Part shown: positions 1-64,000 of the stretch, in pieces
Layout of the letters: each line of letters opens with the position of its first letter
How positions within the stretch are numbered: position 1 is the first letter of the stretch
Translations under genes and position numbers: made by a program
Notes under the pieces: model-generated
Seen by the model: only the letters and a program-made list of their open reading frames with translations
What the model was told of the DNA's origin: nothing
The model's database searches: none
Source: a virus
DNA: 64,000 nt
Virus record (IMG/VR): IMGVR_UViG_3300043466_001817
Coordinates: 1 to 64,000 of that record
Direction: 5' to 3' (one strand)

Positions 1-450
1 CCAAGGCATCCAAGGGAACACTGGAGCAACTGGTGCCACTGGAGCAACTGGTGCCACTGGTGCTCAAGGCATTCAAGGCATTCAAGGAAACACTGGTGCC
101 ACTGGTGCCACTGGTGCCACTGGAGCCCAAGGCATTCAAGGAAACACTGGTGCCACTGGTGCCACTGGAGCCCAAGGTATCCAAGGGAACACTGGAGCAA
201 CTGGTGCTACTGGAGCCCAAGGTATCCAAGGGAACACTGGAGCAACTGGTGCTACTGGAGCCCAAGGTATCCAAGGGAACACTGGAGCAACTGGTGCCAC
301 TGGAGCAACTGGTGCCACTGGAGCCCAAGGTATCCAAGGGAACACTGGAGCAACTGGTGCCACTGGAGCCCAAGGCATCCAAGGGAACACTGGAGCAACT
401 GGTGCCACTGGAGCCCAAGGCATCCAAGGAAACACTGGTGCCACTGGTCC
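1..450 (+). repeat. Tandem 9/18/36-bp repeats encoding collagen triplets (second tract at about 1075-1370)
   Basis: Repeated actggtgcc / actggagca / caaggcatcc units. A 65-bp block at 440-504 is identical to 1358-1422. Confidence 0.95.
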
Positions 451-2764
451 AGTTGGAGATTATGTAATATCATTTAACGGACTGACAGGTGCAGTTACTG
501 GTGTTTCTTCTGTAAATGGTGTTACCGGAGCGGTTACAAATATTGCAGTAACAAACGCAGCTCAAACATTTAGTGGATTGCAATCATTTAGCACGGGAAT
601 TTGTGCTGCTGGATTTACATTTACTGGAAATACATTCTATACAAATTCTTATTTTGCTATAACTACTCCTCTTGTTGGATCAGAAGCTCCGGGCCAAACC
701 AGCATAATATTGAATGCTGGAGATGGTAATATCTCCCCCGATCCAAATTACGTTAAATTTAATACTACAACAGTAGATTTTGGAGCGGCTGGATTGAGTG
801 GATACGTAGTCACATCTGTAAAGGCTCCAAATACAGGAACTCCAATTTATGGAGATGTGATAATAAATGGTTCGGCATACATAGGTGCCGCAAGTTCATC
901 AAAAACCATAACATTAACCAATAATGGTGTTCAAACATTTAATGGATCTACTGGAAACGTTGTTGGGGTTAACAGAGTAAATGGTCTAACTGGTATAGTT
1001 GGATTATCTGCTGGATCTAATATAACAATTTCTACTAGTGGAAATACATTAACAATTTCTGCTGCAGTGCTTATTGGTGCAACTGGAGCCACTGGTGCAA
1101 CTGGAGCCACTGGAGCCACTGGTGCCCAAGGCATCCAAGGAAACACTGGAGCCACTGGAGCCACTGGAGCCACTGGTGCCCAAGGCATTCAAGGAATTCA
1201 AGGAAACACTGGTGGTACAGGTCCTCAAGGCATCCAAGGAAACACTGGAGCCACTGGTGCCACTGGAGCTCAAGGCATCCAAGGCATCCAAGGAAACACT
1301 GGAGCCACTGGAGCCACTGGAGCCACTGGAGCCCAAGGCATCCAAGGAAATACTGGAGCCACTGGTCCAGTTGGAGATTATGTAATATCATTTAACGGAC
1401 TGACAGGTGCAGTTACTGGTGTAACTACAGGATCTGCAAATACTTTTGGCCCACTTCAAAGTTTTACAAATGGAATATCGTTTGCTGGAGCAACCTTCTC
1501 TGGCGTGATGCGAGGATCTGGATCTATAAGAAGCACCGGAGATGTAACGGTTTTTAGAAGTGGTGCGTTTAACACATCAGTTACAGTTGGAAACAATTCT
1601 GTTTCTTTCTATGAATCTGATATTGTTGGTGCTACATTATCTTTGACAGGTATTGCTACAAGCGGAGATGTAACAATAACAATACCGGGTTCCGTATCAA
1701 CGACTTTGGCTGGATTAGGAAATTCACAAACTTTTTCTGGAACTAACACATTTAGTTCTATCATAGCGGCAAATGGTGGTTTGTCCGCTGCAGGATCTAC
1801 CTTTACGGGATTAATAAGAGCATCTGCTGGTATATGTGCATCCGGTGGAACTTTTAGTGGAACACAAACTTTTGTAAGCGGAGCTACATTTAGTTCAAAT
1901 ATAAATTTACAGAACACAGAATTTATTCGAAATACAACAAATGGAAGAGTAGATATAATGCCCGCTCCATCAGGAACTACGGCATTTGGAATGTATTTTG
2001 ACACGACATCATGGGGATTTGGCGTTATTATGGGAACTGTTCGTTCATCGGACAGCGCAATTAATACTGGTGGTAATTTTAGATTCGATGTTCCGATTAC
2101 AATACTCAATGATACCAGATTCCAATTGGGTTCTGATGGTCACTATGGATTATATCGTACAGATACCGGAAACAATACTGCACAACTTTTTGCACTGTCT
2201 AATAATGCAAATAATAGCGGTGCATTTGCTATTGTAGGTTATTTTGATGTTGGAAGTGCAAATAGAAGCCCCGGAATCACACACGTAAATCCAAATCTTT
2301 ATATTTACGCAAATGGTGTTACAAGCGCAAATGATTTTATAAGATTTGAACACGATATTGCAAATGGAAATATAGTATCTGGTGGAACTAGTGGAATTTC
2401 AATCCAACCCGGTTCCGGTACTGTTGGTGTATCTGGATCTATTTCTTCAAGTGGATTTATTTTAAATTCATCTGGTATTAAAAATTTAACAGGAGTTACA
2501 TACACGTTATTGTCAGCAGACAATGGAGATGTATTGACAATAAATGCTGCTGGTGGCTCAACCTTTACAGTTCCATCGGGTCTGCCAGTAGGATATAGCG
2601 TAACAATAATAAATCTAAGCACAAACGGTGTAGGTATAACATCGGCGTCTGGAGTTACTTTAAATAGTTATACCAGCAAATATGCAATTGCTGGTCAGCA
2701 TGCTGCGGTTGGTTTGATTTCTTATGCTACAAACATTTTTAACTTATCAGGTGGATTAACGTAA
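2..2764 (+). CDS. Collagen-like (Gly-X-Y) tail fibre protein, 5'-truncated by the window edge
   Basis: The frame of ORF 578..2764 stays open back to base 2 ([15 protein letters not shown]...). It has two [12 protein letters not shown] collagen tracts, [11 protein letters not shown] fibre motifs and a C-terminal YTLLSADNG...TVPSGLPVG fibre-tip-like domain. Confidence 0.85.
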
Positions 2765-5049
2765 TGTTTCTGCCCAATTTAAGAAGTCTAGTTTTAAGAA
2801 TAATATTGCCAATAATCAGTGGACCGACACCTCCGGGACCAACTGGGCCTACTGCAAGTACATTTTTATTTGTTAATGGTAGACAAATAACATCCAATCA
2901 TGGTTTAAATGAAAATATTGGAACTTTATCATCAGACAATCCAAGACAAGTTGGAGCAAACAATTGGGCTGTTCTGGCAAAAGGTGTAAACGTTAGTTCG
3001 TCTGGATTTATGGTTGCTATAAGATCTGGAGGATCTTTATGGTCATGGGGTGCGGGGACTATTGGACAAACAGGATTATCTACCATATTAACAAGAAGTA
3101 GCCCATCACAAATAGGTTCTTTTACAGATTGGTCAAAAATTTCTGCTGGCACATATACGTGTGCAGGTGTGAGGACAAATGGTACTTTATGGGCTTGGGG
3201 AAGGAATAATTTTGGACAACTTGGTCAAGGAAATGTAACTATTAGATCAAGTCCTGTTCAAATTGGATCTGATACAAATTGGTCCGATGTACTTGTAGGT
3301 GAATATCATTGCATAGCATTAAAAACTAATGGAACATTATGGACATGGGGAAATAATGCTAGCGGACAATTAGGTTTAGGTGTAGCGGGTACAGGACAAA
3401 GTGTTCCTGTTCAAATAGGAACTGGAACAAATTGGTCTAAAATAGCAATCGGATCAAGAAGTAGTGGTGCAATAACAAATACTGGTCAATTATGGGTTTG
3501 GGGTTTTAATGGATATGGTATGTTGGGTTTGGGAGATACCGTCAATAGATCATCACCAGTACAAGTTGGTGCTTTAACAGATTGGAATTCTTTATCTTTT
3601 GGCTCTACAAACTATGGTAGCAGACACGCAGCGGCAACTAAAACAAATGGAACTCTTTGGACGTGGGGAACTAATAATTATGGACAGTTAGGCCAAAATA
3701 ACACAACAAACAGATCAAGTCCGGTTCAGGTTGGAACTGACACATCATGGTCCTTGGCAGAAGTTTTTAGATATGGATTTTTAGCAATAAAAACAGGCAC
3801 TCTTTGGTTTTCTGGAAGAAATACATATGGTCAGCTGGGATATAGAATATCAATTCGTGGTTCTAATTTGTCACCCATACAAGTAGGAACTGCAACTGGT
3901 TGGACATCATCTCCCGGAAAACTTACAACAGCATATGGATGTCATGCTATTGGCAATACTGGTGGTTTGTGGGCATGGGGAAATAATACTTCAGGACAGT
4001 TGGGATTTAATGATACTACTAATAGATCTTTACCAACTTTAGTAAGCGGAGTAACATCTTGGAATGCAGTATCACATTATTATCAGGCAGGAGTCAGAAG
4101 GGCATTAGGAGGAAGAACAGATGGAACATTATGGGCATGGGGTTCGAATGCTAGCGGTCAATTAGGTTTAGGTAATGTAACACAAAGAAATTCACCTGTA
4201 CAAATTGGAACTGGAACTGGATGGGGGATTACGGGTGGCCAATTTAGCGCTGCTCCTGATTTTTCTATAGCAGTAAAAACTGATGGAACCTTGTGGGCGT
4301 GGGGATTGGGGTCATATGGTATGTTGGGTTTGGGTGATACTGTTAGTAGATCATCACCAGTTCAAGTTGGTGCTTTAACAGATTGGTCAAAAGTTTCTTG
4401 TGCCAGAAGACATACTTTAGCATTAAAAACTAATGGAACGTTGTGGGCATGGGGTTTGAATAGTAATGGTCAATTAGGCCAAAACAATGTAACAAATACA
4501 TCAAGTCCAGTCCAAATTGGGACAGCAACTGATTGGGCATTTATTTTTGCTGGTTATAGTACCTCACACGCAATAAAAACAAATGGAACTCTTTGGGCGT
4601 GGGGAAATGCATCATCGTCGCGTTTAGGATTTGGCGGTTATGGAAATTATACTTCACCGAGACAAGTTGGTTCACTGACAGATTGGTCAAAAGTTTATAG
4701 TTCTACTGGACACACAGTCGCAATAAAAACAAATGGAACTCTTTGGGTATGGGGATTTGCTACTTATGGTAGACTTGGATTAAATGATGGTGTTAATAGA
4801 ATTAGTCCAGTGCAAATAGGTTCAGAAACAAACTGGGGAGTTGCAAAACCGGGTGCAGCACACACAGTTGCAATAAAAACAAATGGAACTCTTTGGGCTT
4901 GGGGACTTCACTCAGGTGGAAGATGTGCATTTGCTGGAACTGCAAATTATGCTGCTAATATCTCTTCTCCAGTTCAAGTAGGTTCTCTAAATACATGGAG
5001 TAACGTTTCTCCAAGATTTACTGATACTGTTTTTGGATTAAAAACTTAA
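2764..5049 (+). CDS. RCC1-repeat beta-propeller protein, probably tail or receptor associated
   Basis: About 13 repeats of AIKTNGTLWAWGxNxxGQLG...RSSPVQ(V/I)G; directly follows the fibre gene. Confidence 0.9.
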   Translation: MFLPNLRSLVLRIILPIISGPTPPGPTGPTASTFLFVNGRQITSNHGLNENIGTLSSDNPRQVGANNWAVLAKGVNVSSSGFMVAIRSGGSLWSWGAGTIGQTGLSTILTRSSPSQIGSFTDWSKISAGTYTCAGVRTNGTLWAWGRNNFGQLGQGNVTIRSSPVQIGSDTNWSDVLVGEYHCIALKTNGTLWTWGNNASGQLGLGVAGTGQSVPVQIGTGTNWSKIAIGSRSSGAITNTGQLWVWGFNGYGMLGLGDTVNRSSPVQVGALTDWNSLSFGSTNYGSRHAAATKTNGTLWTWGTNNYGQLGQNNTTNRSSPVQVGTDTSWSLAEVFRYGFLAIKTGTLWFSGRNTYGQLGYRISIRGSNLSPIQVGTATGWTSSPGKLTTAYGCHAIGNTGGLWAWGNNTSGQLGFNDTTNRSLPTLVSGVTSWNAVSHYYQAGVRRALGGRTDGTLWAWGSNASGQLGLGNVTQRNSPVQIGTGTGWGITGGQFSAAPDFSIAVKTDGTLWAWGLGSYGMLGLGDTVSRSSPVQVGALTDWSKVSCARRHTLALKTNGTLWAWGLNSNGQLGQNNVTNTSSPVQIGTATDWAFIFAGYSTSHAIKTNGTLWAWGNASSSRLGFGGYGNYTSPRQVGSLTDWSKVYSSTGHTVAIKTNGTLWVWGFATYGRLGLNDGVNRISPVQIGSETNWGVAKPGAAHTVAIKTNGTLWAWGLHSGGRCAFAGTANYAANISSPVQVGSLNTWSNVSPRFTDTVFGLKT

Positions 5050-5071
5050 TTTATATTGTTTAATTTTTACT

Positions 5072-6835
5072 ATGAAACATAAAATTTATTTTCTTTCAGG
5101 ATTACCAAGAAGTGGTTCTACTGTAGTATCTTCTATTTTAAATCAACATCCACAAATTTATTCAAGTTCAACTAGTGGATTAATTGATATAATGGGTGCC
5201 ATATGTATGGCATGGGAAGAATCCCCATCCACCATAGCACAATCTTCCAATAAAGAAGAAGTTTATAGAATATTAAGATCTACTATAGAGAGCAAATACG
5301 AATTAATAGATAAACAAATAATAATAGATAAAAACAGAGGTTGGGCAAATCCAACAATAATGGAAACAATAAAAAATGTTTTAGGTTATGAACCAAAAAT
5401 TATAGCAACTGTAAGGCATCCAGCAGATTGCACGGCTTCCTTTGTGCGAGTGGCAAAACCAGAAAATTTAGATAATTTTTTAAGAAATTCCGAATTAATA
5501 AAACATTTAAAATCATCTTATGCAACATTAAAAAATGGATTTGAAAATAAACCTAATAATTTTTGTTTTGTAGACTATGATGATTTTTTATTAAATCCAC
5601 AAAAAGAGATGGATAAAATTTGCAAATTTTTAGATATAGAATCATTTAATTTTGATTTTAATAATATTGATACGGAAGTTGTGTCTGAAAAAGATGAAGA
5701 GGCATGGGGTATACCAAATCTACACAAAATATCTCCAAAATTGGGAAAACAAAATAATCAAAATTCAAAAGACGTTTTAGGATATCAATATGATAATTTT
5801 GATCCTCCAAAATTTTGGAAAGGTGAAACACACAATAATGTAGAAAGAAAAAAAATAGACATATCCGTAGAATTATCAATGAAAGGTAATTTTGAAAAAT
5901 CATATGAAGTGATTTGTGAAGCAGCAAAAGAAAATCCTAATTGCAATAAAATTGCATTCAATATGGGGTGGTATGCTCTAAGACAAAATAAACTTCAAGA
6001 AGGAATGAATCTCCTTGCTAGAGGAAGATATGAAAATTGTTTTGGAAACCCAAAACCGGACGTTCCAACTCCAATATGGGATGGAAAAACTATAGGGACA
6101 GTTTTATATTATCTTGAAGGTGGTTTGGGAGATCAAATACATTCTTTAAAATACGTTGAAGATATTAATAAAAGGGGATGTGATGTAATTGTCGCATGTG
6201 CTCCAGAACTATTTTCCTTAGCTCGTTCATGTAAAGGTGTTAAAGTTGTATGTGAACAAAAAGCGGCTGGTGGAATATATCATGATTTTTGGGTACCGGG
6301 AATGTCAGTATTGATTCCTTTGGGGTATGAATATTGCGATATAAGTGGTAAACCATTCATACCAAGAACAAAGATAGTAAAAAATAAAAAACCAGTAATA
6401 GGAGTTAGATGGCAGGGAAATCCAAAATTTGAACACGAACAAAATAGAAAATTTCCTCTAGAACCATTCTTTAATGCATTAAAAAATATAGATGCAAATT
6501 TTATTTGTCTGCAAAGAGACGAAGGCGAAGAGCACTGCCCAGATTTTATTAAAAAGGTTTCTTTAAATAATTGGGAAGAAACAAGAGATGCAATCTCTAA
6601 TTGTGATTTAGTTATTAGTTCATGTACAAGTATTGCACATCTTGCGGCTGCAATGGGGGTAGAAACATGGATAATTATTCCTGTTTTGAACTATTATTTA
6701 TGGGGAGTTCCAGGCAATAAATCACCATTTTATGATTCATTGACTCTTTTTAGACAAGAAAAATTTGGTTGTTGGGAAGCACCTATAAATAAATTAAAAG
6801 TGCAATTACAGCATAAATACGGTGAGGAGAAATAA
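5072..6835 (+). CDS. Sulfotransferase + TPR-like + GT9-like glycosyltransferase fusion
   Basis: N-terminal SGLPRSGST PAPS-binding loop; C-terminal EGGLGDQI and DLVISSCTSIAHLAAAMG motifs of the GT-B/GT9 type. Confidence 0.8.
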   Translation: MKHKIYFLSGLPRSGSTVVSSILNQHPQIYSSSTSGLIDIMGAICMAWEESPSTIAQSSNKEEVYRILRSTIESKYELIDKQIIIDKNRGWANPTIMETIKNVLGYEPKIIATVRHPADCTASFVRVAKPENLDNFLRNSELIKHLKSSYATLKNGFENKPNNFCFVDYDDFLLNPQKEMDKICKFLDIESFNFDFNNIDTEVVSEKDEEAWGIPNLHKISPKLGKQNNQNSKDVLGYQYDNFDPPKFWKGETHNNVERKKIDISVELSMKGNFEKSYEVICEAAKENPNCNKIAFNMGWYALRQNKLQEGMNLLARGRYENCFGNPKPDVPTPIWDGKTIGTVLYYLEGGLGDQIHSLKYVEDINKRGCDVIVACAPELFSLARSCKGVKVVCEQKAAGGIYHDFWVPGMSVLIPLGYEYCDISGKPFIPRTKIVKNKKPVIGVRWQGNPKFEHEQNRKFPLEPFFNALKNIDANFICLQRDEGEEHCPDFIKKVSLNNWEETRDAISNCDLVISSCTSIAHLAAAMGVETWIIIPVLNYYLWGVPGNKSPFYDSLTLFRQEKFGCWEAPINKLKVQLQHKYGEEK

Positions 6836-6838
6836 AAA

Positions 6839-7261
6839 ATGGCAAAATTTGTAAGAATAGAAAATGATCAAATTATAGAATGTTTGGATTACCTTCCACA
6901 CAATCATCAAGGAGATTGGAGAGAAGCAATCGATATTGTACCACATCTAATCCCATTTAAACAAATACAAGGCCCACATTCATTTGATATATCAAAAACA
7001 CCAGTTGAAATTGTTTGGAGTGTAATTGATCTAACATTAGATGAAAGAAAACAAACTATTGTTAGTATTACAACAGGTGAACTTCAAAATGAAGTTGGGA
7101 AAGAATTAAATAAAGATTTATCAGATGCAAATCAAAATATAAATTTTCAACTAATAGAAAGTTTAGTTAATCAAATTAGAAGCAAAAAATTTGAAATTGA
7201 TGCAATTCAAACTCACGAAGAGATGGATCAGTATATCCAAAATAATAATATTGTGCCCTGA
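6839..7261 (+). CDS. Hypothetical protein, possibly a fibre-assembly chaperone
   Basis: 140-aa ORF tightly packed in the operon; function inferred from context only. Confidence 0.55.
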   Translation: MAKFVRIENDQIIECLDYLPHNHQGDWREAIDIVPHLIPFKQIQGPHSFDISKTPVEIVWSVIDLTLDERKQTIVSITTGELQNEVGKELNKDLSDANQNINFQLIESLVNQIRSKKFEIDAIQTHEEMDQYIQNNNIVP

Positions 7262-8649
7262 TGCGTATAGCGTTTACAATAATTCATAACGGACTACATC
7301 ACTTAAAACACAACAACCAAGCTCAAAATATTTTAAAATTTTGTGATAAATGGATTGTTGTAGAAGGTGCTGCAAAATCAAATGGCAGCACTCAGTGGTG
7401 TAAATCATTTCCAGAGCATTTGCATAATAACGGTGCAAGCATAGATGGTACTTGTGAGTTTTTAGAAGATTTATCTAAACAAACAGATAAATTGGTATAC
7501 ATTAAATCAAATGGATTTTGGAATTCTAAAGATGATCAGGTTAACAGAGCCATACAAGAAGTTAAAAAGATAACAGATAAATGTTTTCTTTGGGAGATAG
7601 ACGCAGACGAACAATGGACTTCGGAAGCGATGGATATCGCTGAGAAAGAATTGTCTGAACTTTCAGGTATATCTGCAACATTCAGAGCCGATTGTTATGT
7701 TGGCAAAAATTTAAAAGCATTAGGTGAGTGGGGAGAAGCAAAAAGTTGCGGATACATAAGACTCTGGAAATGGAGTGGACAAAACTTTATTTGCCACGAA
7801 CCTCCAATTTTAGAGGGCGCTGGAATGAATCCAGCAATGTTATCTCCTAGATTCAAACACTACAATTATTATTTTAAAAAAGATGTAATTTTTAAAGATC
7901 TTTGGTATGGTGGTCACGAAGGAATACTGGAACGATGGAAACTTTTAAATTCATTACATGAAAAGTTCTTTCCACTTCATATATCAAATCTTATTACTGG
8001 TGATTGGGGAAAATCCAGTGCTGCTATAATTTATTCTAATGAAGATGAAAGAAGAGTTGTACAGATTGGCGCCAATATAGGTTATGATGCTGTAAGTGCA
8101 TTTTTACTCTTAAACAAATGTTCATGTATTTTTGTAGAACCAAATCCATATGCGCTAGAAATACTTAAAGAATGTTATAAAGAAAATGACAATTATTATT
8201 TTGAAAACGTCGCAGTTTCAAATTATAATGGTTTGATAAACATGTATTTTAATGACATTGATTGTGTAAATTCTGATTCCGCTCATAGTTCAGTATCACT
8301 TAATCATGTAATAGCACATAAAGAAAACAATATGGAAAATATCACCACCAGATTGGTTTCTTGTGTTACAATTGAAAATTTGTTAAAGAAGTATGATTGG
8401 CTGGATAAAGATATAGAATATCTTGTAATGGACACCGAGGGACATGATTGCGATATAATTCTTTCTACAAATTTTAATAAATTGAAAGTAAAAAATGTCT
8501 GCTTTGAAATAACACATTCAGATGGTCCGTTTATTAATGGTAAAAAATTAGAGAAAACAATTGAATATTTAAATTCATTTGGATATAGAATGAACTCCAA
8601 CAGTTCAAATAATTGTAATGTTACTTTCACACTATGTGAAGAGGTTTAA
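7261..8649 (+). CDS. GT-A glycosyltransferase-like + FkbM-family methyltransferase fusion
   Basis: IVVEGA and EIDADE (DxD) motifs; C-terminal VQIGANIG, FVEPNP and MDTEGHD FkbM motifs. Confidence 0.75.
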   Translation: MRIAFTIIHNGLHHLKHNNQAQNILKFCDKWIVVEGAAKSNGSTQWCKSFPEHLHNNGASIDGTCEFLEDLSKQTDKLVYIKSNGFWNSKDDQVNRAIQEVKKITDKCFLWEIDADEQWTSEAMDIAEKELSELSGISATFRADCYVGKNLKALGEWGEAKSCGYIRLWKWSGQNFICHEPPILEGAGMNPAMLSPRFKHYNYYFKKDVIFKDLWYGGHEGILERWKLLNSLHEKFFPLHISNLITGDWGKSSAAIIYSNEDERRVVQIGANIGYDAVSAFLLLNKCSCIFVEPNPYALEILKECYKENDNYYFENVAVSNYNGLINMYFNDIDCVNSDSAHSSVSLNHVIAHKENNMENITTRLVSCVTIENLLKKYDWLDKDIEYLVMDTEGHDCDIILSTNFNKLKVKNVCFEITHSDGPFINGKKLEKTIEYLNSFGYRMNSNSSNNCNVTFTLCEEV

Positions 8650-9552
8650 ATGTTTATAGTTACTGGTGCTCAAGGATTTATTGGAAGTCGAATGGTAAAG
8701 TATCTCAATTCAAAGGGAATTGATGATATCTGTGTTATTGATGATGTTGAAATCGATGAAGTTAGAGGATATGCAACAAAAGTAAATTACACAAATTTAC
8801 AAGATACTAAATTTAAAAAACTTTATCCAATCATATTGGACGAAAATACTATATTGCCAGAAGACAATATAGAAGCAGTTTTTCATTTTGGTGCTATCTC
8901 CAATACATTAGAAAAAGACTTTGGTAAAATTAAAAAATACAATATTGATTATACATATCAATTGAACCGTGCATGTAAAAAAAGAAATATACCATTAATA
9001 TTCAGTTCTACTGCAGCAATTTATGGAAATGGAAATGGGCCATTAAATTTATATGCGGAATCCAAACTTCAAAATGAAAAAGATATATCAGACTATGCCA
9101 TGTGTTTCAGACTATTCAATGTATATGGTCCTAATGAATCACATAAAGGAAGAATGGCTTCAGTAATTTTTAAATGGTTCAATGAACTTAAAGAAACTAA
9201 CTCAATAAAGATATTTGAAAATTCAAAAGAATACAAAAGAGATTTTATTTTTGTAGATGATGTCTGCAAAACATTTTATAATGCTTACAAAAAATATAAG
9301 CCGGGAATTCGTGATCTTGGAACCGGAACACAAAATAATTTTGATTATGTTGCAGATATTGTAATAAAGGAATATGGTAGTGGAAATAAAAATTATGTAC
9401 CAATGCCAGACGATTTAAAATTACAGTATCAAACAAACACTGAAGCAAAAATTTATAATGATTTGGAATTAAATTTTATTAATATTGAAACCGGAATAAA
9501 AAATTACATTTCACATTTAAAAAATAATTTACTTGTTTCTTCCAATAATTAA
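8650..9552 (+). CDS. hldD: ADP-L-glycero-D-manno-heptose 6-epimerase (extended SDR)
   Basis: IVTGAQGFIGS Rossmann motif, YAESK catalytic motif and the HldD/RfaD-typical FNVYGPNESHKGRMASV. Confidence 0.85.
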   Translation: MFIVTGAQGFIGSRMVKYLNSKGIDDICVIDDVEIDEVRGYATKVNYTNLQDTKFKKLYPIILDENTILPEDNIEAVFHFGAISNTLEKDFGKIKKYNIDYTYQLNRACKKRNIPLIFSSTAAIYGNGNGPLNLYAESKLQNEKDISDYAMCFRLFNVYGPNESHKGRMASVIFKWFNELKETNSIKIFENSKEYKRDFIFVDDVCKTFYNAYKKYKPGIRDLGTGTQNNFDYVADIVIKEYGSGNKNYVPMPDDLKLQYQTNTEAKIYNDLELNFINIETGIKNYISHLKNNLLVSSNN

Positions 9553-9566
9553 GATATATTATAAAC

Positions 9567-10085
9567 ATGTTTCTAGAATATACAAAAGCACATCATACCG
9601 TTGTAGATCCAAATTTTCAAACCAAGATGGCAGCATGTTTTGATCTTGGGGCCTTCATCCCAGCAGATGAAGAAGTCAAAATTTACATTGGAAAGACCCA
9701 GATGTCTGCCAAGCCCCTGCACTGTGGGGAGCGGAATGAGCCCTACATCACCCTGATGCCCATGGAACGGGCTTTAATCCGCACAGGGATCACCTTTAAG
9801 ATCCCTGACGGATACTCCATACGCCTCCATCCACGCTCTGGAATGGCTTTAAAGTATGGTCTGACCCTTGCAAATTGTGAGGGTGTCGTGGACGAAGATT
9901 ACACCTTTGAGACCAAAATTATCATGCTTAACACCAGCAACGATCATGTTAAAATTTACAACAGGGATCGAATTGCTCAGGCTGAACTCGTTAAGTACGA
10001 ACAACCACGGTTCCTAGAGATCTTTGAAACGATCACCAAAGAATCAAATAGAAACGGTGGTTTTGGTTCTACTGGAGTAAACTAA
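9567..10085 (+). CDS. dut: Trimeric dUTPase
   Basis: PRSGMALK, GVVDEDY, RIAQ and RNGGFGSTG motifs. Confidence 0.95.
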   Translation: MFLEYTKAHHTVVDPNFQTKMAACFDLGAFIPADEEVKIYIGKTQMSAKPLHCGERNEPYITLMPMERALIRTGITFKIPDGYSIRLHPRSGMALKYGLTLANCEGVVDEDYTFETKIIMLNTSNDHVKIYNRDRIAQAELVKYEQPRFLEIFETITKESNRNGGFGSTGVN

Positions 10086-10101
10086 TAATACTTTTAAAGT
10101 A

Positions 10102-10722
10102 TTATCCACTTGTAACAATTTGCATAGTCAATATATTACTGCAAGCAATATTTGAATCAGTAACATTAAAAAGTCTAAAAGCTCCATCTGTCTGTGACAA
10201 TACAGTAGTTGCATTTGCAAAAATTTGTATAGTATCACCAGATGCAAATGTAACTGCTCCAGTTGATGTATTTTGTGCCCAAGTTGTCAAAATACCACCA
10301 TTTTTCTTATACTTAATTACTGTTGTATCGATACTTCCAGTAAGAATATCCCATTTTAAGGCAACTGCTGTAGAATTTCCAGAAATTGTAAAGGTTGGTG
10401 TTAGTGCAACATCACCCGAGAGATTGTCAATGTTTTGAGTAGTTGGAGAAAATGTTAGTGTATTTATTGTTGTTGGTGATGATGTAGGAAGAGTAGCGGC
10501 ATCTCCAGTTGCTGTTCCGTAATCCATCATGGCATACATGTCTTGGAATGCGATATTATTCATTTGCATGCCATTACTTGAATTAACCCAAGCATTCAAA
10601 TTATCATTCCAAGCAAAAGGGCCCATTGGAGTTGAAATGATCTTTGGACCATATCCTCTTGTTGGGACTACAGCCTCATTCATGGCTGTAAAAAATGTTT
10701 TCATTGTATCTTTGGCGCCCAT
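10102..10722 (-). CDS. Hypothetical Thr/Ser-rich virion-like protein
   Basis: 206-aa ORF with CTAAATA late-type promoter just upstream (about 10739-10745). Confidence 0.65.
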   Translation of the reverse strand: MGAKDTMKTFFTAMNEAVVPTRGYGPKIISTPMGPFAWNDNLNAWVNSSNGMQMNNIAFQDMYAMMDYGTATGDAATLPTSSPTTINTLTFSPTTQNIDNLSGDVALTPTFTISGNSTAVALKWDILTGSIDTTVIKYKKNGGILTTWAQNTSTGAVTFASGDTIQIFANATTVLSQTDGAFRLFNVTDSNIACSNILTMQIVTSG

Positions 10723-10741
10723 TAATATACCTCTGATATAT

Positions 10742-11380
10742 TTAGGATCTTCTGCGACGATTGGATGGCATTAAAAATAACGCACCAAGTGCAAGAACAC
10801 TTGGCCCCGGAATTACTACGTTTGCACCAAATCCGCAATCGTCAATGAAGTTTCCTTGGGTATTACCGCCAACTGCATTTACAGATTCAAATGCAAATCT
10901 TGTAAGATTTCCAATTGAAGTTACAGTACCTACGTGAAGCCCCCAAGCGGTATTTGAATCAGTAAATTCACCTTGGAATAATACGGTATCATCTCCACCA
11001 CCATATATTTGGTCTGCTCCAAGATCGGTAATTGTCAAACGCATTGTGTCTGTACCGTCTCTGCCACGGTGAGCAAACTTCCAATTTATCTGATTATTAT
11101 CTCCCAACCCATTTACATCTTGATATAAAGTTGATGCATAATTTGCATTCAATTCTGCAAAAGAGTTTCCTTCATATGCAGGAACTCCAAGAAATCCGTT
11201 TTCCCAAATTTCAAGAGTATTGTCTGGCGCTGTTGTGGCCCAGTTTACGGTTGGGCTTGAACCCGAATAAAAACCATACCCCCATACAGAAAAGTCTTCA
11301 AATCCACCGTTAACTAAATCCGCTTTAGCGGAGAATGAAAGTGTTAGTACAGCAATTACAGCAAGTAATTTTTTGAGCAT
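10742..11380 (-). CDS. Secreted protein with PEP-CTERM-like sorting signal
   Basis: Sec signal peptide (MLKKLLAVIAVLTLSFSAKA), DLVNGGFE jelly-roll-like start, C-terminus VIPGPSVLALGALFLMPSNRRRRS (Pro motif, TM, basic tail). Confidence 0.85.
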   Translation of the reverse strand: MLKKLLAVIAVLTLSFSAKADLVNGGFEDFSVWGYGFYSGSSPTVNWATTAPDNTLEIWENGFLGVPAYEGNSFAELNANYASTLYQDVNGLGDNNQINWKFAHRGRDGTDTMRLTITDLGADQIYGGGDDTVLFQGEFTDSNTAWGLHVGTVTSIGNLTRFAFESVNAVGGNTQGNFIDDCGFGANVVIPGPSVLALGALFLMPSNRRRRS

Positions 11381-12060
11381 TAATTTCTCTTTCTAGTATT
11401 GATAAGAGTGCCTAAAGTCAATACAGACATAGTTCCAGCATCTGGGACGCTTGTACCAGAAGCATTTAAACTACCATAACCATAATACTCACCAAATCCG
11501 TAATTGTTTCCTAGAGCAAGGGTTGTACTGTATACATCAAATGGTAGTGTGCTTGGTGTAAGGAATACAGCGAATGGGTCTGTAGGATTAAGTGTATTAG
11601 CATTTATTGGATCCATTGGTGTTAAATTTTGATTGTTTCCATAGTATACACTTTGAACTACAGATTGTGGTACTTGTGGTATAACAATTTCAGATTGTTT
11701 TTCTTGTTGTGGTTTCTTTTTTACCATAGCAAGAAGATCTGAATTTTTAAAATTTACTTGTTCTTCTTTTCCTTTTGGTAACTTTGGAGACCAAGGTCTT
11801 CCAATTATTCTATCATTTAAAGAAGTTTTGGTTGGCTCTTTTGTATCTTTTGCTGTCTTTCCATCTACAGCAGCCATAGCGCTGTTCATGGAATTTACAG
11901 TGGATATTACTGCTTTTGCCCCCTGCTCACCTAATAGGGTCAATGCAGCGGTACAAACTATAGTCAGCGTATATACCCTCTTTTGAAGGATCTTTACGCT
12001 TGCCTTTGCTTCATCGCAAACTTTAGCACAAGAATCGCAACCGTGAGAATGACTGTTCAT
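11380..12060 (-). CDS. Membrane protein with PEP-CTERM-like C-terminus
   Basis: C-terminus VPDAGTMSVLTLGTLINTRKRN; hydrophobic segment near residues 30-45. Confidence 0.65.
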   Translation of the reverse strand: MNSHSHGCDSCAKVCDEAKASVKILQKRVYTLTIVCTAALTLLGEQGAKAVISTVNSMNSAMAAVDGKTAKDTKEPTKTSLNDRIIGRPWSPKLPKGKEEQVNFKNSDLLAMVKKKPQQEKQSEIVIPQVPQSVVQSVYYGNNQNLTPMDPINANTLNPTDPFAVFLTPSTLPFDVYSTTLALGNNYGFGEYYGYGSLNASGTSVPDAGTMSVLTLGTLINTRKRN

Positions 12061-12125
12061 GTTAGTCCTTTCGTGAGAGAAACGACGGGCTAATCTAAAT
12101 TCTCAACAGATGTAATTGTAACTAT

Positions 12126-12428
12126 TTAGGTTTGTGTCTTTTCTTCCTGAATTACTGGGACTTCCTTTGCGGGAGTTCCGGGTTCTGCTTCGATGCAGTT
12201 TACAGGCTTTAGAACGAATGTTCTGACACCCCACATAAGAGCAATTACTGCAACTGGTCCGTACCAGAAGAGCCAACCATAAGATTCGATTTGTGCTCCG
12301 GGTTCTGCAATTTTATCCTTTAGTGCCATCATTACAACATTGTCTGATGTATGATCTGGGATGATGACTGGATCAGAGCTGCAGCCAGCGAGAAGAATCA
12401 TTGAAATTAGAAATAGAAATAGTCTCAT
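12126..12428 (-). CDS. Lipoprotein with an additional TM helix
   Basis: Lipobox LLAG-C at residue 16; TM segment WLFWYGPVAVIALMWGV. Confidence 0.7.
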   Translation of the reverse strand: MRLFLFLISMILLAGCSSDPVIIPDHTSDNVVMMALKDKIAEPGAQIESYGWLFWYGPVAVIALMWGVRTFVLKPVNCIEAEPGTPAKEVPVIQEEKTQT

Positions 12429-12438
12429 GGTTCACTCC

Positions 12439-12876
12439 TTATGATTTATTGTTGGCTGCTGCGGAGCCAAAGTAGAATCCTACGATGCTTAGAAGAACTT
12501 CACGGTTCTCTGATGTCCAGAAGAATCCATTAATTTCTACGAATGCTTTCTTTGCAGATGCTGGGATCAAACCAAACAATGCTTCTGAATTTTTGACATC
12601 AACTTCTACGAAAGTAGGAACGCCAAAGAAGGGAAGAATGAAAGGTGCTGCGAAAGCTCCGAATAGAACGACGAGTACGATGATTTGACGAACAACTCTG
12701 CCTGCATCAAGGGGAACTCTTTGAGCTGCTTGATTTTGATTTTCAGTTGTTTGTTTGTTTGCTTGGATGAGCCGTTCGAACATTTCCTTTTGATCTTGGC
12801 TCTTTTGTGCCATATAACGAAAAAGAAATCCCGTTGCCCCACCACCTACCATGCTAATCAATTCTGGTGAAAACAT
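12439..12876 (-). CDS. Multi-TM membrane protein (holin-like candidate)
   Basis: Hydrophobic segments and C-terminal IVGFYFGS, a motif seen in 3TM phage holin-like proteins. Confidence 0.55.
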   Translation of the reverse strand: MFSPELISMVGGGATGFLFRYMAQKSQDQKEMFERLIQANKQTTENQNQAAQRVPLDAGRVVRQIIVLVVLFGAFAAPFILPFFGVPTFVEVDVKNSEALFGLIPASAKKAFVEINGFFWTSENREVLLSIVGFYFGSAAANNKS

Positions 12877-12886
12877 AATCTATACC

Positions 12887-13486
12887 TCAATTCTTTTGAT
12901 ATGAAAGTTGCAATTCAATCGAAGCACGAATATTTTCAAAGTGATTCATTAAAATTTCTTCTTGAGCCAAATTTGGCATATAATCTTTATGCCATTGGAT
13001 CAATACGAATCCGACATTGATGTTTTTATTTTTTACTGGAAGACATGCAATGTGTGAAACAAATTCATCTTCAAAGAAGTGTTTTGAATGACTGTTATCT
13101 GGCATTGCGGCAACGCTAAAAATTAATGGCTTGTTTTCTACTACTCTGACAAGAAGAGGAATGAACAAAGAGCATAGAGAGGATTTTAATTTATTTGCTT
13201 GGGATGCATACCCTTTGTGAATAGATTCATGGGTTGTGGAGAACTTTTTCATGGAAATTCCATCCATGGTATATTCACCATTATGGAATTGAATAAGCAT
13301 AGTTCTCATTGCGTGGCTTGTTAGACGAAGTTCAGTCAAAAGTTCATTTATTTCGCTGTGAATTAGAATAAAATTGTCAGTCTTTTTCTTAGACTTCCAA
13401 AATTTTTTAATTCCAAGACCTAGGCCCAATAACCCGGCAACTGCAAGACCTATATCCTCTGCTAATTTTATGAAATCTGACATCAA
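12887..13486 (-). CDS. Single-TM protein with GAF-like domain (T4 holin T-like architecture)
   Basis: N-terminal TM, then FHNG...G...K.S.THE and C-terminal LPV...VGFVLIQW GAF-like strands; TATAAATA upstream (13502-13509, minus strand). Confidence 0.5.
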   Translation of the reverse strand: MMSDFIKLAEDIGLAVAGLLGLGLGIKKFWKSKKKTDNFILIHSEINELLTELRLTSHAMRTMLIQFHNGEYTMDGISMKKFSTTHESIHKGYASQANKLKSSLCSLFIPLLVRVVENKPLIFSVAAMPDNSHSKHFFEDEFVSHIACLPVKNKNINVGFVLIQWHKDYMPNLAQEEILMNHFENIRASIELQLSYQKN

Positions 13487-13547
13487 AACTCCCTGTCTGA
13501 ATATTTATATCTTGACGAAGCCGTATTATGGGGTATATTGGTCATCT

Positions 13548-13874
13548 ATGATGACCCGAGAACAACTATTTGAATTACACCAAAATATCTGCACAGAAGC
13601 CCTAGAATTGATGCGTAAGAAGAACAATGATTACGCAAACGGATTTGATCCGTTCCTAAATTTTAGACGAGCAGAATATCTTGGATTTTCTACCGCAGAA
13701 CTAGGTGTCCTTATCAGAATGACAGATAAGATGTCAAGAATTTCAACATTCCTGAACAAGGGCGAACTTTCTTTGCAAAATGAGAGTGTCCAAGATGCGA
13801 TTGTTGACATAATTAACTACAGTGTTATACTTGCTGGTCTGCTGAAGGACAAGGACGACAAGAAGGCTTCATGA
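13548..13874 (+). CDS. DUF1599-like (nucleotide-modification-associated) protein
   Basis: KKNNDY...F.NF, IRMTDKMSRI and ESVQDAIVDIINY motifs. Start reassigned to 13548, downstream of TTGACG-N16-TATATT. Confidence 0.75.
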   Translation: MMTREQLFELHQNICTEALELMRKKNNDYANGFDPFLNFRRAEYLGFSTAELGVLIRMTDKMSRISTFLNKGELSLQNESVQDAIVDIINYSVILAGLLKDKDDKKAS

Positions 13875-16381
13875 AATTTTATACTGGCTGTGCAATCAAA
13901 GGGAACAAGATTCTTGTTCGGGGCTATAGCAATGGAAAGCGATTTACCGACAATGTAAATTTTAAACCATCGCTATTCCTCAAGACTGACGAGGACAGCC
14001 AGTATAAGACTCTTACTGGAGTCAATGTCAAGCGTATCAAGTTTGACAAGATCTATGATTGTCGTGAGTTTTTAGACCAATACCGCGAGTTGGAGGATTG
14101 CCCAATCTATGGGAACACAGATTTCATTACTCAGTATCTACTGGAGACTTATAAGGGTGAGGTGGACTATGATCTTCCCACCATCAAAGTAGCCTATTTC
14201 GACATTGAGTGTGAGAGTGAAGGCGGCTTCCCTGATCTAGATAATCCGAATGAACGGATCAATCTTATCACGGTGAGAATTTCTGGTTTGAACTATGTGA
14301 TCGCCATGAAGCCCCTCAATCTTCCGGCTGGCTGTAAGTTCATTCTTGCTGCATCCGAGAAGGATCTCATTGAGAAGTTCTTCAAAGTCCTCAAGAAAGA
14401 AGATCCAGACATCCTTACTGGATGGAATATCAAGTTGTTCGATATCCCCTATATAATTGGTAGGGCACGACTGTTTTTTGATGAAAAGACAATCCAGAGT
14501 TGGCTTCCTTTTGAATTGCTGAAGGAACGGATTACGAACATTGGTGGCAGGGATTTCAAGATCTTTGAGATGCCCGGTTACACTATTTTGGATTACATGG
14601 ATCTTTACAAGAAGTTCTCTGGAACCAATCAAGAAAGTTACGCCCTGAACTTCATTGCAAAGGCGGAACTAGATGAGCAGAAATTGGATTATAGTGAATA
14701 CGGTTCTCTTCGGGAGTTTTATACTAAAGACTTTCAGAGATTTGCGGAATATAATATCCAAGATACTGAACTGGTTGAGAGACTTGACAATAAGCTCAAG
14801 TTGATCGATCTTGCGGTGTCGATTGCGTATGAGGCCAAGATCACTTTTGATACGGTGTTCTTTGCCACACGCATCTGGGAAACCATCTGCTGCGACTATC
14901 TTTTGCAGAAGAAGATTGTTCCACCCTTGAAGACTAAGTATGCCAAGGACGATCAGTTCGTCGGTGCGTATGTCAAAGAGGTAACACCGGGACTGTACAA
15001 GAATGTAGTCAGTTTTGATGCTACCAGCCTGTATCCCAGCATCATCATGGGCTGGAACATTTCGCCTGAAACTTGCACAATAAAGAACTCTTCTCTGAAT
15101 GCTGACGATTTCCTTCTTGGTAAGCGTAGTGACATTCCAGAGATGATTGAAGACGCAAAGACACGGAATTCGTGTCTGGCTTGCAATGGATCGTTCTTCA
15201 CCAATGAGGTTCGTGGGTTCATTCCAACCTTGATTGAGATCACATTCAATCAGCGCCAAGAAGCTAAGAAGAAGATGATTCAACTTGAGAAGGAATATGA
15301 AGGCAACAAGAACAAAGATCTTATTCCCCGTATTGCTGCTCTGAAGATTCGTCAATCGGTCAAGAAGATTTTGGCAAACAGTCTGTATGGATGCTTGGGC
15401 AATCCCGCATTCACATATTCTTCACCTGAACTGGCAACCGCTGTTACCGTAACTGGTCAGGTTATCATCCGTTCTGCAGAGAATGAGATGAACAATTATA
15501 TCAACAAGGTGATGAAGAGTCCTGAACCAAAGGATTATGTCATTGCCGTAGATACCGACTCGGTGTATCTGAATCTTGATGATATTATTACAAAAGTTTC
15601 TAGTAACAGCAAGATTCCAGACATTACATCATTTGTAAATGATATTTGCGAGAAGAACATCCAGCCACAGTTGACCAAGACTATGACTGAACTTTCTTCA
15701 AAGTTGAATTGCAGTCAAAACAAGATCTCATTCAAGCGTGAAGCCATCGCTTCGGCTGGGCTCTTTGTAGCCAAGAAGAGATACGCTCTGCTGGTATATG
15801 ATCTTGAAGGTGTTCGTTTCACCGAACCCAAACTTAAGATCATGGGTCTTGAGACTGCTCGTAGTAGCACTCCTGCAATCGTTCGTAATAAACTAAAAGA
15901 TTCAATCAAGATCATCCTTACAAAAACTCCTGAGGAGTTGCGACACTTTGTGAATAAATTTTATGATGATTTTATGAAATTACCTTTGGAAGATGTCGCA
16001 GCTCCTCGGGGCGTTAAGGGACTGAATAAGTATAAGGATGTTACGGACATTTACAAGTCTGGAACGCCCATTGCAACAAAGGCAGCATTGCTCCACAATG
16101 ACTACATAAAGAAGATTGGCATCGACAAGGAAGTTGCTGCAATCGGTGAAAATGACAAGATGAAGTTTGTGTTCCTAAAGGTTCCCAATCCTTATGGAAA
16201 GGGTGGCAAGGATGGAGTAATTGGATTCATCAATAAGCCCCCTGCAAAGTTTAATCTAGAAAAATACATTGATCGTAAGAAACAATTTGAGAAAACATTT
16301 GGTGAACCTCTGGACAATATTCTTGAGGCAATCAACTGGACGATAAAAGAACAAGTGACGCTTGAATCCTTCTTTGGGTGA
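13871..16381 (+). CDS. gp43: Family B DNA polymerase, T4 gp43-like
   Basis: ExoI FDIECE, ExoII GWNIKLFDIPY, SFDATSLYPS, KILANSLYG and DTDS motifs. Confidence 0.98.
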   Translation: MKFYTGCAIKGNKILVRGYSNGKRFTDNVNFKPSLFLKTDEDSQYKTLTGVNVKRIKFDKIYDCREFLDQYRELEDCPIYGNTDFITQYLLETYKGEVDYDLPTIKVAYFDIECESEGGFPDLDNPNERINLITVRISGLNYVIAMKPLNLPAGCKFILAASEKDLIEKFFKVLKKEDPDILTGWNIKLFDIPYIIGRARLFFDEKTIQSWLPFELLKERITNIGGRDFKIFEMPGYTILDYMDLYKKFSGTNQESYALNFIAKAELDEQKLDYSEYGSLREFYTKDFQRFAEYNIQDTELVERLDNKLKLIDLAVSIAYEAKITFDTVFFATRIWETICCDYLLQKKIVPPLKTKYAKDDQFVGAYVKEVTPGLYKNVVSFDATSLYPSIIMGWNISPETCTIKNSSLNADDFLLGKRSDIPEMIEDAKTRNSCLACNGSFFTNEVRGFIPTLIEITFNQRQEAKKKMIQLEKEYEGNKNKDLIPRIAALKIRQSVKKILANSLYGCLGNPAFTYSSPELATAVTVTGQVIIRSAENEMNNYINKVMKSPEPKDYVIAVDTDSVYLNLDDIITKVSSNSKIPDITSFVNDICEKNIQPQLTKTMTELSSKLNCSQNKISFKREAIASAGLFVAKKRYALLVYDLEGVRFTEPKLKIMGLETARSSTPAIVRNKLKDSIKIILTKTPEELRHFVNKFYDDFMKLPLEDVAAPRGVKGLNKYKDVTDIYKSGTPIATKAALLHNDYIKKIGIDKEVAAIGENDKMKFVFLKVPNPYGKGGKDGVIGFINKPPAKFNLEKYIDRKKQFEKTFGEPLDNILEAINWTIKEQVTLESFFG

Positions 16382-16959
16382 GGTATAATATAGTCATGTA
16401 TAGACGCATCTATAATGGATATGAAGTTGAATGGGCAGAGAATACAAGCACCTATTCAAAAATGATGTATGATGGTGTGCAATTTCATAATGTAATTGCA
16501 AGATTTTCAAATGTAACTTTGACGCTAAAAGTATCTGCTAAAGTCACTCCCTATTCTTCTGATGGAAAACAACAGCATTCTCCTGCTCTTCTTACTTTTG
16601 AAATTACAAAAGAATTGCTTGAAGACTTTGGAGTTAACATTCTTGATAATAAAACAGTTCAAGATGAAAGTTTTATTCCAAATGTCATAAAGGTTACCAG
16701 TAATATGGGTTTTTGGCATTCTAAAATGGTAAATGCAATTCATACACAAAATACTACATCGACACCAATTAATACCAGATATCCTAAAGCGTATTATAAC
16801 GATCAATTTTTTGATACAACTAAATTTGATACAACTCAAGATATAGATTATAAAGAACAATTGAAGATCAAAGATGAACTGATTGAAGATCTTCGCATGG
16901 AAATTCAAGATCTCAAAGATGAAATTGAGACTCTTAAGGCTATAGCACTAGATGCTTAA
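16378..16959 (+). CDS. Hypothetical protein with C-terminal coiled coil
   Basis: 193-aa ORF between gp43 and uvsX. Confidence 0.6.
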   Translation: MRYNIVMYRRIYNGYEVEWAENTSTYSKMMYDGVQFHNVIARFSNVTLTLKVSAKVTPYSSDGKQQHSPALLTFEITKELLEDFGVNILDNKTVQDESFIPNVIKVTSNMGFWHSKMVNAIHTQNTTSTPINTRYPKAYYNDQFFDTTKFDTTQDIDYKEQLKIKDELIEDLRMEIQDLKDEIETLKAIALDA

Positions 16960-16973
16960 TTACAAGGAAAATT

Positions 16974-17996
16974 ATGTCAAAATATCTTAAAAACTTAATC
17001 AGTAAGATTGATAACCCAGACGCAACTCTAGTATCAGAGGGAATCGACGGCGCGGATGTAACCGGATTCATTGATACTGGATCATACGCACTTAATGCCC
17101 TGCTGTCTGGTTCAATCTTTGGTGGATTACCAAACAATAAGATCTCTTGCTTGGCAGGAGATCCGGCAACAGGAAAGACCTTCTATGCCATTGGCATCGC
17201 AGGCCAGTTCCTAAAGGATCACAAGGACGGTGTTGTGATTTATTTTGATACCGAGCAGGCAGTGACATCAGATATGTTCACCGCCCGTGGAGTTGATCCT
17301 GAGCGCATTGCAGTCATTCCTGTTGCCACAATCGAAGAGTTTAAGACTCAATCTCTCAAGATTGTCAATGACATTCTTGAGCAGCCTGAGGACGAGCGCA
17401 AGCCAGTCTTCATGATTCTTGACTCACTTGGAATGTTGTCTACTCGCAAGGAGATGACAGATTCTGCTGAAGGCAAGGATGTCCGAGATATGACAAAGGC
17501 CCAGCAGACCAAGGCAACCTTCCGGGTTCTCACATTGAAACTTGGCAAGGCAAGGATTCCCATGCTTTTGACCAACCACACATACCAAGTCATCGGCGCT
17601 TATGTACCGACAAAGGAACTGGGTGGCGGTATTGGCTTGAAGTATGCAGCCAGCAACATTCTAACTCTGTCAAAGAGCAAGGATAAGAGTGATGAAGGCG
17701 TTGTTGGTAACTTTATTAAGTGCACCAACTACAAGAACCGATTCGTCAAGGAGAACATGCAGGTTGAAACCCGACTGAACTATACTTCGGGACTAAGCAG
17801 ATATTATGGCCTGACTGATTTGGCTATGAAGTATAATATATTCAAGAAGGTATCGACTCGCGTTGAACTTCCTGATGGAACAAAAGTTTTTGAGAAGAAC
17901 ATTGATGATGAACCTGAAAAATATTTTACAAAAGATATCTTGGAAAAACTTGACAAAGAAATTCAGAAGGACTTTAAGTATGGACAAGGCAGTTGA
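16974..17996 (+). CDS. uvsX: RecA-like recombinase UvsX
   Basis: DTGSYALN, Walker A GDPATGKT, YFDTE, ILDSLG and GGGIGLKYAAS motifs. Confidence 0.97.
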   Translation: MSKYLKNLISKIDNPDATLVSEGIDGADVTGFIDTGSYALNALLSGSIFGGLPNNKISCLAGDPATGKTFYAIGIAGQFLKDHKDGVVIYFDTEQAVTSDMFTARGVDPERIAVIPVATIEEFKTQSLKIVNDILEQPEDERKPVFMILDSLGMLSTRKEMTDSAEGKDVRDMTKAQQTKATFRVLTLKLGKARIPMLLTNHTYQVIGAYVPTKELGGGIGLKYAASNILTLSKSKDKSDEGVVGNFIKCTNYKNRFVKENMQVETRLNYTSGLSRYYGLTDLAMKYNIFKKVSTRVELPDGTKVFEKNIDDEPEKYFTKDILEKLDKEIQKDFKYGQGS

Positions 17997-18303
17997 TTTT
18001 GACCTATTACCAGATGATACCACGGACTTGACAAATACTTGTCCGATTATCATCAAGAGTGGAAAATTTAAAGACATTGTTTATCGTTATGGAAAGATTT
18101 CATTTAAAGAACTAGAAGATGGTTCTCTGAATGTCAATATGGAAGTTGAAATGATTAAGGCTCCCGAAGATTTTAATCAACAAGATCCAGAATTTACTGA
18201 GACTGTTGGTAATATCTTTACAAAAATTATAGAAGATCAAGTTACAACACAAGAAAAAGATCTTGAAGCCGATGTTCATGAAGATCCTGTGGACAATACC
18301 TGA
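17980..18303 (+). CDS. Small acidic protein at the T4 gp40 position
   Basis: Synteny uvsX-x-41; G.FKDIVYRYGKISF motif. Start reassigned to the ATG at 17980. Confidence 0.6.
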   Translation: MDKAVDFDLLPDDTTDLTNTCPIIIKSGKFKDIVYRYGKISFKELEDGSLNVNMEVEMIKAPEDFNQQDPEFTETVGNIFTKIIEDQVTTQEKDLEADVHEDPVDNT

Positions 18304-18323
18304 ATAGGTGATATACTAACAAC

Positions 18324-19739
18324 ATGGAAACAGTAATTCTAAAGAACCTAGTCCTCAATGAGGACTATGCTCGCAAAGTCGTCCCATTCCTTCAGGAAGA
18401 ATACTTTCATGATAAGGCCGAGAAGACGGTCTTCAACATTGTCAGTAAGTTTATTCTGAAGTACAACAACATCCCTACAAAGGATGCAGTTCATATTTCT
18501 CTGGAGAATGATTCTGCACTTTCTGAAGTTGAATTCAAGAAGTGTGTTTCAATTTCCGATGAGATGTACAAGCAAGGTGAAATGTCAGACACCATTTGGC
18601 TTGTGGAGAACACTGAAAAGTTTTGCAAAGAAAAGGCCATCTACAATGGTATCATGGAATCAATCGGTATCATTGAGGGCAAGGATAAAGAGAAGACACA
18701 GAATGCCATTCCTGAAATCATGTCAAAGGCGCTTTCTGTTTCATTTGATACTCGTGTCGGCCATGATTTTCTAGAGGATGTAGATGAGCGATATGAATAT
18801 TACCACAGAGTTGAAGAAAAAGTCCCTTTTGATCTTGAGATGTTCAATCTCATTACTCGCGGCGGTGTTCGTAAAAAGACCCTTAATGTAGTCATGGCGG
18901 CTTCGGGTGTAGGTAAGAGTGCTTTCCTATGCCATCATGCTGCTGCCTGTTTGGCACAGAACTTGAATGTTCTTTACATCACGCTTGAGATGGCCGAGGA
19001 AGAGATTGCAAAGCGTATTGATGCAAACTTGCTCAATACAGATATGCATGACCTTGAGCGTATGCCGTTGACCCAATATGAGGGCAAGGTTGACACCCTA
19101 AGAAAGACTTGCCGTGGCAAACTTATCATCAAGGAATATCCTACCGCTGCCGCAAACGTAACCCACTTCCGTAATCTCATGGAAGAGTTGAAGATTAAGA
19201 AAAAATTTGTTCCCGATGTAATCTTTGTTGATTACTTGAACATTTGCTCCTGCGCCCGCTTCAAGTTGGGCAATGGTATGAACAGTTATACCTATGTCAA
19301 AGGCATTGCAGAGGAGTTAAGAGGGCTTGCAAAGCAGTTCAATGTCCCTCTATGGACAGCCACTCAGGTCAACCGTGAAGGTGCAAAGAGCAGCGACATG
19401 GAGATGACAGATACCTCTGAAAGTTTTGGTCTACCCCAGACTGCTGATCTGTTTTTTGCTTTGATTGAGACCGATGAACTTGCCGAGGCAGGACAACTCA
19501 TGGTCAAGCAGTTGAAGAATCGTGGAAACGATACAACTAAGAATAAGAAGTTCTTGGTAGGTGTCAACAAGTCTAAGATGAAGTTTTTTGATGTTGACAA
19601 TGGAAACAATAACTTGGTAAATTCAAATAATACTGACGAAGAAGGATTTGGTTCCGGCTTTGATGGAGCATCTTTTGATCCACAATTTGGAAAAAAGAAG
19701 AACAAAGTTGTTAGTTGGACATTTGAAGAGACTAAGTGA
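18324..19739 (+). CDS. gp41: Replicative DnaB-like helicase gp41
   Basis: AASGVGKS Walker A, YITLEMAEE, FVDYLNI, TATQVNR and SESFGLPQTAD motifs. Confidence 0.97.
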   Translation: METVILKNLVLNEDYARKVVPFLQEEYFHDKAEKTVFNIVSKFILKYNNIPTKDAVHISLENDSALSEVEFKKCVSISDEMYKQGEMSDTIWLVENTEKFCKEKAIYNGIMESIGIIEGKDKEKTQNAIPEIMSKALSVSFDTRVGHDFLEDVDERYEYYHRVEEKVPFDLEMFNLITRGGVRKKTLNVVMAASGVGKSAFLCHHAAACLAQNLNVLYITLEMAEEEIAKRIDANLLNTDMHDLERMPLTQYEGKVDTLRKTCRGKLIIKEYPTAAANVTHFRNLMEELKIKKKFVPDVIFVDYLNICSCARFKLGNGMNSYTYVKGIAEELRGLAKQFNVPLWTATQVNREGAKSSDMEMTDTSESFGLPQTADLFFALIETDELAEAGQLMVKQLKNRGNDTTKNKKFLVGVNKSKMKFFDVDNGNNNLVNSNNTDEEGFGSGFDGASFDPQFGKKKNKVVSWTFEETK

Positions 19740-20725
19740 TGAGTATATATATCGATAAGAAGTATGTGAATCTTTGTTCCGGTTCCCTTGAGAAGTTCAA
19801 GTGGAAGAAGGATAACCTAGCGACTTGCCGATGCTTCAAGTGCGGGGACTCAGTAAGGAACAAGACGAAGACAAGAGGTTACTTCTTCGAACACAAAGGA
19901 AGCTATGTTTACAAGTGTCATAATTGCGGATTTGCTTGTGGTGTATATGGTGTTCTTGAAAGTGTCTGCCCAAATCTCTGCAAAGAATACACATTCGAGA
20001 ACTTTAGAGAAAAAGAACCAGAGAGACCCGTCGAACAACCAAAACAACAAACTGAAAGTTTGTTTACCGATCTCGGCGTTAGGCTTGACAGGCTAAACCC
20101 GGATCATAAGGCAGTAAAATATGTTGAGTCTAGAGAAATTCCGAAAGAAAAATATAGCAACTTTTATTACTGCAGTGATTTTAGTAAAATCCTGCGAACT
20201 TTTGGCAAAGAAGGCAGAAAGGAAGATCGATTGGTTATTCCTTTCTATGATGAGACCGGAGAGTTGCTGGGTGTCCAAGGGCGGTCGTTTAATGAGTGCA
20301 AAGATGCAATCCGCTATATCACGCTCAAACGACCGGGTTGCGAAAATCTTTGGTATAATCTAGACAAAGTAGATCCCCGTGAGACTGTGTATGTCACAGA
20401 GGGTCCTATTGACTCTATGTTCATTCCTAATGCTGTTGCCATGCAAGGAGCAAAATGGATGGATGAACTGCCAGAGAAGATCAAGAAGTCAAAGGTAGTA
20501 TTTATTTTTGACAATGAACCAAGAAATCATGAAATCGTCAGCATCGTTGGCAAGTACATTGATGCTGGCAGAGATGTGGTTGTTTGGCCTGAAGAGATAA
20601 ATAAAAAAGATATCAATGATTTAGTTTTGGCTTATGGCATCTCCAAAACTGTGAGTCTTGTAATAAACAATGTTTATTCTGGACTAAAGGCGAAGATGCG
20701 TTATACTTATTGGAAGCGAGTTTAA
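19736..20725 (+). CDS. gp61: DNA primase gp61
   Basis: Zn finger (CFKCGDS...CHNC) and TOPRIM (VTEGPIDS, FDNEPRN, KDIND) motifs. Confidence 0.95.
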   Translation: MMSIYIDKKYVNLCSGSLEKFKWKKDNLATCRCFKCGDSVRNKTKTRGYFFEHKGSYVYKCHNCGFACGVYGVLESVCPNLCKEYTFENFREKEPERPVEQPKQQTESLFTDLGVRLDRLNPDHKAVKYVESREIPKEKYSNFYYCSDFSKILRTFGKEGRKEDRLVIPFYDETGELLGVQGRSFNECKDAIRYITLKRPGCENLWYNLDKVDPRETVYVTEGPIDSMFIPNAVAMQGAKWMDELPEKIKKSKVVFIFDNEPRNHEIVSIVGKYIDAGRDVVVWPEEINKKDINDLVLAYGISKTVSLVINNVYSGLKAKMRYTYWKRV

Positions 20726-20727
20726 AT

Positions 20728-20967
20728 ATGGAAAATAACGAAGAATTACCAGAAGACATGTCTGAAGAAATGCTAGACATGATCAGCAAGGCTTATATCA
20801 ATTTTACAGGAAGATTCAGCGACTACATCAAGGAAATGGATCCAGAACTCTGGGCACGTGCAAGAGCATACGCTGCAGACTATGTTGATGTTCCTGGTGT
20901 TACACTTGAAATTATTGATGAGGATGATGTAAATGACACAGACGACAACAAGCACGGCGCAGATTAA
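20728..20967 (+). CDS. Small acidic hypothetical protein
   Basis: 79-aa ORF in the operon. Confidence 0.6.
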   Translation: MENNEELPEDMSEEMLDMISKAYINFTGRFSDYIKEMDPELWARARAYAADYVDVPGVTLEIIDEDDVNDTDDNKHGAD

Positions 20968-21664
20968 GTATCCTGTTTTGGATCACGGTCATGTTGATTT
21001 GATTGATTACATGGGATCGGATCTCAGTGTTGTCAATGCTGCAAGAGTTTCATTTAACAAAGAAAGTTCTTGGGACAGTGATCATCATTGGACCGGAGCG
21101 CAAAAGAAGATTCTATCCGAGAAGGATCAGAAACTAATTTCTTATCTTGCAAAACACAATCACTTCACTCCATTCTGCCACCCACAGGTGAGTCTTCGTA
21201 TCAAGTGCCCGATTTTTGTTCGCGCACAACTTGGTAAGCATCAGGTTGGTCTCGTAATGAATGAAGTCAGCAGACGCTATGTTACATACGAGCCAGAGAT
21301 CTATGTTCCTTTCTGGCGCTCGGCTCCTACCAATGGAGCAAAGCAAGGTAGTAGCGGTCCTATTGAAGATATGGACAAGTGTATTTCTTTGCGCCAAGAA
21401 TACACAACCGTTTCAAATGAATGTTTGAAACTTTACAATGATCTAATAGGAGAAGGCGTCGCACCGGAACAAGCAAGATCAATTTTGCCGCAGGGCACAT
21501 ACACGGAGTTTGTATGGACGGGTTCTTTGTATGCCTTTGCACGTGTTTATAATCTTCGAATTGACGCACACGCTCAATGGGAAGTTCAGGAATATGCTAA
21601 GGCAATTGACAAAATTTTGGCACCAATTTTTCCAGTCTCGTGGAAGACTTTGACATCTAAATAA
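20933..21664 (+). CDS. thyX: Flavin-dependent thymidylate synthase
   Basis: VVNAARVSF, H.TPF, NEVSRRY, PEQARSILP and LRIDAHAQWEV motifs. Confidence 0.95.
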   Translation: MTQTTTSTAQIKYPVLDHGHVDLIDYMGSDLSVVNAARVSFNKESSWDSDHHWTGAQKKILSEKDQKLISYLAKHNHFTPFCHPQVSLRIKCPIFVRAQLGKHQVGLVMNEVSRRYVTYEPEIYVPFWRSAPTNGAKQGSSGPIEDMDKCISLRQEYTTVSNECLKLYNDLIGEGVAPEQARSILPQGTYTEFVWTGSLYAFARVYNLRIDAHAQWEVQEYAKAIDKILAPIFPVSWKTLTSK

Positions 21665-21688
21665 GGAACCCAATTAGGAGTTAACAAT

Positions 21689-23578
21689 ATGGCAGAAAAT
21701 TTATCACCATTTCAATCGTTTATTTTCATCTCGCGCTATTCTCGCTGGCTACCAGAGAAGAATCGTCGTGAGACATGGGATGAGTGTGTAGATCGTTGGT
21801 GGAATTATTTCACTGGCAAGGTTCCTCAATTGCTTGAGCGCCCAGACGTGAAGGAAGCAATTTTAAATCTAGAAGTTCTTCCTTCTATGCGTAGTCTTAT
21901 GACTGCTGGTCCTGCTCTAGACCATGATAACACTTGCTTGTACAATTGTTCTTATCTACCGATTGATTCTATCCAATCATTTGCAGAGTTGTTTGTTGTA
22001 TTGATGAACGGAACCGGCGTTGGCTATTCTGTTGAACATCAATACACTGATAAACTTCCAACAGTTGCAAACAAGATTGAAAAAGAATTCAACATCACTT
22101 ATGTTGTTGAAGATTCAAAGGAAGGGTGGGGCAACGCAATCAAGTTCATTATCGAACACTTGTATGCAGGTCGTCATGTAAAGTGGGATCTAAGCAAGAT
22201 TCGTCCTGCTGGTGCAAGACTCAAGACCTTTGGTGGTCGTGCAAGTGGTCCTGCTCCTCTTGACAACCTATTCAAGTTTGCTGTCAAGTTGTTCTACAAT
22301 GCACAAGGCCGTAGACTAACTGCCCTTGAATGCCATGATCTCTGCTGTGCCATTGCTAACGCAGTAATCGTCGGTGGTGTTCGTCGTTCTGCTATGATCT
22401 CGTTGAGCGATCTATCTGATCGTGAGATGGCTCTATGCAAGAGCGGTGCATGGTGGGAGCAGGCTGGCTTCCGTTCATACGCCAACAACTCTGCTGTCTA
22501 TCGTGGCCGTCCTCCAATGGGCCAGTTCCTAGAGGAATGGACTTCGCTATACAACAGCCACAGCGGTGAGCGTGGAATGATCAATCGTAATGCTTTGCAA
22601 GCACAGGCTGCTATGTGGGGTCGTGATGCAAACTGTGAGTATGGCACAAATCCATGCTCAGAGATTATTCTGAAACCATTTGAGTTCTGCAATCTTTCAA
22701 CTGTTGTTGTTCGCCCCGATGACACTCAGGCAACATTGAAGAGAAAGATTGAGATTGCAACAATCATTGGAACAGTTCAATCGACATTTACAAACTTCCC
22801 ATACCTTCGTGAAGATTGGAAGAAGAACTGTGAAGATGAAAGATTGCTAGGTGTTAGCATGACAGGAATTTTTGATAATAAACTCACCAGCGGGCTTGAA
22901 GGTAAGCCAAAACTCGTGAGATTGCTTGAGACACTTCGTGACCATGCTACGGCCACGAATCTCAAGTGGGCAGATAAGTTGGGGATTGGCCCCAGCAAAT
23001 CGATTACATGCGTGAAGCCCGAAGGCACTACATCGTGTTTGGTGGACTCTGCCTCCGGTCTCCATCCTCGCTATGCGGAATATTATTTCCGTAGAATTCG
23101 TTTGGACAAGAAAGATCCTCTATATGAACTCATGAAGGATCAAGGCGTCCCGTGTGAAGATGATGTAATCAACCCAACTTCTACTGCCGTCTTTACATTT
23201 GCGATGAAGGCTCCAAAGGGAACTATGACCACAGAAGAACTTCGCGCACTAGACCATCTTGATTTGTGGAAGACTTATCAAGAACATTACTGCCACCACA
23301 AGCCATCGATTACCGTTAACTATAGGGATTCTGAATTCCTTGAAGTAGGTAACTGGCTATGGGAAAACTTTGATATCGCAACCGGTATCTCTTTCCTTCC
23401 CGGTGGGGACAGCCACACTTATGCTCAGGCCCCCTTCGAGCAGATTGATTCAGCAACCTATGCGGCACACCCCAAGGTTAAAGTTAACTTTGGTAATCTG
23501 TCAAAATACGAGGCTGAAGACAAGACTGAATCAGCAAGAGAGTATGCCTGCAGCGCTGGCGGTTGCCAGATAGTGTGA
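21689..23578 (+). CDS. nrdJ: Class II (B12-dependent) ribonucleotide reductase
   Basis: YNCS, TNPCSEI, CNL and VKPEGT motifs; C-terminal CSAGGC; no beta subunit nearby. Confidence 0.92.
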   Translation: MAENLSPFQSFIFISRYSRWLPEKNRRETWDECVDRWWNYFTGKVPQLLERPDVKEAILNLEVLPSMRSLMTAGPALDHDNTCLYNCSYLPIDSIQSFAELFVVLMNGTGVGYSVEHQYTDKLPTVANKIEKEFNITYVVEDSKEGWGNAIKFIIEHLYAGRHVKWDLSKIRPAGARLKTFGGRASGPAPLDNLFKFAVKLFYNAQGRRLTALECHDLCCAIANAVIVGGVRRSAMISLSDLSDREMALCKSGAWWEQAGFRSYANNSAVYRGRPPMGQFLEEWTSLYNSHSGERGMINRNALQAQAAMWGRDANCEYGTNPCSEIILKPFEFCNLSTVVVRPDDTQATLKRKIEIATIIGTVQSTFTNFPYLREDWKKNCEDERLLGVSMTGIFDNKLTSGLEGKPKLVRLLETLRDHATATNLKWADKLGIGPSKSITCVKPEGTTSCLVDSASGLHPRYAEYYFRRIRLDKKDPLYELMKDQGVPCEDDVINPTSTAVFTFAMKAPKGTMTTEELRALDHLDLWKTYQEHYCHHKPSITVNYRDSEFLEVGNWLWENFDIATGISFLPGGDSHTYAQAPFEQIDSATYAAHPKVKVNFGNLSKYEAEDKTESAREYACSAGGCQIV

Positions 23579-23604
23579 ATCAGATAAAAAACTCCTAGGG
23601 ATTT

Positions 23605-23637
23605 CCCTCCGCGAAGTTCGGAGGGTTTTTTATTTTA
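23605..23637 (+). terminator. Rho-independent terminator after nrdJ
   Basis: ccctccg-cgaagtt-cggaggg hairpin followed by tttttatttt. Confidence 0.85.
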
Positions 23638-23658
23638 TGGATAAATATCATAGAGGCT

Positions 23659-24207
23659 ATGTTTACTATGATGATCGGTATTGACTACTCTATATCCTGC
23701 CCGTGTTTATGCCTTTACGATGAACGGAAAGAATTTAAATTTGACAACTGCTATTTTTATTATCTAACCAATACTAAAAAATATGCAGATAAAATTGCTC
23801 CAAATATTACTGGAGAATCTTTTCAGGAATATGTGGCCGATGTAGATCGGTTTGATACAATTTCTGATTGGGCATCAAATTTATGTGTTGGGGCTGCTGA
23901 CATAGCCATCGAAGGATATGCATTCAATGCCACAGGAAGAATTTTTAATCTTGCTGAGAACATGGGAATCCTCAAACATAAACTCTATAAGCTCGCCCTC
24001 CCCGTAACCATCGTAGAGCCATCCAAGGTAAAGAAACTCGCCACAGGCAAGGGAAACGCCGATAAACAGGCAATGTACGAAGCCTTCTCAAAAGAGACGA
24101 AGACCGATCTTTTATCGGTCTTCAATCAAAAAACTTTGAGTAATCCTGTAACTGACGTGATAGACAGTTATTATATTTTGAAGGCTTTGTTAGCCACCAA
24201 AAATTAA
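23659..24207 (+). CDS. RuvC-like Holliday junction resolvase
   Basis: IGIDYS, IAIEGYAF, PSKVKKLATGKGNADK and DVIDSY motifs. Confidence 0.85.
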   Translation: MFTMMIGIDYSISCPCLCLYDERKEFKFDNCYFYYLTNTKKYADKIAPNITGESFQEYVADVDRFDTISDWASNLCVGAADIAIEGYAFNATGRIFNLAENMGILKHKLYKLALPVTIVEPSKVKKLATGKGNADKQAMYEAFSKETKTDLLSVFNQKTLSNPVTDVIDSYYILKALLATKN

Positions 24208-24509
24208 CGAACTATTCTTCCAGCATTCATATTAGCGCTGGCATCAAGTTTTGCATGAAATCTTTTTGGAACTTGACCACTGGATTTCATTTTATCAATT
24301 ACTTCCTTGAACTGGCTTCCAACAACTTTTTGTGGATTCAAAGTAGCATCCATGGCCAAAGATTGTCTTTCACCACCCCAGTCACGAATAATCTTTTTCT
24401 TCTTGCACTTTGGGCAGGGTTTCTTTGTTGGAATATCACGATCATTCACTGGTAAAGTTTCATCGAATGAATGGTCACATTTTTCACATCTAAAAGCATA
24501 ACTAGGCAT
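24204..24509 (-). CDS. FmdB-family zinc-ribbon protein
   Basis: MPSYAFRCEKCDHSF...CPKC pattern. Confidence 0.85.
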   Translation of the reverse strand: MPSYAFRCEKCDHSFDETLPVNDRDIPTKKPCPKCKKKKIIRDWGGERQSLAMDATLNPQKVVGSQFKEVIDKMKSSGQVPKRFHAKLDASANMNAGRIVR

Positions 24510-24999
24510 TTTTTGTCCTTTTAAAAGCAATCATCATGGACTCTATAAAGAAACCATACTTTGGTTCCTTTGGCTTATTCCTAAGTTCCATCTTGGCTTC
24601 TTTAGGAGTCCTGTTACCTTTATATAGGTTACAATCCTTACAGCAAGTTGCCAGATTGGTCCATGTAGAGCCACCGCCCTTGCTACGAGGAATAACATGG
24701 TCTACTGTAGCGGTCTTGTCACATAGATCCATACCGCAGTATTGACAGCAATAAGAATCTCTGTGAAAGATATTCTTTCTTGATGGTGCAATCTTCTTTT
24801 GGGGAAGTTTGATGTAATACTTAAGAACTAAAATTTTGGGAATCTTAATAGTCTCTTTGACCAACTTCACCTCATGAAATTCATCGGAATCAAAATCAGC
24901 ATAAACCTTATTTTTAGCAATAAGTTTATACGCTTTTTTGACAGTGATAATATTAATAGGGGATTGGTCGAAGTTAAGCAGGAGGACCTGTTTCGACAT
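24502..24999 (-). CDS. HNH endonuclease (McrA-like)
   Basis: RDSYCCQYCG...TVDHVIPRSKGG.STWTNLATCCKDCN motif. Confidence 0.92.
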   Translation of the reverse strand: MSKQVLLLNFDQSPINIITVKKAYKLIAKNKVYADFDSDEFHEVKLVKETIKIPKILVLKYYIKLPQKKIAPSRKNIFHRDSYCCQYCGMDLCDKTATVDHVIPRSKGGGSTWTNLATCCKDCNLYKGNRTPKEAKMELRNKPKEPKYGFFIESMMIAFKRTKNA

Positions 25000-25039
25000 A
25001 TTCTTTAAGTATTTAGAGAAATCTAAATAATTCATAGCC

Positions 25040-26518
25040 ATGGATAATAAAGAAAATAGACAATTTTATTGGGAAGTCAAACAATTTGTCAACGGTAATC
25101 ATACCCCAAAAGCATCAGAAGTCAAGAAACCTTCTGTAAAAGATGCTATTTCTGGAGTATTGAGTGAAAACGATGTATACAAACAAAATAACTTTGTTAA
25201 GAACACGAGAACAAACGATGTAGTTCGTTCTTATTTAAATGTTTTGGGAACACAAGAGAAAAAGAATACTCCCGAAACAATCATGTTCACAAAAAATTCT
25301 ACTTTAAATCCATTCAATATCTTAAATGAGGCTGAAGCAAGAACTCTCCCTCCTCAAGTTATGGAGAGACCAAAATCAAGAGAAGACCTTGAAAGAGAAG
25401 CAGCAAAAGATCAACAGAGGGAAAGAAGAAGACAAGACGATCTTCAAAGATTAAAAGATGAATTAGATTCTTCTGGAGTGGTTGGTTATGATTCTAAAGA
25501 TTATGATAATCCTGATTTAACTGCAGATGAACTTTTGACAAAAATAGGATCTTCTGCAAGAAAAGAATTATACACAAAAAGATCTGAAAGAGAAAAAGAA
25601 AAAACCATAAAAAATCTTACAACCAGACTTCAAAAATTTGAAGGTAAAGATTTGAATAAACTATCTCAAGAAGAACTTCGAGATTTGGCTGGCATTCAAT
25701 TTAGCATAAAAAATTCTGGTTTTAATGTAGAAGATGATCCAGATACTGCCGAAGATGAAAGTTATTCGCTGGAAAAACAGATAAGACAAAGAACTCAACA
25801 AAGATTTGCAAAAGAACAAGCCAAAAAAATGGGTCCCAATTTTGGCCCAGAAGAAATTTCTACAAAAAGAACAGAAGGATTAATGAAAGGTGTTTTGGAT
25901 ACTGATAGAGATTTTATGAAAGAATTCCAACAACAATCTCAAGCAAGAATTAAAGCAGAACAAGAAGAAAAAGCCAGAAACACAGCAATCAGTCCTGGAT
26001 ATGGTTCAGTGACTCCAGCATCCTTTGAGGCTGCATATGGTGTTGCTTATGATCCAAGAAATCCAAAACATGGCACAATGATTCAAGCACTCCATGGTGA
26101 AAACACTGGAAAATACATTCAAGGTGCTGGAACTGTATCTGGTTGGAAGGATGTAATGGGTCAACAAAGATACAGTGATTTGACCAAGGAAAGAGAACAA
26201 AAAGTTAGAGGAGCACAAGAAAAAATTGATGCTATTAAGTTTGATATAGACAAACATAAAGCGATGACTCCAGCCGAAAGAACCGCCGAAAATGCTGCAG
26301 AGAGAGCAGAATTGCTTAAATCAAAACCAGAAGCCTTTATGAAAGAATTAGATGTTCAAGATATTTACCAAAATAAAGGTGGTTTGAATACTCCTGTTGA
26401 AGTTCCATCTTGGGAAGCAAGAAAAGGAATGTCACAAAGAGCCGTAGCATCAAGAGCAGCAACAATGTTCGGAAGTGGCCGCGCTGCATTAGGTTCAACC
26501 AACAGAATGAATGCATAA
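25040..26518 (+). CDS. Hypothetical charged late protein
   Basis: 492-aa ORF with CTAAATA at about 25023. Confidence 0.7.
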   Translation: MDNKENRQFYWEVKQFVNGNHTPKASEVKKPSVKDAISGVLSENDVYKQNNFVKNTRTNDVVRSYLNVLGTQEKKNTPETIMFTKNSTLNPFNILNEAEARTLPPQVMERPKSREDLEREAAKDQQRERRRQDDLQRLKDELDSSGVVGYDSKDYDNPDLTADELLTKIGSSARKELYTKRSEREKEKTIKNLTTRLQKFEGKDLNKLSQEELRDLAGIQFSIKNSGFNVEDDPDTAEDESYSLEKQIRQRTQQRFAKEQAKKMGPNFGPEEISTKRTEGLMKGVLDTDRDFMKEFQQQSQARIKAEQEEKARNTAISPGYGSVTPASFEAAYGVAYDPRNPKHGTMIQALHGENTGKYIQGAGTVSGWKDVMGQQRYSDLTKEREQKVRGAQEKIDAIKFDIDKHKAMTPAERTAENAAERAELLKSKPEAFMKELDVQDIYQNKGGLNTPVEVPSWEARKGMSQRAVASRAATMFGSGRAALGSTNRMNA

Positions 26519-26521
26519 ACT

Positions 26522-27250
26522 ATGAATTTTCAAGACCACAACATTTTTTCAAACAATCTTTACGATAATCTTTTCTACTTGAGAAAAAAGCAGTTGAAAG
26601 AAAATATCGGTGGTACTTTAACTGGATTAAGAACAAATCCACAGAGACCTGTTCAAGGTCCAACTACTAAAAATTCTATGCTTCCATCCGATCCATCTCC
26701 TGTAAGCGGTAATTTTGGATTGCAAGGCCAAGGAGGAGGTATTGTTGGTCCAAATGCATCTGGAAGCAATAAACCAGATTTAAGTAGAGGGTTTACAGAT
26801 CCAGATACAGGAAAACAAATTGGTGGGCAGCAATTTAAACCAATGGAATATGAATTTGGCGGTGGAATGGGATTACCTTCAAAAATAAAAGGCGATTCTT
26901 CATATTTTAATCAACTTTCATCCACCATTCAATCTGGAAGCAGTCAAAATCAAGGAATGAATTACACACCTGGATTTACCAACGCACCAACAAATCAACA
27001 ACAAGAACAAAGCACTGAACAAAAGAATGCAGAGATTGCTGAAAGAAATAGGAAGAGATCTGGAATGCAATCAAATCAAATGTTAAGCAAAGGAATGCAA
27101 TTGGCACAGCAGTCAGGAATCAATCCTATGGGACAAATAAATTCTTCCGGTGGACTAAGCCCAAATACCATTCCATTACAAAATAGAAATGTTGGTTATA
27201 CTAATCAAGCAAACATTTCGGGATTTAGAGCATCAAGAGGATTTGTATAA
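26522..27250 (+). CDS. Hypothetical low-complexity G/Q/N-rich protein
   Basis: 242-aa ORF. Confidence 0.65.
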   Translation: MNFQDHNIFSNNLYDNLFYLRKKQLKENIGGTLTGLRTNPQRPVQGPTTKNSMLPSDPSPVSGNFGLQGQGGGIVGPNASGSNKPDLSRGFTDPDTGKQIGGQQFKPMEYEFGGGMGLPSKIKGDSSYFNQLSSTIQSGSSQNQGMNYTPGFTNAPTNQQQEQSTEQKNAEIAERNRKRSGMQSNQMLSKGMQLAQQSGINPMGQINSSGGLSPNTIPLQNRNVGYTNQANISGFRASRGFV

Positions 27251-27549
27251 TGAACAAAGAATTTAAATTAAAAAATAAAATTGCAGATGAATTGTTGAGT
27301 GAAAGATACGGTTCGATTCATCAAAAAGATCTAAATGAAAATATTGTTACAGATGTAATAAGTTTTGTGGCAAGTCCATTGTACACTATCATAAGATCTA
27401 TTTTAGGGGGAGAAACAGAAGAAGCCCCTAAAATCAATAGACCAGACGAATCAATAGTAAATCCCGAACAATTGAAACTTCCTGCACCAAGAACAAGATA
27501 TACAACAACTCCAGGCTTTCAACTTTCCAGAGCCTCAACAATTGCATAA
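27250..27549 (+). CDS. Hypothetical protein
   Basis: 99-aa ORF translationally coupled to the upstream gene. Confidence 0.55.
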   Translation: MNKEFKLKNKIADELLSERYGSIHQKDLNENIVTDVISFVASPLYTIIRSILGGETEEAPKINRPDESIVNPEQLKLPAPRTRYTTTPGFQLSRASTIA

Positions 27550-27577
27550 CTTGTTATTTGTGATATAATTATATTAG

Positions 27578-28237
27578 GTGACCGTGAAAATATTTAATCA
27601 TAAATTTGTAGATTTAAACGTAGAACTAAAAGAAGTATATAAGAACGAGAAGCGTTTTTACTCCACCCCTGAAGGTGACTTCCCCAGTGTAACCACTGTT
27701 GTTGGTTTCGAGAAGCAGCAGTTCTTTGCTGAATGGAGAAAGAATAATCCAGAAGAAAGCAAGAGAGTTACTGTACGGGGAACCAAATTTCATTCTATTA
27801 TTGAATCGTATTTAAAAAATGAACCGATAGATTTTGAAAACATGATACCCAATTACAAGGTATTGTTTAATCAATTGAAACCGGAATTAGATAAGATCGA
27901 CAATATAGTTGCAATTGAAACCCCACTATGGTCCAAAACACTCGGACTGGCTGGAAGAACAGACTGTATCGCTGAATATGATGGAAAATTGTCCATCATA
28001 GACTTCAAGGCCAGTAGCAAAGAAAAGCGTACCAAAGACATTGATAATTACTTTATGCAGGCTACTGCATATGCCTTGATGTTTCAAGAAAGAACTGGGC
28101 AGATAATAGATAACTTTGCAATATTGATTTCATGCGAAGATGGATTCAAGCAGGTATTTGAAGGTAAGCCCATAAAGTACGTAAAATCTTTGAAGCAAAT
28201 AATAAACAGATACAGAGATCAAAATGGAATACATTGA
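27578..28237 (+). CDS. PD-(D/E)XK exonuclease (T4-like phage type)
   Basis: PSVTTV, RGTKFHS, AGRTDCI, IIDFK and YFMQATAY motifs. Confidence 0.9.
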   Translation: MTVKIFNHKFVDLNVELKEVYKNEKRFYSTPEGDFPSVTTVVGFEKQQFFAEWRKNNPEESKRVTVRGTKFHSIIESYLKNEPIDFENMIPNYKVLFNQLKPELDKIDNIVAIETPLWSKTLGLAGRTDCIAEYDGKLSIIDFKASSKEKRTKDIDNYFMQATAYALMFQERTGQIIDNFAILISCEDGFKQVFEGKPIKYVKSLKQIINRYRDQNGIH

Positions 28238-28823
28238 ATTAAGAACAATAGAGCAGGCCGTGAACACCAGAGGTACAAAACTCTGGACAAAGATGAATGA
28301 CAATTCAAAATCTGAAAGTAACCGCCATAGATTTGTACAAGAACATGGCGGTTTCTTTGTTAGAGAGGGAAGATACTGGAAATGGAATACACCAGTAACT
28401 GAACGAAATGGCTATTGGCTAAAGCGTGTAGACACTGGGGAAAAGACGTTTTTCTCTAATATGGCAGAATTTGCAGAACAGCAAGGAATGACTTCGGTTA
28501 AAGTTTGTGAACTTTTGAATGGTAAAAGAAAGACCTATAAAGGCTGGACCGCTGTAGAAGTTCGGGAAGTAAAAGATGATGTTGGTCCAAGAATCAAGGA
28601 AAAAGAAGAAAAGCCAAAGAAAGTCGGTATAACCAAAGCAGTAACTTTTTATAACCGGGTTACAAAAGAGATAATTCCAGTATCAAATGTGAGTGAATTT
28701 GCCAAAGCCAATAACATAGATTCTAATGCCCTTTATAAAGTTTCAAGAGGAGCATTGAAAAGTTATAAAAATTTAGAACTTTATAACCCATTAAAAATTA
28801 TCTCGGATTCTCCTGAGACATAA
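28224..28823 (+). CDS. Putative DNA-binding protein with two NUMOD1-like HTH repeats
   Basis: EFAEQQG...LLNGKRKTYKGW and EFAKANNI...SRGALKSYKNL. Confidence 0.55.
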   Translation: MEYIELRTIEQAVNTRGTKLWTKMNDNSKSESNRHRFVQEHGGFFVREGRYWKWNTPVTERNGYWLKRVDTGEKTFFSNMAEFAEQQGMTSVKVCELLNGKRKTYKGWTAVEVREVKDDVGPRIKEKEEKPKKVGITKAVTFYNRVTKEIIPVSNVSEFAKANNIDSNALYKVSRGALKSYKNLELYNPLKIISDSPET

Positions 28824-28833
28824 ATAATTTAAG

Positions 28834-31221
28834 ATGAAATTTAAAGAACTACTAAATTTGCTAGAGGCTTCTAGAGAGACCAATGACGCCTTCAGAACTA
28901 CTGGAGAGGCCACATCCAAGGATAGGGCCAAGAGCAATGCTGGAGATGCAAAGGCCAAGGATGCTGCCAGAAAGCGCGCAGAGAGAGCCAGACAGACTCC
29001 CAAGGATAAACTACCAAAGACTGAATTGGTAAAGCAAGTTGTTGTAGTCAAGACTAAGGATAATAGAGTTCAATTAATTTTTAAAGACTCTTATAATCCT
29101 AATGTACACCAATTGTTGAGCAAAGACAAGGCCCTTTCAATGGAAGAGGCCAAAAATGCTACTGCCGATCCTGCATTCGAACAAACAAGAGCATCTAAAC
29201 TATTGTTTGGTAATGTAAAGGAAAAACCAAAAGGCGAAGTTCCACCAAAGAAAGCCGAGAAGGAAAAAGAAGAACCAAAAGAAAAAGGTGGAGAGTCAAA
29301 GGCAGAAGAAAAAGAAGAAAAGACAGAAGAAAGACCAAAGGCTAAAAAACTTTCCAAAAATGAAATGTTCCAAGCAATGGAACAAATGTCGCCAGAACAA
29401 TTGGCGATGTTGCCACCAGAAACAAGAGAAGAATACTTTAAGAAGTTGAGAAACCCACCTACAACAGGTGAGTTTGACAACATGACCTTTGAAGGGTTGA
29501 GCGTTCAATACGGTTTGAACCCAATTTCAAGTCTTCCATTCAATCAACAAGTATTGAATGCAATCGTATTCTTAGCAAAACTAAAAGCAGGCGCGGGCCA
29601 ACAAGAAATGGGAACTCTTGTCGCGTTGTCCCCGTCTGCAACGGACTTCACCAAGAAAGCATTCTTGCAAGCCAACAAGATTCTATCCCAAGTTGGCGAT
29701 GAGTGCATACAAAATCTACTGTCGCGTTCTGAAATAGGTGGAAAGAACATCTATGCAGAAGGCGCAGTAGACATGCAATGCGGTGATTACAAATTTAAAA
29801 TCGAAGCCGGTGGTGAGTTTAGCATCTCCACTGAAAGTTTCAACCAAGGAAATAAAATATTTAAAGGCATCCTTGCAACTTCTTTGAATGCTGCTTTGAA
29901 CAATCCACAAATAATTCAAAGTGACCCAGCAGTAAAAAGAATGATGCAAAATATGGATCCTGTTGTCAAGTCTTTTAATAAGGTGATGATTCCCGCTCAA
30001 AGCATGCAAGCGATAATGAGCAATCCAAAATATGTTGAACAACTACAAAACACTCCTGTGGTTGACGAAGAAGGAAACCAAGTTGGAACTGTTTTGGATG
30101 AACAAGGAAATTTAAATCCACAAGCATCTTATGAAAACTTCCAACAACAAATAATCAAGGCATCAAAGAGCCTTTTCAAGAAAGAATCAACGGGTGAGTC
30201 TTCCCCATTGTTAAATGCAATTTCAACTTCAATTTTGGGTGCATATCTAAGAGGAGATGGATTAAAGAAACCACAAGAGCAACCAACACACGTATTGACT
30301 GCAAACGGTGTATTTCCACTATCTCCAGATTATATTTCAGAAATTTCCAAAACAGCGATAATTAGTGTTAAAAAAAATGACAATCCAATAAACAGTGAAA
30401 ACTTGACATCTTACAATAAAAATGCTGGATCTATATTGGCAAAGTATAGAACTATAGTTGAAGCAAAAGAACAAAAAACTCCAAGTTTGAAAGAATTGGT
30501 AGTTGATAAAGATAAAATAAATCCATTACAAATGGTTGCATCTGATTTGGTCAATTCGTATAACTTCGATTTCAATGCAAGTTTGATTCCAGGATTTAGT
30601 CCAAAGGATCTAAATGCTGTTGAATACAACTATGTAAAAATTGATAACAAGCAAGTAAAGATTCCTGTAGTAAGAGCATCAAAAATAGCAAGCGATTTGG
30701 TCGCAGAAGATGCAATAATTTTAAATGATCTTATTATTGAAGCATTGACAAATAATTTTGTTCTTTCTTCACTTGTTCAAAATCGACTGATTGATTCTGT
30801 AGAGGCATCATTGTTACAAACACCAACTGTTCTTTTAGAACAAAATGGTTATGACCCAAATGATATATTGGCCACAATTTATCATAATAGTTTAGAAAGG
30901 TTGAACGAAGATCCAACTCTTCTTGTTTACAGTTTATATTCTATTCAAGAAGAAGCTGCCCGTGATTATAAGAAAGAATATAGAAATTATCACGGAAAAC
31001 CAAAACAACGCAAAGAGCGTGCTGCCAGAACTCGTGCAAGAGAACTAATGAAGAAAAAAGGCAGAGTTCGTAAAGGTGACGGCAAGGATATAGATCATAA
31101 AAAGCCTTTGAGATCCGGTGGTTCAAACGGTATAAATAATTTACGTGTCCGTGAAAAATCAGATAATAGATCTGACAATGGACACAAAAAAGGCGAGAAG
31201 CAGAACAAGGATTGGAAATGA
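28834..31221 (+). CDS. Large late protein with C-terminal HNH-like domain
   Basis: MKFKELLNLLE N-terminus; C-terminal RDYKKEY...DIDHKKPLRSGGSN..NNLRV...NRS. Confidence 0.75.
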   Translation: MKFKELLNLLEASRETNDAFRTTGEATSKDRAKSNAGDAKAKDAARKRAERARQTPKDKLPKTELVKQVVVVKTKDNRVQLIFKDSYNPNVHQLLSKDKALSMEEAKNATADPAFEQTRASKLLFGNVKEKPKGEVPPKKAEKEKEEPKEKGGESKAEEKEEKTEERPKAKKLSKNEMFQAMEQMSPEQLAMLPPETREEYFKKLRNPPTTGEFDNMTFEGLSVQYGLNPISSLPFNQQVLNAIVFLAKLKAGAGQQEMGTLVALSPSATDFTKKAFLQANKILSQVGDECIQNLLSRSEIGGKNIYAEGAVDMQCGDYKFKIEAGGEFSISTESFNQGNKIFKGILATSLNAALNNPQIIQSDPAVKRMMQNMDPVVKSFNKVMIPAQSMQAIMSNPKYVEQLQNTPVVDEEGNQVGTVLDEQGNLNPQASYENFQQQIIKASKSLFKKESTGESSPLLNAISTSILGAYLRGDGLKKPQEQPTHVLTANGVFPLSPDYISEISKTAIISVKKNDNPINSENLTSYNKNAGSILAKYRTIVEAKEQKTPSLKELVVDKDKINPLQMVASDLVNSYNFDFNASLIPGFSPKDLNAVEYNYVKIDNKQVKIPVVRASKIASDLVAEDAIILNDLIIEALTNNFVLSSLVQNRLIDSVEASLLQTPTVLLEQNGYDPNDILATIYHNSLERLNEDPTLLVYSLYSIQEEAARDYKKEYRNYHGKPKQRKERAARTRARELMKKKGRVRKGDGKDIDHKKPLRSGGSNGINNLRVREKSDNRSDNGHKKGEKQNKDWK

Positions 31222-32363
31222 CCTCTAAAACAGTACAAGTTATTCTAGAAAAAGTGTATGAAAAGTCTGGTTTAGGTAAATGGTTCAATAAAGAATCTGC
31301 TGGCGGTGGTCCGGGATGGGATCGTTATAATACCAAAGGCGAGAGAGTTGGCAAGTGTGGTGATGCTGATGAAGGTGATCCTTATTCTGCTTGCTTGAGC
31401 AGACAAAAAGCAGATAAATTGGGCAAAGATGGAATATCTTCTTTCGTTCGTCGCAAGAGAGCAGCACAAAAGAAGGCAGGAAGAGGTAAGAAGGGAACTT
31501 CTGAAAAAAAGGGAAAGAAACCAATCTTTGTAAAAACCGGGGCATCTGAAGTAAAGGAATCATTTGATACTTTTATTGCAGAAAGTGTATCTGGTGTATT
31601 TAAAATGGAATATTCACCAATTGAGGCAAAAGATCTTTTGCCGTGTGATTTAATCATAAATGAATCTGGTCAAGTTTTTGAAGTAGATTCTTTAGAATTG
31701 AATGAACAAAATTGGATTGTAACCATGTCTGATGAATATGGTCAACAACATCAAGAAACATTTTTACCAGAAACAACAATGGGATTCATTGACAATCTGG
31801 AAGAATTGATGGAAGAAGAATGTGGTGAACAACTTGAACTATTTGAAGATGATAAGAAGAAAGTCAAGTTGAATAAGATCATGCGTGGAGATGTCAAGAA
31901 GTACAAGGTTTATGTAAAAAATGACAAAGGCAATGTAGTCAAAGTAAACTTTGGTGATCCAAACATGGAAATCAAGAGAGATGATCCTGCACGCAGAAAG
32001 AACTTCCGTGCTCGCCACAACTGCGATAATCCAGGACCAAGATGGAAGGCTCGTTATTGGGCTTGCAAGACATGGAGTTCACAAACAGTAACTTCAATGT
32101 TGAAGGAAGGCGTAGATCTCACAGAAGAAAAGAAAAACAAACCAAAGAGTTCTAAAAAGTGGAATTCTTGCATTGCCCAAGCCAAGGCAAAGTTTGATGT
32201 ATATCCAAGTGCATATGCCAATGCATGGGCCGCCAAATGCTATAAAGGCAAGGGTGGAAAGTGGAAGAAAGTAAATGAAGGAGTGGTTCAAGATATCCTT
32301 GAATCATTTGAAAATTTAGAGTATAACCCAAATCTTTGGGGTCACCTAGACAATTCTAAATAA
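31212..32363 (+). CDS. Multi-module basic T4-like phage protein (DUF6321-/DUF5872-like modules)
   Basis: GLGKWF.E...W module; KVNFGDPNMEIKRDDPARRKNFRARHNC...ARYWAC; KAKFDVYPSAYANAWAAKCYK.KGGKW. Confidence 0.7.
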   Translation: MEMTSKTVQVILEKVYEKSGLGKWFNKESAGGGPGWDRYNTKGERVGKCGDADEGDPYSACLSRQKADKLGKDGISSFVRRKRAAQKKAGRGKKGTSEKKGKKPIFVKTGASEVKESFDTFIAESVSGVFKMEYSPIEAKDLLPCDLIINESGQVFEVDSLELNEQNWIVTMSDEYGQQHQETFLPETTMGFIDNLEELMEEECGEQLELFEDDKKKVKLNKIMRGDVKKYKVYVKNDKGNVVKVNFGDPNMEIKRDDPARRKNFRARHNCDNPGPRWKARYWACKTWSSQTVTSMLKEGVDLTEEKKNKPKSSKKWNSCIAQAKAKFDVYPSAYANAWAAKCYKGKGGKWKKVNEGVVQDILESFENLEYNPNLWGHLDNSK

Positions 32364-32373
32364 AAGGGAAGCC

Positions 32374-32934
32374 ATGAAATTCAAACAACTATTATCAAAA
32401 ATTGAATCGCTACAAGAAAATGCACCAGAACAAACTTTTGGTGGCGGTCTCTACATTGGAGATCCGAATGCCCCAAAAAATCAAAGTCCACTCACCAACA
32501 AAGGAACTTTTAATCTAAAACTTCCTTACTCAGTTGATGCAATCAATGCAATGTTGGCTGCAATGTCATCTAAAGATTACATTGATCCATCTGAAATGTT
32601 GGGTGTAGTAAAGCAAAAATTAAATCACTTTGGTTTAGATTTCTGCACAAAAAGACAAAATGAATTGTTTAGCGGTGATGGTTTGACCCAATTCCCACTA
32701 GTTCAATATGGTAGCACACAATTGGGCGTCTATGGTCAAAATCCATATGATGATATCAATGTAAAGGGATTCAAGCAAGGTGATGGAATCACAGAAAAGT
32801 TAGGACACGGACTATCTTTGACTGTCAGCATCCAAAAGAATCCAAATGGCTTAAGAAGAATGAACATGATTATCGTACCATCAGAGAGCGATCCAGAGAT
32901 CGCAGGTGAATCTGACTGTGGCTGTATGCACTGA
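32374..32934 (+). CDS. Hypothetical late protein
   Basis: MKFKQLLSKIE N-terminus; CTAAATA upstream. Confidence 0.7.
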   Translation: MKFKQLLSKIESLQENAPEQTFGGGLYIGDPNAPKNQSPLTNKGTFNLKLPYSVDAINAMLAAMSSKDYIDPSEMLGVVKQKLNHFGLDFCTKRQNELFSGDGLTQFPLVQYGSTQLGVYGQNPYDDINVKGFKQGDGITEKLGHGLSLTVSIQKNPNGLRRMNMIIVPSESDPEIAGESDCGCMH

Positions 32935-32941
32935 TAAACTA

Positions 32942-33337
32942 ATGAAAGATAAACTAACCTTGACAGAAGATAATTTTTTAGATTTCTGTCAAGGTTGTTA
33001 TTTTAATCCAGAATGCTCTGGAAAAAATGAATTTGTAGATGATTTGAAGAGAATAAAGTACATAAAGAGACTTTTGCAGAAGATTCATAAACATAAAACT
33101 TTGAAATCAATAAGAGAAAGATTGATTTTAAACCATCTCATAATTTTGAGAAATGTATTCGGTGAGGAAAATTCCTGCCGAATTTTATTTTTTAAACTTG
33201 AGCCAAAATTGCATTCTTATTTGAAATCTTTTCTGGTTTATCTTGAATTCAGTGTCAAGAACGTTCCAGAAGTAAATTATTCATTATTGAATACAGATCC
33301 CAGAGTTGACAGAAAACTCTCTTTGGCTGAAAACTAA
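32942..33337 (+). CDS. Conserved T4-like phage hypothetical protein
   Basis: Y.NP.C...EF.DDLKRIKYIKRLL...RLILNHLIIL.NVFG, a motif typical of marine and freshwater T4-like phages. Confidence 0.75.
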   Translation: MKDKLTLTEDNFLDFCQGCYFNPECSGKNEFVDDLKRIKYIKRLLQKIHKHKTLKSIRERLILNHLIILRNVFGEENSCRILFFKLEPKLHSYLKSFLVYLEFSVKNVPEVNYSLLNTDPRVDRKLSLAEN

Positions 33338-33346
33338 ATATTTTTG

Positions 33347-35197
33347 ATGCTTTCCAGTAATCTAGTATCCTCGTTTTACTTCAATAACTTTGCAGCAGCA
33401 ATTTCTGAGCCATTCACATCTTTAAATGCATATCGTGCAGGGGTCATAGACCAAGATGGGAACATTCTAAAGCCAGAAAGCAGCATAGATCCATTTGAAT
33501 ATTTGGTAATAAAATTAAAGAAGATCATTGCTGAACTTCCTTATGGTGTGACCAAATCAAAATTAAGTTCATACATTCCTGCTCTTCAATATTTTTCTGA
33601 AGAAGCAGCATCATTTGGTATTGATAAAGAACAAATGGACCTATTGATTGAGGGATTCATAACAGTAGAATCAAACGGAAATGCCAGTTATCTTGAATTG
33701 AAAGAAGACATGGCCTCGGGGAACTTAGGCGGGCCTGCTTCATCACCGACTCAAAATACTGGCTCTGTAACTGGTTTTGATCCACCTCTTGGCGGAATGT
33801 TCAGAAGAAAGCCACAACAATCTGTATTGGGATTTGAGAAGCAATCATGTGAGATGTATGATGTATGCCCAGAAGATTTTGATCTATACTCAAATCCAAA
33901 TATAAAATCTTGGGATGAAATTGAAGATAGTCCAACAAAGAGATTGATGCAAAGATCTCAAAGAAGAAATGGTGGATCAACAATCGTTATTCGTGATATT
34001 GGATCCAATCGTTATCATAAATTAAATTTGGCTCCAAGAAACATTTCAAAGATGTTTGAGGATGTAGATTTGTCAATATTTAAAACTGTATTATCTGAAG
34101 AACAAGCAGCAACAGTTGCATTTCAAGATAATTCGTCTCAAAGAGAAACAAACGTGGCAGTTCAAACAAATAATCAGGAAAGAAGAGAATTAAAAAACCC
34201 TCAACATGTAAAAAAAATGGCTGAAGGCCATTTATTAAACATAATGGGAACTATTAAATCTCAATCAAAAAATGAAGCATTGAGAAGTCATGCTGCTTTA
34301 CATGAAATTCGAACAAGAATGGCAATGACTTTAATTGGTATGCATGATTCTGCTTTAGATGATGAAGGTTCAAGACAAGGAATTGCACAAGATTATTTTG
34401 AACAAATATCAGAGCCGTCATACGTTAGCAAAGCCATAAGTGCTCCCGGAAAAGATTTTATAGCATATTCCAGAAATGCTCGTAAAAATGAATCAGGAAA
34501 ATATGAATTTGTAGCAGGTGAAACTAAACATAGACCATCTGGAAGAATATCAATTCCAACTAAACCAATTTTAAGTGCTTATGATACAGATATTGACAGA
34601 GAAATAGCACAAACTACATTTGAACGCGGACATTCATTTTCTGAACGTGGATCTGGATCTTCTTCGATAAGACCTACTGGAAAAACTAAAGAATTGTGGA
34701 ATGTAATTGCACAAGAACCAATTAAAAAATTAATGGGAGGTCTTGCAGAAACAGAAATAGGAAGAGGAACTATACCACACTCATTGAGTGTGTCTGGTGG
34801 ATTTAATCCAGTATTAGTACATGGTTCTGGTGTATTAGATTTTGCCCATTATCTAGCAACTCATAAATCTAAACAAGGGAATGTTGGTATTAGAACTATA
34901 AGACCTACTAGTTCACCATCAAGAGTTCAAACGGAATTTGGTGATGTTAAAATTCCTGAACAGATGGCTCACTTATTAGACTCGGTTCGCAAACAAAATC
35001 AAAGACAAATAATTGTAGACGACAAGCACATTAAACATCTAAGAAATAGAATGTTAGGTGATAATCCTACAGAAGAGCATAAATCCGATGTAGATGCTAT
35101 AATTGGAGACTGGACAAAAGAAATGTCATTAGGTGGTTTCTATAAACCAAACAGAGAAATTGCTCTAACAGGATCACAAATATCCGAAGTACTATAA
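33347..35197 (+). CDS. Hypothetical late protein
   Basis: PF...AYRAGVIDQDGNILK N-terminal motif common in T4-like phages; ACTAAATA upstream. Confidence 0.7.
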   Translation: MLSSNLVSSFYFNNFAAAISEPFTSLNAYRAGVIDQDGNILKPESSIDPFEYLVIKLKKIIAELPYGVTKSKLSSYIPALQYFSEEAASFGIDKEQMDLLIEGFITVESNGNASYLELKEDMASGNLGGPASSPTQNTGSVTGFDPPLGGMFRRKPQQSVLGFEKQSCEMYDVCPEDFDLYSNPNIKSWDEIEDSPTKRLMQRSQRRNGGSTIVIRDIGSNRYHKLNLAPRNISKMFEDVDLSIFKTVLSEEQAATVAFQDNSSQRETNVAVQTNNQERRELKNPQHVKKMAEGHLLNIMGTIKSQSKNEALRSHAALHEIRTRMAMTLIGMHDSALDDEGSRQGIAQDYFEQISEPSYVSKAISAPGKDFIAYSRNARKNESGKYEFVAGETKHRPSGRISIPTKPILSAYDTDIDREIAQTTFERGHSFSERGSGSSSIRPTGKTKELWNVIAQEPIKKLMGGLAETEIGRGTIPHSLSVSGGFNPVLVHGSGVLDFAHYLATHKSKQGNVGIRTIRPTSSPSRVQTEFGDVKIPEQMAHLLDSVRKQNQRQIIVDDKHIKHLRNRMLGDNPTEEHKSDVDAIIGDWTKEMSLGGFYKPNREIALTGSQISEVL

Positions 35198-35419
35198 TTA
35201 CTCCTGAATAAACTGCTGACCTTCATTCATATTGTTTTTGCCTACTGCTTCTCTTGCTTCTCTGACAATTTTGTCGTTACAATCATTAAATCCACTTTTG
35301 TATTCATAGAACATGGTATCTGACCAGTCTACTGGCTTTACATAAGGACGGTCTTTGCCAGCATATCTGTCATTCCAGCCCATATTGTAATGCTTGCCGG
35401 GGATATATCCTTCGTTCAT
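35198..35419 (-). CDS. Hypothetical protein
   Basis: 73-aa ORF in a minus-strand operon. Confidence 0.6.
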   Translation of the reverse strand: MNEGYIPGKHYNMGWNDRYAGKDRPYVKPVDWSDTMFYEYKSGFNDCNDKIVREAREAVGKNNMNEGQQFIQE

Positions 35420-35829
35420 TTTTCATCCTTTGGAAAATCTGTAATGAATGGATTCATGCTGTTGAGAATCTTGTCAAGAGTTTTGACATAAGCATACTGT
35501 TCAGTGATGTTAAGATAACCACGAATCTCTAGTAGTCTCTGATAATCATCAGGCATGATTACAGTTCTTGAGACCTTCATGTTTGGATTTTGACGAGGCC
35601 GTCTCTTATTGTTCATTGGCCTCTTGTTTTGAGAATCAATATTTCCAAACATCTTCATGATGTCATCATATGACATGTAGTTAGATGCGTTGTCTTTCTG
35701 CATCTTATTCCAGTCTTCCCACATGTTCTTAAACTTATCGTTGAATGGTCCCATATAGAAAAAGCCATCATCTGGACGCTCAGGACCAAAGTTTTCAAAA
35801 TCATCGTTGTTTGAATTATTGTCTCTCAT
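35416..35829 (-). CDS. Hypothetical protein
   Basis: Start reassigned to 35829 (AAGGA SD upstream). Confidence 0.6.
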   Translation of the reverse strand: MRDNNSNNDDFENFGPERPDDGFFYMGPFNDKFKNMWEDWNKMQKDNASNYMSYDDIMKMFGNIDSQNKRPMNNKRRPRQNPNMKVSRTVIMPDDYQRLLEIRGYLNITEQYAYVKTLDKILNSMNPFITDFPKDEK

Positions 35830-36136
35830 TGTTATCCTTTTGGTTGATGTCGAAGAACTGCTCGTACAGTACCTTGCCACGATTGTCTGTGACAGATAGG
35901 TATCTGATATGGCGCTCCACTGCGTCAGTAATGCTCAGTGCGTCGTTTGGACCAAATGAGATGTGCTTGATCCAAGCAGGATTCCCACCGATGGAGATCC
36001 GAACTTCATGACCATCTGCATTGGTTCCGAAGAAATCAAATGAAAAATTATCACCAGTAAAGTAAGTGAAGAAGCAATCGACATCATCGTACTTCTTGCG
36101 GACCTGATCTAAGGTCAATGTATTTGACTTAACCAT
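35816..36136 (-). CDS. Hypothetical protein
   Basis: 106-aa ORF overlapping its neighbours. Confidence 0.65.
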   Translation of the reverse strand: MVKSNTLTLDQVRKKYDDVDCFFTYFTGDNFSFDFFGTNADGHEVRISIGGNPAWIKHISFGPNDALSITDAVERHIRYLSVTDNRGKVLYEQFFDINQKDNNERQ

Positions 36137-36302
36137 TTGGTAGTCTCTTTAGCTTGACTGATAGAGGAAGTTGGCCAATCTCGTCAAGCTTACGAAGAGT
36201 TCCAACCTTAGCGTTCATGAGTTCCCGTGCACGAACACGCTTCTTGCGCTCATGACGACGCTTGTTCTTACGACTTAGAATACGCTGTTTTGAATTAGGC
36301 AT
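36129..36302 (-). CDS. Small very basic protein
   Basis: Arg/Lys-rich 57-aa ORF with AGGAG SD. Confidence 0.55.
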   Translation of the reverse strand: MPNSKQRILSRKNKRRHERKKRVRARELMNAKVGTLRKLDEIGQLPLSVKLKRLPNG

Positions 36303-36324
36303 AAAAATATACACTCCTTATTAT

Positions 36325-36735
36325 TTATTCGTCAATTAGGTTGAGTCTGGATTCAATATCATCAAGACGATCATTGATCTCAAGGATATTATCGTTTTGC
36401 TGGGCCTTGATCTGTTGTTCAAGACTTCTTATAATTTTGTTCTGAAGTTCCAGTGCATCTGCATAATACTTCAGATTAGACTCCATAGTCTTAATTTTTT
36501 GCCACAAACCATTGATTTGCTCGGTGAGTTTATGGCTCATGCTTTCATCATAGGTATAATTGTAACTCTTATTCATGGTCTTATTTTTCCAATCAATTTC
36601 AGACATATCAAGTTTTACTGGTTTAGTTTTATAAGCCGCTTTTTTAATTTCTTCTTTTATAACAGATTCTATTTCAATATCAATATCGGCTAGAAGATCT
36701 TCTTCAAGAATTGGATCAGTTTGATTTTTATCCAT
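36325..36735 (-). CDS. Hypothetical coiled-coil protein
   Basis: TTGACA...TATACT promoter 6 nt before the ATG. Confidence 0.6.
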   Translation of the reverse strand: MDKNQTDPILEEDLLADIDIEIESVIKEEIKKAAYKTKPVKLDMSEIDWKNKTMNKSYNYTYDESMSHKLTEQINGLWQKIKTMESNLKYYADALELQNKIIRSLEQQIKAQQNDNILEINDRLDDIESRLNLIDE

Positions 36736-36775
36736 GCACATAGTATACACTGTAATCAGCAGTTGTCAAATAACA

Positions 36776-37113
36776 ACACCCCTTTCGGGGTGCGGGTCGA
36801 TTCAGATGCGGGAGACCAAACCCCACTGCTTCAAGCAGCCATTGCCATAGGTGCGGCAATCAATTTTTGCAACGGTTTATTTACGACACTTGTTACCCGT
36901 GTCGGGCATCTCCTTCTTCAATACTCTGCGCCAATCGAAGCCAGTTCAGCCCCTAGATCCCGAAGCCTAGGACTTCGGGGATTGCCCCCTGCAAGAGGAC
37001 TTGACTCGCCATCTCTAATAGATTTGCAGAATCTATTTCGGTTAGGCTAATGGAGCCGAGGGGAATCGAACCCCTGTGTTGTTCGCATTTCTATCCGATA
37101 TCAACAATACCAA
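36776..37113 (-). ncRNA. ssrA: Circularly permuted (two-piece) tmRNA
   Basis: Acceptor piece first (T-arm AGGGG-TTCGATT-CCCCT, then CGGCTCC-A ending at 37051), 97-nt intervening segment, then coding piece starting GGGGCTG at 36953. G3:U70 pair, pk1, and tag frame 36857-36831 reading AAPMAMAA-stop. Confidence 0.9.
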
Positions 37114-37187
37114 TTAGGTAGAATGGATTTGAACCATCAACCTTCTCGACCCAAACGAGACGCGCTACCAAATTGCGCTACTACCTA
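37114..37187 (-). tRNA. tRNA-Pro(TGG)
   Basis: Cloverleaf; anticodon arm tctcg-tt-TGG-gt-cgaga; no encoded CCA. Confidence 0.9.
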
Positions 37188-37201
37188 GTACAAACTTATT
37201 T

Positions 37202-37285
37202 AGACAGTGATATGGGACTTGAACCCATTATCCAGCTTTGTCGGTCAATTTTAATAGACCGTTTTACGCTGGTACATCTCTTGTC
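37202..37285 (-). ncRNA. tRNA-like RNA (T-arm and acceptor-like stem, no D-arm)
   Basis: atggg-TTCAAGT-cccat T-arm, GACA/TGTC ends, nested ccagc/gctgg and cggtc/gaccg helices. Confidence 0.55.
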
Positions 37286-37925
37286 AAGACTGCTTGTTCC
37301 CACCAAGCGGATCACTGGTTTTTTCTATATCGTAATAATATTTGTCATCATCACCACTAAGAATCCATCTATCGCTTTTATCTTCGCATCTATAAATTTT
37401 ATCATCAACTTTGTAATCTGGATTTTCTGGAAATGGTTTAGTCGTGAAAGACATTTCTTTCCAAAAAATTCTATTGTTTGGTTGTAAGGTATAATTTCCA
37501 TTATCAAGTTCAATCATATGAAGGCATTTGTATTGACTTGGTTCATCGCTGTAAGGGTTGTCATACCAATCAAATGTCATCATATAATTTCCCCAACAAC
37601 TAGTTTTATCTTTAAAAATTACTTTTGCCCTTGCTCCATTTAAGTAATCATAAGAAATTACAGTTGACTTAATTGAAAAGCAATCCCATAGTTGAAGCAA
37701 ATCCAATTGCTGAATTTCACATGGTTTGCTGCAAAGTTTATTAATTGGAACTCTACTTCTTATTGTTCCATTATCAAGCATCACATTAAATAACATTGCT
37801 CTGCTTGGGCTTGATTGAGCTCCAAACACAGTTACCTTTTCATATTCACCTTTAAAATTTTTATCTTGATAAAGATGTTCTTTTCTTAATAAACAATAAA
37901 AGTGTGGTATGTTAAGATTATACAT
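37284..37925 (-). CDS. Conserved phage hypothetical protein
   Basis: LQLWDCFS and LDNGNY.LQPNNRI.W motifs. Start reassigned so it does not overlap tRNA-Tyr. Confidence 0.75.
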   Translation of the reverse strand: MYNLNIPHFYCLLRKEHLYQDKNFKGEYEKVTVFGAQSSPSRAMLFNVMLDNGTIRSRVPINKLCSKPCEIQQLDLLQLWDCFSIKSTVISYDYLNGARAKVIFKDKTSCWGNYMMTFDWYDNPYSDEPSQYKCLHMIELDNGNYTLQPNNRIFWKEMSFTTKPFPENPDYKVDDKIYRCEDKSDRWILSGDDDKYYYDIEKTSDPLGGNKQS

Positions 37926-37928
37926 GAA

Positions 37929-38011
37929 TGCGAGCGGAGGGATTCGAACCTTCGTAGACAAAAGTCAGCAGATTTACAGTCTGCCCTCGTTGACCGCTTG
38001 AGTACACTCGC
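37929..38011 (-). tRNA. tRNA-Tyr(GTA)
   Basis: gcaga-ct-GTA-aa-tctgc anticodon arm; long variable arm. Confidence 0.93.
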
Positions 38012-38016
38012 TTAAA

Positions 38017-38139
38017 TCGGGCATTGAATCCTTTTTCCAGCCCTGATCAAGGTCTGGGAAGTATAATGCTAGCCCTGCGCGTTCTTCTACGGTATCCCGC
38101 GCCCCACCGCTGATTGCTGCAGGGTATCAGTTATCCCGA
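38017..38139 (-). ncRNA. Putative structured ncRNA (strand assumed from the neighbouring tRNA)
   Basis: GC-rich island with closing tcggg/cccga and internal ccctgc/gcaggg, gcgcg/cgcgc, gcatt/aatgc and ccag...ctgg helices. Confidence 0.4.
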
Positions 38140-38157
38140 GCAGCTTAATAGTTCTGA

Positions 38158-38292
38158 TTATTTAGTCTTCTTTTTTGAATTTTTCTTGGATTTCTTCTTA
38201 CCAAAAATTGCTTCAAAATTTTTACCATATTGTTCCATATTTACAGGGCGGGGAGAACTTCCTTTGCCTGCACCATGTGATCCATAATCCAT
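38158..38292 (-). CDS. Small conserved phage peptide (44 aa; not in the ORF track)
   Basis: MDYGSHGAGKGSSPRPVNMEQYGKNFEAIFGKKK...; GKGSxPRP...Y..N...IF motif. Confidence 0.7.
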   Translation of the reverse strand: MDYGSHGAGKGSSPRPVNMEQYGKNFEAIFGKKKSKKNSKKKTK

Positions 38293-38338
38293 GCCACCAT
38301 TATGGCACGTAGAAATGCTTTGTCAACTAAATATTCAT

Positions 38339-39106
38339 ATGAAGAACAATAAAGGCTATTACAGTTGGATCCACTCTATGAAAAACGCTGCCTTGGAATC
38401 TCACTTCAAGGGTCGTGAAATGATCAATGAAGCTAAAAAAAGAACAGATGATAATTCTGATTCCGAAGATAGATATGATCCAAAAATTGCCGCTGAATTG
38501 GCCAAATTAAGACAAGAAAGAGCCGGGCAATTTACTTCAGAACTAGAAAGATCTAGACGTGCAGAAGAAGCCCAAAAAGCAGAAGCTATGCGTCCATTAT
38601 CTTTAGATGTAGAAGGGGCCGAAGAACTTCCAGATGTAGGCATACAGGCTCATAGAAGAGCCATGCGAAAAGATTTAGGAGTAGAAGATTTAAATGGTGA
38701 TGGAGTAAAAGATGCCAATGATGTTGTTGCTGATGGACAAGACGGCGTAATGGGCAATCAAAGAATTCCTGCTGGATTACCAAAAGCCCAGTGGGCAGCG
38801 GCCAGAGGCATTCAAGGCACCAAAGGATTGGGAGAAATTCCAGGAACCCATCAAGCATTGAGAGATCTCACATTGGCTTTGGATATGAGATCAAAGGGTG
38901 AACACGGAGAGCTTTCAAAGTATCACAAACAATTATTAAAGATTCACGATCAAGCCGCAAGAGATGCTTCAATTTCTAGAGAAAGAAATGTAAGAGCCGA
39001 TGCTGCTGCAGAGCATGCAGATGAAATGCTAGGAGCAGGACATGGCCCGCTAGGTCTCAGATTTGAAAGTGTCAATCAAAAGATTTCAAGATTGTTGAAT
39101 GGCTGA
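38339..39106 (+). CDS. Hypothetical late protein with DxNxDG Ca-binding-like loop
   Basis: ACTAAATA 5 nt before the ATG; DLNGDGVKDAND. Confidence 0.7.
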   Translation: MKNNKGYYSWIHSMKNAALESHFKGREMINEAKKRTDDNSDSEDRYDPKIAAELAKLRQERAGQFTSELERSRRAEEAQKAEAMRPLSLDVEGAEELPDVGIQAHRRAMRKDLGVEDLNGDGVKDANDVVADGQDGVMGNQRIPAGLPKAQWAAARGIQGTKGLGEIPGTHQALRDLTLALDMRSKGEHGELSKYHKQLLKIHDQAARDASISRERNVRADAAAEHADEMLGAGHGPLGLRFESVNQKISRLLNG

Positions 39107-39313
39107 TCAGAGATCTGGATAACCGATCTCTCTAGACCACTCCCATTCTTCCCATAACAATTTAGCAAATTCGTCGTCAGGGTCATGACGACGAATTTCT
39201 ATTTCTGCGATACCTTCAGCACAAATGTGAGCATCCATTTCCCACGAAAACCAACGCCACACATCCGGCTGCAGGATCTTGTTAGTGATCAGGCAGCGGA
39301 CTTCTTTTGACAT
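39107..39313 (-). CDS. Hypothetical protein
   Basis: 68-aa Trp-rich ORF. Confidence 0.55.
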   Translation of the reverse strand: MSKEVRCLITNKILQPDVWRWFSWEMDAHICAEGIAEIEIRRHDPDDEFAKLLWEEWEWSREIGYPDL

Positions 39314-39314
39314 G

Positions 39315-39563
39315 TTAATTCAATGTAAATGCAGTGCAACCAGCGGGTAGTGCTGCTGGTAGACCAAAAGGCTCTATTGGAAGGATATTTGGACCTTGTG
39401 GAAAGGTCAATGCTGTTTGGAATGTATTTCCGCTTCTATTTACAAAATAAAACGTAACTCCAGCAGCGGTGGCGCCAGTATTATTTACTAGAACGCCTTT
39501 GCACTTTAAAATTTTTGATCCATCTAAAGTTATTGGGTTTAATGAAAAGTATTTGTCGTACAT
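39315..39563 (-). CDS. Hypothetical late protein
   Basis: 82-aa ORF with ACTAAATA upstream. Confidence 0.6.
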   Translation of the reverse strand: MYDKYFSLNPITLDGSKILKCKGVLVNNTGATAAGVTFYFVNRSGNTFQTALTFPQGPNILPIEPFGLPAALPAGCTAFTLN

Positions 39564-39598
39564 GTTACAAATATTTAGTAATAGATAAATACTTTAAA

Positions 39599-39670
39599 TG
39601 CGGCTGGAGGGAATCGAACCCTCGTGACGGGTTTGGAAAACCCGCGTAATGGCCGTTATACGACAGCCGC
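39599..39670 (-). tRNA. tRNA-Gly(TCC)
   Basis: cgggt-tt-TCC-aa-acccg anticodon arm; GCGGCTG/CAGCCGC acceptor stem. Confidence 0.92.
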
Positions 39671-39682
39671 AGAAAGACAAAT

Positions 39683-39877
39683 ATGAAAAAGATCAATGAA
39701 GGTAATCTTTATAATGTTGAAACAAGTGAACCTAAAAAAGACAGAAGTAGCGAACTAGACAGTGTTACTAAAGTAATGATGGATCAATTTTGGGAGGCTA
39801 TGGGCAGACAGGGAGTAACCCCAAAAAAAGCCAAAATGATAGCCAAACAAACTTTTGCATCAGACATCAACACCTAG
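39683..39877 (+). CDS. Hypothetical protein
   Basis: 64-aa ORF. Confidence 0.45.
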   Translation: MKKINEGNLYNVETSEPKKDRSSELDSVTKVMMDQFWEAMGRQGVTPKKAKMIAKQTFASDINT

Positions 39878-40066
39878 AGCAAATTTTATCTTATTCATCT
39901 TATTTGCATCGAAATGCTCATCAAATTGCTTGATGAGTTTTTCTTTCATCTGGCAAAATTTATTGTATTCTTTGGTAGAAGCCTGATCATCGGTTTCCAT
40001 TCTACCAAGACGATACATAACATGCCCGTACTCATAAATCAGTTCTTCCAATTCACTGTTATTCAT
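39860..40066 (-). CDS. Hypothetical protein
   Basis: TTGACT...TATAAT promoter 6 nt before the ATG. Confidence 0.6.
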   Translation of the reverse strand: MNNSELEELIYEYGHVMYRLGRMETDDQASTKEYNKFCQMKEKLIKQFDEHFDANKMNKIKFALGVDV

Positions 40067-40114
40067 GCTAGTATTATAACACAAGTAAAACAATAGTCAA
40101 ATATAAATATCTAC

Positions 40115-40585
40115 ATGGTAAACAAAGACAAGAAATTTATTATCAATGAAGGCCGCGCAATCACCAATGGCAAATTTGCTTATGGTGGCTTCCCACGTAT
40201 ATTAAAAGAATCCAATTCATATGGATCTACACACATTGAAATGTTTGATGACATCATGGCCGGCAATGATCAAAAAGCCAAAGATTTAATTAAAAAAATT
40301 GATGCTGCGAGAGGAACCGGCCCTACTTTAGATGATGTCACACACAGCCTAGAATTACATAAGCATCTTTTGAGCACTCTAGGAGAAAATCACCCACACG
40401 TCCGTGGTCTAAGCAACGGATTAAAGGATATCTACGATACTGCTCTAGAGTTTGAAAAGAATCCATCAGGAATTTCACAAAAAGATCGTGAAGATTATGC
40501 CAAATCAGTTGACATGATGAAAAATGATAAACATGCCAACACACTATCTTGGATGATGGACTATATGGATCCCAATTACATGTAA
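40115..40585 (+). CDS. Hypothetical late protein
   Basis: Perfect TATAAATA 5 nt before the ATG. Confidence 0.7.
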   Translation: MVNKDKKFIINEGRAITNGKFAYGGFPRILKESNSYGSTHIEMFDDIMAGNDQKAKDLIKKIDAARGTGPTLDDVTHSLELHKHLLSTLGENHPHVRGLSNGLKDIYDTALEFEKNPSGISQKDREDYAKSVDMMKNDKHANTLSWMMDYMDPNYM

Positions 40586-40618
40586 AATTAAATACCCCTG
40601 AGATCGTATCTCAAGGCC

Positions 40619-40650
40619 GACAACCCCGAGCGCTCGGGGTTGTTTCTTTA
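40619..40650 (+). terminator. Terminator hairpin
   Basis: acaaccccgag-cg-ctcggggttgt followed by ttcttt. Confidence 0.7.
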
Positions 40651-40661
40651 TAAATATTTCT

Positions 40662-41519
40662 ATGCTTAAACATGTTGGTGATAAATGGTATGTTCTTGAT
40701 TCAACTGGCAAAAAAGTTTTAGGCAAGCATGCCTCGAAAGCCAAAGCAGTTGCACAACTACAAGCAATTGAAATTTCAAAAGAAGAAAGAAATGAATCAA
40801 GGATAATGTCTTTCGGAGATTATCTCAAAGAAGGGTTATCTACTTTGGAATATCACCAAGAACTCAATCCTGAACTCTGGGATGGAAATGAGTTAAAACA
40901 AGAAGTTAAAGACAAACTAATTGAGATTGGGAAAACTTGGGTTGAATGGGCAAATATTCCGATTGAAGCCGTTAAAGATTTAATTTTGGTAGGTGGAAAT
41001 GCAAACTTTAATTACACACCAAAGTCGGATATTGATGTTCATATTCTCATTGATGTTGATGAGATTCCAAACTGCCCAGATTTTATTGATGATTATCTAA
41101 AAGACAAGAAACAACTTTGGTCTCTAACACACGACATCAAAGTTCATGGTCATGATGTAGAAATTTATGCTCAAGACATGAACGATGGGTTTGTTCAAGA
41201 TCAAGGAGTTTATAGTCTTACAAAAGATGAATGGTTAGTAGAACCAATTCATAAAGAAGTAAGCCTAGATGATCCTCATGTTAGCAAAAAGGTTCAAGAT
41301 TACATTGGACAAATTGATGCATTAATTGCATCAAATGCAGAAGATAAATCATTTGAAAAGTTGAAAAATAAGTTTAAAAATATGAGACAATCAGATATCA
41401 AAAAAGCCGGAGAATTTTCTCACGGCAATTTGATATTCAAAGAACTCAGAAATCTTGGTTATCTTGACCGAATGAATGACTATATCAAGTCAAAGCAAGA
41501 TGAACGCTTGAGTTTATGA
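40662..41519 (+). CDS. Pol-beta-superfamily nucleotidyltransferase
   Basis: LILVGGNANFNYTPKSDIDVHI (G[GS]...DxD) and DVEIYAQD motifs; TATAAATA upstream. Confidence 0.8.
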   Translation: MLKHVGDKWYVLDSTGKKVLGKHASKAKAVAQLQAIEISKEERNESRIMSFGDYLKEGLSTLEYHQELNPELWDGNELKQEVKDKLIEIGKTWVEWANIPIEAVKDLILVGGNANFNYTPKSDIDVHILIDVDEIPNCPDFIDDYLKDKKQLWSLTHDIKVHGHDVEIYAQDMNDGFVQDQGVYSLTKDEWLVEPIHKEVSLDDPHVSKKVQDYIGQIDALIASNAEDKSFEKLKNKFKNMRQSDIKKAGEFSHGNLIFKELRNLGYLDRMNDYIKSKQDERLSL

Positions 41520-41663
41520 TTCTAGATATCCACTGTCTATGGCCATGCACCATAAACCATAAAGAATGATGCCGACCCCTACGGATGTAAAAGTCATCAG
41601 GAATAAGCAGAAATGCCAATTTTTAATTACAAAATCTATAAATTCTTTTATCGATTCTAGCAT
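41514..41663 (-). CDS. Small membrane peptide (49 aa; not in the ORF track)
   Basis: MLESIKEFIDFVIKNWHFCLFLMTFTSVGVGIILYGLWCMAIDSGYLES. Confidence 0.45.
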   Translation of the reverse strand: MLESIKEFIDFVIKNWHFCLFLMTFTSVGVGIILYGLWCMAIDSGYLES

Positions 41664-41700
41664 AGGATAATTATATAGATTTCCTATGGTTTAGAAATGG

Positions 41701-41955
41701 TTAATTTCTCTCAACAAATTCAACCCAATCTTGCTTGACCAAATGGTTTCCCTGATAGCCATCTTTAATTTTTGACACATCCCACCAGATGGTATCACCA
41801 ACCTGGATATCCTCAGTTAGTTTATCTCCAATAGCAAGAACCTGTGCTGGGATAATTTTTGAAGTTGATTTTTCAGTATAAATGATGCCCGCTTCACTGG
41901 TCTTTTGACCACCGATCAAAGCCTTAGCCAATATCCATTTTCCAATAGGTTTCAT
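41701..41955 (-). CDS. groES: GroES/gp31-like co-chaperonin
   Basis: MKPIGKWIL...SEAGIIY...AQVLAIG...IQVGDTI pattern. Confidence 0.8.
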   Translation of the reverse strand: MKPIGKWILAKALIGGQKTSEAGIIYTEKSTSKIIPAQVLAIGDKLTEDIQVGDTIWWDVSKIKDGYQGNHLVKQDWVEFVERN

Positions 41956-42149
41956 GTTTTTCCTTTTATATCAAAAGTTTCATTTTTCCACATTTTTATT
42001 TGGTCTACTCGGAAATGTCTAATAGTGGAATCCGAAAGAACAACACACCAAACATCATTTTCAAAAGTTCCACCATCACGAATATAAATTGCGTATCCAT
42101 CTCCCAAAGGGGTTAACACTGGAATTGGATTTTTAAATTCGTGAAACAT
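41952..42149 (-). CDS. Conserved small phage protein
   Basis: IPVLTPLGDGYA...W.VVL motif. Confidence 0.65.
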   Translation of the reverse strand: MFHEFKNPIPVLTPLGDGYAIYIRDGGTFENDVWCVVLSDSTIRHFRVDQIKMWKNETFDIKGKT

Positions 42150-42159
42150 AATATTAAAA

Positions 42160-42232
42160 CTGGAGGTGAGAGATTTGAACTCCCGACATCAAGGACCAAA
42201 GCCTTGCGTTCTACCAACTGAACTAACCTCCA
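42160..42232 (-). tRNA. tRNA-Gln(TTG)
   Basis: caagg-ct-TTG-gt-ccttg anticodon arm; U1:A72 pair and G73. Confidence 0.92.
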
Positions 42233-42714
42233 CTATTTCTTCCTGCAAATGTATCTGTTTGTGAATGACAATTAGGACACAAAAATCTAAGATTATCTAT
42301 TCTATTATCGTTATGTATTCCATTTTTATGATCTAATTGTAATGTTATTGATTTTTTATTCCATATATCTTGCAACCCACATTCATCACATTTATAATCT
42401 AAAAGTTTTTCTTTAACTAATCTTTTTTTCAATATTTGTCTATTGTTATAGCATGAATTTTTTACAAGTATTTTTTTTAGATCTAAAGGAGTTCTAGCTC
42501 CTTTGGGTCTATTTTTATTAGAACCTCTTCCTTCTGGAATATGAGAATAATCAATTTTATCCTCTAATAATCTAGTCTTAAGAGTTTTTACATTTCCGCC
42601 TTTGTTTAATAAATTAAATTTGGAAAGTATACAAGAAAAAGTATCACATGATAAAACAATTTTAATTAATTCTTTTTTACTTATTTTCCAAATTGGGGAT
42701 CTTCTATTTCTCAC
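42223..42714 (-). CDS. HNH homing endonuclease
   Basis: CDECG...LQLDHKNGIHNDNRIDNLRFLCPNCHSQT; very AT-rich; stop codon lies inside the tRNA-Gln 5' end. Confidence 0.9.
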   Translation of the reverse strand: MRNRRSPIWKISKKELIKIVLSCDTFSCILSKFNLLNKGGNVKTLKTRLLEDKIDYSHIPEGRGSNKNRPKGARTPLDLKKILVKNSCYNNRQILKKRLVKEKLLDYKCDECGLQDIWNKKSITLQLDHKNGIHNDNRIDNLRFLCPNCHSQTDTFAGRNSGG

Positions 42715-42746
42715 ACAAGTATTTAGTATCACAAATATTTTAACAT

Positions 42747-43313
42747 TTATTGTGATACTGTAGAATGAATTTTAGCGCAGTAATTATTCATAATAATTGA
42801 ACTTGCACAACCAACATTGATGCTTCTCACAGAGCCATACTGCGGAATGTAAAGAATGTCATCACACATATTTATCACGTCTTTCGGAATGCCGATTTGC
42901 TCCTGGCCAAACACAAAGACGTAATGGTTTGCAGGATCAAACTCGTAAGCATTTACATCTTTAGCATCATGTACATTGTCCACGCCAATTACTTTAATGG
43001 CCTTACCAACCCCATCCGGGCCAGCAAGCGATGCAACATAGTCGGCCAGTGAATCAATATCTCGTACATGCTTGAAATTAGTGTAGTGATGGGTTCCAAC
43101 AGTCCCACGACGATCATATTTTTTATTACCGTAGACGACAACTTCCTTCGCAAGAAATGCGTTAGCGTTTCTAATGACGGTAGCAATATTGAAATCGTTA
43201 CCAATGTTGCAACATACCACAGAAAAATTATGACGTTTGCTGTCAAGATCTGCAATAATAGCATCGTGGTTCCAATAGTGGTAATAGTCGATAAGGTTGC
43301 GAGTCTCGGTCAT
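42747..43313 (-). CDS. SpoU/TrmH-family (SPOUT) RNA 2'-O-methyltransferase
   Basis: NIATVIRNANAF, FVFGQEQIGI and IPQYGSVRSINVGCA motifs. Confidence 0.9.
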   Translation of the reverse strand: MTETRNLIDYYHYWNHDAIIADLDSKRHNFSVVCCNIGNDFNIATVIRNANAFLAKEVVVYGNKKYDRRGTVGTHHYTNFKHVRDIDSLADYVASLAGPDGVGKAIKVIGVDNVHDAKDVNAYEFDPANHYVFVFGQEQIGIPKDVINMCDDILYIPQYGSVRSINVGCASSIIMNNYCAKIHSTVSQ

Positions 43314-43328
43314 TGGTTATAGTATACA

Positions 43329-44462
43329 TCAAGAACGGGAAGAGTCAACCATTGCAATGCGTTCTCCGATCCATTCCATGCAGTTCACGGCCATGCTGTT
43401 GCCAAGCGCCCTGTAGCGAGGACCATCGGGACATTCATCAGCAGACTTGTTCTTCCAAGGAATGCTAGTGTAGTTATCAGGGAAGCCCTGAAGCCTCTCA
43501 CATTCAATTGGAGTCAATCTACGAACAGACATGGACTGGACAACCGCAGTGGTTGCACGGGTATCACCGGAATCAAAAATATTTTGCGTAGGTGCGACAT
43601 CACCTTCAACCCAAGTCTCATCATCTGTGTTAGACTGGGCTCTCTTTGATTTGGTGAACGGTACGGGTATGTATGCACCATGCCCATCCAATTCAGTATG
43701 AGATCTCACACCGCGAGTGCCAAGAGTTCCAGAAACCTCCTGGGCCACCATAGCAAAGCCATCTGCCCTGCTGTAATCGTGGCAGGTAGTTTCAAGACAC
43801 GGGGCTATTTCGTGGCTTGTGACGCAATTGCTTGAAGTGCTTTCTCCAGAACCAAAGGCAATCTCCTCGCCCTTCTTTCTGCGCGACGCAGAATCCCGGA
43901 GCACGCTTTGGCGCTCAAAAAGAACCTTGGCTGCACTGGTTGTGTCTCCAAGACATCCGACAACGAACACACGTCTCCGTCTTTGCGGGACGGCGTTCGG
44001 ATGCCGTTGTGTTCTGACCCATTGAGAGTCAAGGACTCTGTAGGACCACCCATACCCCAGTTGCCCCAGCGCCCCGAGGAAGGAACCAAAATCCCTTCCT
44101 CCGTTGGATGACAGGACTCCGGGGACATTTTCCCAGACAATCCATCTAGGCCGTAGACGTTTAGCGATCTCAAGGTAGGTAAGCATGAGGCCACCTCTTG
44201 GGTCTTTAAGACCTCCTCTGAGTCCTGCAACTGAAAAAGATTGACAGGGGGTTCCCCCGACGAGTAGGTCGATGTCGCCTTCTTTGAGGTTCCACGTTTC
44301 ATATTTTGTCATGTCTCCTAGGTTTGGAACATTTGGGTAGTGATGTGCGAGAACAGCAGATGGAAATGGTTCAATGTCGCTAAATGCAACCGGCGTCCAT
44401 CCAAGAGGATGCCACGCCACAGTTGCTGCTTCAATTCCACTGCAAACTGAAAGATATCTCAT
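43329..44462 (-). CDS. C5-cytosine DNA methyltransferase
   Basis: SVCSGIE, GGTPCQSFS, WENVPG, QRRRRVF, RRLTPIECERLQGFP and LGNS motifs. Confidence 0.95.
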   Translation of the reverse strand: MRYLSVCSGIEAATVAWHPLGWTPVAFSDIEPFPSAVLAHHYPNVPNLGDMTKYETWNLKEGDIDLLVGGTPCQSFSVAGLRGGLKDPRGGLMLTYLEIAKRLRPRWIVWENVPGVLSSNGGRDFGSFLGALGQLGYGWSYRVLDSQWVRTQRHPNAVPQRRRRVFVVGCLGDTTSAAKVLFERQSVLRDSASRRKKGEEIAFGSGESTSSNCVTSHEIAPCLETTCHDYSRADGFAMVAQEVSGTLGTRGVRSHTELDGHGAYIPVPFTKSKRAQSNTDDETWVEGDVAPTQNIFDSGDTRATTAVVQSMSVRRLTPIECERLQGFPDNYTSIPWKNKSADECPDGPRYRALGNSMAVNCMEWIGERIAMVDSSRS

Positions 44463-44463
44463 T

Positions 44464-44904
44464 TTAGTCTTTTTGCCAGTTGTTCAGAATCCAACTTGAA
44501 GAGTTCTTCTTATCTTCTCCACCGACACCGAACATGAATGAAAGATTAATATCATGATAATCCATCTCAGGAATGTTTTTTCCGTTCCTATCTCCGCCGT
44601 TGGCGAAGATAATGTGAGCATCGGGATACATCATTCTGACTTTATGAATAGCATCCTTTGCGCTGCCATCGTCATCATTGAATTCAATGACTTCATCAAC
44701 ACCCTTGATGTGCTTGATGATCGTGGCTCTTTCATTGAACGGCAAGAAACTCTTGCCCTTCTTTCTTACGAGCCATGCGTCGGAATTGACACCAACGATT
44801 AGATAGGTTCCATGACTACGAGCAGCAGCAATGTATGCAATGTGTCCGCTGTGAATGGGATCAAAGCCACCAGTAATCAAAACAATAGTCATGTTCTTGC
44901 TCAT
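44464..44904 (-). CDS. Cytidylyltransferase-family (HIGH) nucleotidyltransferase, RfaE-II/TagD-like
   Basis: TGGFDPIHSGH, VGVNSD, FANGGDR and KNSSS motifs. Confidence 0.88.
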   Translation of the reverse strand: MSKNMTIVLITGGFDPIHSGHIAYIAAARSHGTYLIVGVNSDAWLVRKKGKSFLPFNERATIIKHIKGVDEVIEFNDDDGSAKDAIHKVRMMYPDAHIIFANGGDRNGKNIPEMDYHDINLSFMFGVGGEDKKNSSSWILNNWQKD

Positions 44905-44916
44905 GTAAATCTCCAA

Positions 44917-44990
44917 TGACCCCACCGAGAATCGAACTCGGAGTCTTCTCCTTGAAAGGGAGACGATTTAGCCACTTAATCTATGGGGCC
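44917..44990 (-). tRNA. tRNA-Glu(TTC)
   Basis: tctcc-ct-TTC-aa-ggaga anticodon arm. Confidence 0.92.
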
Positions 44991-44996
44991 TTTATA

Positions 44997-45440
44997 TTAT
45001 TTAATGCGCTTTCTTCCGTATGCAAACGCAGAAGCAATCACAATCAAAGCTGCGCCAGCAGGAGAAGGACAATCGTTTCCACGACCACACTGATTTGGAT
45101 CTATTCCACCGAAAGGCATCGTGATGCTTTCAATGCGATCATGCTGCACAGGAATGGCAAAGTCCTGATTCACCATCTGAATGGTGCAAACAAGATTGTT
45201 ATGGTTGTAGATCTTGTATATCCAATAGCCATCAGCCTTGCCCATGAATAGATTGTTACCGACAATCGACGCAGGAACCGTAGGAGGATTGATTGCCTCC
45301 GTGGTAGGCGTAGGCATTGTGTATGCCGTATCAAAGGTCAGAGGATTGTCGAAGTGTTCACCGAGGTAAGTAGAACCCTGATAAACGGAACGGTCAATAA
45401 CCTGACCGGGCATATAAAGAGTAGACACAGAAGTAAGCAT
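44997..45440 (-). CDS. Protein with PEP-CTERM-like C-terminus
   Basis: C-terminus CPSPAGAALIVIASAFAYGRKRIK; no clear signal peptide. Confidence 0.6.
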   Translation of the reverse strand: MLTSVSTLYMPGQVIDRSVYQGSTYLGEHFDNPLTFDTAYTMPTPTTEAINPPTVPASIVGNNLFMGKADGYWIYKIYNHNNLVCTIQMVNQDFAIPVQHDRIESITMPFGGIDPNQCGRGNDCPSPAGAALIVIASAFAYGRKRIK

Positions 45441-45475
45441 GGTTGTATTATATCCTGTCCAATAACAAAGTCAAA

Positions 45476-45814
45476 TTATTCCATATCGGTTTTGCGGTGC
45501 AAATTATTATTATCGTTTGCTTCCTGAACCATATCATTCAGGCCAAGTTCTTCATCAAGCATTGCCAACCTGTCCATAGCCTGTTGACGCTTCATCATTT
45601 CAATTCTAGCCGGTGTGCGGAACTTCTTCATGAAGTCACATTTGCAATGTTCAAACTCACGGTCGTCTGCGTGAATGAGAAGCCCGTCCCACTCATCACA
45701 CCAATGCCATCCGTTGGCAACTTCTTCTGCGGTCAGAATGACATTCTCATCGCCATCAAAAGGCTGCATGAGGTAGTTCCAACGCTCTTCAGACATTCCG
45801 TGTTTATTAAACAT
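45476..45814 (-). CDS. Hypothetical protein
   Basis: GWHWCDEWDGLLI...CKC; AGGAG SD. Confidence 0.65.
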   Translation of the reverse strand: MFNKHGMSEERWNYLMQPFDGDENVILTAEEVANGWHWCDEWDGLLIHADDREFEHCKCDFMKKFRTPARIEMMKRQQAMDRLAMLDEELGLNDMVQEANDNNNLHRKTDME

Positions 45815-46187
45815 TATCGTTCTCCTCAATATCAAACTTTGGCGGTACTGCCTTGCCTTTGGAAACAACTACGCCGTTCAGCGTCTTGACGACTGGTGCG
45901 TTCTTGAAGCAGTCCCATCCACGCAACTCGGCCTCTTCCTTGGCAGTCGTTGCTCCATCCATCTCAACCCATTCGCACACTTCTAGTCTTGCCTCGTCGC
46001 GCTCGGCAGTAAGTTCAATAATCTTTTCAGAGCGCATATCACACATATGAATACGCTCGGTCAATTCATCACGAAGAAGTTCCATGTACTCATACGCCTC
46101 ACAGATATCCCGCAGAACATCAGGGGGAAGATCGGTGCGCTTGCTATGGCAGCGCAGGCGGTAGTCTATGGGTTCGTAGTCGGGCAT
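45807..46187 (-). CDS. Hypothetical protein
   Basis: LTAERDEAR.EVC...A..RGWDCF motif. Confidence 0.65.
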   Translation of the reverse strand: MPDYEPIDYRLRCHSKRTDLPPDVLRDICEAYEYMELLRDELTERIHMCDMRSEKIIELTAERDEARLEVCEWVEMDGATTAKEEAELRGWDCFKNAPVVKTLNGVVVSKGKAVPPKFDIEENDNV

Positions 46188-46354
46188 TACTTACCAACCG
46201 TAATGGTGATCTTTTGAGCAATTGTAATCGCAAAGAGCATCATAGTGATTGCACAGGTAACCATCGTAGCAACAAATGCCACATCTCCAAAAAGTCTGAG
46301 AATCTTGGTGTTGGTATCAGAATCGGTCTTGGTGTTATTCTTTTTCGTAGCCAT
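46187..46354 (-). CDS. Small single-TM protein (55 aa; not in the ORF track)
   Basis: MATKKNN...FGDVAFVATMVTCAITMMLFAITIA; AAGGA SD. Confidence 0.55.
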   Translation of the reverse strand: MATKKNNTKTDSDTNTKILRLFGDVAFVATMVTCAITMMLFAITIAQKITITVGK

Positions 46355-46371
46355 GTTGTTTTCCTTTTGTA

Positions 46372-46563
46372 TTAGATTGCGTTAGCCAAATCACCGAGAT
46401 CATCCGAGATCTGGTAGAGCCTGTCCGAGATCTGATTTGGATTAATGTCTCCACTCTGAACTTCAGAGGCCAAATCATCAACGAGTGCAATGATCTCGTC
46501 AATCGCGTCCGTAACAGAAATGCTCTTCACAACGATCTTCTTGTTCTTATTCTTGGTAGCCAT
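46372..46563 (-). CDS. Hypothetical protein
   Basis: MATKNKNKK... start with GGAG SD. Confidence 0.6.
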   Translation of the reverse strand: MATKNKNKKIVVKSISVTDAIDEIIALVDDLASEVQSGDINPNQISDRLYQISDDLGDLANAI

Positions 46564-46564
46564 A

Positions 46565-46831
46565 TTAGTCTCCGAGGTATTCCTTTTGAGTGTAACGAGT
46601 AATGCTCTTGATCTTACCGTACCGACGACGGGCACAAGCAACGATACGCTTGTATTCCTTCGCGGTGCAGTAGAAGTGTACATCAAAAGCGTTCTTTGTC
46701 AAGTGAGTTCCCGAACCATAGAACATCTCCGGGTAACGCTTTTCCAATCCGTTAGAAATCTGAAAATAGTTTCCACGGTTGTAATTGAAGTAGTAGTGGT
46801 ACTTGGTTTCTTTCTTGGTCTTGGTCATCAT
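46565..46831 (-). CDS. Hypothetical basic protein
   Basis: Own TTGACT...TATACT promoter. Confidence 0.6.
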   Translation of the reverse strand: MMTKTKKETKYHYYFNYNRGNYFQISNGLEKRYPEMFYGSGTHLTKNAFDVHFYCTAKEYKRIVACARRRYGKIKSITRYTQKEYLGD

Positions 46832-46866
46832 ATGCATAGTATATCTCCAGTTAGAGGTTAGTCAAG

Positions 46867-47115
46867 TCAATCGTTTGAAGGTTGAACAGTATTTTTCTTT
46901 GCTGCCTTGTAGACCTGCTGTTCACCGATCCACTCCGATGCTTTAACCATCCAATTTGCAAACTTAAATGCCATCACGGGACTGTGAATTTGAGCTTTGG
47001 AAGGAGTGTAGATGGTCAAGTTTTTGTGGTAAATTTTTACACATCGTTCGCCGTTACCATACTCATGACATTCGGCAATGAAGGTCTTATAGACAAACGG
47101 TGCGGGAGTATCCAT
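46867..47115 (-). CDS. Hypothetical protein
   Basis: 82-aa ORF coupled to the upstream gene. Confidence 0.55.
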   Translation of the reverse strand: MDTPAPFVYKTFIAECHEYGNGERCVKIYHKNLTIYTPSKAQIHSPVMAFKFANWMVKASEWIGEQQVYKAAKKNTVQPSND

Positions 47116-47351
47116 TACAGTCGCTCCATGAAGTCCCGGTCGTCATCCTGATCGAAGAGAGGCATATCCATTTCATCCTCCGTCCAATCGGTATAATCGA
47201 CGCTAGTCTCACCCACTTGGTGCAGGCGGTAGTACTCCCACACATTATCAGAGGTGGGATTCCACTCCCACAGAAGGCCACGCATGACCTTGATCTTCTC
47301 GTTGAGGCGGACAATTTCGGCCTGGAGTTCGTTGATCTCGTTGCTGTTCAT
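47115..47351 (-). CDS. Hypothetical acidic protein
   Basis: TTGACT...TATACT promoter 6 nt before the ATG. Confidence 0.6.
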   Translation of the reverse strand: MNSNEINELQAEIVRLNEKIKVMRGLLWEWNPTSDNVWEYYRLHQVGETSVDYTDWTEDEMDMPLFDQDDDRDFMERL

Positions 47352-47408
47352 GCCCAGAGTATAGCACGGGGATTGGGAGAGTCAAGAGAACTCGCCATAA
47401 ATAGTTTC

Positions 47409-47762
47409 ATGAGTGAAACACAACATGAAGTCGGAATCAGACCTTGGGGATCATACAAAGTTTTGGCAGAAGAACCCAAGACAAAAGTAAAAATTATTAC
47501 CGTAAAGCCAAAGGGCAAGTTGAGCCTGCAATATCACCACTACCGCCAAGAACATTGGTATGTGGTTCAGGGGAAAGGTAAACTCACCCTCGGCAACTCT
47601 TTCTGGACTCTCAATCCCGGAGATCATGCGGACATCCCCCTCGGAATGCAACACAGGATTGAAAATATTGGTGAAGAAGATTTAATTTTTGTAGAAGTTC
47701 AAACCGGTCAAAGTTTTGATGAGAATGATATTGTAAGAGTTGAAGATGATTATGGTAGATAA
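47409..47762 (+). CDS. Cupin, mannose-6-phosphate isomerase type II C-terminal domain
   Basis: RPWGSY, LSLQYHHYRQEHW and HRIEN...EVQTG...ENDIVRVEDDYGR motifs. Confidence 0.92.
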   Translation: MSETQHEVGIRPWGSYKVLAEEPKTKVKIITVKPKGKLSLQYHHYRQEHWYVVQGKGKLTLGNSFWTLNPGDHADIPLGMQHRIENIGEEDLIFVEVQTGQSFDENDIVRVEDDYGR

Positions 47763-47770
47763 ATAATGGT

Positions 47771-49864
47771 ATGCTGAGATTCAAATCATACCTAGTCGAA
47801 GACTTTGACGTACAAATTTTAATTCTTGAAGGAAAAGCCCAACACCAAGTTGTTAAACAGTTTGGGCCAAAAATTTTAGAACTAATGCAAAGAGATCAGG
47901 GGAGACTCGGTGAGGCTGGCGATCTTCCAGGAACTTTGCATTATGAAAAAATCAAAGATCAAGAAGGACATGGAACACCAGAACACATGTCCAATTACAT
48001 TTTAAAGCACATGGGGATTCCCGAAGCCCCAAGTTATTTGAATATCAGCAAACCAGAAGATGCAAATACTTGGAATCAGCATGTAAATTGGATGTTGACA
48101 AGATATGCTCAAGGCGGACAAGGAGTTGGTAAGGGTGGTATTCAAAGATTAGAAGATATTCAATATAGAGCATTACCAGCATTGGCCAAATTTCACAAAT
48201 TGACCAAAGAAGGAAAATTAAATGCATCTTCTTTGGCAAAGTGGAAGCATTTGACTGACATGGAAGATGCTTTGCAAAATGCAGATCCATTGAATGCAGA
48301 AGGCGTAGATCCAGATGAATACACAGTTCATGGTGAAAATGAGCATTGGACGGTTGTAACTCCACATACGGCAGAAGCAGCATGTTCATTGGGCCACGGA
48401 ACAAACTGGTGTACTACATCGGGGGCTTTTGAGCAATATAATGAACAGGGCCCATTACACATTGCAATTCCAAAGAAACCATCACATAAAAATGAGAAAT
48501 ATCAATTACATATAGAATCAAATCAATTCATGGATGAAGGTGATGAGCCAGTTTCAAAAGAACAGTTCTTGAATACACATAAATCAAGACCATTCCCAAC
48601 AAGTATTTCTGCACCTGCAAAAACTAAGTTTAATCTTTCTGCAGAACATTTCAATGAAGAAGAAATGGATCATATACTTAAAACAAACACTACAGCGGCA
48701 CTTCGCATTGGTCTAGGCGAACATATTAGCAAACCACGTGTAATGGAATACTTAAAAACTTCAAGACCTCGTGATATTGATAATGTAGCAAGAGTACTTA
48801 GTCAAACAAAACATATTCAAAAAGAAGATGTTGATTATATTTTCAATAATTTTAAAGGACATCACTCTGGTACAGGCGAATTTGGCCCACATGTCATTAA
48901 TGCATTTTTGGGTAAAAACTTTGTTGATATGCTTCCTGGTCACAAAGGAAAAACAAATTATGATGAGCATATTACACCAGAACATTTAAAAAATGCATAT
49001 GAGTATTCAATATCTAAAGATGCAGATTTTGAAACTGCAAAGAAACTTAAAGAAAAAATAACAAGTCACCCAAATGTACCAGAAGATGTTCTTGAACATG
49101 CTCGTTCAATTAGAAACCATTCAGCATATGCAAATCCAAGAACTACAGCAAAACAAATTGAACAATTTTTTGAAGAAGAAAAAGCAAATCCAAATAAAGA
49201 AACTCATAATGCTAGAAATACAATGGTTTTACAAAATGCTGTAAGAAATCCAAATTTCCCACAGCATATGTTTGAATCAATAATTAATTACGACCAACTT
49301 CCAAAGAGACAATCGACTTATTCATTACGATTTGATAATCGTAATGAATACGATTTTCATGGAATAAATGTATTCGATGCAGAAATGAAACAATTAAGAA
49401 ATTCTGTACTTCAAAATCCTTCATTGTCGGATAAACACATACACAAAGTTCTTGATACTCCATCATTGTTTAAAACTGAAAACGAGCATGCAGATGCACT
49501 GAGATCAATAATTTTTAATCCTTCAGCGACACCAAAACATATAGTAAAAGCAATAGAAACCGCACCAGTGGATATAAACAGTTCTTCAGTTAAAAAGAAC
49601 AAACACAGTTTTACTCATACTGTTCTTGACAAATACAATGCCCAAAGTAAAGGAGTCGTTCCTGAAGAAGTTTTTGATGCTCTTGTACGAAATGAAACTG
49701 GGATGTATGGAACTCTTGGTTCTTTAATAAAACACAGTCAATTTACTGATAAACATGCTGATGAATTGATGAAAAAATTTGAAGGAAATCAATTTGTTCA
49801 AGATGAAATTATCAAACAAATGAATTCAAAAAAACAGCAGCCAATAACCCCGAGCCAATACTGA
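47771..49864 (+). CDS. Large putative internal head protein
   Basis: MLRFKSYLVE N-terminus; P.T.EAACSLG.GTNWCT motif; NPNxP/LRV-like repeats; ends ITPSQY. Confidence 0.75.
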   Translation: MLRFKSYLVEDFDVQILILEGKAQHQVVKQFGPKILELMQRDQGRLGEAGDLPGTLHYEKIKDQEGHGTPEHMSNYILKHMGIPEAPSYLNISKPEDANTWNQHVNWMLTRYAQGGQGVGKGGIQRLEDIQYRALPALAKFHKLTKEGKLNASSLAKWKHLTDMEDALQNADPLNAEGVDPDEYTVHGENEHWTVVTPHTAEAACSLGHGTNWCTTSGAFEQYNEQGPLHIAIPKKPSHKNEKYQLHIESNQFMDEGDEPVSKEQFLNTHKSRPFPTSISAPAKTKFNLSAEHFNEEEMDHILKTNTTAALRIGLGEHISKPRVMEYLKTSRPRDIDNVARVLSQTKHIQKEDVDYIFNNFKGHHSGTGEFGPHVINAFLGKNFVDMLPGHKGKTNYDEHITPEHLKNAYEYSISKDADFETAKKLKEKITSHPNVPEDVLEHARSIRNHSAYANPRTTAKQIEQFFEEEKANPNKETHNARNTMVLQNAVRNPNFPQHMFESIINYDQLPKRQSTYSLRFDNRNEYDFHGINVFDAEMKQLRNSVLQNPSLSDKHIHKVLDTPSLFKTENEHADALRSIIFNPSATPKHIVKAIETAPVDINSSSVKKNKHSFTHTVLDKYNAQSKGVVPEEVFDALVRNETGMYGTLGSLIKHSQFTDKHADELMKKFEGNQFVQDEIIKQMNSKKQQPITPSQY

Positions 49865-49865
49865 T

Positions 49866-50378
49866 ATGAAAAATTTTAAACAATTTATCATCGAAGCCAA
49901 CGAACTGGCAAGAATCGAACACAAAAAATCGCCAGCTCACCACTCACACCCAATGGGTCAATTTTTGCAATTCATGCGTGATGAACTTCCAAACATTCAA
50001 GTGGATGATTCTGTAGCGCATGGAATGTACAAGAAAGAATTGGATTCTTATCTTGATACATTGATGGGAGAAGATCCAAAACATTTTGATAATCTTCACA
50101 AGGAACTCACCACCGACGAAGAAGATGGAAGCACCAGAAGAAGAGATTTGTTTGATGTTCTTCTCCATGTTACTGGAGAGGCAAAGGAAAGAGCATATAA
50201 AAAACTTGTTCAAGTACACAACCCAAGAGCATGGGAGACTCATCTTGATGATTTAAACGATGTCAGAGAAAGAGTCAAGAACCACATTGACGAGAAGGCT
50301 TCGGCAATGATAAAGTCAAGAACAAAAGATAATCCAAAATTCAGTCATATCGAATCTACAACCGATATAGAAATTTGA
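49866..50378 (+). CDS. Putative internal protein with capsid-targeting sequence
   Basis: MKNFKQFIIE N-terminus. Confidence 0.75.
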   Translation: MKNFKQFIIEANELARIEHKKSPAHHSHPMGQFLQFMRDELPNIQVDDSVAHGMYKKELDSYLDTLMGEDPKHFDNLHKELTTDEEDGSTRRRDLFDVLLHVTGEAKERAYKKLVQVHNPRAWETHLDDLNDVRERVKNHIDEKASAMIKSRTKDNPKFSHIESTTDIEI

Positions 50379-50385
50379 GGATAAC

Positions 50386-51024
50386 ATGAAAAGTTTTAAA
50401 CAATTTCTAACTGAAGAAGCAGAAGAATCTTTTGATGGTGGAAAGCCATTCAAAAGCAGAATCATTCGCAGACCAACAGCACAATCAATAGACCCGGCTT
50501 TCAGAGCCCTTGATCTATCGACTGAATATGCAAATTTTCCATCTGACCAATCGGCTACCGAGAGATATGTCAATGTAGCCAAAGAAATTCATAAACTTGG
50601 GTCAAGTGAAAATAAAAATGAAAGAGAATATTACAACTGGTGGATGGATGTTGTTGAAGATCCAGGATTAAGGAACAGGGACAAAATCAGAGAATTAAGA
50701 AAAATTTCTGGATATTTGGTAGCAGCCAAGCGCGGAGAACTGTTCCCAGCAACAATCACACAGGACGCAACAGAGTTGAAACCAAGAAAATTAAACTTAC
50801 CCACAACCCTTTTCAAAGATCCAGAACAAAGAAAGAAGCCGGGTGGAAAATTAGTTCCTCTTTCTGGCGAAGCAGAGGAACTTCACACAGCATTGGGTAA
50901 CATACCCCATTACAGAGAAGTTCTTGAAAGACCAGAGCAAACCACCATCATTCCATCAGCATCGGTCAAGAGCAAAATTTTGGATATTACCAGACCATTC
51001 CATGTAACCCCAAGCCATTATTGA
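50386..51024 (+). CDS. Putative internal protein with capsid-targeting sequence
   Basis: MKSFKQFLTE N-terminus; ends VTPSHY. Confidence 0.75.
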   Translation: MKSFKQFLTEEAEESFDGGKPFKSRIIRRPTAQSIDPAFRALDLSTEYANFPSDQSATERYVNVAKEIHKLGSSENKNEREYYNWWMDVVEDPGLRNRDKIRELRKISGYLVAAKRGELFPATITQDATELKPRKLNLPTTLFKDPEQRKKPGGKLVPLSGEAEELHTALGNIPHYREVLERPEQTTIIPSASVKSKILDITRPFHVTPSHY

Positions 51025-51025
51025 T

Positions 51026-51505
51026 ATGAAAAATTTTAAACAATTTTTAGCAGAGAGAAATTTTAGCCCGACCGACAACGATGAAGTAAGCGATGTGGAT
51101 TTCTATGGGGAACACACAAAATTATCCCCTGAAGATTACGGAAATTTTATCAAATCTTTGACTGATAAGTTTGCTACGATAGAAAAAGATTTCAATGATT
51201 CTCCCCTTTCCCGTGAAGATTATGATTATCTACGTGATATGCAGGGGGGACACCAAAGAGAACTTGATTACCACATAACAAACCCACATATCACGGATGA
51301 ACATTTACATCATGCCGTTCCTCATTTGTTGAATCACAATTTCAAGAGTACAGTAGAAAATTTAGATATTCCGTGGTCTGTAATGAAACCCCATGCAGAG
51401 ATGGCGATGGTGGCTTTCCCCGACAAGAAGAATATTAGAGCATTCAATGCCAGAGAAGAAATTGAAAAGGGTAAGGCTCCCTCTGTAACCCAAAGCCATT
51501 ATTGA
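51026..51505 (+). CDS. Putative internal protein with capsid-targeting sequence
   Basis: MKNFKQFLAE N-terminus; ends VTQSHY. Confidence 0.75.
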   Translation: MKNFKQFLAERNFSPTDNDEVSDVDFYGEHTKLSPEDYGNFIKSLTDKFATIEKDFNDSPLSREDYDYLRDMQGGHQRELDYHITNPHITDEHLHHAVPHLLNHNFKSTVENLDIPWSVMKPHAEMAMVAFPDKKNIRAFNAREEIEKGKAPSVTQSHY

Positions 51506-51506
51506 T

Positions 51507-51728
51507 ATGAAAAATTTTAAACAATTTATCACAGAAAATTATGATGTCTACCTAGACATGCCCCATACCAAAAAATTCAGGGCTCTTATCACAATGGTAG
51601 ACAAGGATGGGAAGGAACACAATTTTCCAATAGGATCAGATGATAATGTCAGAGAGGCAGCACATAAGACAATCAAAGGGCTATCTGACAAAGGATTCAC
51701 CCTTAAGGATGTAGAATACGAATTTTAA
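51507..51728 (+). CDS. Putative internal protein with capsid-targeting sequence
   Basis: MKNFKQFITE N-terminus. Confidence 0.75.
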   Translation: MKNFKQFITENYDVYLDMPHTKKFRALITMVDKDGKEHNFPIGSDDNVREAAHKTIKGLSDKGFTLKDVEYEF

Positions 51729-51744
51729 ACGGATAAATAACTTT

Positions 51745-52188
51745 ATGAACTACCTAACAAATTATTACAAAAATTTATGCGAACAACTAGAAATGCAACT
51801 TGCCCTATTGGAAGCCAAAGTAAAGGATTCCAAGAAGAAGAGCAAGGGCAAGAAACTTGACCCAGTAGGCAAGGAAGATGGTGACATCGACAATGATGGT
51901 GATGAGGATGAAACTGATGGATACCTAGCCAACCGTCGTAAGGCAATCGGTAAGGCAATGAAAAATAAAAAGAAAGTTGTCAAGGAAGAAACTTCAACAG
52001 GAGTAGAGGGAGACTACGAAGGGGAGATGTCAAAAGGGGAACTCCAATACACAATTCAAAATGCCCAAGAAATTTTAGATCAACTCAAGGATGATGATGA
52101 ACTAGAAGCATGGGTACAGAGCAAGATTACAAAGGCTTCTGACTATATTTCTACAGTAAAAGATTATATGGCTGGTAGGAATAAGTAA
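51745..52188 (+). CDS. Conserved T4-like phage late protein
   Basis: KLDPVGKEDGDIDNDGD.D..D.YL.NRRKAI and DYEGEM...LEAWVQSKITKA.DY motifs. Confidence 0.8.
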   Translation: MNYLTNYYKNLCEQLEMQLALLEAKVKDSKKKSKGKKLDPVGKEDGDIDNDGDEDETDGYLANRRKAIGKAMKNKKKVVKEETSTGVEGDYEGEMSKGELQYTIQNAQEILDQLKDDDELEAWVQSKITKASDYISTVKDYMAGRNK

Positions 52189-52327
52189 GGGGGTAATACG
52201 AGGGATAGAGTAAGGAAGATTGGGTAAAAAATATTGAAGAATTTTAAGAAAATTTGGAGTTAGACCCACACTCTCTAACACCCTTTAAACCTCTTATAAG
52301 CCATCCAGAGCCCGTCCAGCGCACAAA

Positions 52328-52357
52328 AGGCCCCCGGAGTCATGTCCGAGGGCCTTG
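52328..52357. terminator. Hairpin between convergent late and early units
   Basis: aaggccc-ccgga...tccga-gggcctt. Confidence 0.5.
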
Positions 52358-52657
52358 TCTCTAATAGCCTTATAGGCGGTCAAGCAATTACTATCAAGAT
52401 TTTGACAAATTTTAGAGAATTTTTGACAATATTAGCACAACCCTGTCCAGAGTTCTCCATACCGTCCGCCATATGAGCAATGTAAGGGTTCTTATCGACA
52501 ATATCTTTAATTATTTTGACACTTGGGCTACATGCCGTCCGAGCACCGTCCAGATAACGTCCAGGGCCCGTACCGTCCGAGAATATATTAAAATTTTTGA
52601 GAATATTATAACCTACCTACCTAGGGGCCCTACACCCTGATAGTAGATAAAAAAATT

Positions 52658-52894
52658 TTAGATTCTTCCAGATCCCGTCCCGCTGGATCCCGTCCACAAA
52701 TTTTCAATAATTCTTGGAACGTCTGATATCTGAACAATTCCCAGACCCACCAGCGCACCGATAACCGTGGCGCTCACGAGTCCGATAACCCCCACAGTTC
52801 TCCAGAGAACAGCCCAGACGAGTCCGATAACCCCCCATGCCCCATAACTAGATCTACGGTACACACTAGGGCGATAGGGGGTTATCGGTCGCAT
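52658..52894 (-). CDS. Putative small membrane protein
   Basis: Hydrophobic GVIGLV repeats; TTGACT...TATACT promoter upstream. Confidence 0.45.
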   Translation of the reverse strand: MRPITPYRPSVYRRSSYGAWGVIGLVWAVLWRTVGVIGLVSATVIGALVGLGIVQISDVPRIIENLWTGSSGTGSGRI

Positions 52895-53025
52895 GAACAG
52901 TCCCCTAGTATACACCACAGGACCCATAAGTCAAGTAATGGCAAGGACTTACGATCCAGTGAAGACGTCCAGTTCTCTGGAGAAATGAATTAAATTTAAT
53001 ACCGTCCAGCCCGTCCCGTCCGCGA

Positions 53026-53090
53026 CTACTATCAGGGAGCGCAAATATTATGCAAAAAATCAAAGTTCCTCTGAGGAACTTTGATAGTAG
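53026..53090. repeat. Early-region palindromic element, copy 1
   Basis: CTACTATCAGG...atcaaagttcctc-t-gaggaactttgat-AGTAG. Confidence 0.92.
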
Positions 53091-53166
53091 CCGGTATGTA
53101 TACAATAGAACAACCCCCGGGCCTGGCTCTCTCCTTCCAGTCCGGGGGCGTTCCTACGGGGATTAC

Positions 53167-55269
53167 TTACTTGCAGGGCAAGCTGTAGATGGCTTCCGTC
53201 CCCCGCTTGAGGGGCTGGCCCGCCACGATGTCCACATACCGGGAGAGGAACACGCGGCTACCGCTGCGCTTCGCCATCGTCTTGACGAAGGTGTTCTTGA
53301 CCTTCGTGAAGGTTCCGCTGTCCACGATGGCATCCTCGTCCTTGACGATCTTCGGGGTCTTGACGAGGAAGTACGCATCGTACCCGTGGAAGATCTCGTC
53401 GTGGACAACGATGCAGCCGTCCTTGTACGCCTCCTTCGCAGCAGCGAACCGGGGAGAGGCGGCGAGGTTCTGATACGAACCCCTCTCCTTCGCGGCCACG
53501 CAGTACTGGTAGAAGAACGATTCGGTCAGGGCGTTGGGGCCAACCATCATCCCGACGAGGCGGGCGTTGAACTTCTCACGCAGGGAGTGCAGCATGATGC
53601 CGACGATCTCGTTGCCCAAGCACGAAGTCATCTCGCGGGAAGGCATCCGGGTGATCGTTCCCGTGATGTTGTTCTGCACCGTCAGCACCCCGTCCTGACC
53701 GACGCTGTACATGGAGTAGATATCGTCGCCCTTCGCGCCACGGATGCCGATGCCGTTGGGCGAACCGTCCGTGATGTGCATGAGCGTGGGGATCTGAATG
53801 TTGTTGGCCTTGATCCACTCCGCGACGAACTGGGACGCGATGGCGACGGCCTCCACCGTGGGCGTACCGCCCAACCGGATCGCAGCGGGCCGCTTGTTCT
53901 GAACGATGGACTCGTAGAGGTAGGCCATGACCTTCTCGCGCTTGTCCGCACCGTCCCGCGACGAGGCAATGTTGATGAGGCGGGCCTCGTTGAGCGTGAG
54001 GGTGTTCATCTGCTGTCCGACGATCTTCGGCTCAAACATCCTGCTGAAGTCGCTGTAGTACTTCGTGGGGTTCTTCTTGCGCCACTCATCGAACTTGCCG
54101 CCGTGGAACGCGGCCTGATTCACTTCGGTGTAGCCGAACACCTCAAAGGGGATCTTCGCCTTCTCGCAGAACCAAACCAACTGGCAGACCTGAAGGAAGC
54201 AGTCCGACAGAGAGTGCTGCATCGACCCGCTGAAGTCCATGAGGAACACGATGCCGTGGTTCTTGCCGTCCTGCTTGACGATCTTGGAAAGGAAGATATC
54301 GTCGTGGGTGCGGTACTGGTGGAGGCGGTCAAGGTTCAACTGGCCCGTCTGCTTGGGCCGCTCCTTGCGGATCGCGTCCGCTGCCTTGCGGCGCTCAAAC
54401 TGCATGACGAGCTGCCGAACGAACGAATCGGAGTCCTTGACGAACTGGCGGTAGCCGGTCAGATCGACCTGCGGGTACGAGGTCTGCTTCTCAAACTCGT
54501 CAAAGATGTAATCCGTGGGGACGATGGCAGCGTTGACATCCTCCAACATGGGGATGACAACCGTGGGCGAGTGAACCTTCGGGCCGGACTTCTTGCCGTG
54601 GCCCGCGATGTCAGTCTCCACGATCCCGTCCTGCATGGCTTCGGTGCCGATCGCGTCGGCCTGACCCTGCTGCTGCTCTGCCTTCTCGCGGGCAGCCTGC
54701 ATCTGCGGCGACTGGTAGATGATCTTGGCGAGGGCGATGCACTCCTCGAAAGTCTCGCAACCATCGACCGCATCCACGATGGCCTGCTCGTTCTCGTCCA
54801 TCGGAACGGTGACGAAACCGGGAACGCCCCACTTGAAGTGGATGTTCACCTTGTTGACGATGTTCGCGTCGGTCAAGTCCATCTTGGCGATGCCGAACAT
54901 ATCCAAGTCGTTGATCTCCTTGTAGCCCAAGAAGAAGTCGCGGCGGGTGCCGGGGAACTTGTCCTTCATCTTCTTCTCAATGCGGACATCCTCAATGACA
55001 TTGGCGATGCGCTGAAGCAACTCGATGTTGAACCCCTCCGCTTCGGCCTGATCGAACAGCACCTTCGACTGCTCGTAGGGAGTCCACAGGGCGTGGCTGA
55101 TCTCATGGGCGACGAGCATGGTCTGCACCGTTTCGGAAACCTTCCAGACGGGCATGACGAGGTGGCGGTTCTCAACATCGAACGACGCGGTGGCGGCGTT
55201 GGCATCGAAGGAGAACGAAATGTTTTCGGAGGCGAGGGCGCGAGCGAAGATGGAGAGAGAAGTGTTCAT
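53167..55269 (-). CDS. CobT-like metallopeptidase (HExxH) + VWA protein
   Basis: AHEISH, NVIEDVRIE, MIDAS DFSGSM, GGTP and ITDG motifs; leaderless start at 55269. Confidence 0.9.
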   Translation of the reverse strand: MNTSLSIFARALASENISFSFDANAATASFDVENRHLVMPVWKVSETVQTMLVAHEISHALWTPYEQSKVLFDQAEAEGFNIELLQRIANVIEDVRIEKKMKDKFPGTRRDFFLGYKEINDLDMFGIAKMDLTDANIVNKVNIHFKWGVPGFVTVPMDENEQAIVDAVDGCETFEECIALAKIIYQSPQMQAAREKAEQQQGQADAIGTEAMQDGIVETDIAGHGKKSGPKVHSPTVVIPMLEDVNAAIVPTDYIFDEFEKQTSYPQVDLTGYRQFVKDSDSFVRQLVMQFERRKAADAIRKERPKQTGQLNLDRLHQYRTHDDIFLSKIVKQDGKNHGIVFLMDFSGSMQHSLSDCFLQVCQLVWFCEKAKIPFEVFGYTEVNQAAFHGGKFDEWRKKNPTKYYSDFSRMFEPKIVGQQMNTLTLNEARLINIASSRDGADKREKVMAYLYESIVQNKRPAAIRLGGTPTVEAVAIASQFVAEWIKANNIQIPTLMHITDGSPNGIGIRGAKGDDIYSMYSVGQDGVLTVQNNITGTITRMPSREMTSCLGNEIVGIMLHSLREKFNARLVGMMVGPNALTESFFYQYCVAAKERGSYQNLAASPRFAAAKEAYKDGCIVVHDEIFHGYDAYFLVKTPKIVKDEDAIVDSGTFTKVKNTFVKTMAKRSGSRVFLSRYVDIVAGQPLKRGTEAIYSLPCK

Positions 55270-55365
55270 GCGCTCATTGTAGCAGGTCTGTAGGTGAATG
55301 CAACTACTAGGATCGGAAAATGGCAATTCTTTTTTGCGTCCGATAAGGGACCGGCCCCGTCCAGG

Positions 55366-55434
55366 CTACTATCAGGCCGTCAAGCAAATAACACAAAATT
55401 CTCAAAGATTCCTCAGAGGAATCTTTGATAGTAG
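55366..55434. repeat. Early-region palindromic element, copy 2
   Basis: CTACTATCAGG...tcaaagattcctc-a-gaggaatctttga-TAGTAG. Confidence 0.92.
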
Positions 55435-55494
55435 CCCCTGCCTGGAAGATCCCCTGCCCCTTTCGGAGCAGGGGATCTTGTCCTCTGAACAGCA

Positions 55495-55716
55495 TCAGAC
55501 CGTGGCCGGTGCGATCAGGGAGGTCAGGTCGTAGACCCCCTTGCTGACCGCGCTCTTGTGATCCTTCAGCACCCAAGTGGGGATGCCCTTCATGTTGATC
55601 GCCTGGGCGACGGCCAGCAGGTCGGCCTTGCTGAAGCTGTCGGTGGGGCGGTTGTGAACCTCCGCGTAGTGCTTGGCGGCGGCGACGAAACGGTTGCGCT
55701 TATTGAGGTACGGCAT
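55495..55716 (-). CDS. Small protein resembling the N-terminal domain of the adjacent AAA+ ATPase
   Basis: IPTWVLKD...KGVYDL versus LPAWLVTD...RGLYSI. Confidence 0.7.
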   Translation of the reverse strand: MPYLNKRNRFVAAAKHYAEVHNRPTDSFSKADLLAVAQAINMKGIPTWVLKDHKSAVSKGVYDLTSLIAPATV

Positions 55717-55734
55717 TGTCAGAATCTCCTTGTG

Positions 55735-56997
55735 TTAGGCGTTGAGAGCGTAGGAAGTGTCAGTCGGGGCAGCGACAGGCTGCGCCTTCTTGTCCGCACC
55801 CTCCGGCATCGGCAGGATGGTGGGGTCGATCTTGGTGTAGAGGTCGAAGAAAGCCTTCTGCGTGGCGGGGTCGAACCGCGTCAGCGTCAACTTGATCGCC
55901 TTCTCCTTGTCCGCGAAGATGGCGAACGCCTTGCAGACCTCCTCCAAGCGGCGGGTCGTGATGATGTCATCCAAGCCGCCCTCCTTGAAGCCCAAGCGGA
56001 TCGTTTCCGCCCACTTGGTGAGGTACTGGGCGAACTCCTTGTCCTCGCGCCCGTAAGCCTTCATCTTGCGGATGATGATGCGGGCCTCCACGGTGCGATC
56101 CGCGTAGTCCTGCTCAAACCAGTACGAGAAGCGGTCGAGGAAAGCCTCGTTCATCACTCGCGTCCCGACGAAGCGGTCGGACTCGCCCTTGCCCTTCGTG
56201 TTGGCGGTGGCGACGGCGTTGAAGCCGACAGACGGGCGGACATACTGCCCGATCTTCTTGAGGTAGATGCCCTTGCCCTCAAGGACGGGCTGGAGGCACA
56301 TCATCCGCTCCGAACCCAAGTCGATCTCGTCCAACAGCAGGATGGCACCCTTCTGCATGGCCTGAACGACGGGGCCGTAGACGAACTTGGTTTCGCCGTT
56401 GACGAGGCGGAAGCCGCCCAACAGATCGTCCTCGTCGGTTTCGGAGGTGATGTTGACGCGGACGCACTCGCGGGCGTTGGCCGCGCAGATCTGCTCAATC
56501 ATCGTGGTCTTGCCGTTGCCCGACAGACCCGTGATGTAGATGGGCGCGAACTGCTTGGAGGCGAGGATGGTGGCGATGGTGTCGTAGTGGCCCCACGGAA
56601 CGAAGGTGTCGTTCTTGGAGGGAACGAGCGAGACATCGGACATGGGGAGGACGAGGTTGAAGTTGTTGGTGTTGCTGTTCATGGGCGTAATCTTATCACA
56701 AGTTTCGGTCGGAGTCAAGTCCACGGAAGGAAGATTCTCAACAATCTTTTGGGGAAATTCGAGGTTCAGGCGGGCACCGGCCACTTCGACTTCGGGGATG
56801 CTGTACAGGCCGCGACCCAGGCGACGAGCCTGATCAGTCACGAGCCAAGCGGGCAGGCACGAGTACGAGACCCGGTGCGTCTGCTTGCAGAGGTTGAGTG
56901 CGGTCAGGCACTCGTCACGGGTGAAAGAGGTGCGAAGCCCGAACGACAGGGCGAGGGATTCGAGGAAGTGCTGCTTACGAAGATCGATGCTGTTCAT
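55735..56997 (-). CDS. CobS/MoxR-like AAA+ ATPase (second in-frame start at 56682)
   Basis: GLSGNGKT, LLLDEID, ATANTKGKG and NEAFLDRF motifs. Confidence 0.93.
   Translation of the reverse strand: MNSIDLRKQHFLESLALSFGLRTSFTRDECLTALNLCKQTHRVSYSCLPAWLVTDQARRLGRGLYSIPEVEVAGARLNLEFPQKIVENLPSVDLTPTETCDKITPMNSNTNNFNLVLPMSDVSLVPSKNDTFVPWGHYDTIATILASKQFAPIYITGLSGNGKTTMIEQICAANARECVRVNITSETDEDDLLGGFRLVNGETKFVYGPVVQAMQKGAILLLDEIDLGSERMMCLQPVLEGKGIYLKKIGQYVRPSVGFNAVATANTKGKGESDRFVGTRVMNEAFLDRFSYWFEQDYADRTVEARIIIRKMKAYGREDKEFAQYLTKWAETIRLGFKEGGLDDIITTRRLEEVCKAFAIFADKEKAIKLTLTRFDPATQKAFFDLYTKIDPTILPMPEGADKKAQPVAAPTDTSYALNA
56690..56718 (-). promoter_or_regulatory. Internal sigma70 promoter within the AAA+ ORF
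   Basis: TTGACT-N17-TAAGAT, 7 nt before the in-frame ATG at 56682. Confidence 0.7.
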
Positions 56998-57110
56998 GAG
57001 AACATTGTAATCTATGAGGCGAAGATTGCAAGACCAATCTTCCATTATTCTCAAGATTGTCTCCAGGTCCGATAACCGGCCCCAGAGTCTGGTGCTGTCC
57101 GTTCTGTCCA

Positions 57111-57178
57111 CTACTATCAGGGAAATAATATAATATCTCGGAAAAAATCAAAGACCGCCTGGCGGTCTTTGATAGTAG
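57111..57178. repeat. Early-region palindromic element, copy 3
   Basis: CTACTATCAGG...atcaaagaccgcc-t-ggcggtctttgat-AGTAG. Confidence 0.92.
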
Positions 57179-57253
57179 TGGCAAATAAAAACCCCCAGCC
57201 TAGCAACTGGGGGTCGGAGGAACATCCTCCTTGAAGAAAGAAACGAACCTGAA

Positions 57254-57598
57254 TCAGCCCTTCAGGTACTCCGAAGCCGGGCCACTCTTGCAGCAGCCGG
57301 TACCATCGTTGTAGTAGGACTTCTTGCAGTCCTTGTTCTCGTTGTGGCACTTCTCCCACAGAACATCAACCTCGCGGTGCAGTTGCTCACGGGAGCCTTC
57401 CATCTCGCGCTTGAGTTCCGCAATCTTCTCGTTGCAGGAACGACCGCAGGCAAGCACCTCGTCAATTACATACCGCTCGCTGGCCTCCGTGTAGGTACGG
57501 ATGCTGCGAATCTTGTTGTCGATGTAGTTCTTGACGATCAGGCCGCAAGCAAGCACACCGAAGGCGACGGCAAAGATCAAAGCGTAGTTCTCGTTCAT
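57254..57598 (-). CDS. Single-TM coiled-coil protein
   Basis: N-terminal TM; AGGAG SD; own sigma70 promoter. Confidence 0.7.
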   Translation of the reverse strand: MNENYALIFAVAFGVLACGLIVKNYIDNKIRSIRTYTEASERYVIDEVLACGRSCNEKIAELKREMEGSREQLHREVDVLWEKCHNENKDCKKSYYNDGTGCCKSGPASEYLKG

Positions 57599-57657
57599 CT
57601 GAATCTCCTTGTTGTTGGTGGTATTATACCACCTGGTTGTGGGTTGTCAAGTCTGAA

Positions 57658-57741
57658 TAGGACGGGTGAGATTCGAACTCACGGTGCATAAAGCGGGCAA
57701 TTATAAGTCGCCTGCTGCTCTCCATCGCAGCACGCCGTCCT
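57658..57741 (-). tRNA. Atypical tRNA with TAT (Ile) anticodon
   Basis: AGGACGG/CCGTCCT acceptor stem, ggcga-ct-TAT-aa-ttgcc anticodon arm, gtgag-TTCGAAT-ctcac T-arm; 6-bp D-stem and enlarged variable region. Confidence 0.75.
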
Positions 57742-57888
57742 GTGTGAAGCCTTTTTACGGATGCTCCTTTGTCCGTGCATTCGCAGAATGCCTCTGTGCG
57801 GTTTTATGACTACCGCCAAAACTTATAATATAATCTGCATTGTGTTTCTCAATAGTGCATTGTAGCACCTCTTTGTTCTGTGTCAAGG

Positions 57889-57962
57889 CGTTTCCGGGGG
57901 GACTCGAACCCTCAACCTGCCGCTTAGAAGGCGGCTGCTCTATCCGGTTGAGCTACGGAAAC
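57889..57962 (-). tRNA. tRNA-Arg(TCT)
   Basis: gccgc-ct-TCT-aa-gcggc anticodon arm. Confidence 0.93.
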
Positions 57963-58055
57963 ATTCGGAAGGAGTACTCTACGGTCTAGGGAATCCCATT
58001 TTCCGACTTTTCGTCCTTCCTTATTGGATGAACTTGAAGAAGTCCATCTCGTTAG

Positions 58056-58140
58056 TGGGATTGGTGGGACTTGAACCCACAAGACTTTTGAGGTCGGCAG
58101 ATTTTGAGTCTGCTGCGTATGCCGATTCCGCCACAATCCC
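58056..58140 (-). tRNA. tRNA-Leu(CAA)
   Basis: gcaga-ct-CAA-aa-tctgc anticodon arm; long variable arm. Confidence 0.93.
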
Positions 58141-58155
58141 GATGCGCCCATTATA

Positions 58156-58431
58156 TCACACTATGGGCGGGTTGTCAACCCTATCTTCTAGGGAGAATTT
58201 TTCTTCAATTTCCTCGAAGAATTCCGAATTGGCTCGGACCACCTGCTCATGGAGCCGGTCAACGTTGAGGCATTGGGCTGCGTTGTCCACCTCATCGAAG
58301 TACTGATTGATCAGTTCCTTCGGCGGGTTGCCGTTGCCATGGAGAATGTGTTCCATGATGCGGTCTGCGACAATGACCACGCGGTCATAAGCCTGGAGCG
58401 AGCTGATGTAGTGCTGTTCTGAAATCTTCAT
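58156..58431 (-). CDS. Hypothetical protein
   Basis: MKISEQHY... start with AGGAGG SD. Confidence 0.65.
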   Translation of the reverse strand: MKISEQHYISSLQAYDRVVIVADRIMEHILHGNGNPPKELINQYFDEVDNAAQCLNVDRLHEQVVRANSEFFEEIEEKFSLEDRVDNPPIV

Positions 58432-58445
58432 AGTGTCCTCCTGAA

Positions 58446-58518
58446 TGCCTCCGGTGGGGTTCGAACCCACGACCAATAGATTAAAAGTCTACTGCGCTAC
58501 CAACTGCGCTACAGAGGC
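58446..58518 (-). tRNA. tRNA-Lys(TTT)
   Basis: gtaga-ct-TTT-aa-tctat anticodon arm. Confidence 0.93.
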
Positions 58519-58557
58519 GAGATGCCCATTATATCCGATGGGCGCGGTGAAGTCAAG

Positions 58558-58953
58558 TCAGTCCTTGTCGTTGTTTCCCAGTTCCTCTTCGATGTCGTTG
58601 ATGTACTCCCGCCGGTCGTGGGGGAAGTGCTTGCGCTCCAACTCGCCCGCGAACTCGTCGTAGGTCATGGACATCATGTCGCCCAAGAGCATCATGAACG
58701 CCGCGTCACCTGCCGTGACATCCTTCGGACGCTCGTTGCGCTCCTTCGCATCCGCGAGTTCCTGGGTCGCGTAGGCCATCGCAGCGGAGGCGACGAGGCG
58801 GAGCTTCTGATCCTTGAAGAAGGTCGGGTTCCGCATCACCAGTTCCACGAGGCTGTAGATCACCTCGTGGATGCTGGGCTTGAACTGCTCCATCATGGGG
58901 TGCGGCTCGTTGTTGTCGAAGAAGTTGCTGAAGTTGTTCGTCGGGTCAGGCAT
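58558..58953 (-). CDS. Hypothetical early protein
   Basis: 131-aa ORF with GC3-rich codons. Confidence 0.7.
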   Translation of the reverse strand: MPDPTNNFSNFFDNNEPHPMMEQFKPSIHEVIYSLVELVMRNPTFFKDQKLRLVASAAMAYATQELADAKERNERPKDVTAGDAAFMMLLGDMMSMTYDEFAGELERKHFPHDRREYINDIEEELGNNDKD

Positions 58954-59176
58954 TGTTGGCTTCCTTGATCTGTGCGTGAAGGTTGAGGATGAACTCGTAC
59001 TCGTCGTCGGTGGTCATGTCGGGGTCGGCCATCTTGGTCAGCATCACATACGCTGACCCCATTCGCATCACCTTCTCCGGGTCGGTGTCCCAGTCCGGGT
59101 TAGCGAAGATGAAGTCGGAGATGCTGTTCAGCAGGTCGCTGACATTGCAGGTGGTGGGCTTCTTGGGCTTGTTCAT
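58946..59176 (-). CDS. Hypothetical early protein
   Basis: TTGACA-N17-TACAAT-N6-ATG. Confidence 0.7.
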   Translation of the reverse strand: MNKPKKPTTCNVSDLLNSISDFIFANPDWDTDPEKVMRMGSAYVMLTKMADPDMTTDDEYEFILNLHAQIKEANNA

Positions 59177-59194
59177 GGTGGTATTGTACCGAAG

Positions 59195-59524
59195 TCAGAG
59201 GGGGCTGTCAAGCAGGGAATAGTCGATATTCGAAACAGAAACCTCGAGGCCCCAATGCTCCAAAGTTTTCTTCATATCGTCCACGAAAGTCAACTGGAGC
59301 ATCGGGTCGCAGTCGAAGTTGAGACAGGCGGTGATCATGCAGAACTCGTTCGCAATGTCGAACTGGAAGGTGGGGTTCTGTCCACGGGTCACGGCGTACC
59401 TATCGTCCGCAAAGTTCCATGCATGAAGGTAAGCGTTCGACATCTCCTTGAGGCGCATGGTAGCCCAAGACCGGCTCCGTGCCGTCTTGTGCATAACGAC
59501 GGTGATGTTGCTGTAGAGTGCCAT
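59195..59524 (-). CDS. Hypothetical early protein
   Basis: 109-aa ORF coupled to the upstream gene. Confidence 0.65.
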   Translation of the reverse strand: MALYSNITVVMHKTARSRSWATMRLKEMSNAYLHAWNFADDRYAVTRGQNPTFQFDIANEFCMITACLNFDCDPMLQLTFVDDMKKTLEHWGLEVSVSNIDYSLLDSPL

Positions 59525-59760
59525 CAGTCGAAGTCCTCGTCATCCACGAAGTCAGATGCGTCGAAGTCGCTCATCTCCGGGATGTCATCGTCGTGTTCGG
59601 TGTAGTCATCGTCCGCGTCGTAGAGGCCGATCATGCGGCGAGCCTCCGCTTCGCTGTAGCCTTCGGCCATCAACTCTTCGATGGCCTCCTCGTCGGTCAT
59701 CTCCTCAATGGCGTGGTCGTACTGATCGTCGGTGTTGTCGAAGTCGTTGTCAATGTCCAT
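59524..59760 (-). CDS. Extremely acidic 78-aa early protein
   Basis: MDIDNDFDNTDDQYDHAIEEMTDEE...; TTGCAT...TATACT-N6-ATG. Confidence 0.7.
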   Translation of the reverse strand: MDIDNDFDNTDDQYDHAIEEMTDEEAIEELMAEGYSEAEARRMIGLYDADDDYTEHDDDIPEMSDFDASDFVDDEDFD

Positions 59761-59854
59761 GCGCGCAGTATAGCCTATACCGGCGGGGATGCAAGCGGTA
59801 GCATCCAAGAAAACGAAATATATTTTGCGTCCCATAACGTCCAGGTGGTCCGGG

Positions 59855-59917
59855 CTACTATCAGGCGGCGGCCGGTCCTATAAGAAATCAAAAATGCCTG
59901 GGCATTTTTGATAGTAG
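59855..59917. repeat. Early-region palindromic element, copy 4
   Basis: CTACTATCAGG...atcaaaaatgcc-tg-ggcatttttgat-AGTAG. Confidence 0.92.
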
Positions 59918-60058
59918 TCAAATAAAATGCCCCACCTTGAAGAAGGTGGGGCGTGGGAGCTACCGTCCAAACTCCCGCGTTTCTCCGCACAGCGCTGTAC
60001 GGATCTTTTTTATGCCGCTTGTGGCCACACAGGGCATCCGGTTTTGATGGTTTGGGCG

Positions 60059-60292
60059 TTAGTCCTTGAACTCGCATCCCGTCACGACATAGCGAAGTCC
60101 GCCAAGCGTGAAGGTCAGGGTGAACGCGCAGAAGTACATCACGCCAGCGCAGAAGAGTCCGACTGCGTTGAGCAGCCACGAAATGTCGTTGGGGGCGAGG
60201 AATGCGTAGGTAAAGATCATCGGGAGGAACCACGCCGCAATCAGGACGAGGGCACCGATGAAACGGTCGATGTAGGAGGTGGTGAGGTTCAT
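60059..60292 (-). CDS. Small 2-TM membrane protein
   Basis: Two hydrophobic helices; TTGACA-N17-TACAAT-N6-ATG. Confidence 0.7.
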   Translation of the reverse strand: MNLTTSYIDRFIGALVLIAAWFLPMIFTYAFLAPNDISWLLNAVGLFCAGVMYFCAFTLTFTLGGLRYVVTGCEFKD

Positions 60293-60323
60293 GGGAGTAT
60301 TGTACCTGGGTTGCAGGCGAATG

Positions 60324-60623
60324 TCAAGCCCAGTTCAGCATCTTCTCCGTCTTGGGCGAGAATCCCATGATCCCGGTGATCTTGTCCTCACCGATCAGGA
60401 TCCAGTCCTTCTTGGTGATGTCGAAGGCGCAGATGTAGCCTTCGGTGGTGTGACGGAGGCCCTTCGGCAGATTGCCGCCGAGGTGACGGATGAAGGTCGC
60501 GTCCGTAGTGACCTCACGGGCAGCGGGAGTGCCGTCCTTCTTCGTGAAAGTGACCATCACGGTGTCGTTGTTGGAGAGCGAAACGCGGAGGACGGTAGCG
60601 AGAGGCAGGTCGGTGGTGTTCAT
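60324..60623 (-). CDS. WYL_2/Sm-like SH3 beta-barrel protein
   Basis: VTFTKKDGT...T.D...FDI.KKDW pattern. Confidence 0.7.
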   Translation of the reverse strand: MNTTDLPLATVLRVSLSNNDTVMVTFTKKDGTPAAREVTTDATFIRHLGGNLPKGLRHTTEGYICAFDITKKDWILIGEDKITGIMGFSPKTEKMLNWA

Positions 60624-60733
60624 GTGAGTATTGTAGCCGGTTGGGGGTGAAAGTCAAGAGGGAAAGAAAGATTTTTTGGTGGTTTCGGGAGGGGGCGGTA
60701 ACTCAACCCCCTCCCATCATGCACCACCATGAT

Positions 60734-61135
60734 TTACTGGATCAGGTCCTGCGCGGTGGGGACGCCCTGCTTCTCGAACTTCTCCGCTTCGGCCTGGAGG
60801 ATCTCGAAGAACAACTTCGGGCACTTCATCTGCAAGGCGGTGATGTTCTCACCGTTGTCCCCCGCGAGGATCGCGTCCCCGACGAGCGGCTGCTTGCAGA
60901 TGATGGAGGCGCGGGTGTTGAAGCGCGGGTTGTCGATGCACAGACCCTCCTCATCGATCCACATCATCGAATCCTCGATGTGGTTCAGCGGGACGCTGAT
61001 CGGCTGCACGAGGCGGCACGACATGATCGGGTACATCGACTCCAACGGGTTGTCGGCGTTCAGTTCCACGACGCGGACGGGCTGGTTGATGTCGGCGGGG
61101 ATCAGGATGGCGGGGATGGTGGTGATGTTCGACAC
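60734..61135 (-). CDS. DUF3846-like protein
   Basis: MWIDEEGL...FNTRAS...LVGDAILAG pattern. Confidence 0.75.
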   Translation of the reverse strand: MSNITTIPAILIPADINQPVRVVELNADNPLESMYPIMSCRLVQPISVPLNHIEDSMMWIDEEGLCIDNPRFNTRASIICKQPLVGDAILAGDNGENITALQMKCPKLFFEILQAEAEKFEKQGVPTAQDLIQ

Positions 61136-61282
61136 GGTGGTGACTCCTGCCCCTGTGGGGCAACTGGGTGATACGCGAATTGTAGCAGGTTGGCTGGCGA
61201 TTGCAAGTAGGTAGGTCGCGATTCGAAAGATTTATTTCTTTCCTCGTACCGGCCACAGGGCTCGAGCCCGTCCAGGTGGGCG

Positions 61283-61340
61283 CTACTATCAGGCGGCGTC
61301 CAATAAAATCAGAGGGCCCTAGAGGGCCCTCTGATAGTAG
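61283..61340. repeat. Early-region palindromic element, copy 5
   Basis: CTACTATCAGG...atcagagggccct-ag-agggccctctgat-AGTAG. Confidence 0.92.
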
Positions 61341-61354
61341 CCCGAGGGGCTGGC

Positions 61355-61495
61355 TCAAACTTCTCGAGCCAGTTCCCTCTTTCCCTCCCTCCGCGCCATC
61401 CGAGGGTCGCGGCTCTTCTTGCCCCAAGTCTTGGGGCGGAGCCGGATGCCTTCACGGAAAGCGTCGTGGACGAACTTGCCTGGGCGGTGCTTCAT
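61355..61495 (-). CDS. Small basic peptide (46 aa; not in the ORF track)
   Basis: MKHRPGKFVHDAFREGIRLRPKTWGKKSRDPRMARREGKRELAREV; GAGGAG SD; ATGA overlap with the upstream gene. Confidence 0.6.
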   Translation of the reverse strand: MKHRPGKFVHDAFREGIRLRPKTWGKKSRDPRMARREGKRELAREV

Positions 61496-61737
61496 CGTGT
61501 CTCCTCTAGGTCGATCAGGGCGGAATCAATCTTGATCTGAAGGCGGCGAATCGTGTCGCGCTCCGCCTTCGCTTCAGCGTAGAACGCATCATGAGCTGCG
61601 GTTTCCCGGTAGGTGTTCATTTCACGCAGCACATCCACCATAGCGGTGAACATGAAACGGGAAATAATTTCCATTTCGCGCTTCGACAATTCCACCTGCA
61701 TGGCGGGCTTGCGAATTGGCTTGAGGGTGGTGATCAT
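61492..61737 (-). CDS. Hypothetical early protein
   Basis: TTGACA...TAAGAT-N6-ATG. Confidence 0.7.
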   Translation of the reverse strand: MITTLKPIRKPAMQVELSKREMEIISRFMFTAMVDVLREMNTYRETAAHDAFYAEAKAERDTIRRLQIKIDSALIDLEETR

Positions 61738-61786
61738 GGTGGTATCTTACCTTCCTGTCCTGTCCCTGTCAATAGGGTAGGGCGGA

Positions 61787-62407
61787 TTACTCCGCCTTTC
61801 CCCTGATGATGATCCACAGAAGCGCCTGCATGTCGGCGGCGGGCATGTTCCACGAATCGGCCATGAGCCGAACGGCAGCGGCGATGGCACGGTACTCAAC
61901 GGCGCTGGGCGCATCCTTCGGCTGGCCAGCGTACTTCGACTTCGGCCCGTAGGTGAGGCCGGCAGCGCGGCACATCCAAATGTCGATCACGACCGCATCG
62001 GGGTCGCCGCCGATGGCACGGGCGAACGCGTTCGTCTTCGGCCCGCGCAGGCCGTCGAAGCCTTCGCGCTGGCAACGGTCCGCAGCGTCCAGCGCCGAAC
62101 GCAGGCCCGCAGGGCGCTGGCCCATAGCGTACTCGGCGGCCTTGCGCTTGTTGAGCGCCCAAGTAACGCGGGGCGAGAATGCCGACACGACGCTAGCGGA
62201 CACTTCGAGCGTCCACGACGGCGCGATGGTGCAGAGCGATTCCGCGAACGCGTTCGCGTCGCAGTACCATGTGCCCGCCCGCTTGATGTCGGCGGGCGTG
62301 GCCGACGCCAGCAGGGTACGGAAGCGGCCTTCGGCCTCAACGCGGACGGCGGACATGCGGGCGAGGGTAGCGGCGGACGGCTGACGGGTGGTGGTGGTGG
62401 TGATCAT
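61787..62407 (-). CDS. Conserved phage protein with HhH-glycosylase-like motifs (DUF7178-like)
   Basis: G..WY, SAFSPRVTW..N, GPKT.AF, VVIDIWM.RA and MQA..W motifs. Confidence 0.65.
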   Translation of the reverse strand: MITTTTTRQPSAATLARMSAVRVEAEGRFRTLLASATPADIKRAGTWYCDANAFAESLCTIAPSWTLEVSASVVSAFSPRVTWALNKRKAAEYAMGQRPAGLRSALDAADRCQREGFDGLRGPKTNAFARAIGGDPDAVVIDIWMCRAAGLTYGPKSKYAGQPKDAPSAVEYRAIAAAVRLMADSWNMPAADMQALLWIIIRGKAE

Positions 62408-62517
62408 GCGGTAATTGTAACCGAATGGCTACAGAATGCAATAGGGTAGCCCGCTGAAACGCAAAGAATAATTATTCATCGCGGTGCATAGTTATGCAGG
62501 GCGTCCAGGTCGTCCGG

Positions 62518-62570
62518 CTACTATCAGGCCGTCCAATAAAATCAAGATCGCCGGGCGATCTTGATAGTAG
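62518..62570. repeat. Early-region palindromic element, copy 6
   Basis: CTACTATCAGG...atcaagatcgcc-g-ggcgatcttgat-AGTAG. Confidence 0.92.
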
Positions 62571-62642
62571 CCCACAAACAACCTAGCCCCGAGCTAATCG
62601 GGGCAGGGACGAATCCTCTTCGGTTGTAAGAGCACCACCTCT

Positions 62643-62909
62643 TTAGTCTGTGGCCGGTGCGAGTGCCGCCTCCTGTCCGACGCGGATTCCTGCGCGGAAT
62701 GCGTGGATCAGTTCCAGCAGTTCCCGCTTGCTGCGGTAGCCGGGGAAGATGGCGATGCAGGCTCCGTGGGGGCCGACGAGTTGCTGTAGTTGCCATCCGC
62801 CGTATGCGCCCTGGAGGTAGTACGCACCTGGCGTGGCAGCGGTCGCCCCGACGAGTTGGTTCAGGACGCGGGTGGCGGCTTCAAGGTCGCGGATCGTGGT
62901 GTGCTTCAT
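62643..62909 (-). CDS. Hypothetical early protein
   Basis: Y.L.GAYGGWQL...GYRSKREL motif; leaderless start. Confidence 0.7.
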   Translation of the reverse strand: MKHTTIRDLEAATRVLNQLVGATAATPGAYYLQGAYGGWQLQQLVGPHGACIAIFPGYRSKRELLELIHAFRAGIRVGQEAALAPATD

Positions 62910-62998
62910 AGTGTGAACCTTACTGTATCGGGGGGCGGGAATCAAGGGGGCAGGAAAGATTTTTTACTTTCTTTCCTGCCCCCCACCGGGGGCTTGGG

Positions 62999-63403
62999 TT
63001 AGATGGTCACGGAGCGGAGGGGGCGCGTCGGGGCGCGGTCGGCCTGCTTCGAGGCCGTGTCGCGTCCGTCGATCCAGTTAGCCGCAGCGAGGAGGCCGTA
63101 GGCGACGGCCCGCATCTCGTTCGCGGTGCAGGAGCAGCCCGCCCGCTCATCGAAGGCACCGAAGAGGTTGAACGACGCCATCCGGTGGTTGGGCGACGAG
63201 AGGACGCGGACGGCGTAGGGGCCGACCGGGATCATGAACGCCGCAGCCGACTCGTGGTCGAAGCGGATGCGGGTGTAGTTGCTGCGGTTGCTGATCGTGC
63301 AGTCGCTGATGCGGTTCTCGCGCTCGTTGCTGCGGAGGTTGTCAACGGAGCGCGACGGGCTGAACACGATGTCGGTGGCGCAGGAGAAGGTGGTGGTGGT
63401 CAT
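62999..63403 (-). CDS. Hypothetical early protein
   Basis: MTTTTFSC... start with AGGAG SD. Confidence 0.65.
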   Translation of the reverse strand: MTTTTFSCATDIVFSPSRSVDNLRSNERENRISDCTISNRSNYTRIRFDHESAAAFMIPVGPYAVRVLSSPNHRMASFNLFGAFDERAGCSCTANEMRAVAYGLLAAANWIDGRDTASKQADRAPTRPLRSVTI

Positions 63404-63435
63404 GGTAGATGCTCCTAGTGAGAGGGGTGCGATTG

Positions 63436-63627
63436 TCAAGCGGTAACGCAAGATTCTGCGCGAAACTTTGCCTTGCTCCAGCGCGGGTCGGCATCGTACC
63501 CGTTGGTGAGGAGCAGGTAGCGGAACTCCTCAATGGCCTGGGCCTTGGAGTCAGCGCGAACCGTGGTGGAGTGAATGATGCCGCCGAGGGTGCAGGTGAC
63601 GCGGAAGAGTTGGGTGGTGCTGTTCAT
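63436..63627 (-). CDS. Hypothetical early protein
   Basis: TTGACT...TACCAT-N6-ATG. Confidence 0.65.
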   Translation of the reverse strand: MNSTTQLFRVTCTLGGIIHSTTVRADSKAQAIEEFRYLLLTNGYDADPRWSKAKFRAESCVTA

Positions 63628-63653
63628 GCGTGTATGGTAGCGAATCTACAATG

Positions 63654-63744
63654 GAAGTCAATACCCTTTCTCAAATATTTCTCGAGCGCCCCCAGGCGAC
63701 CGATAACCTACCGGCAGAAATATTTGAGAAAGGGTATTGACTTC
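63654..63744. promoter_or_regulatory. Back-to-back sigma70 promoters built from a perfect 29-bp inverted repeat
   Basis: 63654-63682 is the exact reverse complement of 63716-63744 (agaaatatttgagaaagggtaTTGACTtc); both promoters have a gcTACCAT -10. Confidence 0.9.
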
Positions 63745-63770
63745 GATAGCAAACTTGCTACCATTAGCGC

Positions 63771-63989
63771 ATGGACACCACCCACACCGATTCGCCCGAC
63801 AACTTCCCCTGCCAGTGCCACCTGTCGAAGTACGCCTACGAGGACGCGCTCTGCCCCGAGTGCGAGGAGCGGGAGCGGCAGCTCGAAGCCCAGGTGGAGG
63901 CCGAAGCGCTGCGCGCCGAGGCCATGGAGGAGAGGGACTGGGACGCCGATAACGATTGGCTCGCCTCAGCGGGCTGGGGCGAGATGTGA
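63771..63989 (+). CDS. Small acidic Cys-containing early protein
   Basis: CQC...CPEC and acidic tail ending DNDWLASAGWGEM; leaderless start. Confidence 0.7.
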   Translation: MDTTHTDSPDNFPCQCHLSKYAYEDALCPECEERERQLEAQVEAEALRAEAMEERDWDADNDWLASAGWGEM

Positions 63990-64000
63990 GCCCCAAATAA

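Follow-up and report, generated by a model that had tools for sequence, protein, structure and literature searches.

Sorting by means of PEP-CTERM tails and exosortases is widespread in environmental bacteria, and its biochemistry is barely known. The locus described here raises the question as to whether a phage makes use of the same kind of tail for proteins of its own. The stretch of DNA analysed, hereafter the window, covers positions 1-64,000 of an IMG/VR virus record that is 94,095 bp long and, by the CheckV estimate, ~50% complete. A preliminary description had attributed PEP-CTERM-like C-termini to three proteins encoded in it and proposed that they are handled by the exosortase of the infected host. 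The corresponding ORFs, A (10742-11380), B (11380-12060) and C (44997-45440), all lie on the minus strand, the C-termini quoted for them are exact, and each of these consists of a proline motif followed by ~14 hydrophobic residues and then by a basic cluster. Judged from sequence, there is a real and conserved phage cassette that carries a variant of the PEP-CTERM tag without Glu; the reading to which we give slightly better than even chances is that the phage makes A, B and C as envelope proteins with a diverged PEP-CTERM sorting tail.

The Source Phage and Its Lineage

The source phage is a T4-like myovirus, with tail-fibre genes, a ribonucleotide reductase and nine tRNAs among its genes. 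Its gp43-type DNA polymerase is 42% identical to those of Synechococcus myoviruses, and its gp41-type helicase is 55-56% identical to those of cyanomyoviruses and of the OM43 phage Melnitz. It encodes a circularly permuted tmRNA (36831-37111, minus strand; RF04321, 64.4 bits), which is also present in one related record (G002:C1:86478-86771), with weaker matches in two further records. Megablast finds no DNA-level match to cultured phages, and two large ORFs from the 30 kb of the record outside the window, one of them taken as a baseplate gene, have no tblastn match in cultured phages; the phage thus represents a deep, uncultured lineage. It is an uncultured water phage whose lineage is abundant in freshwater. 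A GC-rich early island (52-63% GC) extends over positions 52000-64500.

Architecture and Relatives of Protein A

ORF A (10742-11380, minus strand) encodes 212 residues made of a signal peptide, a jelly roll of the CBM4/DUF642 type and a Glu-less tail of the PEP-CTERM type. The clean signal peptide that had been noticed on one of the genes is that of A; it is of the textbook Sec type (residues 1-20, 11321-11380, minus strand; MLKKLLAVIAVLTLSFSAKA) and is followed by DLVNGGFE, with an AKA-DL cleavage site whose predicted -1 residue, Ala20, is invariant in 27 homologues. The mature β-jelly-roll (residues 21-188, 10817-11320, minus strand) is CBM4-2/CBM22/HpiC1-like and is modelled by AlphaFold2 with a pLDDT of about 90, the values for the whole of A being a pLDDT of 82 and a pTM of 0.77. 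The modelled fold matches CBM4-2 (2y6k) with a Foldseek probability of 1.00, an E-value of 1.7e-6 and a TM-score of 0.5-0.7. No Pfam or NCBIfam domain matches A; according to the model, its body is a jelly roll of the CBM4-2/CBM22/HpiC1, sugar-binding type. The protein ends in the tail VIPGPSVLALGALFLMPSNRRRRS (10745-10816, minus strand), where P-x-P-[GS] is followed by 14 residues and RRRR.

A first search returned 255 homologues of A. Those listed, 120 in number, show 59% identity or more and lengths of 191-220 residues; nearly all of them are unnamed metagenomic sequences, one bearing the NCBI name 'PEP-CTERM sorting domain-containing protein'. A is encoded in 39 IMG/VR loci on contigs of up to 157 kb, and the contigs that bear the cassette vary widely in size, reaching 406 kb. 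Among 185,579 species genomes A was found once, on a 9.5-kb contig of a Bacteroidota MAG in which no exosortase was found and where this contig is probably a mis-binned phage contig. With the viral loci on one side and a single MAG contig among all these genomes on the other, the A branch is in effect phage-only. In cultured phages, tblastn with A finds only four unannotated 'Listeria phage' records (34%), which are possibly contaminant contigs. One homologue, at 10001-10940 of a 145-kb record (L039), looks frameshifted or broken, its match lying in pieces without a tail. PHROGs hold no family for A, B or C, nor for X, the ORF that ends the operon described below.

The wider family is much larger and comprises 2816 relatives in a profile search of 1.84 billion representatives. 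The A-type domain is found in giant adhesin-like proteins with LPXTG-like or T9SS-like ends, and also in many proteins of 220-250 residues that combine a signal peptide with a canonical VPEPS...RRRR tail; six of the ten distant cellular homologues tested pass TIGR02595. A is 44% identical over residues 5-211 to the bacterial protein P0132 (29.3 bits on TIGR02595, against a cut-off of 16), and the two tails align in register (VIPG---PSVLAL...RRRR in A over PPGVPEPSAVAL...RRRR). Another distant homologue, P0212, reaches 30.5 bits on the choice-of-anchor C model, whose cut-off is 120. The neighbours of A in the protein atlas are clusters with PEP-CTERM (PF07589) or VPDSG-CTERM tails, partly with DUF642, CBM_4_9 or HpiC1-like domains. 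The alignments demonstrate the descent of A from a predicted bacterial exosortase cargo composed of signal peptide, CBM-like jelly roll and PEP-CTERM tail. The jelly-roll module itself seems to be common to large surface proteins of the adhesin or toxin type; 15 of 27 A homologues weakly match the MARTX N-terminal model NF012221 at positions ~1460-1590 (best E 8e-7).

Conservation of the A Tail and Loss of the Glutamate

Compared with A of the window, the 120 listed of the 255 homologues are on average 74% identical in the mature domain, 41% in the signal peptide and 35% in the helix and basic part of the tail. In the same 120 sequences P191 is kept in all, P193 in 114, Gly or Ser at position 194 in 119 and R210 in 115, and the spacing between motif and basic cluster has a mode of 14 in the family. 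By this comparison the P-x-P-G motif is under selection, and something presumably still reads it, since a plain membrane anchor would not need the motif. The residue between the two prolines is A, G, S or T, and Glu is absent from 119 of the 120 listed copies. The Glu of PEP has been described as 'nearly invariant' in PEP-CTERM proteins (Haft 2006, PMC1569441), the study from which the defining features used here for membership tests are taken; with Glu missing, an exosortase may not recognise these tails.

The loss of Glu from 119 of the 120 listed copies favours a simpler reading, according to which the tails are by now mere C-terminal membrane anchors. A would then sit on the inner membrane, facing the periplasm and without any processing by exosortase, where it might, for example, bind a periplasmic or nascent glycan or block DNA entry in the manner of T4 Imm and Sp. 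The occurrence of the cassette on contigs of such different sizes, up to 406 kb, points the same way, as it may work in hosts whatever their sortase. Against it stands the P-x-P-G motif, superfluous for a plain anchor and yet near-invariant while the helix drifts to 35% identity, and we hold this reading to be rather unlikely. The consistent replacement of Glu, with both prolines and the helix geometry kept, is also the pattern of a substrate mimic, so the Glu-less tails could be decoys that bind the host exosortase without turnover and block both the host's PEP-CTERM display and the assembly of its slime layer. This idea is purely inferential, a decoy would not need a jelly roll as strongly conserved as that of A (74% mean identity), and members with PEP persist in the B and C families; of the readings weighed here, we regard it as the least probable.

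Proteins B and C and the Tails as a Set

ORF B (11380-12060, minus strand) encodes 226 residues that comprise a Cys/His knuckle, a transmembrane helix, a low-complexity linker, the sequence GFGEYYG and the tail. The N-terminal motif H-x-H-G-C-x2-C-x3-C (12016-12051, minus strand) is kept across the family and may bind zinc. The transmembrane helix (residues 29-45, 11926-11976, minus strand) is a signal-anchor preceded by 28 predicted cytoplasmic, Cys-rich residues, and an ordinary signal peptide is absent. The tail of B, VPDAGTMSVLTLGTLINTRKRN (11383-11448, minus strand), is of the VPDAGT type and only moderately hydrophobic; the nearest relatives have VPEAG in place of VPDAG, and other members have PDP, PSPS, PSSG or a true PEP. 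The 72 homologues of B are all unnamed and without Pfam domains, come from the same types of contig as those of A, and invariably possess the knuckle, the helix, a variable linker, GFGEYYG and the tail.

ORF C (44997-45440, minus strand) encodes 147 residues without a signal peptide, ending in CPSPAGAALIVIASAFAYGRKRIK (45000-45071); its AlphaFold2 model (pLDDT 48) is unusable. It has 13 homologues and three more from the viral loci. An N-terminal hydrophobic segment or export signal is absent from every member, which places C outside the canonical PEP-CTERM architecture. Both prolines of the tail are invariant in the family, three members having PEP and one PDP. In P0362, which is 90% identical to C of the window, the whole tail is replaced by one of the PEP type (CPEPATGMLIALSGAVLFGRKRKN versus CPSPAGAALIVIASAFAYGRKRIK), so that the C tail behaves as an exchangeable module. 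This interchange of PEP and Glu-less tails on 90%-identical proteins suggests that the two are recognised as the same type of signal, and it speaks against the tails being plain anchors. A bolder reading takes the Glu-less P-x-P-G as a phage-specific exosortase tag, either a private sorting code or a mimic that resists cleavage and jams the enzyme; it appears improbable to us, and would, if true, mean that phages swap PEP and Glu-less tails as modules, thereby matching or subverting different hosts. No cellular relatives of B or C were found. C adjoins a cytidylyltransferase-like gene (44464-44925, minus strand; PHROG label heptose 1-phosphate adenylyltransferase), and the same gene lies a few kb from A in three loci (L014, L029 and L030).

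The spacing from motif to basic cluster is 14 residues in both A and B, and the three tails end in RRRRS (A), RKRN (B) and RKRIK (C). Their motifs are PGP in A, PDA in B and PSP in C, no tail of the window having PEP. A regular expression for such tails (P, 1-3 residues, 11-20 hydrophobic residues and a basic C-terminus), run over the 423 ORFs of at least 50 residues in the 94-kb record, matches A, B, C and one further ORF, at 62542-62796 in the GC-rich island, which is probably spurious. The tail is present in 72 of 72 B homologues and in 14 of 14 aligned C members; this family-wide conservation and the rarity of the pattern argue that the tails are not due to chance.

Similar tails end two more proteins, one at 13184-13864 (minus strand; VVPSPGTFALALCSCALGSNRRRK) of locus L020 and one at 10689-11699 (minus strand; AVPAPGALALLGLAGIVGRRRR) of locus L023, the N-terminus being signal-peptide-like in the former and not in the latter. 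Neither is matched by A, B or C in tblastn of the loci, which indicates that the tagged repertoire of the lineage exceeds these three. The lineage has retained three tagged families, with at least one further tagged secreted protein in relatives, and in some relatives one of the tagged proteins surpasses the DNA polymerase in conservation. This retention, with one family above the conservation of DNA polymerase, points to strong selection on phage-directed changes of the envelope.

Scores on Sorting-Signal Models

If the tails of the window were ordinary sorting signals they might be expected to score as such, a check that the preliminary description had itself put forward, and none does: whether as whole proteins or as tails alone, A, B and C stay below every curated cut-off of Pfam and NCBIfam, among them those of TIGR02595 (16 bits), MYXO-CTERM (TIGR03901; 20) and VPDSG-CTERM (TIGR03778/PF18205; 22 and 25). 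The three tails have no match at all to TIGR02595 or PF07589. The best match of the A tail is MYXO-CTERM at 14.3-14.5 bits (cut-off 20), through its helix and basic part only. The B tail reaches 13.6 and 15.2 bits on VPDSG-CTERM (cut-offs 22 and 25), over model positions 1-12 or 1-13 only. The C tail has a sub-threshold match to the LPXTG anchor at 12.2 bits (cut-off 20) and no sorting-signal model above its cut-off. These low scores are a further point in favour of the tails being no more than membrane anchors.

The families present a different picture. When 50 phage tails were scanned alone, TIGR02595 matched 20 (best E 5.4e-4) and PF07589 matched 17, far above the other sorting models; VPDSG-CTERM matched one. 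The assignment to the PEP-CTERM type therefore stands for the families, through these 20 and 17 matches and through the end-to-end alignment of A with bacterial proteins that pass TIGR02595, whereas it fails for the tails of the window themselves, which lie under the cut-offs. The same holds for the description of A, B and C as PEP-CTERM-like proteins when their architecture is considered, as Glu is missing from A, an ordinary signal peptide from B and any signal peptide from C.

The Operon m3-m2-m1-B-A-X

A and B lie within a minus-strand operon of membrane proteins in the order m3-m2-m1-B-A-X. The genes of B and A overlap (TAATG at 11380) and clearly form what, from the gene layout, is a predicted translationally coupled unit. 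In most of the 39 viral loci B is directly upstream of A, mostly with m2-m1; in several loci A occurs without B and in a different gene order. The first gene, m3 (12887-13483, minus strand; 198 residues, phrog_14038), has an N-terminal transmembrane helix. It is followed by m2 (12439-12876, minus strand; phrog_38283), a membrane protein of 145 residues that is 70-88% conserved in relatives, and by m1 (12126-12428, minus strand), in whose 100 residues a lipobox (LLAGC) is combined with a C-terminal transmembrane helix. This layout is that of a unimolecular spanin, the periplasmic part being only ~35-40 residues long. The sole homologue of m2 in cultured phages is gp28 of Verrucomicrobia phage P8625 (29% identity, E 6e-10; L042 20423-20797), which is placed after the tail genes and beside a 53-residue one-helix protein; P8625 has no PEP-CTERM-type tails.

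An TATAAATA box (13502-13509, minus strand), the T4 late-promoter consensus, stands 19 nt upstream of the m3 ATG. Of the relatives, just the closest (L001, L002, L007 and L006) retain the box, and the window contains no excess of the motif (five found versus 3.2 expected), for which reasons late expression of the operon is only a suggestion. All five boxes (6784, 13502, 31131, 40102 and 40649) are followed, at 6-75 nt, by the start of an ORF on the same strand.

These features bear on another reading, in which the operon is a late module for envelope disruption or accessory to lysis, B and m1 acting as spanin-like tethers, the former through its inner-membrane helix at one end and a sorted tail at the other, the latter as a lipoprotein with a transmembrane helix, and A as an accessory glycan binder. 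The box ahead of the operon, three membrane proteins transcribed together with B and A, the spanin-like layout of m1 and the position of the m2 homologue in P8625 would all suit such a module, a place after the tail genes being usual for lysis genes. It is nevertheless very unlikely in our estimation: the operon has no endolysin, the periplasmic part of m1 is short, the box is confined to the closest relatives and scarcely exceeds expectation, and A is found in several loci without B and in another order.

The last gene of the operon, X (10102-10722, minus strand; 206 residues), has no export signal and no family match. In L001, L002 and L007 its identity drops to 73%, against 96-100% for the neighbouring genes, which gives X the appearance of a hotspot where sequences diversify or are replaced. 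A block of glycan-modifying genes (5072-9552, plus strand) also adjoins the operon and encodes a 587-residue sulfotransferase, a methyltransferase with an FkbM domain and an NAD-dependent sugar epimerase. The block is missing in the near-identical relatives L001 and L007 and is thus a variable island; it was considered as part of the tagged-protein system and rejected, since the relatives do not keep it.

Exosortase and Host

Co-occurrence with an exosortase in one organism is the genomic hallmark of the PEP-CTERM system. The window holds no exosortase gene, as had been stated, and none is found when the search is extended to all 94,095 bp of the record and to four related ones (55-83% complete). 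The absence of an exosortase from all five phage records examined is another point on the side of plain anchors; if the tails are sorting signals, as we favour, the enzyme would be that of the host.

The host can be approached through gene content and codon usage. The record and the four related ones (together 50-83% complete) lack psbA and CsgG. A cyanophage, and with it a cyanobacterial host, is unlikely given five records without psbA; an identity with the Pelagimyophage or Melnitz type is likewise unlikely without CsgG, and the permuted tmRNA common to that group does not fix the host. In the AT-rich genes of the phage, AGA accounts for 64% of Arg codons and AUA for 36% of Ile codons, and the phage tRNAs read these codons; the GC-rich early island avoids them (AGA 6% of Arg, AUA 8% of Ile). 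By the usual reasoning, phage tRNAs that serve the codons of AT-rich genes suggest a GC-rich host. The leads to a particular phylum conflict: the m2 homologue in P8625 and the VPDSG-CTERM half-match of the B tail are weak hints of Verrucomicrobiota (PVC), the atlas match of the A tail alone (0.89, below the trusted level) leads to Cyanobacteriota, and that of the whole of A leads to Pseudomonadota. The PVC host proposed in the preliminary description, which had named PGP- and PAP-type variants as abundant in Planctomycetota and notably Phycisphaerae, is one candidate among these.

Proposed Mechanism

Processing of the A, B and C tags through a host exosortase is the mechanism that we infer to be the most likely. 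A would be exported by Sec and its signal peptide cut after Ala20; an enzyme of the exosortase family supplied by the host would then cut A at its tail, so that its sugar-binding domain arrives at the outer surface or in the slime layer. There the domain may bind a glycan, and the likely use of A would be to mask a receptor, to exclude superinfection or to spare the progeny from adsorbing to debris. B would remain tethered through its N-terminal helix, and C, which has no export signal, bears the same tag as the other two.

Comparison with Known Systems

No account of PEP-CTERM proteins carried by phages emerged from full-text searches of the literature; the nearest case among the results is a preprint in which a mobile element of Dehalococcoides is noted to have a PEP-CTERM domain. 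The consistent loss of an 'invariant' Glu offers a natural set of variants for the study of exosortase recognition, and the tag may become a host marker for uncultured phages.

The phage proteins share with the PEP-CTERM/exosortase system (EpsH, XrtA; PMC1569441; TIGR02595, PF07589) the proline motif at the extreme C-terminus, the stretch of ~14 hydrophobic residues and the Arg/Lys cluster, as well as the signal peptide of A, the presence of several instances per genome and the full-length homology of A to proteins that pass TIGR02595. They differ in being encoded by a lytic-type T4-like phage without an exosortase of its own, in the replacement of Glu, in scores below the cut-offs and in the signal-anchor of B and lack of a signal peptide in C. 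Closest to A are bacterial proteins that join a signal peptide, a DUF642/CBM4_9/HpiC1-like domain and a PEP-CTERM tail (for example P0132, P0159 and P0212; related to choice-of-anchor C, TIGR04362). They have its length class, its domain and its mature start ADLVNGGFE, and their tail, too, follows the last strand, GNFID..FG. The phage branch, in contrast, is tight (the 120 listed members at least 59% identical), carries P-[AGST]-P-G instead of PEP and is found almost only on viral contigs.

In B, VPDAGT resembles the VPDSG of the VPDSG-CTERM proteins of Verrucomicrobiota (TIGR03778, PF18205), and atlas clusters of this phylum combine VPDSG-CTERM with DUF642 or CBM_4_9; unlike these proteins, B matches only the first 12-13 positions of the model, under the cut-offs. 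With regard to function, T5 Llp and T4 Imm and Sp are phage-encoded envelope proteins that alter the surface of the infected cell. Like them, A, B and C would be exported or membrane proteins made by a phage, with no role in the virion and plausibly acting on receptors or entry; there is no relation in sequence or fold, and Llp, Imm and Sp use lipoprotein or plain signal sequences and no tag of the exosortase type.

What the first reader, a model, noticed from the sequence alone, without database searches (positions are those of the whole stretch)
36776..37113. Circularly permuted two-piece tmRNA in a phage, with a minimal tag
Seen on the minus strand: the 3' acceptor half (T-arm plus CGGCTCC-A, ending 37051) comes BEFORE the 5' half (GGGGCTG, starting 36953), separated by a 97-nt hairpin-rich spacer. 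The halves form an Ala acceptor stem with G3:U70. pk1 (CGACAC/GTGTCG; GTAAC/GTTGC) precedes the tag (A)AAPMAMAA-stop. pk2-4 appear absent, and the piece ends can pair (gttgatatcggat with atctgaatcgac). Known: permuted tmRNAs occur in alphaproteobacteria, some cyanobacteria and a betaproteobacterial lineage; C-terminal AA is the ClpXP-type degron. Inference: possibly an independent permutation, giving the phage its own ribosome-rescue RNA.
Basis: partly seen in the sequence, partly recalled or inferred. Interest (0 to 1): 0.85.

Follow-up and report, generated by a model that had tools for sequence, protein, structure and literature searches.

The report
Two-piece tmRNA gene in T4-like phage
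This uncultured T4-like phage carries a genuine rearranged ("two-piece") gene for tmRNA, the RNA that frees stalled ribosomes. Such phage genes are already published, so it is a sound new member of a known kind, from a large unannotated phage subfamily with an 8-codon tag and a conserved folded spacer of unknown job.

Summary
ARAGORN calls a permuted tmRNA at 36740-37142 (-). Rfam's general permuted model RF04321 scores 64.4 bits (cut-off 47) at 36831-37111.

Two details do not:
- One 3' pseudoknot is present, so "pk2-4 absent" is only partly right.
- The proposed pairing of the piece ends has no comparative support.

The gene is one of at least 58 distinct genes in about 77 IMG/VR viral contigs. 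In the 56 complete genes:
- G3:U70 is invariant across 8 acceptor-stem and 8 T-stem variants.
- Helix 2 and pk1 covary (14 pairs with double changes; 0 of 500 shuffles reach this).
- The tag is always 8 codons.

The spacer comes in discrete classes of 5-6, 71-73, 95-99, about 125 and 165-167 nt. The window's 97-nt spacer is a conserved folded module found only inside these genes.

The subfamily fails all three clade-specific models (alpha, beta, cyano) and is absent from 50,697 deposited phage genomes. Even so, permuted phage tmRNAs are published (Buchholz 2022). Earlier reports of this scan described the same subfamily on other DNA. An independent permutation is possible but unproven. Interest is moderate to low.

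The parts
37325..37339 (-). Promoter-like motif ATTATTACGATATAG at the head of the RNA unit
   Evidence: It is the only exact copy in the window. With up to 2 mismatches there are 5 matches against 0.81 expected. The same motif lies upstream of the tmRNA in about 26 of 58 family genes, about 33 or about 110 nt before GGUAUUG. Promoter function is inferred.
37114..37187 (-). tRNA-Pro(UGG). It abuts the tmRNA acceptor piece and lies in the same unit.
   Evidence: ARAGORN; Rfam tRNA model, 65 bits. Only 2 nt separate its discriminator from GGUAU of the tmRNA.
37051..37111 (-). Acceptor piece. It holds the helix-2 3' strand (GGUAU 37111-37107; GCG 37086-37084; CAA 37081-37079), the T-arm (37075-37059), the acceptor 3' strand (37058-37052) and discriminator A (37051). 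No CCA is encoded.
   Evidence: RF04321 alignment. T-arm and helix 2a covary. There are 8 T-stem and 8 acceptor-stem variants, all paired.
36954..37050 (-). 97-nt intervening segment, a conserved folded module. It has an outer GCC/GGC helix (37047-37045 with 37010-37008), hairpin 1 (37036-37018), hairpin 2 (about 37000-36984) and hairpin 3 (36979-36959).
   Evidence: Alignment A3 of 40 spacers. RNAalifold predicts 18 pairs, 10 with double changes. No Rfam match. The core motif lies in 52 viral contigs, all within tmRNA genes. The spacer is shorter, longer or nearly absent in other family members.
36905..36953 (-). Start of the coding piece. It holds the acceptor 5' strand GGGGCUG (36953-36947), the D-loop analogue AACUGGCUUCGA and the helix-2 5' strand (UUG 36934-36932, CGC 36930-36928, AUGCC 36909-36905).
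   Evidence: RF04321 alignment. G3:U70 is kept in 56 of 56 genes (the one decoy parse, L093, was corrected by eye). Helix 2 covaries, including col 31-278 with A-U 27 and U-A 25.
36869..36904 (-). Pseudoknot 1 (CGACAC/GUGUCG and GUAAC/GUUGC)
   Evidence: Stem 1 has two pairs with double changes in 7 of 56 genes. Stem 2 shows U-G to C-G changes. Both are 98-100% paired.
36831..36857 (-). Tag reading frame GCC..GCU (AAPMAMAA) plus the UGA stop. The resume codon GCC lies 11 nt after pk1.
   Evidence: All 56 genes have 8 codons, across 11 tag variants that all end in (M/I)AA. Indels occur just before and just after the frame but never inside it.
36825..36839 (-). Helix 5: GCUGCU-UGA-AGCAGU, with the stop codon in the loop
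   Evidence: 99.4% paired, with one pair showing a double change.
36795..36824 (-). 3' pseudoknot: GGGG/UCCC and GGUC/GACC
   Evidence: Stem 1 is 98.7% paired but invariant. Stem 2 has at least 5 different complementary versions at the same place in relatives.
36766..36793 (-). Intrinsic terminator (GCACCCC-GAAA-GGGGUGU followed by UGUUAUUUGA)
   Evidence: Terminator scan. Equivalent hairpins or U-runs occur in all relatives.

Best explanation
The locus is a functional, circularly permuted tmRNA (ssrA) gene of an uncultured T4-like myovirus. It is transcribed with tRNA-Pro as one RNA operon that ends at the terminator at 36793-36776.

Inferred maturation:
- Host RNase P cuts before G1 (36953).
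- The trailer after A37051 is trimmed, and the host CCA-adding enzyme adds CCA.
- The 97-nt spacer is released.
- This leaves a roughly 63-nt acceptor piece and a roughly 160-nt coding piece, held together by the 7-bp acceptor stem and helix 2.

Inferred action:
- Host AlaRS charges the RNA through G3:U70.
- Host SmpB delivers it to stalled ribosomes.
- Translation resumes at GCC and adds (A)AAPMAMAA.
- The tag's C-terminal Ala-Ala marks the product for host proteases of the ClpXP type.

The likely benefit to the phage is working ribosomes, and perhaps recycled amino acids, during infection.

What is shown: gene identity, structure, the conserved reading frame and membership of a large phage subfamily. 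What is inferred: processing, charging, the SmpB partner and the benefit.
For: - Two programs call it: ARAGORN and RF04321 at 64.4 bits against a cut-off of 47.
- Phage context: tail fibre, gp43-type polymerase, DnaB and RNR; IMG/VR record of 94 kb.
- Family size: 87 contigs by motif, 70 loci confirmed by profile plus 7 more, and 58 unique genes.
- G3:U70 is invariant, with 8 acceptor-stem and 8 T-stem variants, all paired.
- Core structure: 98.9% paired, 14 pairs with double changes, 0 of 500 shuffles reach this, and slid controls give 38-51%.
- The tag is always 8 codons ending in AA.
- Terminator present.
- No SmpB in this record or in five larger relatives, and no CCA-adding enzyme here. 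The RNA therefore has to rely on host factors.
- Precedent: phage two-piece tmRNAs are published (PMC9004378).
Against: - There are no expression, processing, charging or tagging data.
- The RF04321 score (64 bits) is far below those of bacterial permuted tmRNAs (89-170 bits).
- CCA is not encoded, unlike the bacterial consensus.
- The records are only 50-76% complete, so a phage SmpB cannot be excluded.
- A TLD-bearing RNA could also act as a competitor of host tmRNA. Phage DS6A's TLD-only RNA inhibits tmRNA (PMC4131195).
Confidence: 0.85

Rival explanations
1. The subfamily is a diverged offshoot of the betaproteobacterial two-piece lineage. On this reading it was captured from a host and then streamlined in phages, rather than arising from a new permutation.
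For: - RF01850 is the only clade model that aligns the genes end to end: 32.8 bits in the window and 31-58 bits in relatives.
- The layout is shared: pk1, tag, stop-codon hairpin, one GGGG-anchored 3' pseudoknot, terminator (alignment).
- The beta consensus tag in that model also ends in AMAA.
Against: - All scores are below the 84-bit cut-off.
- The phage-family profile matches real beta genes (L277, L278; tags ANDERFALAA and ANDENFALAA) only in the universal T-arm, at E about 1e-3.
- Tag length and sequence differ.
- No encoded CCA.
Confidence: 0.3
2. The subfamily stems from a fourth, independent circular permutation that happened in a phage or an unsampled host.
For: - It fails the alpha (no hit or at most 26 bits), beta and cyano (24-36 bits, TLD only) models.
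- No family member was found in 120 GTDB motif hits or in 50,697 deposited phages.
Against: - Failure of clade models can simply reflect fast evolution in phages.
- The break lies at the same topological place as in known lineages, between the last pseudoknot and the helix-2 3' strand.
- No one-piece ancestor was found among relatives.
- Cyanobacterial reference genes could not be fetched here.
Confidence: 0.25
3. The RNA acts mainly as a decoy or inhibitor of host trans-translation by titrating SmpB or AlaRS, rather than as a working tagger.
For: - The phages encode no SmpB.
- A TLD-only phage RNA (DS6A) inhibits tmRNA (PMC4131195).
Against: - The 8-codon frame, the Ala resume codon, the AA end and the stop in the helix-5 loop are kept in all 56 genes. 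Indels occur just outside the frame.
- pk1 covaries.
- A decoy would not need any of these features.
Confidence: 0.08

Closest known systems
Phage-encoded two-piece tmRNAs of aquatic T4-like myophages (Methylophilales phage Melnitz, pelagimyophages; Buchholz et al. 2022, PMC9004378)
   Same: - A permuted ssrA gene in a T4-like phage that also carries tRNA genes.
- No phage SmpB was found here.
- Presumed use of host factors.
   Different: - Those genes are reported as alphaproteobacterial-like, with a glutamine riboswitch in the 3' domain. Here the alpha model gives no hit and no riboswitch is detected.
- There is no blastn similarity to any deposited phage beyond 33 nt of T-arm.
- The tag is 8 codons.
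- The spacer holds a folded RNA module.
Betaproteobacterial two-piece tmRNA (Rfam RF01850; Sharkady and Williams 2004, cited in PMC9004378)
   Same: - Order of acceptor piece then coding piece.
- pk1, one 3' pseudoknot and a terminal hairpin.
- Full-length though sub-threshold alignment.
   Different: - Scores are 31-58 bits against a cut-off of 84.
- No sequence similarity outside the T-arm.
- Bacterial tags are ANDE(R/N)FALAA (10 residues) and the consensus encodes CCA.
Alphaproteobacterial two-piece tmRNA (Caulobacter; Keiler, Shapiro and Williams 2000; RF01849)
   Same: Same principle: a permuted gene and a two-piece RNA held together by the acceptor stem and helix 2.
   Different: - RF01849 finds nothing at the locus.
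- Alpha genes score 89-170 bits on RF04321, against 64 here.
- Alpha tags are of the ANDN... type.
One-piece tmRNAs of mycobacteriophages (Bxz1 group) and the TLD-only RNA of phage DS6A (Hudson, Lau and Williams 2014, PMC4131195)
   Same: A phage-borne ssrA without a phage smpB.
   Different: Those are standard (unpermuted) or truncated forms. RF00023 matches only the 3' TLD here (27.3 bits).
Stable non-tRNA RNAs in the T4 tRNA gene cluster (species 1 and 2 RNAs; from my own knowledge, not checked here)
   Same: Possible analogue of the spacer module: a small folded RNA co-transcribed with phage tRNAs and released by tRNA processing, with unknown function.
   Different: No sequence or structural relation was tested. 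The module here lies between the two halves of a tmRNA gene.

Membership tests
Permuted (two-piece) tmRNA, Rfam RF04321 | Score at or above the curated gathering threshold (47 bits) | tested here: met
   64.4 bits, model positions 1-213. Relatives score 67-82 bits.
Permuted (two-piece) tmRNA, Rfam RF04321 | Gene order: T-arm and acceptor 3' strand lie upstream of the acceptor 5' strand, D-loop analogue, pk1 and tag | tested here: met
   Read directly. ARAGORN gives the permuted flag.
Permuted (two-piece) tmRNA, Rfam RF04321 | Alanine identity: 7-bp acceptor stem with G3:U70 | tested here: met
   GGGGCUG/CGGCUCC in the window. G3:U70 is kept in all 56 family genes while positions 4-7 covary.
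Permuted (two-piece) tmRNA, Rfam RF04321 | Helix 2 joins the two pieces | tested here: met
   All six helix-2a pairs show double changes. Helix 2d is 100% paired. The mid-helix pair col 31-278 is A-U 27 and U-A 25.
Permuted (two-piece) tmRNA, Rfam RF04321 | pk1 upstream of an Ala resume codon, with a short tag ending in Ala-Ala and a stop | tested here: met
   pk1 covaries. The 8-codon frame from GCN is kept in 56 of 56 genes.
Permuted (two-piece) tmRNA, Rfam RF04321 | Transcript is processed into two stable pieces, is alanylated, and works with SmpB | not testable with these tools
   No expression data. SmpB was not found in this or five related phage records, so a host SmpB is assumed.
alpha_tmRNA, RF01849 | Score of at least 50 bits | tested here: not met
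   No hit at the locus. Relatives score at most 26 bits.
beta_tmRNA, RF01850 | Score of at least 84 bits | tested here: not met
   32.8 bits, full length. Relatives score 31-58 bits. True beta genes score 169-251 bits.
cyano_tmRNA, RF01851 | Score of at least 70 bits | tested here: not met
   34.7 bits. Relatives score 24-36 bits over the tRNA-like core only. No cyanobacterial reference genes could be fetched for a direct comparison.
Standard one-piece tmRNA, RF00023 | Score of at least 47 bits with collinear 5' and 3' halves | tested here: not met
   27.3 bits, covering the 3' tRNA-like part only.
Melnitz/pelagimyophage-type phage ssrA (PMC9004378) | Alpha-like sequence, and a glnA-type glutamine riboswitch in the 3' domain | tested here: not met
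   No alpha-model hit. No riboswitch family matched in the region even at E up to 10. No similar gene in 50,697 deposited phages.

The most novel reading that the evidence does not exclude
The subfamily is a separate, phage-borne lineage of permuted tmRNA whose intervening segment works as an exchangeable slot. In the window the slot holds a conserved 97-nt three-hairpin RNA, which would have a job of its own once tRNA-processing enzymes cut it out. Possible jobs are guiding folding or processing of the precursor, or acting as an independent small RNA.

Support:
- The spacer falls in discrete classes of 5-6, 71-73, 95-99, about 125 and 165-167 nt.
- 10 of 18 predicted pairs show compensatory changes.
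- The module's core occurs only inside these genes, in 52 of 52 contigs.
- Flanking DNA is not conserved.
Probability: 0.3. Interest if true: 0.6.

Novelty: new member of a known kind. Interest (0 to 1): 0.35.

Why it matters
- It adds a large, unannotated group to the catalogue of phage ribosome-rescue RNAs. The group has at least 58 distinct genes in about 77 viral contigs and none in deposited phage genomes.
- ARAGORN misses 7 of 24 of these genes, and the clade-specific Rfam models miss all of them.
- It gives a compact natural tmRNA design: two pseudoknots, an 8-codon tag and no encoded CCA.
- The region between the two halves can be nearly empty or can hold different folded RNAs. That makes the role of the "discarded" spacer testable.
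- It does not change what is known about how tmRNA works.

Tried and rejected
1. ARAGORN's 18-residue tag (VVNKPLQKLI...). It starts inside pk1, and a 1-nt indel in relatives breaks that frame.
2. It shows no covariation, and its GUUGAU/AUCGAC half is unpaired in 40-43 of 56 genes.
3. Kissing of the loops of spacer hairpins 1 and 2 (CUGCAA/UUGCAG). Only one compensatory event (L014), and 31 of 500 shuffles do as well. It stays an idea only.
4. The spacer as a known RNA such as a ribozyme or riboswitch. No Rfam match at E up to 10 for the 97-nt spacer or the 165-nt spacer.
5. A bacterial donor sought through the helix-2/pk1 motif in GTDB genomes.
6. Weak full-length RF01850 hits in a Burkholderiales-type order as possible relatives. 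They are ordinary one-piece tmRNAs.
7. A MAG titled Janthinobacterium as a beta reference. Its 'order' overlaps the alphaproteobacterial sample (G053 appears in both), so it was used only as alpha-type.
8. Assembly chimera as the explanation of the GC jump. The island is internal, with AT-rich phage DNA on both sides.
9. Sharkady and Williams 2004 (PMC516066) could not be read, so break points of the known lineages were not compared from the source.

Genomes G165 and G250 are flagged as unpublished.

Full report
**What is there**

On the minus strand the window reads, in order:
- tRNA-Pro(UGG) at 37187-37114.
- Two bases, then GGUAU.. at 37111.
- A T-arm at 37075-59.
- CGGCUCC-A, ending at 37051.
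- 97 nt of spacer.
- GGGGCUG from 36953.
- A D-loop analogue and a purine-rich helix-2 strand.
- pk1.
- GCC GCA CCU AUG GCA AUG GCU GCU UGA at 36857-36831.
- A hairpin with the stop codon in its loop.
- A second pseudoknot.
- A terminator at 36793-36776.

ARAGORN reports a permuted tmRNA. Rfam's general permuted model RF04321 scores 64.4 bits against a cut-off of 47.

**Context**

The window is the first 64 kb of a 94-kb IMG/VR virus record that CheckV rates about 50% complete. It encodes a tail fibre, a gp43-type DNA polymerase, a DnaB helicase and a ribonucleotide reductase. The polymerase is only about 42% identical to those of cyanomyophages, its best matches among deposited phages. This is therefore a distant T4-like myovirus. 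It carries ten tRNA genes plus the tmRNA.

**Relatives**

- A pattern for a permuted tRNA-like domain found 17 viral contigs. All pass RF04321 at 67-82 bits.
- A motif from the helix-2/pk1 junction found 87.
- A profile built from the first alignment confirmed the gene in 70 loci. Seven more came from a spacer-motif scan.
- These yield 58 distinct gene sequences. 56 complete ones were aligned as A2.
- No deposited phage genome out of 50,697 holds a similar gene. The only matches are 33 nt of T-arm in Enterococcus phage tmRNAs.
- No paper in the library mentions the tags.

**Is it a real, constrained tmRNA?**

Yes.
- In the 56 genes there are 8 acceptor-stem variants and 8 T-stem variants. Seven of the acceptor variants pair at all 7 positions and one (L035) at 6 of 7; all T-stem variants are fully paired.
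- G3:U70, the alanine identity pair, never changes. One decoy parse, L093, was corrected by eye.
- A core structure of helix 2a, helix 2d, T-arm, both pk1 stems, helix 5 and stem 1 of the 3' pseudoknot is 98.9% paired.
- 14 pairs and 121 cells show changes on both sides. None of 500 shuffles reaches these values, and sliding the partners drops pairing to 38-51%.
- Stem 2 of the 3' pseudoknot occurs in at least five different complementary versions at the same position. In most genes it doubles as the terminator stem.

**The tag**

ARAGORN's long tags start inside pk1. The stretch between pk1 and GCC is 10 or 11 nt in different genes, so only the frame that starts at GCN is shared. In all 56 genes that frame has exactly 8 codons. 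There are 11 variants:
- AAPMRMAA in 19 genes
- ANELAMAA in 8
- ANQLAMAA in 7
- ANYMAMAA in 6
- the window's AAPMAMAA in 5
- six rarer variants

All end in (M/I)AA followed by a stop. Indels occur just before the frame and just after the stop, never inside it. A short tag is not unusual in itself: tags of 2 residues are on record (PMC11915505).

- "pk2-4 absent". pk3 and pk4 are indeed missing, but one 3' pseudoknot is present.
- The pairing of the two piece ends. It appears in a pseudoknot-free cofold of the window's own pieces. Across the family it is 74.4% paired, exactly what shuffles give, with no compensatory change. It would also displace helix 2, which does covary.

**The spacer**

Spacer length falls in discrete classes: 5-6, 71-73, 95-99, about 125 and 165-167 nt.

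The window's 97-nt type is far better conserved than the DNA flanking the gene. RNAalifold predicts an outer GCC/GGC helix and three hairpins. That is 18 pairs, 10 of them with double changes. The outer helix is swapped to GGC/GCC in L032, by my reading of A3.

The module matches no Rfam family. Its core motif occurs in 52 viral contigs, every time inside a tmRNA gene of this family. The 71-nt class lacks hairpin 3. The 5-6-nt class has essentially no spacer. The module is therefore optional but constrained, and its function is unknown.

**Lineage**

| Model | Cut-off (bits) | Window | Relatives |
|---|---|---|---|
| Alpha (RF01849) | 50 | no hit at the locus | at most 26 |
| Cyano (RF01851) | 70 | 34.7 | 24-36, tRNA-like core only |
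| Beta (RF01850) | 84 | 32.8, full length | 31-58, mostly full length |

- Real alpha genes score 89-170 bits on RF04321.
- Real beta genes score 169-251 bits on RF01850.
- The phage-family profile matches real alpha and beta genes only in the T-arm.

The subfamily is a member of none of the three bacterial lineages as modelled. It is nearest to the beta type in layout. Whether it is a diverged offshoot or a separate permutation cannot be decided here. I could not fetch cyanobacterial reference genes, and the key paper on break points was not available.

**Mechanism (inferred)**

A motif, ATTATTACGATATAG at 37339-37325, heads the unit here and in about 26 of 58 relatives. The terminator closes it.

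CCA is not encoded. Neither SmpB (this record and five relatives that are 50-76% complete) nor a CCA-adding enzyme was found. The RNA must therefore depend on host RNase P, 3' trimming, CCA addition, AlaRS and SmpB. The conserved frame and Ala-Ala end argue for real tagging rather than a pure decoy role.

**Prior knowledge**

Two-piece tmRNAs in aquatic phages are published. Melnitz and pelagimyophages carry them, and 53 unique two-piece forms were counted among 18,146 phage genomes (PMC9004378). Earlier reports of this scan described this same subfamily on other genomes, and phage tmRNA spacers used as cargo slots. My tests agree with them.

**Verdict**

This is a genuine gene and a new member of a known kind. 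It comes from a widespread subfamily that I did not find in the papers searched. The folded spacer is its one truly open question.

Noticed in passing
window 52500-64000 (the island runs to about 64500 in the 94-kb record): A sharply bounded island of about 12 kb at 52-63% GC sits inside a phage genome that is otherwise about 35% GC. AT-rich phage DNA lies on both sides. The island carries four tRNA genes (Ile-UAU, Arg-UCU, Leu-CAA, Lys-UUU). Its large ORFs have no Pfam or PHROG match, apart from one PHROG of unknown function, and no tblastn match in deposited phages.
   Followed up: partly
window 37202-37285 (-): Between the promoter-like motif and tRNA-Pro lies a small element with a good T-arm (GGGUUCAAGUCCC) that no tRNA finder calls. 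Its only match is a weak YrlA-like one (21.7 bits, cut-off 69). A similar element (..GAGGUGCAAGUCCUC..) precedes the tmRNA in several relatives.
   Followed up: no
L076:2735-2893, L087, L046, L037, L036 (about 165-nt spacers); L093 (about 125 nt): A different and longer insert fills the tmRNA spacer in these relatives. It is closed by GGUUAG/CUAACC and rich in hairpins, and it has no Rfam match.
   Followed up: partly
L078, L082, L040, L058, L043 and others: A class of family genes has only 5-6 nt between discriminator A and G1. These genes also have a different acceptor stem (GGGUCCG/CGGAUCC, still G3:U70) and T-stem.
   Followed up: partly
L007, L017, L020, L021, L302, L306, L308: ARAGORN does not call the tmRNA in 7 of 24 family loci that RF04321 or the family profile detects (L306 is cut off by the end of its locus). 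Standard annotation therefore under-reports this subfamily.
   Followed up: partly
L019:2266-2530 (136-kb viral contig): An unrelated permuted phage tmRNA (tag AANDSSFDQRLAA) scores 75.5 bits on RF04321. It also fails all three clade-specific models, which match only its tRNA-like core.
   Followed up: partly
window 36742-36769 (-): A near-consensus sigma-70-type promoter (TTGACA, 16 nt, TATACT; 11 of 12 matches) starts right after the tmRNA terminator, ahead of an orphan 141-codon ORF (36325-36750). The same terminator-promoter junction is conserved in several relatives.
   Followed up: no
window 42747-44462 (-) and 37284-37961 (-): Interleaved with the tRNA genes are a SpoU-type RNA methylase, a C-5 cytosine DNA methylase and a phage 'ferredoxin'-family auxiliary gene.
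   Followed up: no
G005 (locus L108/L215): A MAG titled Janthinobacterium lividum carries an alpha-type permuted tmRNA (tag ANDNYAPVALAA). Its 'order' sample shares a genome (G053) with the alphaproteobacterial class sample. The title or the binning looks wrong.
   Followed up: no

Follow-up and report, generated by a model that had tools for sequence, protein, structure and literature searches.

A predicted internal-protein-type operon with exchangeable leader-tagged cassettes in an uncultured T4-like myovirus

The five tandem genes at positions 47771-51728 (+ strand) of the analysed window, a 64,000-nucleotide stretch of viral DNA from the IMG/VR record IMGVR_UViG_3300043466_001817, probably represent an operon of the internal-protein type in an uncultured T4-like myovirus, in which cargoes tagged with a T4-like leader are exchanged as cassettes by recombination. 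This locus appears to extend the mechanism known from T4 rather than to represent a new kind of system; the new elements are the in-frame, translationally coupled junction repeat and the natural polymorphism of the cassettes.

Organization of the array

The products of the five genes are 697, 170, 212, 159 and 73 aa long, and the locus consists of the following elements:

47758..47765, + strand: late-promoter-like GATAAATA box located 5 nt ahead of the first ATG of the array (leaderless or near-leaderless start)
47771..49864, + strand: cassette 1, 697 aa, leader-bearing, with another LxE site around residue 20 and an ITPSQY tail
49866..50378, + strand: cassette 2, 170 aa, an ORFan without the tail
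50386..51024, + strand: cassette 3, 212 aa, an ORFan with a VTPSHY tail
51026..51505, + strand: cassette 4, 159 aa, with a VTQSHY tail
51507..51728, + strand: cassette 5, 73 aa, with the leader and a small predicted fold
51732..52188, + strand: 147-aa gene that begins with another GATAAATA-N5-ATG and constitutes the conserved flank on the distal side of the array

The open reading frames agree with the leaders and the unrelated bodies that had been described in the sequence-only reading, and the C-terminal tail (I/V)T(P/Q)S(H/Q)Y noticed there is indeed present on three of the five proteins (cassettes 1, 3 and 4). The N-termini common to all five genes and the C-termini common to three of them, together with one short NPxxxxxH-type repeat unit found in cassettes 1 and 4, could point to diverged paralogues that arose by tandem duplication. 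However, an all-against-all BLASTP comparison of the cassette bodies produced nothing better than E=0.005, a match confined to a single short repeat unit common to the 159- and 697-aa proteins, so that no full-length paralogy is apparent; furthermore, the lengths span 73 to 697 aa and each cassette has its own, separate set of homologues. The bodies are mutually unrelated and poorly conserved between phages, and the paralogue family, effectively refuted by the absence of body similarity, appears extremely improbable.

At three of the junctions, the stop and start codons overlap as TGA-T-ATG, and a Shine-Dalgarno sequence is missing at most junctions; on the 3' side of cassette 2, there are a GAGGA Shine-Dalgarno-like motif and a 7-nt spacer. 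Translational coupling, which had been proposed earlier for this array, appears evident because of the TGA-T-ATG junctions. The GATAAATA-N5-ATG start is common to the array and to structural genes, which was taken to indicate late expression, and the NATAAATA-N5-8-ATG layout precedes approximately 20 further genuine ORFs of this genome, among them genes of the baseplate region. Scans of the array for sigma-70 promoters and terminators yielded only background levels of matches. The product of the 147-aa flanking gene has an N-terminus of a different shared type and contains a motif that also occurs in cyanophage virion proteins.

The leader and the capsid-targeting sequence of T4

All five leaders conform to the consensus M-(K/L)-x-F-K-x-(F/Y)-(I/L)-x-E. 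Mutagenesis in T4 has mapped targeting to residues 4 and 7 of the capsid-targeting sequence and processing to residues 8 and 10 (PMC9026906). The leader agrees with the T4 sequence at all four of these positions: each of the five genes has the F4 and F/Y7 expected for targeting and, at positions 8-10, the I/L-x-E expected for a prohead-protease site (E at position 10 was fixed in the search pattern and I/L/V/M at position 8 was required by the filter, and neither counts as independent evidence). The leaders of T4 IPI and IPII/IPIII were obtained by translation of the T4 record NC_000866, and the first seven residues of IPI differ in a single position from those of the sixth leader gene of the present genome. 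A loose version of the leader pattern matches 7 ORF starts in the 94-kb genome, whereas 20 shuffles gave 0.25 matches on average. The connection with the T4 capsid-targeting sequence drawn in the sequence-only reading is well supported by the sequence, at all four key positions, as well as by indirect evidence.

The codons for the conserved K, F and Q are identical across the four internal leaders at all 20 synonymous sites (P ~2e-4 given the codon usage of the bodies). Such identity could also reflect selection on translation initiation. In the first cassette, a completely different set of codons specifies the same key residues of the leader, an argument for selection acting on the peptide.

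The shared N-terminus might alternatively be a translation-initiation or mRNA module, with A/U-rich codons placed after the start codon of genes that lack a Shine-Dalgarno sequence, or the n-region of a membrane or secretion signal, in which case the genes would be ordinary late accessory genes. The identical codons of the internal leaders and the lack of a Shine-Dalgarno sequence at most junctions are compatible with this explanation. So is another leader gene of this genome that encodes a T4-type lysozyme with LysM and contains a signal-anchor-like hydrophobic segment right after the leader; this protein may simply be a signal-anchored endolysin rather than a head cargo. In addition, the cyanophage S-SCSM1 has a second leader gene, ORF30, which bears the leader yet is not annotated as a virion protein. 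Nevertheless, this explanation seems unlikely. Cassette 1, the leader variant of a closely related contig (G003, see below) and hundreds of IMG/VR copies of the leader all keep F/Y4, F/Y7, I/L8 and E10; the codons and positions 3, 5, 6 and 9 vary among these copies, and the conserved positions are exactly the four that are functional in T4. Four of the cassettes, folded or closely read, contain no hydrophobic segment. Finally, the NMNAT of S-SCSM1 (ORF91) opens with this leader, and the enzyme is physically contained in virions: it was detected in purified virions by mass spectrometry, and its presence there was left unexplained (PMC9602691).

Capsid targeting is also in line with the genomic context of the leader in other phages. 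Peptidase_S77 is encoded on three leader-bearing contigs (G004, G006 and G008), of which G006 is a complete genome of 168.5 kb; in G004, the gene immediately upstream of the protease bears the leader as well. No head module, prohead protease or scaffold was found on the present 94-kb contig, which is ~50% complete. A scan of IMG/VR for the leader revealed at least 168 leader ORFs that fall into at least 80 body clusters, with arrays of up to seven genes among the matches listed.

Junction repeat and cassette variation

The repeat of ~43 bp that had been placed at 49844, 51004 and 51485 was found again as a 52-nt direct repeat, present in three copies with 81-92% identity:

49843..49894, + strand: junction repeat copy 1 (family D2), 81% identity to the reference copy
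51003..51054, + strand: junction repeat copy 2 (family D2), reference copy
51484..51535, + strand: junction repeat copy 3 (family D2), 92% identity

Each copy covers the last six codons of the preceding gene, the TGA-T-ATG overlap and the next leader. Copies 2 and 3 differ by one mismatch over 44 nt and share 35 nt exactly, and a 31-nt leader repeat is found at all four internal gene starts. The junction repeat is coding and contains no match to a promoter or terminator and no stem-loop, and therefore is an analogue of the PeSL (promoter-stem-loop element) but not a PeSL. A scan for the junction DNA motif retrieved G003 and, otherwise, chance matches only.

The gene content between the repeats, which was compared across relatives as the sequence-only reading had suggested, is not invariant. 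Contig G003, which is 95-98% identical to the window, lacks exactly the 697-aa and the 159-aa genes, with breaks at 47801|49857 and 51054|51484 (each sequence being a single metagenome assembly). Cassette 1 is cut exactly at the start codons, and the putative crossover at cassette 4 lies within the 35-nt exact core of the junction repeat. Near-identical phages accordingly differ by whole genes bounded by a conserved repeat, the arrangement by which hyperplastic internal-protein or PeSL-type loci are recognized. The loss of cassette 4, being bounded by a 35-nt exact repeat, could also result from assembler collapse. In contig G001 (~70% identical), the gene order differs, and the homologue of cassette 4 directly precedes that of cassette 1. 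Tails and leaders are mosaic between cassettes in public protein clusters: among cluster members of at least 90% identity, the tail occurs in five variants on cassette 4 and in two on cassette 3, and cassette 2 has three variants of the leader. Scans of IMG/VR with the 212- and 170-aa proteins found G003 as the sole match, and a metagenome scan yielded mostly matches to the leader and one weak relative.

It might be argued that the proteins are capsid-targeted but the repeat is maintained only for the leader peptide and the stop-start overlap and is not a recombination substrate, so that the differences between contigs would be due to unrelated illegitimate events or to a collapse of the repeat during assembly. 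Short-k assemblers could be misled by the exact core of 35 nt, and the G003 break in cassette 1 falls at the start codon; there are several base differences between the G003 leader and each of the two window leaders, so that it is not the product of a simple recent crossover. Furthermore, three other arrays (L161, L154 and L227) contain only leader-length repeats, with 65-83% identity. Against this alternative, which is rather improbable, stands the distribution of the tail. Distant homologues keep the leader and lack the tail, as is the case for P0007, which is 56% identical to cassette 3, and the families can therefore do without it; yet, the tail recurs on three mutually unrelated cassettes, and several independent datasets show its H/Q and P/Q variants reshuffled among bodies that are nearly identical. 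Moreover, 5 contigs have the leader variant diagnostic of the arrangement that lacks cassette 1, cassette 2 has three distinct upstream neighbours in public data, and T4-type recombination reportedly requires less than 50 bp of homology (PMC2839356). The plug-and-play locus envisaged in the sequence-only reading is borne out in part: gene content does vary at the junctions, and recombination as the mechanism, the delivery of the cargoes and their role belong to the predicted portion of that scheme.

Proposed mechanism and implications

In the proposed mechanism, a late-type promoter directly at the first ATG would drive the five translationally coupled genes. The 10-residue leader, homologous to the T4 capsid-targeting sequence, would anchor each protein at the prohead's scaffolding core, and a T4-type (S77) prohead protease would remove it after Glu10; by analogy with T4, the mature cargo is expected to stay in the head and to leave it with the DNA. 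The gain, loss and reordering of cassettes are likely to proceed by homologous recombination within the leader that they share; the recombining sequence of this lineage would be the extended 52-nt junction, which also includes the six preceding codons and the stop-start overlap. In a broader and more tentative interpretation, which might or might not hold, the leader could be a portable head-loading address across environmental T4-like phages, and the locus a recombination-driven cassette system in which a single 52-nt module would provide the tag, the stop-start coupling and the homology.

Provided that the tag has the same function as in T4, a motif of ten residues would reveal the capsid-carried, delivered proteins of uncultured T4-like phages, including abundant marine ones, and the cargoes would be prime candidates for counter-defence and host takeover. 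The puzzling metabolic enzyme in cyanophage virions would then be explained, effector mining would gain a cheap rule, and this locus would provide a natural example, with population-level variants, of payload swaps that leave expression and delivery intact. Should the portable-address interpretation be true, the injected repertoire, dozens of unrelated families with enzymes among them, would be readable from sequence and would be under exchange in natural populations.

Searches for functions of the cargoes

Searches of the five cargoes against Pfam and PHROGs produced nothing above threshold, and PDB sequence searches gave nothing meaningful; structure searches likewise did not match the cargoes to known functions. 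A sub-threshold match of the 170-aa protein to NleF was treated as noise. The 697-aa protein contains a widespread uncharacterised domain (residues ~100-280) and LRV/HEAT-like repeats at the C-terminus, and in the ESM Atlas, it is associated with viral clusters of LRV/HEAT-repeat proteins; the 212-aa protein has no match there. The model of the conserved domain of the 697-aa protein (pLDDT 88) has no match in Foldseek; with VIA-align, the best Z is 5.4, on the helical half, and the alpha/beta half shows weak GNAT-like rows (Z ~4) that are a lead only. The AlphaFold model of the 73-aa protein (pLDDT 74) consists of a leader helix followed by a beta-beta-alpha-beta body. Foldseek found nothing below E=0.3 for this model, and its likeness to small phage inhibitor proteins is weak and non-significant. 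An anti-defence role of the cargoes is conceivable by analogy with T4 Ip1-3.

Comparison with known systems

For T-even phages, it is established that internal proteins with a conserved tag are encoded in hypervariable loci (PMC3012670, PMC2839356, PMC12373910); these proteins, their capsid-targeting sequence and the loci are the subject of Mullaney and Black (1996) and Repoila et al. (1994), both cited through PMC9026906, PMC3012670, PMC2839356 and PMC12373910. As in the present array, the N-terminal tag of T4 IPI, IPII and IPIII comprises 10 residues, shares the key positions and ends in (I/L)xE, and the T-even loci consist of clustered genes with unrelated, non-conserved bodies in variable regions; DNA conserved at the starts of these genes is proposed to direct their shuffling. 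T4 Ip1-3 are injected inhibitors of GmrSD-type restriction. In the T-evens, however, the shared DNA is an intergenic early promoter with a stem-loop, and each gene has a Shine-Dalgarno sequence, whereas the present array is a single late-type operon with TGA-T-ATG overlaps in which the shared DNA is coding; the phage itself is a distant, uncultured T4-like virus.

The S-SCSM1 NMNAT/cytidylyltransferase ORF91 has the same leader, and its location in virions is experimental; the authors drew no connection between this protein and the targeting tag (PMC9602691). In contrast to the cassettes, ORF91 is a single, conserved gene whose body is an enzyme and which does not belong to a variable array. 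In integron cassettes and orphan arrays of polymorphic toxins, a constant junction likewise serves the expression or delivery of interchangeable payloads; the array described here has no integrase, attC site or toxin-immunity pairs, and the resemblance is one of design only.

The PeSL cassettes of RB49/phi1 and other T4-like phages undergo insertion, deletion and replacement of single genes (PMC2839356, PMC4122927), and this exchange, as in the present case, involves short conserved repeats in near-identical phages without a dedicated recombinase. The difference lies in the repeat itself: the PeSL is regulatory and non-coding and transcriptionally insulates each cassette, whereas the junction repeat of this array is translated and couples translation.

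Genome context and organization of the array

The source record is a T4-like myovirus. The contig (94,095 bp, IMG/VR virus, ~50% complete; the window is its first 64 kb) encodes a T4-type DNA polymerase, replicative helicase and ribonucleotide reductase. Genes for the baseplate hub, wedge and tube lie at the far end; neither the head module nor a prohead protease gene is found on this partial genome. A sharply bounded island of ~60% GC (window ~53000-64000, extending to ~65000 of the record), in a genome otherwise of ~38% GC, encodes four tRNAs and a CobT-like peptidase. The same island is present at 98.7% identity in the related contig G003 (IMGVR_UViG_3300044949_001291), which argues against a chimeric assembly.

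The sequence-only reading described five tandem genes with a common leader and apparently unrelated bodies, and ORF calling recovers them all:

47771-49864, plus strand, cassette 1, 697-aa gene
49866-50378, plus strand, cassette 2, 170-aa gene
50386-51024, plus strand, cassette 3, 212-aa gene
51026-51505, plus strand, cassette 4, 159-aa gene
51507-51728, plus strand, cassette 5, 73-aa gene

All five leaders conform to M-(K/L)-x-F-K-x-(F/Y)-(I/L)-x-E, and BLASTP comparison of the bodies with each other shows no relationship. The shared C-terminus, (I/V)T(P/Q)S(H/Q)Y, is likewise borne out for three of the five products and is followed by TGA-T-ATG. The junction repeat reported at the DNA level spans 52 nt, with copies at 49843, 51003 and 51484 that are 81-92% identical; the latter two differ by a single mismatch over 44 nt. 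The junction between the 170-aa and 212-aa genes is unlike the others in that the tail is missing and a GAGGA motif with a 7-nt spacer is found instead. Immediately 5' of the array (window 47409-47762) is a mannose-6-phosphate-isomerase-type cupin gene, which has a start of its own of the GATAAATA-N5-ATG type; an auxiliary gene of this kind was highlighted in cyanophage S-SCSM1.

No known function was found for the cargoes in Pfam, PHROGs, PDB sequence searches or the ESM Atlas. The 697-aa protein is no ORFan. It contains a widespread conserved domain (2,761 representative matches, no Pfam model) with an invariant W-C-T motif at residues ~100-280, or ~90-300 in a broader delimitation (window 48038-48670). 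Many of the homologues open with the leader followed by another LxE motif, and carry fused HEAT, LRV or ankyrin repeats. The fold of this domain is predicted confidently (pLDDT 88), and structure comparison detected no clear neighbour. The 73-aa protein is predicted to form a small alpha/beta unit, and its model had no significant structural match. The suggested anti-defence role of the cargoes is no more than an analogy to T4 Ip1-3, all of which inhibit GmrSD enzymes (PMC12373910).

The leader and the T4 capsid-targeting sequence

A loose leader pattern matches 7 ORF starts genome-wide, against 0.25 expected from shuffles. Two leader genes lie beyond the window, one encoding a 67-aa protein and the other a 292-aa protein with T4-type lysozyme and LysM domains that could act as a cell-wall hydrolase packaged in the head or as an endolysin with a signal anchor:

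72927-73805 of the whole record (L006:8927-9805), minus strand, lysozyme-LysM gene; leader, then a weakly hydrophobic Gly/Ala/Ser-rich stretch

In the T4 record, IPII and IPIII have the same 10-residue tag; the IPI tag has 19 residues, the first seven of which show one difference from the lysozyme gene leader. Mutagenesis in T4 assigned residues 4 and 7 to targeting and 8 and 10 to processing (PMC9026906), and all four positions are satisfied in each of the five array leaders. In the leader of cassette 1 these residues are encoded by entirely different codons, pointing to a constraint on the peptide itself. In the four internal leaders, all 20 synonymous sites of the conserved K, F and Q codons are identical (P ~2e-4).

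Cassette polymorphism in related genomes

Gene content differs among relatives, as a locus swapping genes at the repeat had been proposed to do, in a comparison of metagenome assemblies in which the 35-nt exact core of the repeat could make the assembly collapse. G003, 95-98% identical across the array region, lacks window 47802-49856 and 51055-51483, that is, the 697-aa and 159-aa genes. In the alignments, both ends of the former loss lie precisely at start codons, and the latter has its crossover within the 35-nt core, with a left flank of the 212 type and a right flank of the 73 type. The order is changed in related contig G001 (~70% identical), where the 159-aa homologue is directly 5' of the 697-aa homologue; frameshifts in this contig may be sequencing errors. 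In a third relative, G002, a different leader gene (DUF5872) precedes the conserved 147-aa flank gene.

In public protein clusters, distant homologues of the 159-aa and 212-aa proteins keep the leader and end before the tail; thus, the tail belongs to the junction of this lineage rather than to the protein families. Among cluster members at least 90% identical, five tail variants are found on the 159-aa body, two on the 212-aa body and three leader variants on the 170-aa body; a third, unrelated upstream sequence also precedes the 170-aa gene in public data. Taken together, the breakpoints, the tail and leader variants and the identical leader codons fit recurrent homologous exchange, or gene conversion, at the junctions. 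For T4-type recombination, homology of under 50 bp reportedly suffices (PMC2839356).

Leader genes across IMG/VR

A degenerate-leader scan of IMG/VR yielded more than 120 stretches with at least 168 leader ORFs; among the matches listed, these form at least 80 body clusters (67 with a single member), and the arrays have up to seven genes. The largest array in the sampled matches is in IMGVR_UViG_3300025288_000189:

3442-9422 (L161), minus strand, seven leader genes, six in unbroken tandem

Repeats in three other arrays span the leader only (65-83% identity), so the extended tail-stop-start-leader junction appears specific to this lineage. Synechococcus phage S-SCSM1 (stretches L102 and L261) has exactly two leader-pattern genes, the virion-detected NMNAT and a 106-aa gene adjoining the large terminase gene, whose cluster (at least 48 members) is the largest among the matches listed.

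Links to virions and head machinery

Evidence linking the leader to virions and the T4 head machinery comes from three independent directions. First, it opens the NMNAT of S-SCSM1 (ORF91) and its S-SSM7 homologue; ORF91 was found by mass spectrometry in CsCl-purified virions, and such enzymes were described as recurrent in cyanophage virions, with no explanation offered (PMC9602691). Second, Peptidase_S77 is encoded on three other leader-gene contigs, one a complete 168.5-kb genome; on one of them, G004, the gene directly 5' of the protease, the prohead-core position in T4, also bears the leader. Third, GATAAATA, five bases and ATG stand in front of the array and again of the next gene, as at ~20 other genes, including baseplate-region ones. 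This layout resembles the late promoter of T4 and cyanophages and, as judged from sequence, implies late, leaderless expression. Against these links, S-SCSM1 ORF30, the other leader gene of that phage, lacks a virion-protein annotation, and the hydrophobic stretch after the lysozyme-LysM leader could be a signal anchor.

Genome-wide, NATAAATA is found 5-8 nt ahead of the ATG of real ORFs that lack a Shine-Dalgarno sequence, which suggests T4-like late promoters producing leaderless or near-leaderless mRNAs. Examples are:

window 40103, 40650, 47397, 47759, 51733
whole record 68321, 68530, 86856, 91314

A ~60-nt repeat combines GATAAATA-N5-ATG with a 16-residue N-terminus starting MNYLTNYYKNL:

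window 51732-51790
whole record ~65640-65700 (L006:1627-1737, minus strand)

The two copies head unrelated bodies of 147 and 180 aa, each directly 3' of a capsid-tag-type gene, and G002 contains three more genes with such a start. This N-terminus may represent a further leader class, for targeting or assembly.

Comparison with known systems

In T-even coliphages, it is established that diverse internal proteins with the targeting tag alone in common are housed in two hypervariable loci, where conserved promoter and stem-loop elements were proposed as shuffling agents (PMC3012670, PMC2839356, PMC12373910). In the open literature, we found no report that connects the tag with cyanophages or with other T4-like phages from the environment. 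Tagged, variable internal proteins being already known from T-evens, the novelty here is the architecture: in contrast to the T-even loci, the array is a single late-type operon whose junctions lie in coding sequence, couple translation and double as a homology patch, and natural variants break at these junctions.

Follow-up and report, generated by a model that had tools for sequence, protein, structure and literature searches.

Palindromes between invariant inverted boxes recur at predicted transcription-unit boundaries in a GC-rich island of an uncultured T4-like phage

Results

A repeated element occupies a GC-rich phage island

The DNA analysed here, which we call the window, is a stretch of 64,000 nt (positions 1 to 64,000 of the 94-kb IMG/VR record IMGVR_UViG_3300043466_001817). 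Its source is an uncultured T4-like phage with an AT-rich genome. The gp43-type DNA polymerase of this phage is 42% identical to gp43 from cyanomyoviruses (T4-like cyanophages), and its CobS and CobT homologues resemble those found in pelagic and cyanobacterial T4-like phages. The minus strand is the coding strand: its genes have a GC3 of about 0.9, and the Pfam and PHROG matches fall on it. The island contains small ORFans, tRNAs, and CobS/CobT genes, and its gene content varies between relatives.

An initial sequence-only reading of this region had described six copies of a palindromic element. All six were found, each an exact copy on the minus strand, where about 0.02 were expected by chance. 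The GTCC-rich lead-in, the A-run, and the spacing of 1.2-2.7 kb were also as described. The 11-mer CTACTATCAGG occurs seven times in the window compared to 0.02 expected from shuffles. The seventh match is part of a degenerate, stretched copy without a large palindrome at the island edge (52388..52646, minus strand), in which BoxL CTACTATCAGG (52646-52636) is followed by four GGACG repeats and a BoxR-like TGATAGTAA (52396-52388). A scan of the 94-kb record revealed no copies beyond these six and the degenerate edge copy. In related IMG/VR phage contigs (34 fetched stretches) we found at least 82 distinct copies, and every copy whose position within a whole record could be established was in the same 10-12 kb GC-rich island. 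An E-value scan of positions 52000-64000 against Rfam returned only tRNAs and chance matches, with no match to the element.

Each copy is part of a linker with a fixed layout

On the minus strand, the parts of the linker follow one order. The upstream gene's own predicted RNA terminator (T1) is followed by BoxL (CTACTATCA), the palindrome, a U-run, BoxR (TGATAGTAG), GGAY direct repeats, an A/T-rich tract, and a sigma70-type promoter, with a start codon right after the promoter that is usually leaderless. The two boxes are inverted, invariant, and 9-11 nt long. Each copy sits, as had been claimed, between the end of one minus-strand unit and the UP-like tract and sigma70-type promoter of the next.

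Copy 1 (53026..53090) comes after a CobT-like gene and consists of BoxL, a palindrome with 13-bp arms, the U-run, a spacer, and BoxR. Just before it, at approximately 53114..53148, is the T1 of the upstream gene, a GC-rich hairpin with a T-rich tail. Downstream (52907..53025) are GGACG repeats, an A/T-rich tract, and the promoter TTGACT-16-TATACT (52934-52907). Copy 2 (55366..55434) is flanked by the CobS unit and the CobT-like gene. It is followed (55269..55365) by GGAC repeats, an A/T-rich tract, the promoter TTGCAT-16-TACAAT, and the ATG at 55269 of the CobT-like gene, predicted to be leaderless. Copy 3 (57111..57178), upstream of the CobS-like gene, is preceded by a T1 terminator-like hairpin at 57190..57215 and followed (56997..57110) by GGACA repeats, a GTTATCGGAC motif, the promoter TTGCAA-16-TACAAT (57031-57004), and the predicted leaderless ATG at 56997 of the CobS-like gene. 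Comparable T1 hairpins precede copy 4 (59855..59917; T1 at 59929..59952) and copy 6 (62518..62570; T1 at 62586..62604). Downstream of copy 4 (59760..59854) are GGAY repeats, an A/T-rich tract, the promoter TTGCAT-16-TATACT, and a predicted leaderless ATG at 59760. Copy 6 lies upstream of a DUF7178 gene, and the sequence after it (62407..62517) contains GGAY repeats, an A/T-rich tract, the promoter TTGCAT-16-TACAAT (-35 at 62441), and an ATG at 62407 that begins 6 nt after the -10. Copy 5 (61283..61340), upstream of a DUF3846 gene, is followed (61179..61282) by a GGAY repeat, an A/T-rich tract, and the promoter TTGCAA-16-TACAAT. Here the gene has a leader and a GTG start, and this is the only place among the linkers of the window where a Shine-Dalgarno-like AGGAG leader precedes the GTG.

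This arrangement recurs in the relatives. A promoter of the form TTGNNN-16..18-TANNNT was found within 170 nt downstream of 61 of 81 related elements (7% in shuffles), with an A/T-rich consensus upstream of the -35. A start codon was located 5-8 nt past the -10 in 52 of 81 elements (1% in shuffles), and we therefore read these genes as leaderless. After BoxR there are 2.7 GGAY motifs per 70 nt compared to 0.18 for the complement, that is, on the gene strand only. A linker has two to four of these direct repeats, with spacing peaks at 5 and 9-10 nt. When oriented by GGAY, the hairpin abuts BoxL in 79 elements, three are neutral, and none has the opposite orientation. Termination, promoter activity, and early timing are predicted from these consensus features.

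The palindromes are predicted second terminators in most copies

Each of the six palindromes is perfect, its 12-13 bp arms separated by a centre of just 1-2 nt, as the sequence-only reading had reported. The whole 94-kb genome contains 18 comparable palindromes compared to 0-3 in each of 10 shuffles, and the six in the elements rank among the longest of these. BoxL always reaches 3-5 nt into the foot of the 5' arm, facing the pairs next to the U-run, and in the linker the lowest 4-5 pairs of the palindrome belong to BoxL. Fold energies of the full elements range from -19.5 to -33.4 kcal/mol, with z-scores between -2.9 and -7.4. The two mutually exclusive folds proposed earlier turned out to be a branch migration of 4-5 bp, and the minimum-energy fold combines an outer BoxL:BoxR stem, often lengthened by 1-3 pairs from flanking bases, with a shortened inner hairpin.

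A terminator scan scored six of the six hairpins as terminator-like on the minus strand, and the mean hairpin energy of the elements is -17.7 kcal/mol. To this extent the earlier terminator reading held; its switchable version is a separate matter that we take up in the Discussion. The 8 nt that follow the hairpin contain, on average, 4.2 T in the 73 complex forms. Nine simple copies retain both boxes and have no U-run; thus, termination at this second hairpin is not universal. The complex forms resemble the second of two tandem intrinsic (Rho-independent) terminators in that a stable, GC-containing perfect hairpin directly precedes a U-rich tract and follows a first terminator. They differ from such terminators by their invariant flanking boxes and by the avoidance of G.U pairs.

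Hairpins and boxes change in different ways

The 82 distinct elements carry 74 distinct hairpins, counts that overstate the number of independent events because the elements share a phylogeny. The hairpins evolve fast and symmetrically. Between this genome and a 98.4% identical relative (G000 and L046), the hairpin of copy 2 differs by two compensated pairs (four paired changes) and the boxes do not differ. This agrees with the earlier claim that structure rather than sequence is selected in the palindrome. G.U pairs make up 1.1-1.2% of element stems on either strand, whereas in the adjacent T1 terminators they reach 8.4% when the gene strand is read and 3.5% for its complement. Strand symmetry and Watson-Crick pairing mark the element hairpins as DNA palindromes and set them apart from the G.U-rich RNA terminators next to them.

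The boxes vary by lineage. All five elements of L060 have BoxR TGATAGTTG with an unchanged BoxL (GTTG versus CTAC), and all elements of L053 and L057 have BoxR GGATAGTAG, whatever their BoxL. Where BoxL ends in C, compensation is seen in the proximal arm and not in the distal BoxR. L049 has lost the big hairpin and retains extra direct copies of GATAGTAG (BoxR). In four elements the two boxes have changed in a matching way (CTACTATCC with GGATAGTAG), which hints weakly at pairing. Judged from these patterns, the invariant boxes are not maintained by pairing covariation, and they change lineage-wide and on one side only. The distance between the boxes varies continuously from 35 to about 100 bp with no helical phasing, which fits poorly with one dimer that touches both boxes on B-DNA.

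Genes are exchanged on either side of the linker

The unit order is identical in the genomes of six relatives, and gene content differs by replacement. We examined two gene replacements (cl33 versus cl68/69 and cl60 versus cl81/82), and in both the breakpoints were outside the boxes. They flank the conserved linker, falling either within the A/T-rich tract and promoter or immediately downstream of a stop codon. Between G003 and G005, 89% homology spans T1, the element, and the GGAC repeats and ends in the A/T-rich tract and promoter. Between G004 and G005, the upstream break is just past the stop codon of the replaced gene. Promoter-plus-gene cassettes have been swapped on either side of an unchanged linker.

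Discussion

The linker layout, its single orientation, its conservation across the clade, and the compensatory evolution of its hairpin are directly visible. We think it probable (roughly 0.6) that the copies are the core of a conserved linker between early transcription units in the GC-rich hyperplastic island of a T4-like phage. In this model, T1 would be the RNA terminator belonging to the upstream gene and the palindrome with its U-run (T2) would be a second, back-up intrinsic terminator. The linker would insulate each unit from read-through and then restart transcription. The boxes are most likely recognition sites for a putative protein. They, and probably the GGAY repeats, would bind this sequence-specific protein rather than act as RNA pairing partners, and the palindrome may be upheld at the DNA level. 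No DNA-binding protein was recognised among the small proteins encoded in the island. The linker could also double as a homology patch that permits cassette exchange via the phage's general recombination.

This layout is that of the promoter-early stem-loops (PeSLs) known from the T4-type phages RB49/phi1, T4/PST, and KVP40/nt-1 (Arbiol et al. 2010, PMC2839356; Comeau et al. 2014, PMC4122927). PeSLs combine a terminator stem-loop with an A/T-rich tract and a sigma70-like promoter and occur in hyperplastic regions beside indels (PMC2839356, PMC4122927). They end in a Shine-Dalgarno sequence and a start codon, and mini-circles arising via recombination between neighbouring cassettes are a further trait of PeSLs. 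The sequence-only reading had offered PeSLs as one comparison, which was apt, and had also called the element undescribed, which does not fit this match. In both systems, repeated composite intergenic cassettes occupy variable early regions of T4-like phages, a terminator stem-loop is upstream of the A/T-rich tract and sigma70-like promoter (both predicted in all six copies here), gene replacements adjoin the cassettes with breakpoints in the A/T-rich or promoter part, and consensus details are lineage-specific. What is novel compared to PeSLs is the invariant inverted boxes, the GGAY repeats, the leaderless starts, and the Watson-Crick palindromes. The phage linkers have two tandem hairpins, with T2 clamped by the inverted boxes, and GGAY direct repeats between BoxR and the UP-like tract. 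Some 100-150 nt separate their stem-loop from the promoter downstream, whereas in PeSLs it lies within or next to the promoter. The stems are perfect, whereas phi1 PeSL stems contain G-T pairs (Fig. 2 legend), and most genes lack the Shine-Dalgarno sequence of PeSLs.

Other explanations assign the boxes or the palindrome a different role. BoxL and BoxR might pair around the inner hairpin in read-through transcripts. The bulged duplex, roughly 20 bp long, would then either be a target of RNase III-like cleavage or protect mRNA 3' ends by stabilising them. The minimum-energy fold, its flanking extensions, and the four elements with matched box changes are consistent with this. However, the uncompensated, lineage-wide box variants, the compensation of BoxL by the proximal arm, the direct BoxR copies kept in L049, and the near absence of G.U pairs with no strand asymmetry all argue against it, and the upstream T1 should halt most transcripts; we consider this explanation improbable. 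It is somewhat less probable that T2 is a switchable terminator, with a factor on BoxL RNA or DNA unzipping 4-5 pairs by the U-run to allow late read-through. The invariable overlap of BoxL with the arm base would suit such a switch, and delayed-early expression in T4 proceeds by read-through. But T1 has no boxes and would go on terminating, both boxes are present in the nine simple copies despite the missing U-run, BoxR is transcribed after the termination decision and would have no role, and no candidate factor was found. We give about the same low weight to a cruciform or single-stranded DNA hairpin, extruded upstream of strong promoters, that would serve as a supercoil buffer or insulator, as a box-clamped site for a structure-specific protein, or in staged DNA entry. 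This is suggested by stems that are Watson-Crick on both strands (1.1% and 1.2% G.U), unlike T1, by the tiny centres in the six window copies, the A/T-rich sequence on one flank, the fast, symmetric hairpin change, and a 4-nt loop that is exactly inverted between orthologous hairpins (GTCT versus AGAC). This clear loop flip is a single case, though, and functionless hairpin-templated repair could equally yield perfect symmetry. With arms of 12-13 bp, cruciform extrusion is close to its lower size limit, and no structure-specific enzyme is tied to the island.

The sequence-only reading had also proposed that the copies are attC-like sites that shuffle cassettes, and a MITE- or REP-like mobile repeat would be a related possibility. 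Like integron attC sites, the elements have short conserved inverted end boxes around a variable self-complementary centre, fold as a bulged single-strand hairpin, and lie at cassette boundaries, and gene replacements adjoin them. This proposal is not supported because the unit order is fixed in six genomes, the swaps break outside the boxes, and five partial genomes yielded no tyrosine recombinase, serine recombinase, or Y1 transposase. Phage_integrase (PF00589; controls positive), Resolvase, and Y1_Tnp (PF01797) had no match in five genomes (G000-G004), which are only 50-75% complete, so that such a gene may still be present. In addition, each cassette has its own promoter, whereas integron cassettes are promoterless and vary in order and content, and CTACTATCA/TGATAGTAG are unrelated to the R''/R' core sites (RYYYAAC / GTTRRRY). 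REP/BIME/REPIN sequences are likewise intergenic palindromes found at the ends of genes, and a conserved GTAG/CTAC motif marks their own ends too. However, REP copies share a near-identical palindrome spread by a RAYT transposase, whereas each phage site has a hairpin of its own and is orthologous across genomes. The compared genomes showed neither target-site duplications nor empty sites. We therefore regard site-specific recombination or mobility of the element as very unlikely.

The boxes also contain a tetO-type half-site (tetO-like CTATCA / TGATAG), as do operators of the TetR family. In the phage, these half-sites are 17-84 bp apart with variable spacing, unlike a TetR operator, and no TetR-family gene was found in the five phage genomes. 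We treat this resemblance as a lead only, together with the finding that, in a MAG assigned to the Actinomycetota, an identical box pair with a 12-bp core between its boxes overlaps a TetR-family gene at its start.

Structure of the boxed linker

Exact pairs of a nine-base box, CTACTATCA, with its inverse lie at six places between 53026 and 62570, the six given in the sequence-only reading. The palindrome between the boxes is perfect each time, as had also been claimed; its arms measure 12-13 bp and are separated by 1-2 nt. The window contains seven occurrences of the 11-mer CTACTATCAGG, against 0.02 expected from shuffles, and the seventh match is part of a stretched, degenerate copy at 52388-52646. 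We scanned the genome and related loci with exact and mismatch-tolerant patterns and found no copies outside 52.3-62.6 kb in the 94-kb virus contig. The element is real, conserved and cleanly structured.

On the minus strand, the end of the upstream gene is usually followed by a GC-rich hairpin belonging to that gene, which has a T-rich tail (T1), and then by the first box (BoxL), the palindrome, a U-run, a spacer and the inverse box (BoxR). BoxL is CTACTATCA and contributes the lowest pairs of the palindrome (ATCAR/YTGAT). The U-run is TTTTATTGGACG-like, the spacer is 3-60 nt long, and BoxR is (CC)TGATAGTAG. Beyond BoxR are GGAY direct repeats, an A/T-rich tract and a sigma70-type promoter. 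The proposal that hairpin and U-run read as a terminator on the minus strand agrees with the scores of the hairpins, all six of which are terminator-like.

Behind the elements, most window promoters read TTGCAW-16-TACAAT. An ATG lies 6 nt past the -10 in four of the six copies (minus-strand starts 55269, 56997, 59760 and 62407), from which a leaderless mRNA is predicted. Most island genes appear leaderless, as was also noted for the plus strand at 63737-64300, and such starts may hint at a host where leaderless translation is common. Promoters inside the early transcription units have the consensus TTGACA-17-TAnAAT, adjoin the previous gene and lack the upstream linker apparatus, so the element tracks unit boundaries and not promoters as such. 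Both promoter classes are seen on the minus strand in the region 57623-60327, the unit-start class behind a boxed linker and the internal class directly 3' of the previous ORF or tRNA (60327, 59211, 58556, 58178, 57886 and 57650).

Elements in related phages

An exact-pattern scan of IMG/VR located the element in 34 stretches from about 20 contigs, and a search based on CobS added more contigs. Related phages, which had been suggested as the place to look for further copies, yielded a pooled set of 82 distinct elements with 74 distinct hairpins; these share ancestry, and counts of elements are not counts of independent events. In five larger relatives the boxes cluster in a single GC-rich island per genome. 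Most elements (73/82) have a complex form, and in the other nine, the simple form, the hairpin is directly flanked by the boxes without a U-run. This simple form would be the exact product expected if the complex form lost the segment between its two CTGAT direct repeats. Judged by GGAY asymmetry, the hairpin is on the BoxL side in 79 elements, three are neutral and none is opposite. The density of GGAY after BoxR is 2.7 per 70 nt, that of its complement is 0.18, and the repeats are most often 5 or 9-10 nt apart. A promoter-like site follows 61 of 81 elements (7% in shuffles) and a leaderless-type start follows 52 of 81 (1% in shuffles).

Cassette boundaries and comparison with known elements

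To our knowledge, promoter-early stem-loops (PeSLs), reported from a few cultured lineages, are the one mechanism described so far by which T4-type phages exchange cassettes in a modular way. The sequence-only reading had likened the element to PeSLs, and the comparison favours this since the layout agrees with the PeSL definition on five points, which are location, promoter, A/T-rich tract, terminator stem-loop and a link with gene replacements (PMC2839356, PMC4122927). The element differs from PeSLs in the boxes clamping the hairpin, the tandem hairpins and the GGAY repeats. Its stem-loop is set apart from the promoter, leaderless starts replace a Shine-Dalgarno sequence, and its stems are Watson-Crick-only, whereas phi1 PeSL stems show G-T pairs. 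In this clade the PeSL design is extended by inverted boxes that do not vary, by GGAY words in series and by leaderless promoters.

Another proposal was that the elements are attC-like sites at which cassettes are shuffled. Gene content beside the linkers does vary, as that proposal would have it, but the unit order DUF7178, DUF3846/cl68 (a gene cluster), small-gene plus tRNA, CobS and CobT is common to all six genomes compared, and no Pfam match to Phage_integrase, Resolvase or Y1_Tnp was found in five genomes with a completeness of 50-75%. Shuffling by such sites is therefore not upheld. In the two replacements compared, the breaks lie on either side of the boxes and not at them. Between genomes G003 and G005, 89% identity spans the upstream gene, T1, the element and the GGAC repeats and stops in the A/T-rich tract and promoter, beyond which are unlike promoter-plus-gene cassettes. 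Between G004 and G005, identity restarts just 3' of the stop codon of a replaced upstream gene, before the conserved 3' hairpin and T1. These breaks indicate that the linker is constant and the promoter-plus-gene cassette variable. Mobility of the MITE or REP kind was rejected because the orthologous junctions are all occupied, some by a variant form, and target duplications were not seen; a switch made of an invertible terminator was rejected because no copy has its inner segment reversed. Tests for attC, REP and Rfam elements were all negative. A probable extra tRNA-like gene, recognised by eye, separates the conserved linker of G005 from the replaced gene upstream of it (oriented 3600-3690 in locus L041).

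Selection on the hairpin

The claim that structure and not sequence is kept in the palindrome is borne out by comparing G000 with the related locus L046, which are 98.4% identical over 8 kb. The four hairpin differences form two compensated pairs (55402-55428) and the boxes have no differences. In other orthologous pairs the flanks are 90% identical and the hairpins just 41-70% identical, and every hairpin is still perfect. G.U pairs are equally rare on the two strands of the element stems (11/972 and 12/968). By contrast, adjacent T1 hairpins have 76/906 on the coding strand and 26/753 on the other (Fisher tests: T1 versus element, p = 7e-15; T1 strand versus strand, p = 2e-5; pair counts, like element counts, do not represent independent events). 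This suggests that T1 behaves as RNA structure and the element hairpin as a DNA palindrome, and the contrast offers an easy way to tell, from sequence, palindromes of the RNA level from those of the DNA level between phage genes.

One orthologous pair of hairpins has the same arms and a 4-nt loop that is exactly inverted (GTCT versus AGAC; L058 near 5646 in G005, L061 near 5651 in G003). A flip of this kind is what palindrome-mediated template switching or arm exchange typically leaves. If hairpins template their own correction during replication, this would account for their perfection, their rapid symmetric change and the flip.

The box-clamped perfect palindrome could be a site that acts at the DNA level, either as a cruciform or as a hairpin in single-stranded DNA, with a base of specific sequence. 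A putative phage or host protein would read it to mark where cassettes meet, the site serving, for instance, as an insulator that senses supercoiling or as a structure-specific exchange point. We regard this as unlikely, with a probability of roughly 0.15. If true, phages would have a boundary element of a new class, one that works in the manner of attC with no integron integrase.

Selection on the boxes and candidate readers

BoxL can pair with BoxR around the inner hairpin when the whole element folds. A terminal C in BoxL is compensated in the proximal arm, and the distal BoxR remains TGATAGTAG. BoxR variants were found opposite an unchanged BoxL, including TGATAGTTG in all five elements of L060, and L053 and L057 have GGATAGTAG in all elements. 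The large palindrome is lost in the lineage of L049 (contig 3300042453_003743), where CTACT runs straight into GATAGTAG and the stretch from T1 to the promoter carries two or three direct copies of GATAGTAG (1024-1047, 3840-3870 and 7939-7974). Matching changes in both boxes, seen in four elements, are the sole hint of pairing. As far as sequence comparison goes, the boxes are not behaving as pairing partners, and one-sided, lineage-wide change points to sequence reading by a putative trans-acting factor. A box-binding protein, if one exists, would offer a way into the organisation or timing of an early gene island of host-like composition in a T4-like phage.

Pfam and PHROG scans of the small island proteins gave no usable candidate for a DNA-binding family. 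A host-genome origin of the boxes was rejected after a scan of GTDB representative genomes, where 21 scattered single matches are near a rough chance estimate and none has the phage architecture. Two of the 21, in unrelated bacterial MAGs, are a 30-bp palindrome, CTACTATCA-GAACnnnnGTTC-TGATAGTAG (L077 3698-3727; L065 890-919). The copy in an Actinomycetota MAG extends over the start of a gene for a TetR-family regulator, of which it is probably the operator, and the phage boxes contain CTATCA, a half-site of the tetO type. A TetR-type reading is a lead only, and a phage-encoded reader of this family was rejected, as no TetR-family gene was found in five phage genomes. A T7-like promoter on the plus strand (CTACTATCAGGGAG versus CACTATAGGGAGA) was rejected because the genes are on the opposite strand and the spacing to upstream words is unsuitable; a search that had no positive control found no single-subunit RNA polymerase. 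A T4 late or MotA-type promoter box was rejected because the boxes are missing outside the island and TATAAATA is missing inside it, and AsiA was not found, again in a search lacking a positive control. We know of no good match of the boxes and GGAY words to DnaA-box, IHF, LexA or Fur sites. Literature searches with the box strings returned only primers and nothing relevant.

The phage and its GC-rich island

This is a T4-like phage, whose family-B DNA polymerase shares 42% identity with cyanomyovirus gp43 over the full length and whose CobS shares about 49% with the CobS proteins of Pelagibacter phage HTVC008M and of cyanophages. The clade has no cultured member, and the linker DNA had no match in 50,697 deposited phage records.

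The island is about 12 kb long (52.3-64.6 kb) with 52-63% GC, compared with 31-46% in the rest of the genome. Its edges are sharp (52300-64600), and a chimeric assembly was ruled out because island and AT-rich flanks recur in many independent IMG/VR contigs. The genuine island genes are on the minus strand with third-position GC near 0.9; amino-acid composition looks ordinary, so the island GC is mainly at third codon positions. Family matches of the products are CobT-like (phrog_459), CobS-like AAA_5 ATPase (phrog_249), DUF3846 and DUF7178. Four tRNA genes (Ile-UAU, Arg-UCU, Leu-CAA and Lys-UUU) lie on the minus strand at 57658-58518, each apparently with its own consensus promoter, and the tRNA-Arg is 91% identical to a tRNA of Thermus phage phiLo.

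The last unit (minus strand, 52650-52934) is possibly non-coding. It has a promoter at 52934-52907 and a sole ORF of 9 codons, followed by three copies of a repeat centred on GGTTATCGG, two of which read GGGGGTTATCGGACTCGT. The word GTTATCGGAC of this repeat also occurs upstream of several promoters and in a divergent hub near 63700.
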